Of a DNA stretch of 20,503 nucleotides, positions 1-20,503 are shown one piece after another. The number at the start of each line of letters is the position of its first letter. The first letter of the stretch is position 1. A program made the position numbers and the translations under genes. The stretch spans positions 1-20,503 of the forward strand of contig JAZDNN010000015.1 of assembly GCA_043799675.1 (NCBI GenBank). Reading direction: 5' to 3'. The notes under the pieces were generated by a model that was not told where the DNA came from, searched no databases, and worked only from the letters and a program-made list of their open reading frames with translations. Source of the DNA: Candidatus Aenigmatarchaeota archaeon (GTDB lineage Archaea > Aenigmatarchaeota > Aenigmatarchaeia > Aenigmatarchaeales > JACQIB01).

Positions 1-125
1 TCGCCGGAAGGCAGGCTCGAATTACAATCATAGAGCGGCGTTGCAGCGAGCCCGCCTGCGGACAGACACAGCAGGAAAGTCACGGCACTCAGCAGCAGCA
101 AAATCGGCTTGTACAACCCAGACAC
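1..125 (-). CDS. 5' part of a secreted protein with signal peptide (runs off the left edge)
   Basis: Manual translation from GTG at 125: MSGLYKPILLLLSAVTFLLCLSAGGLAATPLYDCNSSLPSG..., open to the edge. Basic residue, hydrophobic core and GLA-A cleavage-like site. TATA box TTATAAAA at 154-147. Confidence 0.6.
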   Translation of the reverse strand, partial: MSGLYKPILLLLSAVTFLLCLSAGGLAATPLYDCNSSLPSG

Positions 126-146
126 CCAGCCCTAATTCGCGTGCCG

Positions 147-154
147 TTTTATAA
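147..154 (-). promoter_or_regulatory. Archaeal TATA box for the gene starting at 125
   Basis: TTATAAAA on the minus strand ~22 nt before the GTG, which is leaderless spacing. Confidence 0.55.
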
Positions 155-194
155 GGTTGTCTTCTGCCGTAAGGCTGACAAAAACCGGTAAAAT

Positions 195-232
195 ATGATA
201 TTACCCCGTCAACAAGAATGCGACGGGCAAAA
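195..232 (+). repeat. Dispersed semi-palindromic repeat, copy 1
   Basis: atgatattaccccgtc-aacaagaatgc-gacgggcaaaa, with a CCCGTC/GACGGG inverted repeat. Closely similar to the copy at 8893-8930. Confidence 0.8.
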
Positions 233-245
233 GAAAAGGAAAAGT

Positions 246-395
246 TTACTTGGCCTTGCCCATTATCCTGCAAACCTTGGTGCTGCAGTGCGGGCACTTG
301 CCTTCCATGGCCTTCATGCCGTTCTTCCAGGTTACTTCCTTGCCCTCGATCATTTCGACCTGTTTCTTGCAACGCATACAACGTCCCTCAACCAT
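246..395 (-). CDS. Small basic zinc-ribbon protein, DUF5679-like (49 aa)
   Basis: Manual translation: MVEGRCMRCKKQVEMIEGKEVTWKNGMKAMEGKCPHCSTKVCRIMGKAK*. Two CxxC pairs and the KNG/G-x-CP-x-C-x-TKV-x-RI pattern typical of DUF5679. GGGAG ribosome-binding site upstream. Below the ORF-track cutoff. Confidence 0.85.
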   Translation of the reverse strand: MVEGRCMRCKKQVEMIEGKEVTWKNGMKAMEGKCPHCSTKVCRIMGKAK

Positions 396-1056
396 TGTTA
401 TCAACTCCCATCGTCTTTCTTGGTATAGAGGAACCTACGTTCTTTAAAAACCTTTCTACGCCGCCCTTGTTGTATATGCCCAAAACATACAGGTTTTCTT
501 TGAAATTACAAACACGACCATCTATTACTGTCTGGTGCGGTTTTCGAAATGCTATCTTAGAACGTATCCCGTATGTCCTTTCCATGACACTCTTTATATT
601 TTCAAGTAGCTGTAGATTGGAATTCAACATTCTTACGCAATATGTAGTATAGGTTTTCTCGCCTTTCTTGGTAGTGAATTTTGTAAGAGAACCTTCACTA
701 TCATAAAAACCTTTTATAAAAGCATTAGGATGTGTTAAAGAAATGCGCGACAATTCTTCTGCGGTCAAATTGTAATACCATTCGTAGAATGCTTTCGACC
801 TCAGACAAATCTTGTAGAGCCCACTTTTGCAGTAAATTATCTTTACTGTTCTCGAAAAAACCTTTCCGAGACATCTGTTGAACTCTTCTAAAAACTTTTT
901 GTCCTTTACACAAAGTTGTATTATGTGCTCATGACCGTATGCTGTCTTCGTCTTGTATACACAACCGTCACCTTCCAGAACGCCCAGAATATAAGACAGC
1001 TCAAGGGACGGCTCCAAAAGAGGCTGCGGTGTATTGAACTGATTCGGTCTTTTCAC
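388..1056 (-). CDS. Free-standing two-motif LAGLIDADG homing endonuclease (intein-endonuclease-like)
   Basis: Motifs LSYILGVLEGDG and AFIKGFYDSEG with acidic catalytic residues intact. No Hint splicing domain. Visibly more AT-rich than flanking genes. Confidence 0.88.
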   Translation of the reverse strand: MKRPNQFNTPQPLLEPSLELSYILGVLEGDGCVYKTKTAYGHEHIIQLCVKDKKFLEEFNRCLGKVFSRTVKIIYCKSGLYKICLRSKAFYEWYYNLTAEELSRISLTHPNAFIKGFYDSEGSLTKFTTKKGEKTYTTYCVRMLNSNLQLLENIKSVMERTYGIRSKIAFRKPHQTVIDGRVCNFKENLYVLGIYNKGGVERFLKNVGSSIPRKTMGVDNNG

Positions 1057-1090
1057 GAACTATATTAAGTTTCCACATTAAAGCTTTTTC
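1057..1090. promoter_or_regulatory. Compact divergent promoter region (LAGLIDADG / tyw1)
   Basis: TATATTAA at 1061-1068 (+), ~22 nt before the tyw1 ATG. GAAAAAGC-TTTAAT on the minus strand (1090-1077), ~20 nt before the GTG at 1056. Confidence 0.55.
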
Positions 1091-2008
1091 ATGCTCACCC
1101 AGGACCAGCTCAGGCGCCTTCAGGCTGCCGATTACCGCATATTCGGCCCCAACAGGCATTCGGCGGTCAAGCTATGTCATTGGTGCAAGCAATCCATCAA
1201 AAGCGGCGGTGAGAAGCACTGCTACAAACAGAAATTTTACGGCATACGGTCCCACCGCTGCCTGCAGATGACCCCCTGCCTGCCCCTTTGCAACCTGCGC
1301 TGCTCCCATTGCTGGCGGGACCATTCTTATTTCAAATCAACTGCAGAGGGCCCCATGGACTCTGCAGCAATTGTAGCTGAGCAGTCCCTAGAAGCCCAGA
1401 AGAAGCTTTTGGTCGGCCTGGGCGGCGTGGACCATTCCGCCATTCATCTGAAAGAGGCAATGGAACCAACCAACGCCGCCATCAGCCTGGACGGCGAGCC
1501 CACCCTGTATCCTTACCTAGGCGACCTGATAACCGAATACAAGAAAAGGGGCATGACCGTCTTCCTTGTCACCAACGGCATGAGGCCGGATGTTCTTGCC
1601 TCTCTTGACACTCTGCCAACGCAGCTCTACGTCTCCGTTACCAGCCCCGACAAGGCGTTCTTCGACAGGACCCAGCATCCCGTTCCTCCCGCAGGCTGGG
1701 AAAAGCTCATGGAGACGCTTGAGCTGCTCCCTTCGTTGAAGTGCAGGACTGTGATCAGGCTGACACTTGCGAAAGATTTCAACATGGATGCCGTTCAAAA
1801 GTTTGCCAAACTGATTGCCAAGGCAAACCCGACATTCATCGAGCCCAAGGCGTTCATGCCCATCGGCGCATCCAGGAGCAGGCTCCCGTACGAGGCGATG
1901 CCAAGGCACGAGGAAATTGTTTCCTTTTCCGAAAGGCTTGCTTCAGAGACAGGCTACAAACTGGCGGACGAAAGCAGACCCAGCCGAGTGGTGCTCCTGA
2001 AGAAATGA
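1091..2008 (+). CDS. taw1: 4-demethylwyosine synthase Tyw1/Taw1 (radical SAM tRNA modification enzyme)
   Basis: HSAVKLCHW, CYKQKFYGIRSHRCLQMTP, CxxxCxxC (CNLRCSHCWR), AISLDGEPTLYP, FLVTNG, PTQLYVS, SRVVLL. Confidence 0.95.
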   Translation: MLTQDQLRRLQAADYRIFGPNRHSAVKLCHWCKQSIKSGGEKHCYKQKFYGIRSHRCLQMTPCLPLCNLRCSHCWRDHSYFKSTAEGPMDSAAIVAEQSLEAQKKLLVGLGGVDHSAIHLKEAMEPTNAAISLDGEPTLYPYLGDLITEYKKRGMTVFLVTNGMRPDVLASLDTLPTQLYVSVTSPDKAFFDRTQHPVPPAGWEKLMETLELLPSLKCRTVIRLTLAKDFNMDAVQKFAKLIAKANPTFIEPKAFMPIGASRSRLPYEAMPRHEEIVSFSERLASETGYKLADESRPSRVVLLKK

Positions 2009-2014
2009 TTTAAA
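2009..2014 (+). promoter_or_regulatory. TATA box of tRNA-Pro
   Basis: TTTAAA immediately after the tyw1 stop, 22 nt before the tRNA 5' end at 2037. Confidence 0.6.
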
Positions 2015-2036
2015 CTCCGTCAATGCAGAAAGCAAT

Positions 2037-2200
2037 GGGCTCGTAGTCTAGCTTCATGTGAAGTTCGCTTCGCATGCTAGTCTGGTAGGATTCCAGCTTG
2101 GGGACGACCTAAGCTCATTAGATCGCCGAAATGCTGGCGACCTGTGTTCAAATGAGCGCGGAGCGCCAAAAGCGCTTTGAGAATCACAGCGAGCCCACCA
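2037..2200 (+). tRNA. tRNA-Pro(GGG) with three introns: 2054-2082 (17/17a), 2104-2131 (37/38), 2153-2183 (59/60); CCA encoded
   Basis: Spliced 76-mer GGGCTCGTAGTCTAGCT|TGGTAGGATTCCAGCTTGGGG|TGCTGGCGACCTGTGTTCAAA|TCACAGCGAGCCCACCA folds into a cloverleaf. Each intron has a 4-bp central helix and 3-nt bulges: CTAG/CTAG, TTGG/CCGA, TTCA/TGAG. Confidence 0.92.
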
Positions 2201-2209
2201 ATCGCTGCT

Positions 2210-2623
2210 TCATGCCGGATTGATGCTGGCCACTTTCACGGTGAAAATCAGCGTCTTGCCCGCCAGCGGACTGCTTCCGCTTGTACCGTAGCCTTGCTCA
2301 GGAGAAACGGTAAATGTCTTCTCTTCCCCCGCTTTCATTCCCAGCACGCCGCTATCAAAGCCCGGGATGACCTGGCCCGAACCGACCGTAAATGTAAACA
2401 GCTGCTTGCCCACGTTGCTGTCCACCGTGCTTCCGTCCACGACCAGCGTGTAATAGACCGAAATCGTATCGCCTGTTTTGACCGCAGCGGCTGTCGGGTT
2501 CGCCTGCCCCACGCAGCCTGCAATCAGCAGCAACGGTACAACAAGCAGGATGATAGTTCCCCGATGCAAGAAACTGACGGGCAAAATTCTCCGGCATGCG
2601 GATGTGACGGGCAAAAGAATCAT
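2210..2623 (-). CDS. FKBP-type peptidyl-prolyl isomerase, putative lipoprotein (true start may be TTG at 2569)
   Basis: GDTISVYYTL..DG..VDSN, FTVGSGQVIPGFDSGVLGMKAGEEKTFTVSPEQGYG, PLAGKTLIFTVKV. Hydrophobic signal ending in lipobox LIAGC. Confidence 0.9.
   Translation of the reverse strand: MILLPVTSACRRILPVSFLHRGTIILLVVPLLLIAGCVGQANPTAAAVKTGDTISVYYTLVVDGSTVDSNVGKQLFTFTVGSGQVIPGFDSGVLGMKAGEEKTFTVSPEQGYGTSGSSPLAGKTLIFTVKVASINPA
2550..2616 (+). repeat. Dispersed repeat, tandem copies 2a (2550-2586) and 2b (2587-2616)
   Basis: atgatagttccccg-atgcaagaaact-gacgggcaaaa followed by ttctccg-gcatgcggatgt-gacgggcaaaa. Ends 3 nt from the rpoN stop. Confidence 0.75.
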
Positions 2624-2814
2624 CGCTTGAACTTCGCTATCTGCGGAAGGGTATCCACCTGCGTCAGGAGCGCGCTCCTGCAGCAGTAGTTTGTCACACC
2701 GAGGCTGTCAAGGACCGCCTTGCTGCTCTCGCCTTCCACCACCCGTTTCTTCAGCGTTTCCCAGTACTGCCCTATCGGGCGGCCGCAGGAAATGCAACGA
2801 ACCGGACACATCAC
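2620..2814 (-). CDS. rpoN: RNA polymerase subunit Rpo10 (N)
   Basis: (M)MCPVRCISCGRPIG...LDSLGVTNYCCRSALLT. Start GTG 2814 or ATG 2811, preceded by GGGGAGG. Confidence 0.95.
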   Translation of the reverse strand: MMCPVRCISCGRPIGQYWETLKKRVVEGESSKAVLDSLGVTNYCCRSALLTQVDTLPQIAKFKR

Positions 2815-2816
2815 TA

Positions 2817-3713
2817 TTATCCTTCCTCCCCAAGTTTCATTACTTCCTCTAGCAGACCAAGAGGTTTTAAAGCTAGCGCTTCGAGCAGCTGCCGCAGCCG
2901 CTGAACGCTGGGCTGGCGTTTGCCCCACTCGATGCGCTTAAGGTAATCATAACTGACGCCTGCTTTTTTTGCAAACTGACTGCGAGTTAAATCAAGCTGC
3001 TCGCGCTTGGCTACAAGTACATGACAGATAGCTGGCTCATCTGACAATAGCTTCAGCCAATCATCTTCGGTCGGCCATTTATCGCGGATGTAATGCAACC
3101 GCCTGCCGCGACCCTTGCGGCCGGTGATACAGCCAGAAATTTGATCAGGGGGTTCCAGACCTATCAGTTTAAAGAACCGTACTGCAGTACATCCTCGGCC
3201 AACTAATACAAAACTGCCATCCGTCTGTCGCTGTGGTGCAAAATCCAATTTCTTTTCACGTAATTTTGTTACAAGCAATTGAATATCGCTATATCGGAAA
3301 CAATTCGTTGCAAGTACAGGGTAGGGCTTGCGGTTGCCGCCATGACGGTTCATCGAACCGTCGCCTATGTACCAGTGTAACAACGCAACGGGTGTGAGAA
3401 ATAAATCCTTTGGAACAATCTTCTGAGTTTTGTCATCGCCATCCACGTACCATCCTTTCCGGAGGCCGAGAAGGCGCTCGTCCTTCGTTTTGTTGATGTA
3501 AAATCCGAATGCGAAACAGCCTGTGATATTATTGTCAACTCCAATGTAACTGTTAGTAATTCCGTTTTGTTCAAACTGCGACTTCAACCATCCGAGCAAC
3601 TGTTGATCTTTAGCGACGCATTTGTAGTAGAAATATTTGCCCTTCCATACACGTATATTCGCATCACCGAGCAACGTACCATCAATAATCTGCATTAAGT
3701 GCTCGCTAATCAC
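2817..3713 (-). CDS. Free-standing LAGLIDADG endonuclease with C-terminal XRE/Cro-type HTH
   Basis: QIIDGTLLGDA and KIVPKDL.LTPVALLHWYIGDGS motifs, LATNCF. C-terminal REQLDLTRSQFAKKAGVSYDYLKRIEWGKRQPSVQRLRQLLEAL. AT-richer than neighbours. Confidence 0.85.
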   Translation of the reverse strand: MISEHLMQIIDGTLLGDANIRVWKGKYFYYKCVAKDQQLLGWLKSQFEQNGITNSYIGVDNNITGCFAFGFYINKTKDERLLGLRKGWYVDGDDKTQKIVPKDLFLTPVALLHWYIGDGSMNRHGGNRKPYPVLATNCFRYSDIQLLVTKLREKKLDFAPQRQTDGSFVLVGRGCTAVRFFKLIGLEPPDQISGCITGRKGRGRRLHYIRDKWPTEDDWLKLLSDEPAICHVLVAKREQLDLTRSQFAKKAGVSYDYLKRIEWGKRQPSVQRLRQLLEALALKPLGLLEEVMKLGEEG

Positions 3714-3786
3714 GCGTTTATTTCTCTTGCTTACTTAAACGGTTAATGCGTCGCGGAGCTATACTCTAGAAAACATATTTACTAAC

Positions 3787-4260
3787 CTATCGCTTCGAGC
3801 GCTGTTTATGCCTACGGGGTCCAGTTTTTGACCGGCTGGGTTTGTGAGGTTCCGTCCTTCTGGGGTCGGAAACCAGCAGCGTCCTGTCATACGCAATGAA
3901 TATCGGTTTGAGCTTCCGGTCGAATCCGACGAGCACGTTTGCTATCGCGGTCCTTGCGGCATCCGCCTGCCCTATCGGCCCGCCGCCCGTGACGTTCACC
4001 TCTATGTCGACGCCTTTCGCGGCTTCCCCTGCGACAATCACGGGCTCCTGCATCTTGAGCCTGGCCATCTCCGGCTGGATGATTGCAAGCGGCCTTCCGT
4101 TGATCATTATTATTCCGCTTCCCGGCCTGGCAATCGCCCTTGCGACCGCCCTCTTCCTGGTTCCCAGAGTCTGTACGATCTTGACCTTCTTCTTCGACTG
4201 AACAGGCTCGGAAATTATTTCCCCGTCACCGATTGTCTGTTTGATGTTTTCCGCCATCAT
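3787..4260 (-). CDS. rps9: 30S ribosomal protein S9 (uS9)
   Basis: GTRKRAVARA, VNVTGGGPIGQADAARTAIA, YDRTLLVSDPRRTEPHK..GPR..KQRSKR. ATG at 4260 overlaps the L13 stop (ATGA). Confidence 0.95.
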   Translation of the reverse strand: MMAENIKQTIGDGEIISEPVQSKKKVKIVQTLGTRKRAVARAIARPGSGIIMINGRPLAIIQPEMARLKMQEPVIVAGEAAKGVDIEVNVTGGGPIGQADAARTAIANVLVGFDRKLKPIFIAYDRTLLVSDPRRTEPHKPSRSKTGPRRHKQRSKR

Positions 4261-4757
4261 GACGCATCTCCGCTCGTGCCGGACGGCCACCTTTCGCTCT
4301 TTGCCCCCAAGGATTTGCATATCTCGCCCAAGGTGGTCCATTTGCACGTGAGCTCATTGGCATTCTTCCCGAACTTCTGCGCCTTGCTCTTGAACTCGGG
4401 AGGAGTCCCGATGTAAGCGGTAAGCCTCTTGATTGCTTCCCTTCCCCTGACGTTTTCCGGAAGCATCCCCTCGATGACCCTCCTCAGCACCCTTTCCGGA
4501 TATCTCGGATAGAACGGTCCCTTGAACGGGTCCCCTCTCTGCCTCTTGTGAGCGAACCAGCGGCTGGTCCACCACGGGTCCCCGCTGATCGCTATCTTTT
4601 CGGTGTTCACAACGGTGATGTGGTCGCCCATCAGCAGCCTCTTCGCGAGCTTGGCTGCCAGTCTTCCGAGGACCGCCCCTTCCGCGTCGATCACTTCGGG
4701 TCCGAAAGCCATCCCGGTCTTCGGTATTTTTTTCAAAGGCAAAGGTCCTTTCATCAA
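4257..4757 (-). CDS. rpl13: 50S ribosomal protein L13 (uL13)
   Basis: IDAEGAVLGRLAAKLAKRLLMG, VVNTEKIAISG, GPFYPRYPERVLRRVIEGMLP. Confidence 0.95.
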   Translation of the reverse strand: MMKGPLPLKKIPKTGMAFGPEVIDAEGAVLGRLAAKLAKRLLMGDHITVVNTEKIAISGDPWWTSRWFAHKRQRGDPFKGPFYPRYPERVLRRVIEGMLPENVRGREAIKRLTAYIGTPPEFKSKAQKFGKNANELTCKWTTLGEICKSLGAKSERWPSGTSGDAS

Positions 4758-5119
4758 ATCATTATCCTGACGTCTTTTCCCGTCGGTTTTCTTTCCACCA
4801 GTTCGGGTATGCTCATCACCTTTCCGCCGGCCGCCTCTATCTTGTCCCTTGCGGCAGTGGAAAAGAATGCAGCCGCCACATTGACGGATTTTGTGATTGT
4901 CCCGCCGGCAAGCACCCTTCCCGGGACCACGATGGTGTCCCCTTTGACTGTGTTCCTGTCTATCTGCGACAGGTTCACTTCCGCCCTCTTCCTTTCCGTC
5001 CTTTCGAGAAGCTTTGCCAACCTGAGCAGGAAGCCGTCTTTCTCCTTGTGCCCCCTTTCCCTCAAGCCTGCTATGAGCTGTACAAGCAGCGGATTTGTCG
5101 GCCCCGTCGGATTAGGCAT
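4754..5119 (-). CDS. rpl18e: 50S ribosomal protein L18e (eL18)
   Basis: TNPLLVQLI..L, RAEVNLSQIDR, IVVPGRVLAGG, FSTAARDKIEAAGG. ATG 5119 lies ~22 nt after the TATA box TTTATAAA (5149-5142). Confidence 0.93.
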   Translation of the reverse strand: MPNPTGPTNPLLVQLIAGLRERGHKEKDGFLLRLAKLLERTERKRAEVNLSQIDRNTVKGDTIVVPGRVLAGGTITKSVNVAAAFFSTAARDKIEAAGGKVMSIPELVERKPTGKDVRIMI

Positions 5120-5179
5120 ACGCCTCAATCGCTGGCCACATTTTATAAATGGCGTTCCCGGGGCCGGAATCCGCCTTAA

Positions 5180-5734
5180 CTAGGGTTCCTTGTGAAGTTT
5201 CCGTATCCTTTCAATCCCGCCCAGCTTCCTGATGATACTTGCAACAGATTTGCCGGTCATGTGCTCCCATTTCCTGTTCTTTGCGATGGATTCCCTTATT
5301 CTCGTGGAAGAGATGGGACCCGTCCTCCTGAACCTGATTATCCTTTTCTTTCTACTCTTTGCCTCTTCCTCAATTGCCTTCTCCAGTTCCATCTTAAGCC
5401 CGGTCCTCTGCTCCTTGAGCTCGTGTGTCATGAAAATCACGTCGAACTTCGGCACGCTGTCCATGACGTGCCTGACCCCCTTCCCGAAGGGCATCTTCGG
5501 ATCCGGAAGGGCGAATATTCTCACCCTCTTCATGTCAATCCCCTCTTCCTTGAGGTAGGCTTCAAGCATCCGCTTCCTCTCGGCACCGCTGAACGGGTTG
5601 TCCTTCTCATATTTTCGCTCCGCAGAGCCGATAACGACTATCAGCCTGTCCACCTGAAGCAAGGCTTTCTTTATCACCCACATGTGCCCGGCGTGCGGGG
5701 GATTGACCCTTGCCCAGAAAAATCCCGTTGTCAT
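5180..5734 (-). CDS. NadM-like nucleotidyltransferase (HxGH superfamily; NMN adenylyltransferase-like)
   Basis: RVNPPHAGH, IVVIGSA, NPFSGAERKRML, ISSTRIRESI...WEHM. Start moved to ATG 5734 because the longer ORF overlaps tRNA-Leu. Confidence 0.8.
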   Translation of the reverse strand: MTTGFFWARVNPPHAGHMWVIKKALLQVDRLIVVIGSAERKYEKDNPFSGAERKRMLEAYLKEEGIDMKRVRIFALPDPKMPFGKGVRHVMDSVPKFDVIFMTHELKEQRTGLKMELEKAIEEEAKSRKKRIIRFRRTGPISSTRIRESIAKNRKWEHMTGKSVASIIRKLGGIERIRKLHKEP

Positions 5735-5798
5735 GGATGGTGCAGGTGCACCACTTGATTGCTTCACCAAAGGATGCTTTTTTCCAACTCTAATCATG

Positions 5799-5959
5799 TG
5801 GTGCGGGGGAAGTGATTTGAACACTCGTGGGGCCTTCGCCCACAGGATTTCTATCTTAAGGGTTCCTTGGATGTCAAGTCTTAAGTTTCGCACAGGCATC
5901 ATCCTGTCCTGCGCCTTTGGCCATGTGAAAACATTTGGACCTGGCTTGGCTACCCCCGC
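5799..5959 (-). tRNA. tRNA-Leu(TAA) with three introns: 5935-5917 (21/22), 5907-5887 (30/31), 5879-5849 (37/38); CCA encoded
   Basis: Spliced 90-mer GCGGGGGTAGCCAAGCCAGGTCCA|AGGCGCAGG|ACTTAAG|ATCCTGTGGGCGAAGGCCCCACGAGTGTTCAAATCACTTCCCCCGCACCA, with long variable arm and A73. Central helices GGTC/GGCC and CGCA/TGCG; the third is imperfect. TATA ATTAATAA at 5989-5982. Confidence 0.9.
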
Positions 5960-6023
5960 AAACAGAAAAGCGCAGCGGAACTTATTAATGAACTATATGA
6001 CTGCCGCAGCAGCAAAAGAATCG

Positions 6024-6057
6024 TATCGCTCCGTCAAAAGGGTGTGACGAGAAAAAA
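6024..6057 (+). repeat. Dispersed repeat, copy 3
   Basis: tatcgctccg-tcaaaagggtgt-gacgagaaaaaa. Shares aagggtgtgacgag (14 bp) exactly with the copy at 7088-7123. Overlaps the last codons and stop of the small membrane gene. Confidence 0.8.
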
Positions 6058-6249
6058 GACGCCTGCAACTATCATCAAGCAGCCTATCAGGACGAATGCC
6101 ATCCTCTTGTTGCGCGTGACCACAGCACCTTCCTTCGTACCGGCTTTCATGATCTGCCCGTAAGTGCCGAATTTCAGGTAATAAAGTAGCCGGGGTGAAA
6201 CCAGGAAGACTATGCCGACAATGATGAAAATTATGCCAATTACGTTCAC
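6034..6249 (-). CDS. Small membrane protein with two transmembrane helices (71 aa)
   Basis: Hydrophobic stretches VIGIIFIIVGIVFLVS and MAFVLIGCLMIVAGVFFLV. GTGA start/stop coupling with rpoD. Confidence 0.7.
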   Translation of the reverse strand: MNVIGIIFIIVGIVFLVSPRLLYYLKFGTYGQIMKAGTKEGAVVTRNKRMAFVLIGCLMIVAGVFFLVTPF

Positions 6250-7016
6250 AGTTTACCGACTTCCTTCCCGAAGTCCTTGGCCTTGTCCCTGAGGATTTCC
6301 ACGCTCTTTGCAAGGATTTCCTCGGCCTTCAGGCCCGAGATGCTTTCAATCGTGAATATTATCTTTGAAGCGCTGTTGGCTATTCTCGCCCCGTGGCCGA
6401 CTTCGCCCTTTACCTTGCACTTCCCGTCCTGGTATGCCTTCACGGGAAGGATGCCGCTCCCTTCCATCATCAATGCATGCTCCATGCAGGGTTCCACAAG
6501 GACCTTCCCTTCCTTGTCAACGATTGTCGGCCAGCCCATGTACCACGCCTTTGCCGCCTGCCACTTGGCATGCTCATCACCGGTCCCGAGCCTGGCAGTC
6601 ATTTCCACCTTGAATTTCTCGTCCTTGGCGAGCTCTATCAACGGGATGTCCTCCAGCAAAGGTTTCGCCACTTCCGCGTCCGCGCTCTTCATGTCCTTGC
6701 TGTACACCGTGCACGGTCCCTTCTTGTCTATTACAAACACTATCTGGCAGTTCGAGCATCCCTTCCCTTCGCAGTCGCATTCCCCCTTCTTCGAGAAGTT
6801 CTTGGCGTCGAACCAGAGCGGGACCAGACCCAGCCTGTGAGCGACCACCTCATCATACATTGCGCTGTCGTTGGAATAGAAATCAACGCTCTCGACCGCA
6901 AGCACGGGGACCTCGGTCATCGCTATCCTTCTGAGGGCATTCGCAAACTGCGGACTTGTCTCGTCCATGATAACCTTGAACCTGTTACCTTTCCGTTCAA
7001 CCACATCTATGTGCAT
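6246..7016 (-). CDS. rpoD: RNA polymerase subunit Rpo3 (D)
   Basis: FANALRRIAMTEVPVLAVE, NDSAMYDEVVAHRLGLVPL, CDCEGKGCSNC, ARLGTGDEHAKWQ, IFTIESISGL. Confidence 0.96.
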   Translation of the reverse strand: MHIDVVERKGNRFKVIMDETSPQFANALRRIAMTEVPVLAVESVDFYSNDSAMYDEVVAHRLGLVPLWFDAKNFSKKGECDCEGKGCSNCQIVFVIDKKGPCTVYSKDMKSADAEVAKPLLEDIPLIELAKDEKFKVEMTARLGTGDEHAKWQAAKAWYMGWPTIVDKEGKVLVEPCMEHALMMEGSGILPVKAYQDGKCKVKGEVGHGARIANSASKIIFTIESISGLKAEEILAKSVEILRDKAKDFGKEVGKL

Positions 7017-7039
7017 CGCTTAAGCCTCCTATCCGATTG

Positions 7040-7047
7040 TTTATAAA
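7040..7047 (-). promoter_or_regulatory. Internal TATA box upstream of rpoD
   Basis: TTTATAAA 23 nt before the rpoD ATG. A GGAGG ribosome-binding site is also present at 7029-7025. Confidence 0.6.
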
Positions 7048-7048
7048 C

Positions 7049-7123
7049 ATTATATTTCCCCGTTCCACGGGTCTGACGGGCAATCCGTATATTGCTCCGT
7101 CCTCAAGGGTGTGACGAGCAAAA
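7049..7123 (+). repeat. Dispersed repeat, tandem copies 4a (7049-7084) and 4b (7088-7123)
   Basis: attatatttccccg-ttccacgggtct-gacgggcaat and tatattgctccg-tcctcaagggtgt-gacgagcaaaa, between the S11 stop and the rpoD promoter. Confidence 0.8.
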
Positions 7124-7140
7124 GGTTTCCGGAAAACCTT
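7120..7140 (-). terminator. Hairpin with U-tract directly after rps11
   Basis: Minus strand AAGGTTTTCCGGAAACCTTTT. Confidence 0.4.
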
Positions 7141-7537
7141 AAACGCGCCTGCCCCTTCTCCCGCCTTTTTTTCTGCATGTGTCGTGAGGGACAGGGGTAA
7201 CATCTTCTATGGTCCCTATTCGCATGCCCGCCCTTGCCAGCGCCCTTATCGCCGGCTGTGCCCCCGCTCCGGGCTGCCTGCTCTTGATCCCGCCCGGTGC
7301 CCTGACCCTGATGTGAATGCCGTTGATTCCCTTGGCAAGCGAGGTCTCGGCGGCCTTGAACGCCGCCTGCATCGCCGGGAACGCGCTGCCCCCTTCCCTG
7401 TCCTTGTCGGTCATCTGACCGGCTGTTACTCTCGCTATGGTCTCTCCGCCCGTCATGTCCGTGATGTGTATGATGGTATTGTTGCCCGAGCTGAAGATGT
7501 GCGCTATGCCCCATCTGACCTGTCTCGGTTCAGGCAC
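7139..7537 (-). CDS. rps11: 30S ribosomal protein S11 (uS11)
   Basis: [57 protein letters not shown]. Confidence 0.97.
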
Positions 7538-8086
7538 TTAGACGCCCTCCTTCTTCGGCTGCTCGACCGGTGCCGGCTGGGCGGGCTTTTCCTTGTGCCC
7601 GGCCGCCCACTCCTTTGCCGCCTTGAACTTGCTCTTTGGGGCGTAGGCGAGCTTTGAATCCTCGACCGTTGGCATCAGTGTTGACGGCCACTTCACCTTC
7701 TTCCCGTCGACGGCTATGTGACCGTGAATTATGAGCTGTCTCGCCTGCTTCGCTGAGGTCGCGAAACCCTTCCTCAGGATTACGGTCTGCAGCCTCCTCT
7801 CCATCAGGTTCTCCACCTTGAGCTTGAGAACGTCCTCCAGTCCGGCCCCCTCGCGGAGAAGCCCGAGCTTGACCAGCCTGTCCAGCAGGATTTTCTCCTT
7901 CTCCGGATCTCTCTTGCCACGCAGGTCCCGCGCCCTTGTCCTCCATTCGGACAGCATCCCTTCCGCCCGCCAGATTTCCTTCTTCCTTCTGAGCCCGTAA
8001 TTGAGCAGCAGCACCTTTTCCTTCTCCAGCCTCTCGCGATTCCAAGGCTTGAGCGGGGTTGAGAATTTTGCGACCTGTTTCTTCAT
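7538..8086 (-). CDS. rps4: 30S ribosomal protein S4 (uS4)
   Basis: [47 protein letters not shown]. Confidence 0.96.
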
Positions 8087-8097
8087 CTATAGCACCT

Positions 8098-8790
8098 TTA
8101 TTTCTTTTCCTCTTTCTTCGCCGGAACTGCAGCGACCTTTCCTGCCGGAGCTGCTCCCTTCACCGGCGCTGCTGCGGCTCCGGGTTTGGCCGCCCCCGCC
8201 GCAGGCGCTCCTGCCGCCGGTGCCGCTCCCGCGGCCGGCTTGGCTCCCTTGGACGCCTCAATTAATTTTGACCTTGTGACTCCGGCAGTCATTCCCGTCC
8301 TGAAGCTGCTCCTCGTGCGCTGCCCCCTCACCGGAAGGCCGAGCTCGTGCCTCACTCCCTTGTATGAATGTATTTTCTTCATGCCGTCTATGTCGAACCT
8401 GTGCGTCATCATGAGCGTTGAAGAAACGATGTGCCTCGTGCCTCCTTCCGTCGGGTCCGCCCTCCTGTCCAGCATATGGGGCGGCATTCCGACCGACGCC
8501 GGGTTCCGTATGGCGGCCTCAAGCCTGGCGAGCTGCTCGTCGTTGAGGCTTCCGATGACGATGTTGGCGTCCATCCCGACCGCCTTTGGCAGCGCCGCGG
8601 CGAGCGTGTGGCCGACGCCCCTTATCTTGAGCAAAGCGGCCCTCAGTTTCCTGGTCCCGTCAAGGTCGGTTTCCACTATTCGCACTATTCCGCGTATGCC
8701 TGCCGGCACTATCTTCTTCTTTGCCTCCGGCCTCTTTTGCTCCGTCTTGGCCTTCGAGTCCCTGGACTCTTTTTCGTAGACCTTTTGCAC
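8098..8790 (-). CDS. rps13: 30S ribosomal protein S13 (uS13) with Ala/Pro/Gly/Lys-rich tail
   Basis: IVRIVETDLDG, ALLKIRGVG, SYKGVRHELGLPVRGQRTRSSFR. TATA TTTATAAG at 8819-8812. Confidence 0.96.
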   Translation of the reverse strand: MQKVYEKESRDSKAKTEQKRPEAKKKIVPAGIRGIVRIVETDLDGTRKLRAALLKIRGVGHTLAAALPKAVGMDANIVIGSLNDEQLARLEAAIRNPASVGMPPHMLDRRADPTEGGTRHIVSSTLMMTHRFDIDGMKKIHSYKGVRHELGLPVRGQRTRSSFRTGMTAGVTRSKLIEASKGAKPAAGAAPAAGAPAAGAAKPGAAAAPVKGAAPAGKVAAVPAKKEEKK

Positions 8791-8857
8791 GCCCAGCTAT
8801 CGATTACAACCCTTATAAATAATGTATAATTGGGACGCCGGATGCGATAATAAATTC

Positions 8858-8930
8858 ATGTTTCTCCGGCACAGAAATGTGACGGGGAAAACATGATATT
8901 TCTCCGTTCACAAGGATACGACGGGGAAAA
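8858..8930 (+). repeat. Dispersed repeat, tandem copies 5a (8858-8891) and 5b (8893-8930)
   Basis: atgtttctccg-gcacagaaatgt-gacggggaaaa and atgatatttctccg-ttcacaaggatac-gacggggaaaa. Ends 2 nt from the stop at 8933. Confidence 0.85.
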
Positions 8931-8932
8931 CG

Positions 8933-9574
8933 CTATTTCTGATTCACTTTCTCCGAGACGGCGCCGGCAAACATGGGCGCGTAAAGGTGGGCGGCGCTGA
9001 TTGTGGACCTGCTTTCGACCTTCCACACGAGGTTACCGTTCCTGCAGATGACATATGCCCAGTCCCCCTGGACCGGGAACGGTTTCAGTATTCCGCTGCA
9101 GCCTTCAATATTCTTTACGGACAGTTCGGTGTAGTTTCCGGTGGCCGCCTTGTCCCACAGGCTCTGGCGGAACGATTCCGCATTCTTGGTGTCATTGAAT
9201 AGCCAGGCATAAGAAAATACGGTGCTGACTTCCCCGCTGTTCTCGTTTTTCTGGCTTAACGTGACATAACCGCTTATGAATCCGGTAGCATCCTCGGTCT
9301 GGTTCATCTTCTGGGCTATGAACCATCCGGTCGGCAGGTCCTCCCCGCTCAGCACGAATGCCGCGGTAGGCCCGCTGTAATTCGGTCCTGTCAGCTTCTC
9401 ACCGAAAGCGAACATGCCTCCGCCCACCGCCGCTATGACAATGATGGCAGCCAGCGCCATTTTCCATCCCTTCTTCCTTTCGGGGACCGGTCCGCTCGGC
9501 ATTTCCGGCGGCCCCTGCGGGACTCCCGGAGGCATCTCAGGGATGTCGGGCTGCATCGGCGCTTCTTCTGGCAT
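8933..9574 (-). CDS. Single-pass membrane protein with Pro-rich N-terminus and extracellular domain
   Basis: MPEEAPMQPDIPEMPPGVPQGPPEMP..., RKK followed by TM ALAAIIVIAAVGGGMFAF, then LSGEDLPTGW and N-x-S/T sequons. Start set to ATG 9574 because the longer ORF overlaps tRNA-Ser. Confidence 0.75.
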   Translation of the reverse strand: MPEEAPMQPDIPEMPPGVPQGPPEMPSGPVPERKKGWKMALAAIIVIAAVGGGMFAFGEKLTGPNYSGPTAAFVLSGEDLPTGWFIAQKMNQTEDATGFISGYVTLSQKNENSGEVSTVFSYAWLFNDTKNAESFRQSLWDKAATGNYTELSVKNIEGCSGILKPFPVQGDWAYVICRNGNLVWKVESRSTISAAHLYAPMFAGAVSEKVNQK

Positions 9575-9632
9575 GCCACAACAGACATGCCAAAGGATAA
9601 AAACGCAGCAGATTCCGTTCGGCCTTTCAAAA

Positions 9633-9808
9633 TGGCGCCGCCGGCAGGACTTTCGCGCAAGCGAAGGTGCGTGAAGCGCCTTCACTGCATTCGAACCTGC
9701 GCGCCTCTTGCGAGGCACCAGATACCCTGGCTTATTTCTCAAGTCTGGCGCGTTGAACCTTTGAAGGAGAATTTGGCTGCCCAAAATCTCAAGCTTCGCT
9801 ACAGCGGC
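9633..9808 (-). tRNA. tRNA-Ser(TGA) with three introns: 9791-9761 (17/17a), 9737-9724 (37/38), 9689-9650 (59/60); CCA encoded
   Basis: Spliced 91-mer GCCGCTGTAGCGAAGCT|AGGTTCAACGCGCCAGACTTGAG|ATCTGGTGCCTCGCAAGAGGCGCGCAGGTTCGAA|TCCTGCCGGCGGCGCCA, with long variable arm and G73. Central helices GAAG/CTTC, CTTG/CAGG, TTCG/CGAA. TATA TTTTAAA at 9836-9830. Confidence 0.92.
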
Positions 9809-9830
9809 AAATAGAATGGACGCCTGTAGT

Positions 9831-10397
9831 TTAAAACTTCTCCGATTTGAGTTCCTTCCTTATTTCATCTATCACGCCAAGGAAATAGCCGGACTTGGGC
9901 GGCACATAGGCCTTGACCCGTTCCTTGTCCCTGATGTCCGCCTCGAACTCGTCCAACGGCATGAACTTCACCTCATCCAGTTCCTCTTTCTGTATTCTGA
10001 TGCCTTTCATGCCGCCGTCGAACCTCAGAAAATACGTATACACATATTCCTTGTTGTGGAAGCCGGGCTTCGGCTCGGTCTCGCTTACCCATCTCTTCCA
10101 GAATTTCAGGTCTTTGGCGGATATCTTTATTCCGAGTTCCTCTTCGACCTCCCTCACGGCCGCATGGTCAGGCGTTTCGCCCGCCGAAACGTGCCCGGCG
10201 GATGAGATGTCCCACAGGCCGGGATGGGATTCCTTGTCAATTGCACGCTTCTGGAGCAGCACTTCTCCCTTCGAATTGAATATCCAGACATGCGCGGAAT
10301 AATGCCACAGCCCTCTGGCATGCGCCTCGCTCTTCATGAGCCTTGCCCCTGTGGGTTTCCCTTCGCTATCCAAGATGTCTATCAATTCGTCGGTCAT
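9831..10397 (-). CDS. NUDIX hydrolase (IDI-like subfamily)
   Basis: AHARGLWHYSAHVWIFN, LLQKRA..K.SHPGLWDISSAGHVSAGE...AAVREVEEELGI (Nudix box). Confidence 0.9.
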   Translation of the reverse strand: MTDELIDILDSEGKPTGARLMKSEAHARGLWHYSAHVWIFNSKGEVLLQKRAIDKESHPGLWDISSAGHVSAGETPDHAAVREVEEELGIKISAKDLKFWKRWVSETEPKPGFHNKEYVYTYFLRFDGGMKGIRIQKEELDEVKFMPLDEFEADIRDKERVKAYVPPKSGYFLGVIDEIRKELKSEKF

Positions 10398-10398
10398 A

Positions 10399-10569
10399 TC
10401 AGAACTTCTCGGCTTCGTCCAGAAGCATGTTCGGTATGCTGCCCTCTATTATCCCGAACCTGAGCTTGTCCCTTCTGCAAATCAGTTTCTCAGCTTTCCT
10501 GTCGTAATCAAGCTCGCCCTTGCACTTCGGGCAGACAAGTATGTCTAACAGTTCCTTTGACACTGGCAT
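10399..10569 (-). CDS. trm112: Trm112-family methyltransferase activator (56 aa)
   Basis: Manual translation: MPVSKELLDILVCPKCKGELDYDRKAEKLICRRDKLRFGIIEGSIPNMLLDEAEKF*. LLDILxCP and IPxML motifs. Below the ORF-track cutoff. Confidence 0.88.
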   Translation of the reverse strand: MPVSKELLDILVCPKCKGELDYDRKAEKLICRRDKLRFGIIEGSIPNMLLDEAEKF

Positions 10570-10617
10570 GCAATCACGACTCAGACTCCATAGGAATTCC
10601 TTTCATATTTAATCTTC

Positions 10618-11211
10618 TTATACCTTTACCAAGTCGTTCAGTTCCGCTTTTGCTTCGGCTGATAATAACGTCCTCCTTCCACCATAATGATCCTTGTTTA
10701 TCTCAAGCACACGCTGCACAACAATCGCCTGCTCTCTTTTCACCACAAGAGAACCTGCGATTTGTGGAAGCAATTTCAGTAGTGGTCTCGACGAGAGTTC
10801 GTACATCCACATAGGCTTGTATTTGCCCTGTCTTTTGTTGAATGAAATGTGCCCAGAGCCTACCACGGATGCAATTTTGTATACAAGTTCTTTATTGGTA
10901 TTTCCTATCATGAGTCGTGGATGGTAGCCGACCGATTTTTCAGTCCGTATCATATGCAATGTCAGCGTACCTTCGCCATCAATGAGTCCGCACAACCAAC
11001 CTTTCTCGAAGTCGGATAGTATTCTGCATACGGTATCAATCTTGGTCAAACCCAAGCCGTATGCCTTTGTATAGATGCCGTGCATGCTGTGTTTCGGGAG
11101 CAGTTTTACGAGTTCTGCGCAATTCCTACTCTTGTGGGTCCGCTTCAATATTTCAACTTCGTCCTGAGTCCATTTTGAAAAGGTCTTCGGTGCTCTCACA
11201 ACTAACAACAT
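10618..11211 (-). CDS. Free-standing single-motif LAGLIDADG endonuclease with N-terminal Myb/HTH-like segment
   Basis: KWTQDEVEILK...LVKLLPKHSMHGIYTKAYGLGL, then EKGWLCGLIDGEG, YHPRLMIGNT, LLPQIAGSLVVKREQA. AT-richer than neighbours. Confidence 0.82.
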   Translation of the reverse strand: MLLVVRAPKTFSKWTQDEVEILKRTHKSRNCAELVKLLPKHSMHGIYTKAYGLGLTKIDTVCRILSDFEKGWLCGLIDGEGTLTLHMIRTEKSVGYHPRLMIGNTNKELVYKIASVVGSGHISFNKRQGKYKPMWMYELSSRPLLKLLPQIAGSLVVKREQAIVVQRVLEINKDHYGGRRTLLSAEAKAELNDLVKV

Positions 11212-11248
11212 CTCGTTAACTACATTTCAGGATTTCGTTTCTCTGGCA

Positions 11249-11404
11249 CTACTTTCCGCCAAGGTTTTTTCCCTTGACCACGCGCCAAAGTTTCTTCGTC
11301 ATCTCTGACGGCGCGATGTCACCGGTCCCGAATACTTCCCCAAGGGTCATGTCTTTCACCTTGGCGAAGTTGATGTGGTATCCGCCGAACGCTTGCTTTG
11401 CCAT
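11249..11404 (-). CDS. Small basic protein with SWIB/MDM2-like motif (51 aa)
   Basis: MAKQAFGGYHINFAKVKDMTLGEVFGTGDIAPSEMTKKLWRVVKGKNLGGK. L..vfG...i...E+.KKLW..+K..nL resembles the SWIB core. TATA TTTAAATA ~20 nt upstream supports the start at 11404. Confidence 0.65.
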   Translation of the reverse strand: MAKQAFGGYHINFAKVKDMTLGEVFGTGDIAPSEMTKKLWRVVKGKNLGGK

Positions 11405-11459
11405 GACACAATTTGTGGGCCCGTATTTAAACATCACATCCCGCCTCAACGGCAAGACG

Positions 11460-12416
11460 TCACCATTTTCTCGGATAAGTCCCCTGGGCAATCAGCACCT
11501 TGTCCGTCTTCACGGCCAAACCCTTGTTCAGCTTCGCCATCTCCATGCTTGATATGAGCGCCGGGCCAAAGGCAATGAACTCGCCTTTGAGTGAAAGCAT
11601 GGCAACAATGTCTCCCTTCTCAATCCCTTCCTGCACCCTGACAATTCCGCCAACGGCCAGCGGGGCGCCGTTCGCAATGGCCCCTATCGCACCGTCCTTG
11701 ACAATGACGGCTTTCATCCCGTCAGTCAGCCTCTCCATCGGCAACAATAGTTGCCTCAGCCTATTGTCATCCTTCCTTTCCTTCCATTCCGCCATCGCAT
11801 CGGCAAGTTCCTGCAGGGTGTGAATCTGCCCCTCATCAAAAATTCCAGAGCGTGTCCTTCTCAGTTCCTGCAGATGCGCCCCGCAACCCAGGTTCTTTCC
11901 CAAGTCGTCCGCAATCCTTCGTATGTAAGTTCCCGCCTCGCAACCCACCCTGATCAACACGTTCCTACCGGCAATCTGCAACACCTCAAGGTTGTAAATC
12001 TCCCTCTCCCTTACCCTGCGCGCAACAGCAGACTTTTTCGGCGGCAGCTGCTTTATTTTCCCGATGAACTCCTGCAACGCATTGCGTATTTTCTGCTCCG
12101 GCACGTCCGCATGCAGGTAAATCAATGCGACATATTCCTTTTTGCAGCTGAGCAATATCGGCATCAACTTGGTGGCATTTTCAAGAGCTATCACCAGCAC
12201 ACCGGAAACGCGGGGGTCGAGTGTCCCTCCGTGCGAGCACTTGCCGACGCCCGTCAGTGCTTTCATCCAGTTGTCCACCTGGTGGCTGGTCGGGCCCTGA
12301 ACCTTGTCCAGCAGGATCAGCCCGTTGTGAAGCAGTTCCTCCGTGCTTCTTGCCCCGGGATATTTGCCGAAGCTTGTCAGTGAGCTCTCATTGCTTCTTA
12401 CAATCCATTTGATCAT
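11460..12416 (-). CDS. cbf5: H/ACA RNA-guided pseudouridine synthase Cbf5 (TruB family with PUA domain)
   Basis: LDKVQGPTSHQV, HGGTLDPRVSGVL (catalytic Asp), QLPPKKSAVARRVREREIY, CEAGTYIR, LQELRRTRSG, C-terminal PUA ending GTYPRKW. Confidence 0.96.
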   Translation of the reverse strand: MIKWIVRSNESSLTSFGKYPGARSTEELLHNGLILLDKVQGPTSHQVDNWMKALTGVGKCSHGGTLDPRVSGVLVIALENATKLMPILLSCKKEYVALIYLHADVPEQKIRNALQEFIGKIKQLPPKKSAVARRVREREIYNLEVLQIAGRNVLIRVGCEAGTYIRRIADDLGKNLGCGAHLQELRRTRSGIFDEGQIHTLQELADAMAEWKERKDDNRLRQLLLPMERLTDGMKAVIVKDGAIGAIANGAPLAVGGIVRVQEGIEKGDIVAMLSLKGEFIAFGPALISSMEMAKLNKGLAVKTDKVLIAQGTYPRKW

Positions 12417-12476
12417 TGAATCACACTGGGCTTGACTGATTATTAATGCGACTATCGCTCCCGCTAACCCGATAAC

Positions 12477-12497
12477 AAAGAAGAAAAAGGGAAATTA
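12477..12497 (-). terminator. U-rich tract after fic
   Basis: Minus strand ...AATTTCCCTTTTTCTTCTTT within ~35 nt of the stop. Confidence 0.4.
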
Positions 12498-12511
12498 AAT
12501 TCTAGGCTATC

Positions 12512-13414
12512 TCAATCCTTCACGCGGCCGGGGAGGTACCTTTTGTACTCCTTGGCATACCTCTTGAAGAACCATTGCACGAAGATGCCGTCAATCTTTT
12601 TCGTTTGCGACCTTTCCAGGGCGGTGTAGTATCCGCTCCTCTTTTCATACGGAATGTTCAGCATGGGATAACCGTGCCTGTTCAGGACGAAATTCATCAT
12701 CAGCCTGGATATGCGCCCGTTGCCGTCCGAAAACGGGTGTATGGTCACGAATTTCAGGTGGACCAGCGCAGCAAGCTCTACAGGATGTACTTTGTCTTTG
12801 TTCCTGTCATACCACCCGAAGAACTCCCTCAGAAGCGGCTGCAGTTCCACGGGAAACGGCGGCACGAACTTGCTACCGGAAATGGCGACCTGATGCTCTC
12901 TTATCCTTCCGGCCATTTCCGGTTCCGAGTTCTCGAACAGTCCTTTGTGCCAGTATAGCACGGCCTGCAGGGACAGTTCCTTTTTGTATGCAAGCATCTC
13001 CCTGAAGACCCGCGCGTGCGCCTCGGCTTCCTTCACATCGCGCACGGGCTTGGTGTGCGGCGTTATGCCCCTTTCCAACAGATTTGCGGTCTCCCGCAGG
13101 GTCAGTTTCGAACCCTCTATACGCTGGCTGTCATAGGTGAACCTTATCGCAAAGGTTTCGGCCGCCTTCTCGGCGGCGGCATCCGGCGTGACCTTCAGCT
13201 CCTTCGAGCATGCGTCCCTTATCCTGTCGAACAGGGAATACCATTTCTCCCTGTACAGTTCGAAAAGGAACTGCCGCTTCATGCCTTCGACATTCTTGGG
13301 CGGCTCCTTGCCGAGGTACTTCTCCCTTTTCCTGATTTTTCCGCCCTCCCTCACGGCATGCTCGATATAATAGTAAGTGCTTCCCCCGACCGTCCTCTTC
13401 CTTATGACGACCAT
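12512..13414 (-). CDS. Fic-family protein with N-terminal putative DNA-binding beta domain
   Basis: Canonical HPFSDGNGRISR motif, FTYDSQRIEGS (inhibitory-motif-like). N-terminal IRKRTVGGSTYYYIEHAVREGGKIRKREKYLG. Confidence 0.92.
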   Translation of the reverse strand: MVVIRKRTVGGSTYYYIEHAVREGGKIRKREKYLGKEPPKNVEGMKRQFLFELYREKWYSLFDRIRDACSKELKVTPDAAAEKAAETFAIRFTYDSQRIEGSKLTLRETANLLERGITPHTKPVRDVKEAEAHARVFREMLAYKKELSLQAVLYWHKGLFENSEPEMAGRIREHQVAISGSKFVPPFPVELQPLLREFFGWYDRNKDKVHPVELAALVHLKFVTIHPFSDGNGRISRLMMNFVLNRHGYPMLNIPYEKRSGYYTALERSQTKKIDGIFVQWFFKRYAKEYKRYLPGRVKD

Positions 13415-13424
13415 GCCATTATCT

Positions 13425-13474
13425 TACCCCTACATATTTATAAAACTATCGTTTTTCATCAAATTGTAGGGGTA
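13425..13474. promoter_or_regulatory. Perfect 10-bp inverted repeat flanking the fic TATA box (putative operator)
   Basis: TACCCCTACA (13425-13434), 30-bp spacer containing TTTATAAA (13437-13444), TGTAGGGGTA (13465-13474). Confidence 0.65.
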
Positions 13475-13518
13475 TGTTTCCCGCTTCCCTGCCCCGCAGC
13501 TCCCGTTAATCTGACAAA

Positions 13519-16500
13519 TCAAGCCATCGTAGCTATGAACGTCACCGTGCTCGTCTTCGCACCCGAGGGCTCGCTGTTCGGGACCGCGATCGCTATCTCG
13601 GTCTCAATCTGGTCGGTCGCGTTCAACCAGTCGAGGAAGCAGATGAACTGTGGAGGTGTTCCGCCCGAGACAGGCATGTAGAACCAGCTTGTGTTGGTGC
13701 AGAGGGTGTTGTAGGTCGTGCCTTCGGTGCTGGTGTTCGCCGCGGCCCTGTAAGCTGAGCTTGGGTTGGGGCTGATTGTGAACATGTTGGTGGCATTGAT
13801 GGTTATGTTCGCCTTGATATTGCCGTCGTTCCTTATCTCGAACGGCAGGGGTTTGTCATCCGCAGTGTCATTGACGGTACCGGTTGACATGTTGCCGAAG
13901 GCGACCGTGTCCGTTGTGAGTGTTATCAGGATGCTGGACTGTACAGTGAACGTGCTGACGCTTGTCGCGTTCTTCCCTCCGTCCGAATTATTCGCATGTA
14001 TTTTCCAGCCGACCACGGTGTTTCCGGCCACGGAATCGTTGAACCAAGTGATGTTGGACCAGGTTCCCGCACCGAATGCTGTAGCCGTCTGGTTCCTCCA
14101 AGTACCGGATTCGTTGGTCTCAAGCCAGTAGTAGTTCAGGCTTGTGGCGTTGGTGCTCCAGTTGGCATACAGCTTGACTCCTGACCAAGCCGACGGTGTC
14201 GTGGTGTTTGAACCGGCAAGGTCCGAGAAAATGTAAGTAGCCGCCTGGCTCTGCACTATGCTCACCGTCGGCTCCGGATAGATGTACTTGCGGACGCGGA
14301 AATCGTCCCACCACGTCTGGCCGGCGTTGCTGCCCCACAATCCCGCCTTCGTGCTTGTCGTGAGGTTCGAATTATAGCCCGTCATGGACGTCCCGTTGAC
14401 GTTGAGCGTGAAGTTGCTTCCCGACACCGAGAGCCCCTCATAATAGTAGTTGTTCGCACCCAGCGTCTTGGCTGTCGATACGTTGTATGCTCCCGATACG
14501 GAGTTCAGCGTACCGAAGATGCCGATTATGTCTCCGGGGTAGTTCAGGTATGACGCGAAGAAATTGCTCTGGTTGGCATACCTGAAGTTGTATCCCGCCT
14601 GGCCGCTGTCCGCAGTCCGCCCGACGGTGCCTTCAATCGTATAGTTGTCAGATATCCCTATGTTGGCGTAGAGCGTGTCATTTACGCCGCTGCTCGTAAG
14701 CTTCCCCCTGTATGAGCCGCCCGTAAGTTCGATGGTCCATGAGCCGTTCCCGGCGGTCCATTTGCTATTATCCACAGTAAGGTTACCGTTCTTGGTTATT
14801 CCGACCTGCCTGCCTCCGTGCGTCTGGTTCGGGCCGCCGTCATAGAGCAGCGTCAGGACGCCGTTCTCATATATCAAACCGGCAACTCCTATTGAACCGG
14901 AATCCCAACCGGAAGTTGATCTGTTTATTATGCTACCCTGATACGTCCATGAACTCAGGTCCGCGCTGGCGTTCCTGTAAAGGAAATTCGCATCCGTATG
15001 TTCTCCCGTATAATTGATATGGTTCGTTACCATGTAATAATTATTGTCAATTGCCTTGATTATCTTGGGATTTTCCTCCCATGTCAGGGTTCCGGATGCC
15101 AGGCCGGCATACGTCCAGTGGAAAAGGTCCGTTGATTTGAAATACACTATCCTGACTATGGTCGGGTCGGAGCCGCCACAAAACAAAAGCCACTGGGATG
15201 AATTGGACGGGTCGCGCAGCAGTTCGTCGCATATGACGTGATAGGAATATGGCGTTCCCGCCGTGGGCACTATGACGGGGTTTCCGGCATACTGGACCCA
15301 TGAAGAAATGTTGGAGACGTTGGTCGTGGTTGCCATTTCCACCCAATATGCCGGCTTGGGTGCATTGTAAGTCGCGGCATCGGTCGTGGTGTTGGAACCC
15401 ATGTAGTACATGTAGTAAGTGCCGTTATACTTGAACACGTACGCCGAACTTCTGGTCAGACTGTTCCACGGAGCGCTCGAGAAGTTCTGTGTAACCAATC
15501 CCATTCTCGTCCAGTTATACAGGTCGGTGGAAGTCGCCATCGATTCGTACCACTCGTCGCCGGACACGGTTCCCTCCGAAGTGTAGAACATGGTGTAGGT
15601 GCCGTTTTCCTGGAACGTCTTCTCGTAGGTGACGTTGTCAATTATCTGCAATATGTCGACTTCCCGTATGCCGCGGTTGTCATACGGGGCGCCCGGGTAA
15701 GTGATGTTCATCACCGGGTTACTTGCATATCTGCTGAAATGCGTGACGTTCAATGATGTATCGGACGCCCCTTGGAAATCGTCAAAGAAGATGAAGGTCG
15801 CATTCCCGCTGCTCACGTTTTCCGCAAGCATGTTGCCGTAATACATGGTTATGTATGTGGTCGTGTTCGCCCAGATGAGCGGGACCTTGACAACGAAGGT
15901 CGTCGTCGGGGAATTGCATGTGCCGCTCCACAGCCAGTGAGACAGCAGGCCGTAGGTGCTGTTCACGAACCTTGCATCAAGGCAGCTCGTATTCATCTGC
16001 CCCGCGGATATCAGCGTCGCCGTATCGATGCTCACGTTGACCTGGTAATCAGTGAGATTCACCGGGAGACTGTTTGAAATGGATATGTTTTTCTGGTAGG
16101 TATAATTGCTGTTCCACCAGCTTGTCACGGTGACCTGCCTTTCCGATGAGTACACAGAATCAGTTGAGTTGTATGCCCTGCATCTGATGTTATAGGTGTT
16201 CAGGTCGTGCGCGGTGACGGTCTCGCTCCGCTGGGTGTTGTTCAGGACGTTCGTTTCGGGGTTCGTCACGAGGGTGATGTTCCATGTCCCCGAGGTCGGG
16301 ATCGCGGTCCAGCCGAAGGTCGAAGAGTTGTATTCGTATGATATGTTATTCCCGGTCGAGGCCCCATTCGTTATTGCGGTGCATGCAATCGTGAATGTGC
16401 TGCCGGGGTACGTGATGGTATCCGTCGCTGGTTGGTCAAGGCTGACCGAATAGACCGTTGGCGACCCTATGTAAAAGACGGCCCCTGTCTCCGTGTCATT

Positions 16501-19500
16501 CGCCGTGCCACCGCTGTAGGAGGTCGCGTTGGCCAAAACGAACAGGTTCTTTGCGCCGCTGAGCCCGACGGGCACGGTGCAGGCAACACTCCATGTTCCT
16601 GTAGCTGAATCATACGTTGCATATGTTCCCTCCTCCGCGCCCGTTGTACTGGCGGGCTCTGTCCCGTACCATTTGCGCACAAAAATCCAGTCGGTTGTCA
16701 TGTTGCCGCTGCCCCACGAACTTGGGTCGCCTACTGACTGATAATACCGGAGCCCTGTACTGTTTATGTTTTCAGCGAATACGGTTGAAAAGATGCTATA
16801 GGTATCGTTATAGAAATACCATGTTATGTTGGTTGCATTGATTTTTTGCACTTCATGCGTCCATAACCCCGAAGGCATATAATAACCGGTTCCCGCACCG
16901 CCGACAAATATTTGCCGATTATCGAACACGCCGTAGTCGGTCGGGACATCCGCGCCATGCGCCTTGGACCTGATTCTCATGTCCGGAATGATACCGGTAA
17001 ACATTACCCTCCGTTCTATGCTTATGTTCGGTGCGAACGTTTTTGTGCTATTAATCTGATGGAACGCTCCGCCCGCCGAATATTGATTAAGCAGGCCGTC
17101 TGATACCGTTGCAACAGAGGTATTGTTTGAAATAACCACCCATTTGGCATGGTCAATGCCACCAGTGGTATTGTAAAGACTGTTATTGTAAGAACCGCCG
17201 TCATAAATCTGTGGGTTGTCCAGGATGTATCTTAGAGTTCCCATGGGTGATTCCAGGTTGGTATCGAATCCCTGGCTGCCGTTCTTTGCCCAGTATTCCA
17301 CGTCGGGGTTCGTGCTGTTCGAGAGCTGGAGCGTCAGGTTGTATGCAAGGCTCGCGTTCTTGACGGCCAGTGTGGTCAGTATCCAGTCGTTGCCGAAGCT
17401 CCAGTAACCGTCGTCGTAGGTCGAAAAGAGTGGCGTGGACCAGTTGTTCGGGGTCTGCAGCACGAACCCTTTGTAGGTTATGGAATTGAAATTATTCGCG
17501 AGGTAATCCTCGATGTATGACGCCTGCGACGCGTTCGCGACGCCGAGATGGACAGCAAAGGCGCTTCCCACGATGTCCGTCAGGTTGTTCGCGCCGTCCG
17601 CCGCGTGGAACATGTTGTCCGTGTCGTTCCACAGCCTGGATATGTTGCCCCTCACGTTGTTTGCCGCGTTCGTGAAGTAGGTATAGTTTTGACTGTCCCC
17701 GCTTATGTTCAGCAGATAGGCCATGTCAACCGAGGCCTTGTAATACATCAGGGACCCCAGCAGGTTGTTCCCTGTGTTCAGTACACCGTCCCTGAAACCG
17801 AACGGCACCCAGGGGCTGGCTGGGGCCACATAGACCAGGCCGGTCGTCGAGTTCATCTGGACCGTCTTGAGGGCGTTTATCAGCTTGACCCTGTAGCCGG
17901 TGTTGAACACGCTTATGTCCCCTGTCTTGTTGTAATACAATCTCGCCAATTGCGGCATCAGGAATTGCGCATCGCCCCCTGCATGGAGATGCCAAGAATC
18001 GTATCCCGAATAGTAACTGGCGGCGGCACCGTTCGTGGCCAAGGATATCGGCATTTCCCCGCCAGCATTTGCGGCATTCATAAATTTGCTGATAGTATTG
18101 TTAACATGAGAAGCATTGAAATATTCGGGATAGCCGATCATAGTCAGACCGATGTCCGCGGCGTATGCGAAAACGTAGCCCGGTGCAGCCTGCCAGTAAT
18201 CCGTCCCGTCCGTAAAAGTGGTGTGGTCTAATGAAATCACGTTGTCCGCAGCCGCCCTTACGTTGTTGTAAATGGTCTGGTTTTCGCTGTAAATAAAACT
18301 GTTGAAATCATCAAACAGTATGAAAGTATCGTTGCCGCTGCTTCCGTATGCATGGCTCATGTTTCCGTAATACATCACTAGGTTTTCGGTCCCTGCCGCG
18401 GGGATGTTCGGCACTTCGACCCATATCCTGGTGCCGGTCGTGTTACAGCCGGACTCTATCCAATGATCGATCTCCGCGTTTGACGAGTTGAAAAATCTTA
18501 TATCACCGCAATCGGAGCGCATCTTTCCCGCCGCGATGAGGGCAGAAGTGTTGACTGTAATATTGACCTGATAGTTCGTCAGTGCGAAGCCCAAGCTGTT
18601 TGTGATGGTCGTTCTTTGCAGATAGGTACCTCCGCTGCCGGAGCTCTGCAGCTGGCAGGTCTGCCCGCCGACCGTAATGTTGGTCACGCTGACGCCGCTC
18701 GTGACATTTGTCCCGTCCCTCGTGAAGGTGTAGTTGACGGTGATGTTCTGCCCGTCCGTAACCGAAACGGGATTCCCCTGGGTCGGATACGTGATGTTCA
18801 GTGTAAATGTATGGGGGTTTACAACGACCTGCCTTGTTAAGGAGTAGACCGATGTCGTCGAGCTGTTTGCATTGCAGCGGATGTTGTAAGTGTTCGCCGT
18901 CCTCGTCGTGACCGTTTCGTTCTGCTGGCTGTTGTTCTGGACGTCCGTTTCGGGGTTCGTCACGACGGTGAGATTTGCGGTTCCCGAGGTCGGAATCTTG
19001 GTCCAACCGAAGGTCGACGAGTTGTATTCGTATGTGATGTTGACTCCGGCCGCTGCGCCGCTGGTATTTGCCGTGCATGCCATCGTGAACGTGCTGTCGA
19101 CATACGTGTTCAAATTCGTCGTAGGCTGGTCAAGACTGACCGAATAGGCCTCCACTCCCTTGACCGTGACCTGCTGGGTCGCGGAGTAAACGGATGCCGA
19201 CGAGTTGTACAGCTTGCACCTGACGTTGTACGTACCCTGCAAATTTCCGGTGACATTTTCGGATTTCATGATTCCGTTCAGGACGTCGGCCTTGGGGTTC
19301 GCCGATATGGTGATGTTCTGCCCGCCGGCCGTTTCAATCGCCTTCCATGCCATCGTTGACGAGTTGTATTCATATGAAATGTTGACTCCTATGGTGGCCC
19401 CACCGGTGGTCGGGGTGCAGTTCATGCTGAACGTCTGGCTTCCGAATATGCTGGGGTCGGAAGTGGGGGCGTTCAGGGCGACCGAAATCACGTTCGGAGT

Positions 19501-20503
19501 TCCGGCGCCGGGGTAAACGACCGCTCCTGTTTCCGTGTCGTTGGCAGTGCCGCCGGCGTAGGAGGTCGCGTTGGCGGAAACGAACAGGTTCTGGGCGCCG
19601 CTGAGCCCGACTGGCACGGTACAGTTCGCGCTCCATATTCCGGTCGCAGTATCATACCACTGGCTAGAGCTCTGGTAGGTGCTGCTGTTCTCTTCTGCCC
19701 TCTGGGTCGGAACGGGTTCCTTGGCGCTGTTATACCATTTGCGGATGAAAATCCAGTCGGTGGTTATATTGCCGGACATGGTGCCGTCAGGGTCCCCGAC
19801 CGACTGGTTGTAATGCGTTCCTGCGGCGGGCGTGTAGGCACCGGTGTTCGGATAAGGTGCGGCAGAGGTGTTCACGAACGTGATGAAGGTCAGGGTTGTC
19901 GAGTTTATCCGTACCGATACTTGACGATTCCATGTGGATACGCGCACATATTTTAACATAAAGGTGTTGAAGTATACCTGGAAGTCGCTCACGGCCGTAC
20001 TGAATAATCCGTATTCAAACTGCCCGTCAGCAAGACCCTTGAACCTGTCCCTGGGAGCGGTTGCTCCGGTATCCTTGAACATGTACATCCCTTCCACGCT
20101 GACGTTTGTGGTGTAGGTGGTCTTGCTGCTGATCACATGGTGCGAACCGTACTGCCTGAGCAGGCCGTTCGATACCGTCACGATAGGGCTGCCGAACGTG
20201 CTGGTATCCCATTTGGTCGAATTGATGGCGTTCGACGGGTTGCTGAAATCATCAAAGAAGATGAACGTATCGTCACCGCTGCTCCTGTTCATCGCGGCCG
20301 GATTGCCGTAATACATGGATATGTTCGCGCCGGCCGCGGGGATGTTCGGGACCTTTACCCATATCAGCGTTCCGTTCACGTTGTTGCAACCGGTCTCTAT
20401 CCAGTACGGTATCTCGTCGCCCGTGGAATTGGCGAACCTCACGTCCCCGCAGTCGGAACGCATCTTTCCGGCCGCAATGAGCGCGGACGTGTTAAAGGTC
20501 AGG
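13519..20503 (-). CDS. Giant modular surface glycoprotein (5' part outside window): at least 3 DUF2341-like modules, Ig-like repeats, six-hairpin glycosidase-like and five-bladed beta-propeller glycosidase-like domains
   Basis: Frame is open to the window edge (LTFNTSALIAAGK-MRSDC). Repeated MRSDCGDxRF..W+E..C...WV+VP.IP..MYYGN..G..TF.FFDDF. Three VSLxxP..YEYNSSTxxW..YNxRC repeats. Many N-x-S/T sequons. Confidence 0.85.
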   Translation of the reverse strand, partial: LTFNTSALIAAGKMRSDCGDVRFANSTGDEIPYWIETGCNNVNGTLIWVKVPNIPAAGANISMYYGNPAAMNRSSGDDTFIFFDDFSNPSNAINSTKWDTSTFGSPIVTVSNGLLRQYGSHHVISSKTTYTTNVSVEGMYMFKDTGATAPRDRFKGLADGQFEYGLFSTAVSDFQVYFNTFMLKYVRVSTWNRQVSVRINSTTLTFITFVNTSAAPYPNTGAYTPAAGTHYNQSVGDPDGTMSGNITTDWIFIRKWYNSAKEPVPTQRAEENSSTYQSSSQWYDTATGIWSANCTVPVGLSGAQNLFVSANATSYAGGTANDTETGAVVYPGAGTPNVISVALNAPTSDPSIFGSQTFSMNCTPTTGGATIGVNISYEYNSSTMAWKAIETAGGQNITISANPKADVLNGIMKSENVTGNLQGTYNVRCKLYNSSASVYSATQQVTVKGVEAYSVSLDQPTTNLNTYVDSTFTMACTANTSGAAAGVNITYEYNSSTFGWTKIPTSGTANLTVVTNPETDVQNNSQQNETVTTRTANTYNIRCNANSSTTSVYSLTRQVVVNPHTFTLNITYPTQGNPVSVTDGQNITVNYTFTRDGTNVTSGVSVTNITVGGQTCQLQSSGSGGTYLQRTTITNSLGFALTNYQVNITVNTSALIAAGKMRSDCGDIRFFNSSNAEIDHWIESGCNTTGTRIWVEVPNIPAAGTENLVMYYGNMSHAYGSSGNDTFILFDDFNSFIYSENQTIYNNVRAAADNVISLDHTTFTDGTDYWQAAPGYVFAYAADIGLTMIGYPEYFNASHVNNTISKFMNAANAGGEMPISLATNGAAASYYSGYDSWHLHAGGDAQFLMPQLARLYYNKTGDISVFNTGYRVKLINALKTVQMNSTTGLVYVAPASPWVPFGFRDGVLNTGNNLLGSLMYYKASVDMAYLLNISGDSQNYTYFTNAANNVRGNISRLWNDTDNMFHAADGANNLTDIVGSAFAVHLGVANASQASYIEDYLANNFNSITYKGFVLQTPNNWSTPLFSTYDDGYWSFGNDWILTTLAVKNASLAYNLTLQLSNSTNPDVEYWAKNGSQGFDTNLESPMGTLRYILDNPQIYDGGSYNNSLYNTTGGIDHAKWVVISNNTSVATVSDGLLNQYSAGGAFHQINSTKTFAPNISIERRVMFTGIIPDMRIRSKAHGADVPTDYGVFDNRQIFVGGAGTGYYMPSGLWTHEVQKINATNITWYFYNDTYSIFSTVFAENINSTGLRYYQSVGDPSSWGSGNMTTDWIFVRKWYGTEPASTTGAEEGTYATYDSATGTWSVACTVPVGLSGAKNLFVLANATSYSGGTANDTETGAVFYIGSPTVYSVSLDQPATDTITYPGSTFTIACTAITNGASTGNNISYEYNSSTFGWTAIPTSGTWNITLVTNPETNVLNNTQRSETVTAHDLNTYNIRCRAYNSTDSVYSSERQVTVTSWWNSNYTYQKNISISNSLPVNLTDYQVNVSIDTATLISAGQMNTSCLDARFVNSTYGLLSHWLWSGTCNSPTTTFVVKVPLIWANTTTYITMYYGNMLAENVSSGNATFIFFDDFQGASDTSLNVTHFSRYASNPVMNITYPGAPYDNRGIREVDILQIIDNVTYEKTFQENGTYTMFYTSEGTVSGDEWYESMATSTDLYNWTRMGLVTQNFSSAPWNSLTRSSAYVFKYNGTYYMYYMGSNTTTDAATYNAPKPAYWVEMATTTNVSNISSWVQYAGNPVIVPTAGTPYSYHVICDELLRDPSNSSQWLLFCGGSDPTIVRIVYFKSTDLFHWTYAGLASGTLTWEENPKIIKAIDNNYYMVTNHINYTGEHTDANFLYRNASADLSSWTYQGSIINRSTSGWDSGSIGVAGLIYENGVLTLLYDGGPNQTHGGRQVGITKNGNLTVDNSKWTAGNGSWTIELTGGSYRGKLTSSGVNDTLYANIGISDNYTIEGTVGRTADSGQAGYNFRYANQSNFFASYLNYPGDIIGIFGTLNSVSGAYNVSTAKTLGANNYYYEGLSVSGSNFTLNVNGTSMTGYNSNLTTSTKAGLWGSNAGQTWWDDFRVRKYIYPEPTVSIVQSQAATYIFSDLAGSNTTTPSAWSGVKLYANWSTNATSLNYYWLETNESGTWRNQTATAFGAGTWSNITWFNDSVAGNTVVGWKIHANNSDGGKNATSVSTFTVQSSILITLTTDTVAFGNMSTGTVNDTADDKPLPFEIRNDGNIKANITINATNMFTISPNPSSAYRAAANTSTEGTTYNTLCTNTSWFYMPVSGGTPPQFICFLDWLNATDQIETEIAIAVPNSEPSGAKTSTVTFIATMA

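Follow-up and report, generated by a model that had tools for sequence, protein, structure and literature searches.

Short semi-palindromic sequences recur at the gene junctions of this archaeal ribosomal protein and RNA polymerase cluster, and the question that they raise is whether they make up a dedicated control system between transcription units or belong to a repeat family that multiplies within the genome. The window (the whole stretch of 20,503 nucleotides that was analysed) had been predicted to contain eight copies at five loci, and all eight were recovered on one strand using nhmmer, with the repeat grouping in agreement. They stand out clearly from shuffled DNA: the strict motif CGTC-N11-14-CGGRGNNAT has five matches in the window against 0.05 expected, and none of 100 shuffles reached five. 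An already described Rfam family, which was to have counted against the prediction, was not found, there being no window match at the gathering score and none at E<=1 across three loci containing 13 copies.

Copies in the window and the folded unit

The copies, together with one decayed variant, are as follows.

195..232, minus strand: copy 1 (nhmmer E=6e-9; CM 51 bits)
2550..2586, minus strand: copy 2, second of two array units behind rpoN (nhmmer E=1e-5)
2587..2616, minus strand: copy 3, first array unit, aligned with the family (nhmmer E=0.006, the weakest of the eight)
~5997..6019, minus strand: decayed mini-variant (TTTTGCTGCTGCGGCAGTCATAT), from the alignment with related contig L146
6020..6056, minus strand: copy 4 (nhmmer E=1e-5)
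7049..7085, minus strand: copy 5, second array unit (nhmmer E=1e-6)
7086..7123, minus strand: copy 6, first array unit (nhmmer E=2e-9)
8855..8891, minus strand: copy 7, second array unit (nhmmer E=2.5e-6)
8893..8930, minus strand: copy 8, first array unit (nhmmer E=1.4e-9; CM 47.7 bits)

The proximity to minus-strand stop codons that had been claimed for every locus was borne out, the T4 end lying 13 nt past the stop of the DUF5679 gene (246-404) in copy 1, 3 nt past the rpoN stop at 2620 in copy 3, 15 nt past the rps11 stop in copy 6 and 2 nt past the stop of ORF 8933-9784 (an ORF without a Pfam family) in copy 8, with copy 4 overlapping the final codons and stop of the small ORF 6034-6249. 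The nhmmer matches of copies 4 to 7 themselves run over 6024-6056, 7049-7083, 7089-7123 and 8856-8891. Copy 3 is without the ATATCAT tail, copy 2 falls within the 5' end of the FKBP ORF 2210-2623, and copy 5 ends about 33 nt ahead of the rpoD start, where it adjoins a TTTATAA box.

The unit is 37-38 nt long and in its usual order on the gene-sense strand consists of a T4 tract, GCYCGTCA-YR, a UUCU loop, UG-UGAACGGRGC and then AATATCAT, forming a hairpin whose stem has about 12 pairs, interrupted by two bulges of one base each, and whose loop has 4 nt. Of the original description the conserved arms therefore stand, while the "variable spacer" is really the inner stem together with the loop. The core is pseudo-palindromic about a 4-bp centre, its arms differ by a conserved one-base asymmetry, and the hairpin forms whichever strand is read, folding being stabler than that of shuffles on both strands (-8.1 and -7.3 vs -4.6 kcal/mol). 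As to compensatory stem changes, proposed as a check, a paired change from C-G to U-A is seen between copy 5 and its ortholog, the single copy of L146 (28/38 identical); there is no covariation beyond the consensus, because chimeras whose left and right arms come from different copies fold no less well than natives (-8.3 vs -8.0 kcal/mol).

Such a structure could act as a 3'-UTR RNA hairpin that shields the upstream mRNA from 3'-to-5' decay, as some bacterial REPs do, or that marks a processing site. Folding in either orientation, the location of copies at the ends of highly used genes and the presence of a gene for the exosome subunit Rrp4 would all agree with this, as would the excess of G-U over A-C cells across the 12 pairs of the T4-first strand (55 vs 24), an excess that would follow from folding of that strand as RNA or single-stranded DNA. 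However, the two loop-closing pairs supply 31 of the 55 G-U cells and without them the excess shrinks to 24 vs 19, the chimeras fold like natives, and the role is impossible for genic copies, making this an improbable account of the family.

Genomic census and position relative to genes

The scan for further copies that had been called for gave a total of 44 at 27 loci in the whole genome (749 kb, 83% complete), most of them behind genes, the upstream genes being housekeeping ones (rps11, rpoD, rpoN, ProRS, eRF1, SecY, Spt4, Kae1 and a DRG-type GTPase). At twelve of the 27 loci 2-5 units follow one another head-to-tail, none of these 12 arrays being of mixed orientation, and the units adjoin without spacers at start-to-start distances of about 30-40 nt (38-40 in a five-unit array on contig C17). 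A CRISPR array was rejected, since the units adjoin without unique spacers. The short TTTTGCTGCTGCGGC string seen in the 5997-6019 mini-variant has six occurrences in the genome. The four largest contigs make up 38% of the bases and carry no copy. Contig ends lie within 250 nt of 7 of the 27 loci against 0.81 expected; variable repeats tend to coincide with assembly breaks.

A T4 tract opens 22 of the 26 blocks examined, three of the other four being inside ORFs and one behind another copy. At 15 of the 27 loci, that is at 15 of the 18 that can be judged, the T4 end is found 0-15 nt past a co-oriented stop; the three remaining judgeable loci are reversed, two of them overlapping a stop, and new loci in related populations divide into four gene-sense and five reversed. 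The single orientation originally noted is thus true inside the window, where all flanking genes are on the minus strand and make it uniform, but not genome-wide, and orientation follows gene direction at most judgeable loci of this genome but not among the new loci of the related populations.

These positions raise the possibility of a dedicated transcription-unit boundary, at which the T4 past the stop would serve as an archaeal U-tract terminator, the hairpin or a bound protein would pause or block RNA polymerase, and arrays would stack U4 tracts for stronger termination via aCPSF1. In Methanococcus maripaludis, according to the excerpts available from PMC8716108, more U4 tracts give higher termination efficiency and aCPSF1 binds these tracts. 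In the present genome a beta-CASP nuclease homolog is encoded on contig C1, AT-rich TATA-like boxes, often those of the next gene, were read by eye directly behind copies, first copies are conserved beyond synonymous sites, and generic U-tract terminators are scarce, because only 23% of genes have T4 within 30 nt past the stop compared with 18% for A4. Against a boundary role, in addition to the reversed loci and the copy-free largest contigs, there are junctions with no space for a separate promoter, the units lying directly against the adk start behind secY and overlapping the 5' end of the FKBP ORF behind rpoN, and the open ORF of a relative's MTS-type methyltransferase contains three gene-sense copies whose T4 is intact. 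Relatives also do without the repeat: the covariance model matched none of 40 relatives' genomes, and no such hairpin is present at the rps11-rpoD junction in the 12 relatives' loci examined. Finally, T4 is found behind the final unit in only 7 of the 26 blocks; this, together with the order of hairpin then AAUAUCAU, also led to the rejection of a bacterial intrinsic terminator. We consider a dedicated boundary unlikely, and the reversed copies, the missing promoter space, the T4-intact methyltransferase copies and the hairpin-free junctions of relatives weaken the insulator, activator and dimeric protein site of the original prediction as well as its terminator, whereas the "archaeal REP-like element" that it also offered fits.

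Variation between populations and copies inside genes

A search by pattern through 185,579 species genomes gave only 45 single matches, all in unrelated bacteria. Related populations, in contrast, are represented by 19 sediment-metagenome contigs, 65-98% identical to the genome, which contain 43 more copies. Copy number differs between them and this genome: the rps11 site has two copies here and one in L146, where the counterpart of copy 6 is missing, and the rpoD site has one copy and a mini-copy here and two copies in L146, which lie directly behind rpoD, a full copy taking the place of the mini-variant and the small ORF 6034-6249 being without a counterpart. Sites may also be filled or empty, contig L121 having two copies 2 nt past a stop where contig C35 has none, and L081 having three that are missing from C35, to which it is otherwise 97.8% identical. 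The only clean filled/empty pair (L121/C35) shows no target-site duplication, and, as far as MITE features are concerned, matches to TnpB lie below the cut-off.

Where copies are orthologous they are well preserved, copy 1 being identical to its L094 counterpart at 37 of 38 positions, and in 12 of 13 comparisons they are more similar than the neighbouring gene is at third codon positions (0.84 vs 0.49 behind the MAP gene and 0.77 vs 0.61 behind ProRS, for instance). This points to constraint or concerted evolution rather than free decay.

A further explanation would have a lineage-specific protein act on the repeat as double-stranded DNA, the site being that of a dimeric regulator, for instance, or a roadblock or the target of a recombination enzyme or homing endonuclease, with cutting or binding driving gene conversion and changes in copy number. 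The pseudo-palindromic core with its 4-bp centre, arms conserved without extra covariation and the abundance of LAGLIDADG genes in the genome, three of them in the window, are compatible with such a site, and so is the alignment of L081 with this genome, in which identity falls from 97.8% to 70% exactly where the units are inserted, although this drop could be a chimeric assembly artefact. However, none of the copies is linked to a candidate protein, L094 lacks the LAGLIDADG gene at 388-1056 yet retains the nearby repeat, and the one-base arm asymmetry and G-U excess agree better with a folded single strand, so that a DNA site of this kind appears very improbable.

Only about 6 of the 44 copies of this genome are clearly intragenic. 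Three are found in MetRS, in-frame and in one reading frame common to all; two of these are clear insertions relative to the enzymes of four relatives and lie outside the region alignable to solved MetRS structures, and the third is in a variable linker. A zinc-ribbon protein carries three in-frame copies in reverse orientation, at a place where its ortholog in genome G004 is shorter by about 58 aa. The three copies in the relative's methyltransferase are likewise in-frame.

These observations are best explained by a lineage-specific hairpin family of the REP/RPE kind that multiplies within the genome, rather than by an ancestral control system, a reading to which we assign a probability of roughly 0.6 and which is favoured by the restriction to one lineage, the varying copy number and site occupancy and the in-frame genic copies. 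The family has spread to many sites within one genus-level lineage, its arrays expand and shrink head-to-tail, and given sites are filled or empty between populations. Copies persist only where insertion is tolerated, in the handful of bases separating a stop from the promoter or start that follows, or at protein ends, linkers and loops if the frame stays open, and there they are translated. Spread would probably proceed via a single-stranded hairpin intermediate, by some enzyme or repair route, and arrays would arise from slippage or unequal exchange. The linked HUH/RAYT transposase that had been envisaged was not found, RAYT (PF01797) giving no match at E<=1 and TnpB (PF07282) only sub-threshold matches in the 83%-complete genome.

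Intergenic copies would be co-transcribed with the upstream gene, and their common orientation would provide a U4 tract and a stable 3' hairpin that may end or protect the transcript, presumably as a side effect or secondary co-option. The repeat may act as a U-tract terminator or 3'-end hairpin, and the above-neutral conservation, T4-first blocks, stop-ward orientation and housekeeping hosts would also fit a host function. A rather doubtful extension gives this function a larger part, with the repeat as a self-propagating, portable gene-end module in which the selected U4 and hairpin set transcript ends. Such modules would have colonised the 3' ends of housekeeping genes in an ultra-small archaeon most of whose genes lack U-tract terminators. 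They would spread with no transposase, single-strand hairpin intermediates or endonuclease-triggered repair being possible routes, and genic insertions would become peptide segments by an RPE-like process in Archaea.

DPANN genomes are usually regarded as streamlined and repeat-poor. The invasion of gene ends and coding sequences by small palindromic repeats is a known process, seen here in a new place, the DPANN archaea, and no earlier report of such a family in this group was found in the literature searched. The REP/RPE-like family can serve as a marker for its lineage, explains the fragmentation of the bin at housekeeping loci and should make annotators wary of ORFs whose ends are extended or altered. 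Were the units to end or stabilise transcripts, they would be a mobile 3'-end signal of a kind rarely seen in archaea, on which the U4-tract/aCPSF1 model could readily be tested.

Likeness to known systems

The archaeal U-tract terminators (aCPSF1/FttA) share with the repeat a U4 directly behind the gene, its arrays providing several; as described in the excerpts of PMC8716108, they need no hairpin and do not form a repeat family, whereas here a hairpin succeeds the U4 and the termination role is putative. The SPRITE and BOX elements of Streptococcus pneumoniae are likewise small mobile repeats with terminator-like hairpins and intergenic clustering, but these belong to bacteria and are larger, with the hairpin preceding the U-tract as in intrinsic terminators (PMC10969869, in the part consulted). 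Rickettsia palindromic elements (RPE), in the same part of PMC10969869, resemble the repeat in being found in-frame in unrelated housekeeping genes and translated at tolerated positions; they measure about 150 bp (class size about 100-150 bp) against 37-38 nt here, and no sequence likeness was noticed, the two being set apart by description.

Much is also shared with the REP/BIME/REPIN sequences of Proteobacteria, among them the GTAG- and CGTC-tagged superfamilies. The repeat differs from these in its archaeal host, in the two bulges of its stem, in having no GTAG and its CGTC inside the paired stem instead of in an unpaired end tag, in the failure to find a RAYT, and in its arrays, all 12 of which are head-to-tail, whereas inverted (HH/TT) dimers prevail among REPs and HT is rare (PMC3733652, in the sections available). 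According to the same sections of PMC3733652, REPs are, like the present repeat, imperfect palindromes, 20-40 nt long and numbering tens of copies, restricted to one species or lineage, lying mostly behind ORFs and no more than about 20 nt from stops with some intragenic, and the CGTC-tagged families also lack a dedicated transposase. Bacterial precedents exist, in the portions consulted of PMC3733652, PMC12306157 and PMC10969869, for units placed within 15-20 nt of stops, for intragenic units and for transposase-less families.

The repeat copies of the window and of the source bin

The eight copies originally proposed for the window were all recovered, on a single strand, by repeat grouping and by nhmmer with a profile built from genome-wide seeds, the copy at 2587-2616 giving the weakest match (E=0.006). 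Their enrichment over chance was also borne out, a stricter form of the motif being found five times in the window as against 0.05 expected, with none of 100 shuffles reaching five.

Repeat copies and further features of the window
195-232, minus strand: repeat copy
388-1056: free-standing low-GC LAGLIDADG endonuclease ORF
~2040-2200: tRNA-like sequence, apparently broken by several introns
2550-2586, minus strand: repeat copy
2587-2616, minus strand: repeat copy
2817-3713: free-standing low-GC LAGLIDADG endonuclease ORF, with an HTH_3 domain as well
~5760-5960: tRNA-like sequence, apparently broken by several introns
5997-6019: mini-variant of the repeat
6020-6056, minus strand: repeat copy
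6034-6249: 71-aa membrane-like ORF after rpoD
7049-7085, minus strand: repeat copy
7086-7123, minus strand: repeat copy
8855-8891, minus strand: repeat copy
8893-8930, minus strand: repeat copy
10618-11211: free-standing low-GC LAGLIDADG endonuclease ORF
13519-20502: giant ORF (>2,327 aa) running off the window, with internal repeats (80-240 nt long, 64-86% identical)

The repeats lie among minus-strand housekeeping genes of archaeal type (a DUF5679 gene, rpoN, rps9, rpl13, rpl18e, rpoD, rps11, rps4 and rps13), and the closeness to stop codons noted in the original prediction was confirmed, the TTTT (T4) ends of the five blocks lying 13 nt past, 3 nt past, overlapping, 15 nt past and 2 nt past minus-strand stops. 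The listed FKBP lipoprotein ORF has copies 2550-2616 within its 5' end, a small ORF takes its last codons from copy 6020-6056, and a 17-nt deletion variant of copy 2550-2586 occurs in thin contigs (depth 2-7) from four DNA runs.

The three LAGLIDADG ORFs lie between housekeeping genes; that at 388-1056 is missing from L094, a sediment-metagenome contig from a related population, and from a thin contig (depth 2-7) of one DNA run, and is thus an insertion polymorphism. The 71-aa ORF is absent from another such contig, the syntenic L146, where repeats directly follow rpoD. ARAGORN reported no tRNA in the window.

In the source bin (748,753 bp in 45 contigs, 83% completeness, 0.08% contamination; the window is contig C12), iterated nhmmer yielded 44 copies, among them 43 distinct sequences, spread over 27 loci and 16 contigs, one locus being doubled across the ends of contigs C2 and C8, and a covariance model gave 43 non-overlapping matches. 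The consensus, written in the sense most often shared with the upstream gene, is nnTTTTGCTCGTCAnnTTCTTGnnAACGGAGnAATATCATnn; it forms a hairpin of about 12 pairs, closed by a 4-nt loop and with two single-base bulges in the 3' arm, and what had been described as a variable spacer turns out, from folding and the consensus, to be the inner stem and this loop. Head-to-tail arrays of two to five units occupy 12 of the 27 loci, none with mixed orientation, and unit starts are spaced 38-40 nt apart in the five-unit array of C17. The 23-nt mini-variant, TTTTGCTGCTGCGGCAGTCATAT, which has the ends of the full unit, is found at 5997-6019 of the window, where it aligns with a full copy in L146, and on C5, C18, C21, C41 and C42; its leading string occurs six times in the genome.

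A second, unrelated palindromic repeat, GCCC..AGGGAACCTAGGTTCCCTT..GGG followed by TTATTCCTC, has its core ten times in the bin (contigs C3, C4, C11, C14, C16, C29 and C35; e.g., C16:52150-52200), mostly on contigs without the 38-nt family, and at several sites starts at, or about 12 nt past, a stop codon.

Gene context, orientation and copies inside genes

Gene context of the 27 loci (outside the window, genes were called with a simple codon-usage caller, with a Pfam check at key loci)
T4 end 0-15 nt past the stop of a co-oriented ORF: 15 loci
Reversed: 3 loci
Inside ORFs: 4 loci
Divergent promoter region, before ProRS: 1 locus
Context not assigned (contig ends, or unclear upstream gene before EF-2): 4 loci

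The genes upstream of the 15 co-oriented loci include rps11, rpoN, ProRS, Kae1, eRF1, SecY, Spt4, a DRG-type GTPase and a WD40 protein, among others, while the reversed loci lie after PolB and methionine aminopeptidase, where the stop falls within the ATGATAT end, and between SBDS and Rrp4. Where two genes lie in tandem, the second gene's TATA-like box or start codon is reached 0-35 nt past the element, which therefore fills nearly the whole intergenic gap. Orientation thus follows gene direction as a bias in this genome (15 to 3) but not as a rule; among the new loci of related populations four are co-oriented versus five reversed, and four of these five abut or overlap a stop (-4 to 0 nt). 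ARAGORN, which is weak on multi-intron tRNAs, finds no tRNA closer than 150 nt to any copy, giving no link to tRNA introns.

Copies also lie in frame inside genes. In the MetRS gene (C15) three copies in one frame encode IARHASGTEK, IARLASGTEK and IGRHTLGGGQ; compared with the MetRS of four relatives, the first two stand out as clear insertions, and they lie outside residues 39-505, the part aligning to solved MetRS structures, and the third lies in a variable linker. The linker of a 252-aa zinc-ribbon protein (C23) contains three reversed copies that give DMAP... repeats, and about 66 aa of this protein stand against about 8 aa in the ortholog of a relative (G004). In an MTS-type methyltransferase on the related contig L081, three gene-sense units of 36, 36 and 37 nt stand before motif I with the frame left open, and its ortholog in this genome has the usual length.

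A dedicated terminator or insulator between transcription units, as had been proposed, is the less likely explanation, since gene-sense copies with an intact T4 lie within an open ORF, the space between some copies and adk or FKBP is too small for a promoter, and reversed copies are common among related populations.

Folding, conservation and a putative 3'-end role

Mean fold energy is -8.1 kcal/mol on the strand with T4 first, -7.3 on the other strand and -4.6 for shuffles, and 76.6% of cells pair in the stated structure as against 33-54% when partners are slid. Double changes are seen at two stem pairs (C-G 38, U-A 2 and G-C 1; U-A 23 and C-G 13). Because the copies share descent, all the statistical tests overstate independence. 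Within-copy covariation was negative: chimeras of left and right arms fold like native copies (-8.3 vs -8.0), so the ability to pair belongs to the consensus, and covariation does not independently prove that a fold is under selection. G-U cells outnumber A-C cells by 55 to 24 on the T4-first strand, 31 of the 55 coming from two loop-closing pairs, which is a modest hint that this is the folding strand, as RNA or as single-stranded DNA. A separate reading of the folding strand, from T/G versus C/A combinations at one stem pair, was dropped because a shifted bulge restores pairing on either strand.

In 12 of 13 comparisons, orthologous copies resemble each other more closely than the neighbouring gene does at its third codon positions (e.g., identities of 0.97 vs 0.84, 0.77 vs 0.61 and 0.84 vs 0.49), which could reflect either purifying selection in place or concerted evolution to the family consensus.

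The copies may still have a secondary role at 3' ends: first copies keep the T4 tract constantly (T4 starts 22 of 26 blocks, the four exceptions being three in ORFs and one behind another copy), orientation is biased in this genome and copies are conserved. In addition, U4 tracts together with aCPSF1 determine termination efficiency in Methanococcus (passages of PMC8716108).

The archaeal aCPSF1 model has a single match in the bin, at C1:17345-18589, where a 420-aa frame covers model positions 175-629; the score, 285 bits, falls short of the cut-off, and no N-terminal KH part was seen in this frame. T-tracts are barely enriched past stops in the bin (T4 within 30 nt in 23% of genes vs 18% for A4; T5 7.7% vs A5 7.6%), so generic U-tract terminators seem scarce there.

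Distribution, turnover and comparison with known repeats

The covariance model matched none of 40 relatives (six of the same family and 34 of the same order), and a pattern scan of one genome per species gave only 45 single matches, in unrelated bacteria, which were read as chance, as were two single matches in viral contigs. At the rps11-rpoD junction no such hairpin is visible in the loci of 12 relatives among those listed, where the genes overlap, are Shine-Dalgarno-coupled or are separated by a short stop-TATA-start spacer; that relatives do without the element likewise argues against a dedicated terminator or insulator.

A further 43 copies were found on 19 metagenome contigs of one sediment series that share synteny and 65-98% identity with this genome. 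Sites after DUF5679, rps11, rpoD, ProRS, eRF1, methionine aminopeptidase and Spt4 are common to both, with differing copy numbers at rps11 (two here vs one) and rpoD (one plus a mini-copy vs two). Other sites are filled in one population and empty in the other: L121 has two copies 2 nt past a stop where C35 has none, and L081 has three copies where C35 has none, the left flank being 97.8% identical. Between L081 1-1717 and C35 1564-3190 the three inserted units mark the exact point where identity falls from 97.8% to 70%, reflecting either recombination or a chimeric assembly there. The eRF1 gene (L008, C18, 2123-4846) has an intein with LAGLIDADG and HTH domains, apparently absent from the related contig L099 (about 12 nt there vs about 1.5 kb).

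The four largest contigs (38% of bases) have no copy, and 7 of the 27 loci are no more than 250 nt away from a contig end versus 0.81 expected. A two-organism bin was rejected as the source of this patchiness, as contigs that carry copies do not stand apart from the others in tetranucleotide composition and contamination is 0.08%. We conclude that the variable repeats break the assembly, and true copy number is therefore probably higher.

Among known RNA families, Rfam gave no match. Candidates set aside from the sequence were a C/D box sRNA (no box C/D), a CRISPR repeat (units without spacers), a BHB intron (no 3-nt bulges) and an archaeal SECIS (no upstream gene calls for recoding). The literature listings and passages searched held no account of repeats of this type in DPANN archaea.

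The observations fit a repeat family that entered a single lineage and whose turnover there continues. The earlier suggestion of an archaeal REP-like element holds in kind but not in detail. Unlike REPs as described in passages of PMC3733652, the family lacks an unpaired GTAG or CGTC tag and has head-to-tail arrays only; its host is an archaeon, and a RAYT-type transposase was not found, searches of the bin (83% complete) returning neither RAYT/IS200 nor TnpB. Its unit size differs from that of Rickettsia palindromic elements (RPEs). It is nevertheless of the REP/RPE kind because of its restriction to one lineage, its turnover in site and copy number, its tandem arrays, the assembly breaks and its in-frame copies within genes, the last as described for RPEs (passages of PMC10969869).

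Follow-up and report, generated by a model that had tools for sequence, protein, structure and literature searches.

Interrupted tRNA genes in an Aenigmatarchaeota genome and intron families shared between unrelated tRNAs at the T-loop

The 20,503-nucleotide stretch analyzed here (the window; JAZDNN010000015.1 of GCA_043799675.1, Candidatus Aenigmatarchaeota archaeon) raises the question of how tRNA genes that escape standard annotation come to be broken by several introns each. ARAGORN found no tRNA gene in the unspliced window, and Rfam yielded no match there at the gathering score and no tRNA match even at E ≤ 10. The original prediction held that tRNA-Pro, tRNA-Ser and tRNA-Leu in the window carry three introns apiece, and that they reflect an extreme genome-wide load in a lineage that is not crenarchaeal, produced by active intron gain at positional hot spots and possibly shielding tRNA genes from integrases. 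In our assessment, these are very probably genuine archaeal tRNA genes with protein-spliced introns of the BHB type, interruption is the rule in this Aenigmatarchaeota genome, and families of T-loop introns have been copied between tRNAs.

Three tRNA genes with three introns each

A search for BHB candidates, T-arms, acceptor stems and CCA ends, combined with in-silico splicing, identified three tRNA genes in the window and no others; all three contain three inserts. Once these nine short inserts are deleted by coordinates, the genes give canonical cloverleafs for Pro-GGG, Leu-TAA and Ser-TGA. The inserts lie at exactly the positions that had been predicted; six of the nine sites are non-canonical, and tRNA-Pro and tRNA-Ser are alike in all three of theirs (17/17a, 37/38 and 59/60). 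The BHB central helix, formed by the four exon bases 5' of the junction and the 3' end of the intron, is perfect in eight introns. Three introns adopt the strict hBHBh' motif, five combine the central helix with one flanking helix, and one is of the bulge-helix-loop type.

The tRNA-Pro(GGG) gene (2037..2200, plus strand) consists of four exons and three introns with an encoded CCA, and in-silico splicing gives a 73-nt cloverleaf, identified by ARAGORN as Pro(ggg). The same gene with the same three inserts is present on an independent metagenome contig (L069). Intron 1, in the D-loop at 17/17a (29 nt, 2054..2082, with D-loop junctions in the window genes ambiguous by 1-2 nt), has a perfect 4-bp central helix, an inner helix of at least 7 bp and an outer helix of 1 bp, and its sequence is unique in the genome. 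Intron 2, at the canonical site 37/38 (28 nt, 2104..2131), forms a strict hBHBh' motif with an outer helix of 5 bp, an inner helix of 3 bp and no mismatches. Intron 3, in the T-loop at 59/60 (31 nt, 2153..2183), is likewise strict, with an outer helix of 5 bp and an inner helix of 6 bp.

The tRNA-Leu(TAA) gene (5799..5959, minus strand) also carries three introns and an encoded CCA, and is spliced in silico to an 87-nt class II cloverleaf, ARAGORN Leu(taa). Intron 1, in the D-arm at 21/22 (19 nt, 5917..5935), has a perfect central helix and a 4-bp inner helix without an outer helix, and intron 2, in the anticodon stem at 30/31 (21 nt, 5887..5907), is a strict hBHBh' motif with a 3-bp outer and a 4-bp inner helix. 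The anticodon arm is restored only when intron 3, at 37/38 (31 nt, 5849..5879), is removed. This intron shows no clean BHB; instead, positions 32-37 pair with a palindromic copy within the intron, leaving the 3' junction in a 7-nt loop, which corresponds to the bulge-helix-loop type. An open reading frame at 5180-5902 overlaps this gene, and the Pfam match of its protein begins only at residue 66.

The tRNA-Ser(TGA) gene (9633..9808, minus strand), again with three introns and an encoded CCA, gives an 88-nt class II cloverleaf, ARAGORN Ser(tga); in two relatives (L010 and L011) tRNA-Ser(TGA) has one intron only, at 37/38. Intron 1, in the D-loop at 17/17a (31 nt, 9761..9791), combines a perfect central helix with a 4-bp inner and a 1-bp outer helix and is unique in sequence in the genome. 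Intron 2, at 37/38 (14 nt, 9724..9737), has a perfect central helix and a 7-bp outer helix, its inner part being a loop. Intron 3, in the T-loop at 59/60 (40 nt, 9650..9689), forms a perfect central helix with T54-R57, the 5-bp T-stem serving as the outer helix, and its minimum free energy fold comprises the T-stem, the central helix and an inner hairpin.

Intron load across the genome and the splicing machinery

The host genome is a 0.75-Mb Aenigmatarchaeota (DPANN) MAG, 83% complete with 0.08% contamination. CBF5 relatives at 53-62% identity are Aenigmatarchaeota MAGs (7 of 13 labelled so, 6 of 13 "uncultured archaeon"), in agreement with the prediction that the lineage is not crenarchaeal. 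For the genome-wide census, loci were anchored on BHB candidates, the T-arm, an acceptor stem pairing at 7/7 bp and CCA, and were then subjected to a cloverleaf test and to ARAGORN on the spliced product. This recovered 40 tRNA genes with 40 distinct anticodons, all with an encoded CCA and all spliced in silico to cloverleafs that ARAGORN recognizes. Six isoacceptors of the standard set of about 46 are absent, in line with 83% completeness, and neither omitting CCA nor loosening the anchors revealed further tRNAs in the genome.

The possibility that the remaining tRNA genes are mostly intron-free was examined, and 39 of the 40 proved to be interrupted instead, by 69 introns in total (1.73 per gene). 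One gene has no intron, 16 have one, 17 have two, five have three and one, tRNA-Met, has four, the sole such case in the census. Since the window contains three of the five three-intron genes, it represents the upper tail of the intron load rather than its mean. The predicted hot spots are evident, with 25 introns at 37/38 and 20 at 59/60, the remaining 24 being spread over 14 other sites. By motif, 16 introns are strict, in 36 a perfect central helix is joined by one flanking helix, 10 have one mismatch and 7 are weak; in 62 of the 69, the central helix has no more than one mismatch and a flanking helix of ≥ 3 bp is present on one side or both. The census is circular in that the BHB motif proposes most introns, a hazard of which the accessible text of a 2026 Asgard preprint warns (bioRxiv 10.64898/2026.10.13.758758). 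The problem is mitigated in that introns at 37/38 and 59/60 could also be proposed without the motif, and in that solutions were put through the cloverleaf test and ARAGORN. Several D-arm intron boundaries were placed by hand.

Three or four free deletions can force many random regions into a cloverleaf, and a looser initial search indeed produced dozens of false solutions scoring up to 35, compared with 42 for the true tRNA-Pro and 34 for the true tRNA-Ser. The introns might accordingly be artefacts of a search with too much freedom, or the MAG might be chimeric and its tRNA genes decayed pseudogenes. However, when the anchored search was run on the genome in reverse (without complementing it), four anchor loci and no solution emerged, whereas the real genome gave 43 anchor loci, 36 of them solved. 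In addition, the census contains no duplicated anticodon, contamination is low and the same structures occur on independent metagenome contigs. The census, the reversed-genome control and the metagenome contigs largely refute an artefact, which we regard as scarcely credible.

As the original prediction had proposed, the EndA architecture was examined. Contig C10 carries two adjacent, paralogous PF01974 genes, one alpha-like (best PDB match, the N. equitans catalytic subunit 3IEY, E 9e-30) and one beta-like, and the same tandem pair is present in 19 of the 40 relatives searched. The alpha-like protein retains the Tyr and His, while the beta-like protein lacks the catalytic His. The position of the M. 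jannaschii catalytic Lys156 is occupied by Ala in all 16 aligned alpha-like sequences from this order (15 of them from relatives), so the catalytic competence of the alpha-like subunit is assumed. A gene for RtcB lies on contig C16 and matches in two pieces. Splicing may thus proceed by cleavage of the pre-tRNAs by the alpha-like/beta-like EndA, after which the exons would be sealed by RtcB.

Intron families at 59/60 and routes of spread

Eighteen of the 20 introns at 59/60 belong to three sequence families common to unrelated tRNAs, and two are singles. Family A has 13 members in eight amino-acid types, family B three and family C two. The introns of tRNA-Asn and tRNA-Lys-CTT are 100% identical over 47 nt, and those of tRNA-Gly-TCC and tRNA-Leu-CAA are 98% identical over 57 nt. 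In the window, Pro intron 3 is a truncated member of family A that matches the introns at this site in Lys-CTT, Asn and Gly-GCC at 96% identity across 24-26 nt. Ser intron 3 lies outside families A-C, with one further match only, of 18 nt on contig C45. Introns at other sites gave only self-matches in blastn-short, apart from a few of the shortest, which gave no match at all. The acceptor and T-stem exon flanks are unlike between tRNAs hosting the same intron family. At the level of sequence, such near-identical introns in unrelated tRNAs constitute direct evidence of gain by copying, in line with the predicted intron gain.

Structurally, the central helix is free of mismatches and the outer helix 5 bp long in 17 of the 20 introns at 59/60. 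Single-sequence folds of family A show the T-stem, the central helix, P1 and two hairpins, and the hairpin stems differ in sequence between two subfamilies while their pairing is preserved. The two-hairpin model did not emerge from an RNAalifold consensus computed on the MAFFT alignment, owing to a register shift between the subfamilies, and the claim of covariation in family A therefore rests on the single-sequence folds.

BLAST searches of 40 relatives gave no family A match, and tRNA-Asn in relatives carries zero or one intron, never at 59/60 (eight relatives solved as Asn; a ninth locus, L028, not solved as Asn). Both the tRNA-Asn 59/60 intron and family A thus appear to be recent gains. 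Family A occupies 59/60 in 7 of 11 metagenome contigs, all of which had been fetched by a family-A pattern. The tRNA-Gly-TCC genes on these contigs carry either subfamily, together with different 37/38 introns, indicating that the subfamily at this gene differs between populations.

The sites of accumulation are of two kinds. Introns at 37/38 and at the scattered D-arm and anticodon-stem sites are gene-specific and unrelated, whereas 59/60 is occupied by a few families of structured mini-introns of 31-96 nt copied into many unrelated tRNA genes. At 59/60, the outer helix would be supplied by the T-stem of the host tRNA and the exon strand of the central helix by the near-invariant T54-T55-C56-R57. 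An intron whose last bases are the four complementary ones plus two would therefore complete the motif in any tRNA, with no tailoring. The central helix at 37/38 takes in anticodon bases, and each 37/38 intron must therefore match its own host. We infer that this portability underlies the 59/60 hot spot; it accounts for the survival of copies there, not for their arrival. The copies probably move at the DNA level between similar T-arms.

Another source of mobility would be free-standing LAGLIDADG endonucleases that cut tRNA genes, the introns spreading by repair from another T-arm or persisting by destroying the putative site, in a manner resembling the "collaborative homing" that pairs introns with free-standing endonucleases in phages. 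The 0.75-Mb genome encodes about 12 free-standing LAGLIDADG ORFs, three of them within the window; for four of the 12, a tRNA gene is found less than 100 nt away (Phe, Gln-CTG, Ala-GGC and Thr-GGT). Random placement, which ignores the need for intergenic sites, put a mean of 0.63 ORFs near a tRNA, and four or more in 55 of 20,000 trials. However, only Gln-CTG among these four tRNAs has a T-loop intron, and none has a family A member. Across the 40 relatives, moreover, the number of LAGLIDADG_3 matches does not track tRNA-poor genomes, as illustrated by one relative with 6 tRNA matches and no LAGLIDADG match (G009) and another with 33 and 36, respectively (G023). An endonuclease-driven spread is therefore improbable in our view.

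Transfer could also occur through RNA: an excised intron would reverse-splice into another tRNA at its T-loop, and reverse transcription followed by recombination would then carry it into the gene. The preference for a BHB-competent position would suit an RNA-level step, and the genome contains one reverse transcriptase gene (C16:60554-61198). Against this, the genome shows no sign of cDNA-type products, for instance copies that are processed or lack the intron. The accessible text of the Asgard preprint reports that a reverse transcription route was tested and found no general support, and that of a review favours a DNA-level process (PMC4090602). This route appears very unlikely, more so than the endonucleases.

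Copying of T-loop introns, probably at the DNA level, can also be set against the predicted role in protecting tRNA genes. Known archaeal integrative elements target a region of the tRNA gene that includes both 37/38 and 59/60, so that introns there might be kept since they break integrase attachment sites. Such an adaptive shield was put forward by Randau & Soll 2008 for archaeal split and intron-bearing tRNAs (as cited in the accessible text of PMC4033280 and PMC4090602). An effective shield would also predict the observed absence of att-type tRNA-fragment repeats outside one locus; elsewhere in the genome, the only such repeat is a contig-end overlap. That locus bears an insertion-like scar in which tRNA-Thr-GGT is followed by a LAGLIDADG ORF and then by a duplicated piece running from the variable loop to CCA, but it is the displaced 3' copy, not the other, that carries the 59/60 intron. 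No PF00589 tyrosine integrase was found in the 83%-complete MAG, leaving nothing for the intron load to correlate with, and close relatives with about 40 Rfam-detectable tRNAs have the same genome size. Near-identical introns across unrelated tRNAs point instead to spread of the intron itself. The shielding part of the original prediction is thus not upheld; a shield is unlikely, if slightly less so than the endonucleases, and the spread at 59/60 would be selfish or neutral rather than protective.

Comparison with known systems

Interrupted tRNA genes on this scale are already known from other archaea, and it is the lineage, Aenigmatarchaeota, that is new for the phenomenon; our literature search found no report of such tRNA intron density in this phylum. 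The accessible text of Kaneta et al. 2018 (PMC5829648), on tRNA disruption and EndA diversity in DPANN, lists (alpha-beta)2 EndA in N. equitans and names Aenigmatarchaeota once, in expanding "DPANN", with no analysis of its tRNAs. As for the load being extreme, this holds genome-wide, but similar or heavier loads have been recorded in other clades: the 1.73 introns per gene found here exceed the 1.54 of P. calidifontis and stay below the 2.2 of the Asgard focal families, both values as given in the accessible text of the Asgard preprint. A three-arm layout like that of tRNA-Pro and tRNA-Ser in the window also occurs in a single tRNA gene of a eukaryotic alga, where the enzyme set differs.

The Asgard genomes, as far as the preprint's accessible text describes them, resemble this one in that nearly all tRNA genes are interrupted and introns have been gained repeatedly, in a lineage-specific fashion; as many as five inserts are reported for a single gene, and many D-arm introns are overlooked by standard annotators. 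In contrast, almost no families common to different tRNA types are described there, whereas 18 of the 69 introns here belong to such families.

The closest parallel is with Thermoproteales, for which multi-intron tRNA genes and "large-scale intron transposition" have been described (Sugahara 2008 and Fujishima 2010, the latter proposing gain by transposition, as cited in the accessible text of PMC4033280 and PMC4090602). In both, most tRNA genes are interrupted, many sites are non-canonical, BHB motifs are relaxed and similar introns recur across tRNA species. The splicing endonuclease of Thermoproteales is of a two-subunit type, as the tandem alpha-like and beta-like genes may also indicate here. 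Similar introns in isoacceptors with dissimilar exons, the mark of the Thermoproteales case, are found here in families A, B and C. The host differs in being a DPANN Aenigmatarchaeota with a 0.75-Mb genome, one gene has four introns compared with the maximum of three given in the 2014 review's accessible text, and the shared families detected by blastn-short are at 59/60 only. Collectively, and judged from sequence, the pattern matches the "intron transposition" of Thermoproteales, in a phylum that is new for it and at the T-loop alone.

Three-intron tRNA genes of the window and their host

The window, contig C12 of a 748,753-bp assembly (45 contigs, 83.4% complete, 0.08% contaminated), contains exactly three tRNA genes, each interrupted three times at the sites first named for it: tRNA-Pro-GGG (2037-2200, plus strand; inserts at 17/17a, 37/38, and 59/60), tRNA-Leu-TAA (5799-5959, minus strand; 21/22, 30/31, and 37/38), and tRNA-Ser-TGA (9633-9808, minus strand; 17/17a, 37/38, and 59/60). 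Eight of the nine inserts form a perfect central helix with their own exon, the exception being the Leu 37/38 insert. In that insert a palindromic copy within the intron pairs with positions 32-37, and a 7-nt loop contains the 3' junction, giving a bulge-helix-loop form of the bulge-helix-bulge (BHB) splicing motif. All three whole pre-tRNA folds are more stable than shuffled sequences (z = -5.5 for Pro, -2.2 for Leu, and -3.5 for Ser).

The window also encodes RNA polymerase subunits D and N, ribosomal proteins S13, S4, S11, L18e, L13, and S9, a TYW1-like radical-SAM enzyme, CBF5, and a Fic protein. A third of it is occupied by an ORF of 2314 aa (13519-20463, minus strand) in which three DUF2341 stretches are the sole Pfam matches. 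Relatives of CBF5 at 53-62% identity were found at 13 loci, all in MAGs that bear the name Candidatus Aenigmatarchaeota (7) or 'uncultured archaeon' (6), and the next-best relatives belong to a Woesearchaeota MAG (43%) and a Sulfolobaceae genome (45%). By these CBF5 relatives the host is a DPANN archaeon, which bears out the early impression of a lineage that does not look crenarchaeal. Two minus-strand ORFs, as listed, cover tRNA genes: a nucleotidyltransferase-like ORF (5180-5902), whose Pfam match runs from residue 66 on, covers tRNA-Leu, and an unannotated 283-aa ORF (8933-9784) covers tRNA-Ser. Because of these overruns, the true starts of both genes must lie further downstream.

Census of interrupted tRNA genes across the genome

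tRNA genes were sought with an anchored search. Candidate BHB motifs required a 4-bp central helix, tested between the four exon bases preceding the last two 5'-exon bases and intron bases -6 to -3, together with outer and inner helices. A T-arm, with one intron allowed, was followed by the acceptor strand, discriminator base, and CCA, then by an upstream 5' acceptor strand pairing at 7/7 bp, and finally by combinations of candidate introns whose removal leaves D- and anticodon arms and a variable region within the permitted size. Solutions were accepted only where ARAGORN recognised the spliced product; introns without a motif were permitted at 37/38 and later also at 59/60, and final anchors required a T-arm score of at least 11, a 7/7 acceptor stem, and CCA. 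This procedure replaced an unanchored search with up to four long introns, which returned dozens of false cloverleafs. The intron mode of ARAGORN was likewise set aside as a census, reporting 17 genes in the whole genome, many of them mis-modelled (two Arg genes as SeC, Thr-GGT as Pyl, and some of odd length). When the same pipeline was applied to the reversed genome, four anchors and no solutions were obtained.

The first pass gave 43 anchor loci, 36 of which were solved and seven of which were unsolved automatically; Ser-CGA and Lys-TTT came from a motif-free T-loop scan, and manual inspection of candidate lists gave Met, Trp, and His, Trp and His being among the seven. A Thr pseudo-half at an anchor locus is a relic, and the anchor loci at C12 14116 (+), C13 16621 (+), C16 15356 (-), and C16 52655 (-) were taken as false. 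Six other new loci from the motif-free scan had no solution, and the locus at C16 51962 (-) was rejected because its sole solution was an implausible, low-scoring arrangement with five introns. The final census comprises 40 tRNA genes with 40 different anticodons and encoded CCA in all, carrying 69 introns, or 1.73 per gene: none in one gene (Pro-TGG), one in 16, two in 17, three in five, and four in one. The remaining tRNAs of the genome are thus not mostly intron-free, 39 of the 40 genes being interrupted, and the genome-wide intron load that was originally proposed is borne out. Since three of the five three-intron genes lie in the window, the window represents the upper tail of this load.

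The four-intron gene is tRNA-Met(CAT) (locus L026, C16 18316-18568, minus strand), with inserts of 31, 14, 88, and 43 nt at 14/15, 22/23, 37/38, and 59/60. Their removal leaves a cloverleaf with all stems fully paired, including one G-U in the T-stem; at two of the four junctions the motif is weak. The automatic solution at these coordinates, a 72-nt 'Ser', was rejected in favour of this hand-curated, perfect cloverleaf. Met is the single CAT tRNA detected, with no second one in the assembled part, and a tRNA with anticodon TAT (Ile) is located at C6 2210-2381 (+). Two Glu, Cys, initiator Met, Arg-CCT, and Leu-TAG tRNAs were not found, which is about the loss expected from an 83%-complete assembly. 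A search for tRNAs lacking CCA gave 226 anchors at 209 loci (best score 29), none above noise, and looser anchors (a 6/7 acceptor stem, or an intron allowed at any T-loop position) gave 172 loci (best score 26), none convincing. A search of sequencing runs listed no RNA run, and none of the seven DNA runs listed contains more than 0.27 of the sampled words. The first 40 nt of tRNA-Arg(TCG) (C20 2787-2905) recur with 100% identity at the start of another contig (C13 5-44), and from this match the two contigs probably overlap or adjoin.

Standard annotators overlook most tRNA genes here: ARAGORN found none of the three in the window, Rfam found none there at the gathering score or at E<=10, and genome-wide the Rfam tRNA model gave 14 matches, against 40 genes. 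Such omissions distort inferences on MAG quality, codon usage, and auxotrophy for DPANN genomes of this kind.

Intron sites, T-loop families, and splicing enzymes

Introns are most frequent at 37/38 (25) and 59/60 (20), the other 24 occupying 14 sites distributed among the D-arm, anticodon stem, and variable region. When all introns were compared with the genome by blastn-short, each intron outside 59/60 that returned a match hit only itself. At 59/60, family A has 13 members, two each in Ile, Pro, Lys, Gly, Leu, and Ser genes and one in Asn; family B has three (Gln-CTG, Met, and Ala-TGC, the last with an internal insertion); and family C has two (Asp and Arg-GCG). Only the introns of Ser-TGA, in the window, and Arg-CCG fall outside these families. 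The Asn and Lys-CTT introns are identical over 47 nt, and those of Gly-TCC and Leu-CAA share 98% identity over 57 nt. The window's Pro-GGG intron is a 31-nt truncated family A member, and that of Lys-TTT is likewise truncated. Full-length family A introns fold individually into the T-stem, most of the central helix, a closing helix, and two hairpins. Between the subfamilies A1 (54-55 nt) and A2 (56-59 nt) the hairpin sequences differ and the pairing is kept, as judged from single-sequence folds with no covariation statistic claimed. An RNAalifold consensus on the MAFFT alignment of family A did not recover the two-hairpin fold and was distrusted, because the 3' strands are one column out of register between the subfamilies.

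The geometry of the 59/60 site may account for this distribution. In 17 of the 20 introns there, the 5-bp T-stem serves as the outer helix, and T54-T55-C56-R57 pair without mismatch with intron bases -6 to -3 to form the central helix, while the central helix at 37/38 spans positions 32-35 and includes two anticodon bases. The T-stem and the invariant T-loop, present in every tRNA, would provide the exon side of the splicing motif at 59/60, so that a single 59/60 intron would complete the motif in any host; an intron at 37/38, whose helix involves anticodon bases, would have to match its host. We infer that this host independence explains why shared families occur at 59/60 only, an explanation that covers the motif and not the way in which copies are inserted. 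Shared families solely where the motif needs nothing tRNA-specific would amount to a simple, testable rule for intron spread.

For splicing, the genome encodes two tandem EndA paralogues (C10 51469-52295, minus strand; L018:1474-2552). The downstream, alpha-like protein is nearest to the catalytic subunit of N. equitans (3IEY, E 9e-30) and keeps the catalytic Tyr and His with the same lysine-rich loop ahead of the His, and the upstream protein lacks the catalytic His. Where M. jannaschii has the catalytic Lys156, the alpha-like protein has Ala, as do all 16 alpha-like sequences aligned from the order, from one- and two-EndA genomes alike. Two EndA genes occur in this genome and in 19 of 40 related genomes searched; Rfam tRNA counts are mostly low in the two-EndA genomes and mostly 26-55 in those with a single EndA, with exceptions both ways. 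RtcB (C16 57796-59134, plus strand) matches its Pfam profile in two pieces (positions 1-27 and 25-426) lying 22 bases apart.

Turnover, mobile elements, and comparison with known systems

The family A part of the tRNA-Asn precursor, used as a BLAST query, has no match in the 40 relatives searched and recurs at 11 other places in this genome; matches to the whole precursor in the relatives comprise the first exon and a few short stretches of other exon parts. The relatives' tRNA-Asn genes (eight solved as Asn) have no intron or one at 37/38, their tRNA-Ser-TGA has one at 37/38, and Arg and Glu genes at other Aenigmatarchaeota loci have introns at 30/31, 17/18, 53/54, and 59/60. Scanning metagenomes with the family A junction pattern yielded 11 contigs, all of which differ from this genome in the compared slice. 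Seven were solved, with family A at 59/60 in Lys-CTT, Leu-GAG, Ser-CGA, Asn, Pro-GGG, and Gly-TCC (twice), and four had no tRNA solution. The metagenomic Pro-GGG has the same three introns as that of the window. The two Gly-TCC genes (metagenome contigs L071 and L075) carry a 57-nt A2 intron in one and a 54-nt A1 intron in the other at 59/60, and introns of 13 and 41 nt, respectively, at 37/38, compared with 46 nt in this genome. Intron turnover between close populations is clear. Across the 40 relatives, Rfam tRNA matches range from 4 to 55, with low counts in most of the same family (7-18; one genus 41) and in two further families; taken as a proxy for interruption, these counts depend also on completeness, and kin are not independent. 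This pattern points to heavy interruption that is patchy and fast-changing within the order, and to fast, patchy intron gain or loss in Aenigmatarchaeota.

The window has three free-standing LAGLIDADG endonuclease ORFs on the minus strand (388-1056, Pfam LAGLIDADG_3; 2817-3713, LAGLIDADG_2 plus HTH; 10618-11211, LAGLIDADG_1), and the genome has about 12 free-standing ones, four of which lie within 100 nt of a tRNA gene (Phe, Gln-CTG, Ala-GGC, and Thr-GGT), a number reached in 55 of 20,000 trials of random placement. These four tRNAs are not family A hosts, and among the 40 relatives LAGLIDADG counts show no visible relation to Rfam tRNA counts and do not follow the tRNA-poor genomes. A link between the endonucleases and tRNA introns is a weak lead. 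The genome also has one reverse transcriptase gene. It is conceivable, and in our judgement improbable, that the 59/60 introns are still-active, structured, non-coding mobile mini-introns, a 'universal T-loop cassette' entering any tRNA gene, the exchange of Gly(TCC) subfamilies between natural populations being ongoing mobility, possibly helped by the tRNA-adjoining LAGLIDADG endonucleases or the single reverse transcriptase. In that case the genome, which is small, would offer a tractable system in which to study the gain of protein-spliced introns in archaea.

The suggestion that the introns shield tRNA genes from integrases finds no backing here. No tyrosine integrase was found in the 83.4%-complete genome. 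On the minus strand of C31 (8798-9663; L025:196-1064), a 211-aa LAGLIDADG ORF comes after tRNA-Thr(GGT), and beyond it lies another copy of the variable-loop-to-CCA part, whose T-stem differs and which carries a 37-nt intron at 59/60. From its arrangement this locus looks like the scar of an insertion or replacement in which the displaced piece is the intron-bearing one. Apart from this piece and one contig-end overlap, no partial copies of mature tRNA sequences occur elsewhere in the genome.

Multi-intron tRNAs with relaxed motifs are known in Thermoproteales and other archaea, and the same sources also describe co-variation of introns with endonuclease type, intron families common to several tRNA species ('transposition'), and the shield hypothesis (PMC4033280, PMC4090602, PMC5829648). 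For Asgard families, a 2026 preprint gives 2.2 inserts per gene, with a maximum of five and almost no shared intron families, and quotes 1.54 per gene for Pyrobaculum calidifontis (bioRxiv 10.64898/2026.10.13.758758). No account of Aenigmatarchaeota tRNA introns was found in the literature searched, which included few subscription journals and no supplements. It is well supported that the introns described here are real and belong to an already known type of gene disruption, of which no documentation was found for this lineage, and the lineage offers a second natural test case, beside Thermoproteales, for tracing intron copies from gene to gene. What is distinctive is that shared families are confined to the T-loop site, where the motif needs nothing host-specific, together with the turnover between close populations.

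Follow-up and report, generated by a model that had tools for sequence, protein, structure and literature searches.

Archaeal proteins with a DUF2341 domain occur in type IV pilus loci and have been proposed as pilus-tip adhesins, according to the accessible part of PMC4858521. One member was recovered in a transformation screen of M. maripaludis (PMC10133366) and others are part of giant proteins of Patescibacteria (PMC11809585), as far as the accessible text of these two sources goes. In DPANN archaea such as Nanohaloarchaeota, giant and sequon-rich proteins with LamG/ConA-like domains are predicted to act in host attachment (accessible part of PMC7443923). We examined a window of 20,503 nucleotides (the whole of contig JAZDNN010000015.1 of the Candidatus Aenigmatarchaeota archaeon assembly GCA_043799675.1), in which a single open reading frame on the reverse strand (13519-20502) carries everything described here. 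The archaeal and CPR giant surface or pilus-locus proteins with DUF2341 (MJ1470-type) have a modular layout like that of this ORF, and proteins of Aenigmatarchaeota named "DUF2341 domain-containing protein" are close relatives of it.

The open reading frame and its uninterrupted module

The reading frame was open across 6984 nt and encoded 2327 aa plus a stop codon; since the contig ends at 20503, the ORF is open at its 5' end and the N-terminus of the protein is absent, together with any signal peptide. Pfam DUF2341 (PF10102) gave three matches (E 8.8e-65) that summed to 215.6 bits, with a gathering score of 23.4 (91.5, 78.5 and 68.2 bits for the modules taken singly). The modules are separated by spacer 1 (aa 263-640; 18583..19716, reverse strand as for all features below), made of repeated beta-rich units without a significant Pfam match, and by spacer 2 (aa 1285-1490; 16033..16650), also without Pfam matches; the DNA repeat families D1, D2, D5 and D6 are common to both spacers. 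The C-terminal region (aa 2078-2327; 13522..14271) was assigned to no family, and is also present on a paralog fragment of contig C34. We counted 122 N-x-S/T sequons, compared with 50 ± 6 in 500 shuffles (maximum 72), and the excess extended into both of the inserts described below (4.7-4.8 per 100 aa). Judged by its sequence, the product looks like a surface protein with heavy N-glycosylation, its location at the surface being probable. The neighbouring genes were housekeeping genes and gave no functional hint.

Module 1 is uninterrupted. Its DUF2341 core (aa 1-78; 20269..20502), truncated at the N-terminus and assigned from Pfam and AF2, was modelled with a pLDDT of ~90, and the Pfam match covered aa 17-100 (profile 1-83 of 84, E 4.9e-26). 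The core is followed by the strand TFIFFDDF (aa 79-86; 20245..20268), recognised as the first jelly-roll strand from DSSP, structural alignment and HMM, and by the remaining jelly roll (aa 87-262; 19717..20244; HMM and VIA), with a 10-aa loop, KW and the end DWIFIRKWY. A jelly-roll HMM for which we used 25 modules from other genomes matched with its positions 1-177 on aa 79-255 (E 2e-12). In the AF2 model (27-sequence alignment, pLDDT 70.7, pTM 0.73), residues 82-84 were a strand according to DSSP, while the jelly roll was moderately confident, with pLDDT <50 at 148-184 and 213-239.

The structural search with VIA aligned complete single-domain ConA-like chains to residues 80/81-256/257 of the module 1 model. 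The matches were GH16 enzymes, lectins, Cip1 and TtX122 (Z 8.3-9.9), with aligned chain ranges of 1..214 in Cip1 (3zyp), 5..216 in lichenase (3i4i), 4..234 in a lectin (1f9k) and 5..232 in TtX122 (8q2a). A Z of at least 8 was reached by 143 out of 1000 chains, and is to be read against unmatched models that reach only slightly below 8-10. The module profile also matched LamG neurexin (E 1.4e-4) and 4jqt (E 1.5e-3, the latter from profile position 105), and both the Z scores and the profile assign module 1, from FDDF to DWxFxRKY, to the ConA-like jelly-roll fold. As a single-sequence query, module 1 matched no PDB chain, and the three jelly-roll segments of the ORF matched no Pfam family at E ≤ 10, Laminin_G_3 and 3keto-disac_hyd included, although relatives of the ORF do match these two families. 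In one of these relatives the Pfam DUF2341 match (141-221) overlaps that of 3keto-disac_hyd (213-383, profile 6-187), the latter with 26.2 bits, just below the cut-off of 26.8.

In ordinary modules, FDDF therefore does not close DUF2341 but opens the ConA-like jelly roll behind it as its first strand, an assignment that is new here. The Pfam model of DUF2341 straddles two structural domains, since its last dozen positions correspond to the first strand and loop of the jelly roll. In the general module, a small DUF2341 domain would be joined to a jelly roll of ConA/LamG type whose first strand is TFxFFDDF and whose last is DWxFxRKY.

One insertion site in two modules

FDDF was found at aa 83, 730 and 1573 (nt 20245-20256, 18304-18315 and 15775-15786), and KW at aa 97-98, 1120-1121 and 1914-1915 of modules 1, 2 and 3. 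The modules end with DWIFIRK at aa 249, DWIFVRK at aa 1271 and, in the third, WWDDFRVRKY at about aa 2066-2075. The segment after FDDF consists of 10 aa in module 1 (SNPSNAINST, nt 20215-20244), 385 aa in module 2 (nt 17149-18303) and 336 aa in module 3 (nt 14767-15774). The first-pass annotation had located the two long segments to within ~15 nt, and all the peptide motifs that it quoted are present in the ORF translation; it was also right in describing a short loop in module 1, though not in giving this loop ~7 aa at 20227-20246. The Pfam match, which covered profile positions 1-83 of 84 in module 1, ended at position 71, that is at FDDF, in modules 2 and 3.

At the DNA level, an 80-nt direct-repeat family had three copies with starts at 15775, 18304 and 20245, the positions at which the FDDF codons end on the coding strand. 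Since the repeat starts at the FDDF boundary, the DNA homology of the modules breaks at one and the same codon in all three. Both inserts occupy a shared site at codon level, as had been proposed from the sequence. The slot does not lie within DUF2341 itself, as proposed at the same time, but in the ConA-like jelly roll beyond it: the DUF2341 Pfam model runs ~12 positions into the jelly-roll domain, so that it is the first loop of this roll that hosts the inserts.

Module 2 consists of a DUF2341 core (aa 641-725; 18328..18582; profile 1-71 of 84, E 5.2e-22; AF2 pLDDT >90), an orphan first strand TFILFDDF (aa 726-733; 18304..18327; placed from motif position and repeat start), insert 2 (aa 734-1118; 17149..18303; AF2, VIA and profile) and a jelly roll without its first strand (aa 1119-1284; 16651..17148; KW to DWIFVRKWY). 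The jelly-roll HMM matched this last part with positions 11-177 on aa 1114-1277 (E 6.2e-5), and its identity to the jelly roll of module 1 was 34%. Module 3 has the same order, with a DUF2341 core (aa 1491-1568; 15799..16032; Pfam profile 2-71 of 84, E 8.7e-19), an orphan first strand TFIFFDDF (aa 1569-1576; 15775..15798; also placed from motif position and repeat start), insert 3 (aa 1577-1912; 14767..15774; from the sequence alone) and an HMM-defined jelly roll without first strand that runs from KW to WWDDFRVRKYIYPEP (aa 1913-2077; 14272..14766; HMM 13-182 on aa 1910-2077, E 9.3e-9).

Insert 2 is a six-hairpin (alpha/alpha)6 glycosidase-like domain. AF2 modelled it with a pLDDT of ~97 over model residues 100-460, as what is predicted to be a complete twelve-helix barrel. 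The VIA matches included GH100 (5gop, Z 33.8, 344 residues aligned), GH116 (Z 31.6) and GH78 (4xhc, Z 28.7), and the 50 matches listed all had Z 26.5-33.8 with 313-349 residues aligned. The family profile matched GH78 3cih with E 7.1e-14, over a span of only 170 positions, while the structural Z placed GH100 and GH116 above GH78, and insert 2 did not match Bac_rhamnosid6H in Pfam. Searches with the single sequence retrieved no PDB chain and no Pfam family, and profiles alone succeeded. The acidic residues D783, D844, D905, D976 and E1069 are present, each position being conserved in 33-38 of 39 sequences.

Insert 3 resembles the five-bladed beta-propeller glycosidases (GH32/43/117/130 and 5mt2 type), to which its sequence matched across the blades. 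A phmmer search against the PDB found GH32 1uyp (E 2.3e-5), and a four-sequence profile found 5mt2 (8.9e-13), GH117 (6.7e-9), GH130 (1.6e-8) and GH32 (1.7e-7); Pfam GH130 scored 19.4 bits with a cut-off of 26, and the NCBIfam matches were far below their cut-offs. The RDP and E-E/D motifs are common to insert 3, its counterpart in a paralog and the stand-alone protein P0002, and in the HMMER alignment the RDP is offset by 4-5 residues from the RDP of GH32. The two inserts accordingly belong to different glycosidase-type folds, as the first-pass annotation held, (alpha/alpha)6 by model and profile and a propeller relative by sequence.

Two arrangements could place these domains after FDDF. In one, FDDF stays with DUF2341 as its tail or an additional strand, the enzyme follows in plain tandem, and the jelly roll downstream is either a truncated form able to fold without the first strand or partly degenerate. 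Pfam does place FDDF to KW within DUF2341, and the AF2 model of module 2 had neither a strand at FDDF (TFILFDDF with pLDDT 53-76, no strand at model residues 90-92) nor a confident jelly roll. The structure prediction of module 2 gave a well-folded DUF2341 domain and insert, but with pLDDT <40 in the jelly-roll zone, where only 6 sequences were aligned, it did not reveal the loop placement that it had been proposed to confirm; ordinary jelly-roll sequences were left out of this alignment, as MAFFT placed them in the insert zone. A complex prediction of the DUF2341 and FDDF piece of module 2 with its post-insert jelly roll scored 0.16 (mark 0.32) and was unusable either way.

The second arrangement is nesting of the inserts inside the jelly roll, and here the ordinary modules are informative. 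In all 118 of the 118 control modules (those with a jelly-roll match at ≤60 aa from DUF2341), the match began at HMM position 9 or earlier, so that in them, as in module 1, the host is continuous without an insert, and FDDF takes the place of the first strand in the alignment with the ConA-like chains. In modules 2 and 3 the flanks of the insert corresponded to consecutive and non-overlapping parts of the host profile, FDDF to HMM 1-8 and the part after the insert to positions from 11 and 13, respectively. The post-insert jelly rolls lack exactly the FDDF strand by HMM alignment, that is HMM 1-10 or 1-12, and have no replacement strand, whereas an intact TFxFFDDF precedes both inserts and also occurs in the paralog; P0009 has a close variant of it, P0008 the more divergent TFIFYNNF. 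Similar gaps were observed in the post-insert jelly rolls of the own-genome paralog (HMM 12-178 and 33-182) and of P0009 (29-182).

The plain tandem of the same three domains does exist: in P0006, P0007 and P0016 a domain of the same (alpha/alpha)6 family stands between DUF2341, here without FDDF, and a complete jelly roll that starts at HMM position 1. In these proteins, though, the strand is on the jelly-roll side, where the complete roll opens with its own ...WDDF strand. This pattern is the complement of the nested modules, and there is one first strand per jelly roll in each protein. The loss of the strand after the inserts, together with the complete rolls of the relatives that have the (alpha/alpha)6 domain ahead of FDDF, makes true nesting in the first loop the best reading, and we regard the tandem arrangement as unlikely. 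A separation of FDDF and KW into different domains, which the first-pass annotation had named as the finding that would speak against its view, does not hold on the available evidence, because the two lie in one structural domain in uninterrupted modules.

Under nesting, a whole autonomous glycosidase-type domain would be grafted between the first (FDDF) and second (KW) strands in modules 2 and 3, the cargo being an (alpha/alpha)6 barrel nearest to GH78/GH100/GH116 in module 2 and a five-bladed GH32/43/117/130-type propeller in module 3. Both cargo folds are closed rings, with their chain ends side by side. With the ends of the cargo adjacent, the jelly roll can still close by pairing of the upstream FDDF with the downstream sheet, and the split roll may well reassemble around its inserts. 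A roll closed in this way would fix the catalytic domain in a rigid position against a domain of carbohydrate-binding type.

Relatives of the nested modules and their possible function

A paralog was found on contig C23 (1649 aa from stop to stop); its N-terminal part includes a hydrophobic segment and its C-terminal part a membrane anchor. It contained both nested modules, and its inserts were 84% and 78% identical to those of the ORF. Three proteins from other sources (P0008, P0009 and P0200) had the same FDDF junction, and in one relative a propeller was nested at a second site. Inserts at the FDDF site were detected in 1 out of the 61 genomes searched (G000 only). The nested architecture is rare, yet it recurs in the paralog, P0008, P0009 and P0200.

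These relatives also bear on whether the locus is an assembly chimera or a decaying pseudogene without biological meaning. The genome of this DPANN-type archaeon is a draft of ~0.75 Mb in 45 contigs with a completeness of 83%, and the ORF extends past the end of its contig; but the frame is open over its full length, the GC content is even along the gene (0.52-0.56), and both nested modules are found on a second contig with ~80% identity, while the junction is shared with the three proteins from other sources. We consider an artefact or pseudogene extremely improbable.

Both guests are complete domains that also occur free-standing. Among 82 long relatives of the (alpha/alpha)6 domain, 24 were stand-alone proteins of <470 aa, and the stand-alone counterpart of insert 3 is P0002, a secreted protein that begins with the propeller. 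The relatives of insert 2 comprised 420 clusters, and in only 4 of the 63 scanned did any (alpha/alpha)6 family of Pfam reach its cut-off; a family of this size that mostly escapes Pfam is a candidate for enzyme characterisation. Relatives of insert 3 were few, with 2 out of 1493 candidates in the "near" search and 1 out of 5219 in the "longer" search, the latter being the own-genome paralog. In a tree of 83 (alpha/alpha)6 domains (quick IQ-TREE search, SH-aLRT support only), the ORF and its paralog (100) and P0008 and P0009 (99) formed separate pairs, with deeper forks supported at 81-89, a support that leaves one and two origins of the nesting undistinguished.

The break of the DUF2341 profile at position 71-73 could serve as a usable flag for hidden cargo. 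In the genomes of the relatives, none of 13 loci with DUF2341 matches ending near profile positions 64-77 had a large insert at FDDF; in its place were variant strands (FDFFNH and FVQWHG) or LamG_3. At the locus G009:C6 the jelly-roll HMM match is split close to the C-terminus.

The inserts may be catalytically active, with glycans as the likely substrate. Alternatively, the nested domains could be former enzymes that now act as glycan-binding heads, in an adhesin that merely attaches to the partner cell. This would agree with the proposal of tip adhesins for the DUF2341 proteins of archaeal type IV pilus loci (PMC4858521) and with the predicted attachment factors among the DPANN LamG/ConA-like giants (PMC7443923), as far as the accessible text of both sources goes, and the paralog conserves the propeller's candidate catalytic residues only in part, having glycine in place of the aspartate of REVDIL. 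On the other hand, the (alpha/alpha)6 domain keeps all five of the acidic residues that are conserved in its family, and the propeller motifs RDP and E-E/D are retained in the ORF, the paralog and P0002. We find the loss of catalysis rather unlikely, if slightly less so than the tandem arrangement.

The reading that we favour, and hold to be reasonably probable, is that of lectin-like modules with glycosidase-type domains nested in the first jelly-roll loop of an N-glycosylated surface protein that acts on glycans. Its likely job would be to bind surface glycans and to cut or trim them, the targets being glycans of the host envelope, EPS or polysaccharide from the environment. Glycosidase-type domains on an adhesin-like giant suggest that reduced DPANN cells remodel or harvest the glycans of the surfaces that they contact. 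That a single site, defined to the codon, has taken up two guest folds in one chain points to a naturally permissive loop, with possible interest for protein engineering.

The interchangeable slot proposed in the first-pass annotation should be understood in evolutionary terms, from the two cargo folds found here, the junctions of P0008, P0009 and P0200, and the second site in one relative. In a wider and rather doubtful extension, the first loop and at least one further loop of the jelly roll would form an evolvable docking slot that ultra-small archaea (perhaps also CPR) have loaded repeatedly, with (alpha/alpha)6 domains, propellers of two subfamilies and perhaps a TIM barrel as the cargo seen or suspected; the products would be rigid lectin-enzyme adhesin units, and the (alpha/alpha)6 domain would represent an uncatalogued GH family of >400 clusters that acts on partner-cell glycans.

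Comparison with known systems

The accessible text of PMC4858521, PMC10133366 and PMC11809585 makes no mention of enzyme domains inside the DUF2341 module, whereas two out of the three modules of this ORF are interrupted at profile position 71. In the literature searched (DUF2341, DPANN surface glycoside hydrolases and nested domains; accessible main texts), we found no description of this architecture. The DPANN LamG/ConA giants are likewise large and sequon-rich, with ConA/LamG-type domains, but as far as the accessible part of PMC7443923 goes they are lectin-like only, whereas the first jelly-roll loop of the ORF accommodates domains of catalytic type.

Among characterised enzymes, the GH43 beta-xylosidases (such as 5z5d and 5joz) combine the same two folds as module 3, and their ConA-like beta-sandwich was one of the best structural matches of the module 1 jelly roll, with Z 9.0-9.9. 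They are arranged in plain tandem with the propeller first, whereas the ORF has its propeller within the jelly roll, behind the first strand of the roll. The GH78 rhamnosidase, GH100 invertase and GH116 glucosidase share the fold of insert 2 over 313-346 aligned residues, with an identity of only 10-15%.

Nested domains are known from other glycosidases, such as the lectin domain in the propeller of the Vibrio cholerae sialidase and PA14 in GH3. In those enzymes the binding domain is the guest, while in the ORF the enzyme is the guest and the lectin-like domain the host, so that the nesting of enzymes in a lectin-type host inverts the usual relation of host and guest. The placing of one domain in a loop of another is common to those glycosidases and the ORF, which differs in presenting two guest folds at one site within one chain.

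Repeated DUF2341 modules and the insertion slot

All the features under study were found within a single giant ORF (13519–20502, minus strand; 2327 aa), in which the DUF2341 domain was matched three times (Pfam, E 8.8e-65). The source genome is a draft of 0.75 Mb in 45 contigs (83% complete) and the window is one entire contig of 20,503 bp; the 5' end of the ORF therefore extends beyond the contig, and the beginning of the first copy of DUF2341 is missing. The FDDF motif was located at residues 83, 730 and 1573 and the KW motif at residues 97, 1120 and 1914, so that the two motifs are only 10 aa apart in module 1, but are separated by 385 aa in module 2 (insert 2; 17149–18303, minus strand) and by 336 aa in module 3 (insert 3; 14767–15774, minus strand). 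The Pfam profile was covered from position 1 to 83 out of 84 in module 1, and ended at position 71, corresponding to FDDF, in modules 2 and 3. We also detected an 80-nt DNA repeat family whose three copies begin at 15775, 18304 and 20245, where the FDDF codons end on the coding strand; therefore, the profile breaks and the repeat starts place the loss of homology of all three modules at the same codon. The FDDF-[X]-KW organization with variable X, proposed in the first-pass annotation, was borne out by the motif positions, the Pfam breaks and the ends of the DNA repeats, with small corrections to the numbers of module 1, where X measures 10 aa instead of about 7 aa.

The position of FDDF was examined in an alignment of 27 rows: 25 modules that carry no insert, taken from small genomes related to this one, module 1, and the uninterrupted module of a paralog on contig C34 of the source genome (3429–5360, minus strand), a fragment of at least 644 aa with the same C-terminal region as the window protein. 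The order common to all these modules was DUF2341 core, TFxFFDDF, short loop, (L/I)(D/N)xxKW, about 170 aa and (D)WxxVRKYxxPEP. The AF2 model of module 1 based on this alignment (pLDDT 70.7, pTM 0.73; parts of the roll below pLDDT 50) had a strand at residues 82–84 and its last strand at 245–255, and the VIA-align search against the PDB recovered only ConA-like jelly rolls (143 out of 1000 chains with Z >= 8; top 9.9). Whole single-domain chains aligned to model residues 80/81 to 256/257 (Cip1 3zyp, 1..214; lichenase 3i4i, 5..216; legume lectin 1f9k, 4..234; TtX122 8q2a, 5..232), and thus FDDF takes the place of the first jelly-roll strand. The module profile also matched neurexin LamG domains (1.4e-4) and, from profile position 105 on, 4jqt (1.5e-3), while in one relative Pfam DUF2341 (141–221) overlapped with 3keto-disac_hyd (213–383, profile 6–187; 26.2 bits, cut-off 26.8). 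Based on the jelly-roll model and on the LamG and 3keto-disac_hyd matches, the Pfam DUF2341 model extends into the domain that follows, taking in its opening strand and loop. The insertion slot is the loop that connects strand 1 to strand 2 in a ConA-like jelly roll.

Nested or tandem arrangement of the inserts

We built a jelly-roll HMM of 182 states, starting at TFxFFDDF, from 25 modules of other genomes, leaving out the sequences of the source genome. Module 1 matched HMM positions 1–177 (residues 79–255; E 2e-12), while the jelly rolls after insert 2 and insert 3 matched positions 11–177 (residues 1114–1277; E 6.2e-5) and 13–182 (residues 1910–2077; E 9.3e-9), respectively. Late starts were also obtained for the two predicted nested modules of a second paralog, on contig C23 (3764–8710, plus strand; 1649 aa, with a Ser/Thr-rich linker and a membrane anchor at its end), at positions 12–178 (residues 579–743; E 2.3e-5) and 33–182 (residues 1368–1540; E 4.1e-7), and for the database protein P0009 (positions 29–182; residues 506–671; E 1e-9). 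As a control, the HMM was scanned against 125 DUF2341 proteins with 208 DUF2341 matches: a jelly-roll match lay within 60 aa of DUF2341 in 118 of them, all 118 starting at HMM position 9 or lower, and 63 modules had no jelly-roll match. In the other 27 the match was farther off, and, the nested and tandem cases named here aside, it mostly resembled the jelly roll of the next module or LamG_3-type domains (some of these were checked).

Both layouts occur among the relatives of the (alpha/alpha)6 insert 2. P0008 and P0009 combine DUF2341, an FDDF-type strand, an (alpha/alpha)6 barrel and a jelly roll, in that order; P0006, P0007 and P0016 have DUF2341 without FDDF, the barrel and then a complete jelly roll, matched from HMM position 1, where it has a ...VFTAWDDF... 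strand of its own. In modules 2 and 3, the residues immediately ahead of KW contain no FDDF-like strand. The RQVGITK segment preceding the module 3 KW is the last conserved strand of the propeller itself, and P0002, a stand-alone protein, has this strand too. A strand that the fold requires should occur once in every jelly roll, whatever the position of the guest, as is the case here, and mainly for this reason we consider both inserts to be probably truly nested within the jelly roll, a reading argued from sequence. In the AF2 model of the whole module 2, DUF2341 and the barrel were very well resolved, FDDF was not a strand and the jelly-roll zone stayed below pLDDT 40, ordinary jelly-roll sequences being unaligned across the insert.

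The two guest domains

A search of representatives clustered at 50% identity gave 420 relatives for insert 2 (59 with E <= 1e-30), and a 39-sequence profile matched GH78 3cih (7.1e-14), 2okx (3.9e-6) and GH94 1v7v (3.6e-5). In its AF2 model (pLDDT ~97), 313–349 residues aligned to (alpha/alpha)6 enzymes, with the highest Z for GH100 invertase (33.8), GH116 (31.6) and GH78 (28.7), followed by GH94, GH63, GH52 and GH37. These Z-scores and the GH78 match upheld the six-hairpin glycosidase fold suggested at first reading; the barrel (model residues ~98–470) takes nearly the entire span from FDDF (93) to KW (480). All five acidic positions of the family are retained (D783, D844, D905, D976 and E1069, each in 33–38 of the 39 members). 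No Pfam model matched insert 2, and the Pfam cut-off for (alpha/alpha)6 families was reached by 4 of the 63 relatives scanned. We regard this family (P0005–P0153; 420 clusters) as a candidate uncatalogued glycosidase family, mostly escaping Pfam.

The relatives of insert 3 were few: the C23 paralog (78% identity), P0002 (44%), a secreted protein starting with a domain of this type, and P0003 (25%). The single sequence matched GH32 invertase 1uyp (2.3e-5), and the four-sequence profile matched 5mt2/5mui (8.9e-13), GH117 (6.7e-9), GH130 (1.6e-8) and GH32 (1.7e-7), matches that point to a relative of GH32/43/130-type propellers, as initially proposed. Phenylacetate-CoA ligase matches of the same profile were due to an additional domain at the C-terminus of P0003. 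Insert 3 and P0002 share PYDxRG, RDP and EE/ED, candidate motifs for catalysis whose alignment is insecure.

Distribution, surface context and precedent

DUF2341 was present in 32 out of the 61 related genomes searched, and none of these had large inserts at the FDDF site outside the source genome. Among the 120 DUF2341 proteins listed of 356 matches, P0200 (aa 532–1140) has ...TFATFDDF followed 8 residues on by a GH130-like propeller (Pfam 29.1 bits, above cut-off; 28% identity to insert 3, E 4e-12), then ...VNWQK... and a jelly roll that lacks a first strand of its own and ends in AYLDDVIVR; judged by this layout, it is an independent protein with a predicted propeller at the FDDF site. In L042, a locus of a related genome (G009:C6, ORF 899–3937), a module of DUF2341 and jelly roll has FDDF and KW adjacent, and a propeller-like domain of ~300 aa (aa ~315–640; PDB 6n1a, 1.1e-20) sits ahead of the final strands ...YIDWVFVRQYREPEP, a second place at which this host fold carries an insertion; as a lead only, the protein-atlas features of that domain fell in GH130/32/43-type clusters (0.94). 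Another lead is L043 (G054:C47, ORF 726–2492, aa ~285–589), with DUF2341 and FADF, then a region likened by the atlas to GH5/GH42-type TIM barrels (0.93–0.96), on a contig ending inside the module. Out of 82 long (alpha/alpha)6 relatives, 24 were stand-alone domains and 8 were joined to DUF2341: two nested (the own paralog and P0009), three tandem, two with DUF2341 only, and P0008, probably nested. One and two nesting origins were not separable in a quick tree of these domains. The nested arrangement is rare but recurrent. Other DUF2341 proteins carried RCC1-type propellers or NosD/beta-helix domains (P0167–P0169, P0189, P0220, P0221); the P0221 beta-helix lies upstream of DUF2341, outside the module.

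The near relatives of the modules are named 'DUF2341 domain-containing proteins' of Aenigmatarchaeota MAGs. The giant protein contains 122 N-x-S/T sequons vs 50 +/- 6 in 500 shuffles, spread evenly across all its parts, both inserts included, and the C23 paralog has a hydrophobic N-terminal segment as well as its C-terminal anchor. Because of the sequon excess and these paralog features, the natural reading is that of a putative extracellular glycosylated surface protein, with its own N-terminus off the contig. The two spacers between modules (16214–16615 and 18908–19657) have common DNA repeats (145–243 nt, 79–82% identity), and therefore the gene grew via duplication of module-plus-spacer blocks. 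The rest of the window encodes ribosomal proteins, an RNA polymerase subunit, Cbf5, NUDIX, a wyosine enzyme, a Fic/DOC-domain protein directly downstream of the giant gene (12512–13414, minus strand; E 7.6e-23), and three LAGLIDADG endonucleases (388–1056, 2817–3713 and 10618–11211, all minus strand; one fused to HTH) scattered among the ribosomal-protein and RNA-polymerase genes of this 20-kb stretch. This neighbourhood holds no information on the function of the giant protein.

Archaeal DUF2341 proteins have been proposed as pilus-tip adhesins (PMC4858521), and giant ConA/LamG proteins of DPANN have been proposed to act in host attachment (PMC7443923). The most likely mechanism here is a surface lectin-enzyme unit that would bind and trim glycans at a cell-cell or cell-matrix interface, for which we infer catalysis, substrate and target. 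Domain nesting is already known, as are lectin-like giant proteins of DPANN and enzymes that join a propeller to a jelly roll. In the literature searched on DUF2341, DPANN surface proteins and nested glycosidase domains, we found no description of a lectin-type jelly roll that houses complete catalytic domains, with guests of two different folds at the same loop in a single chain.
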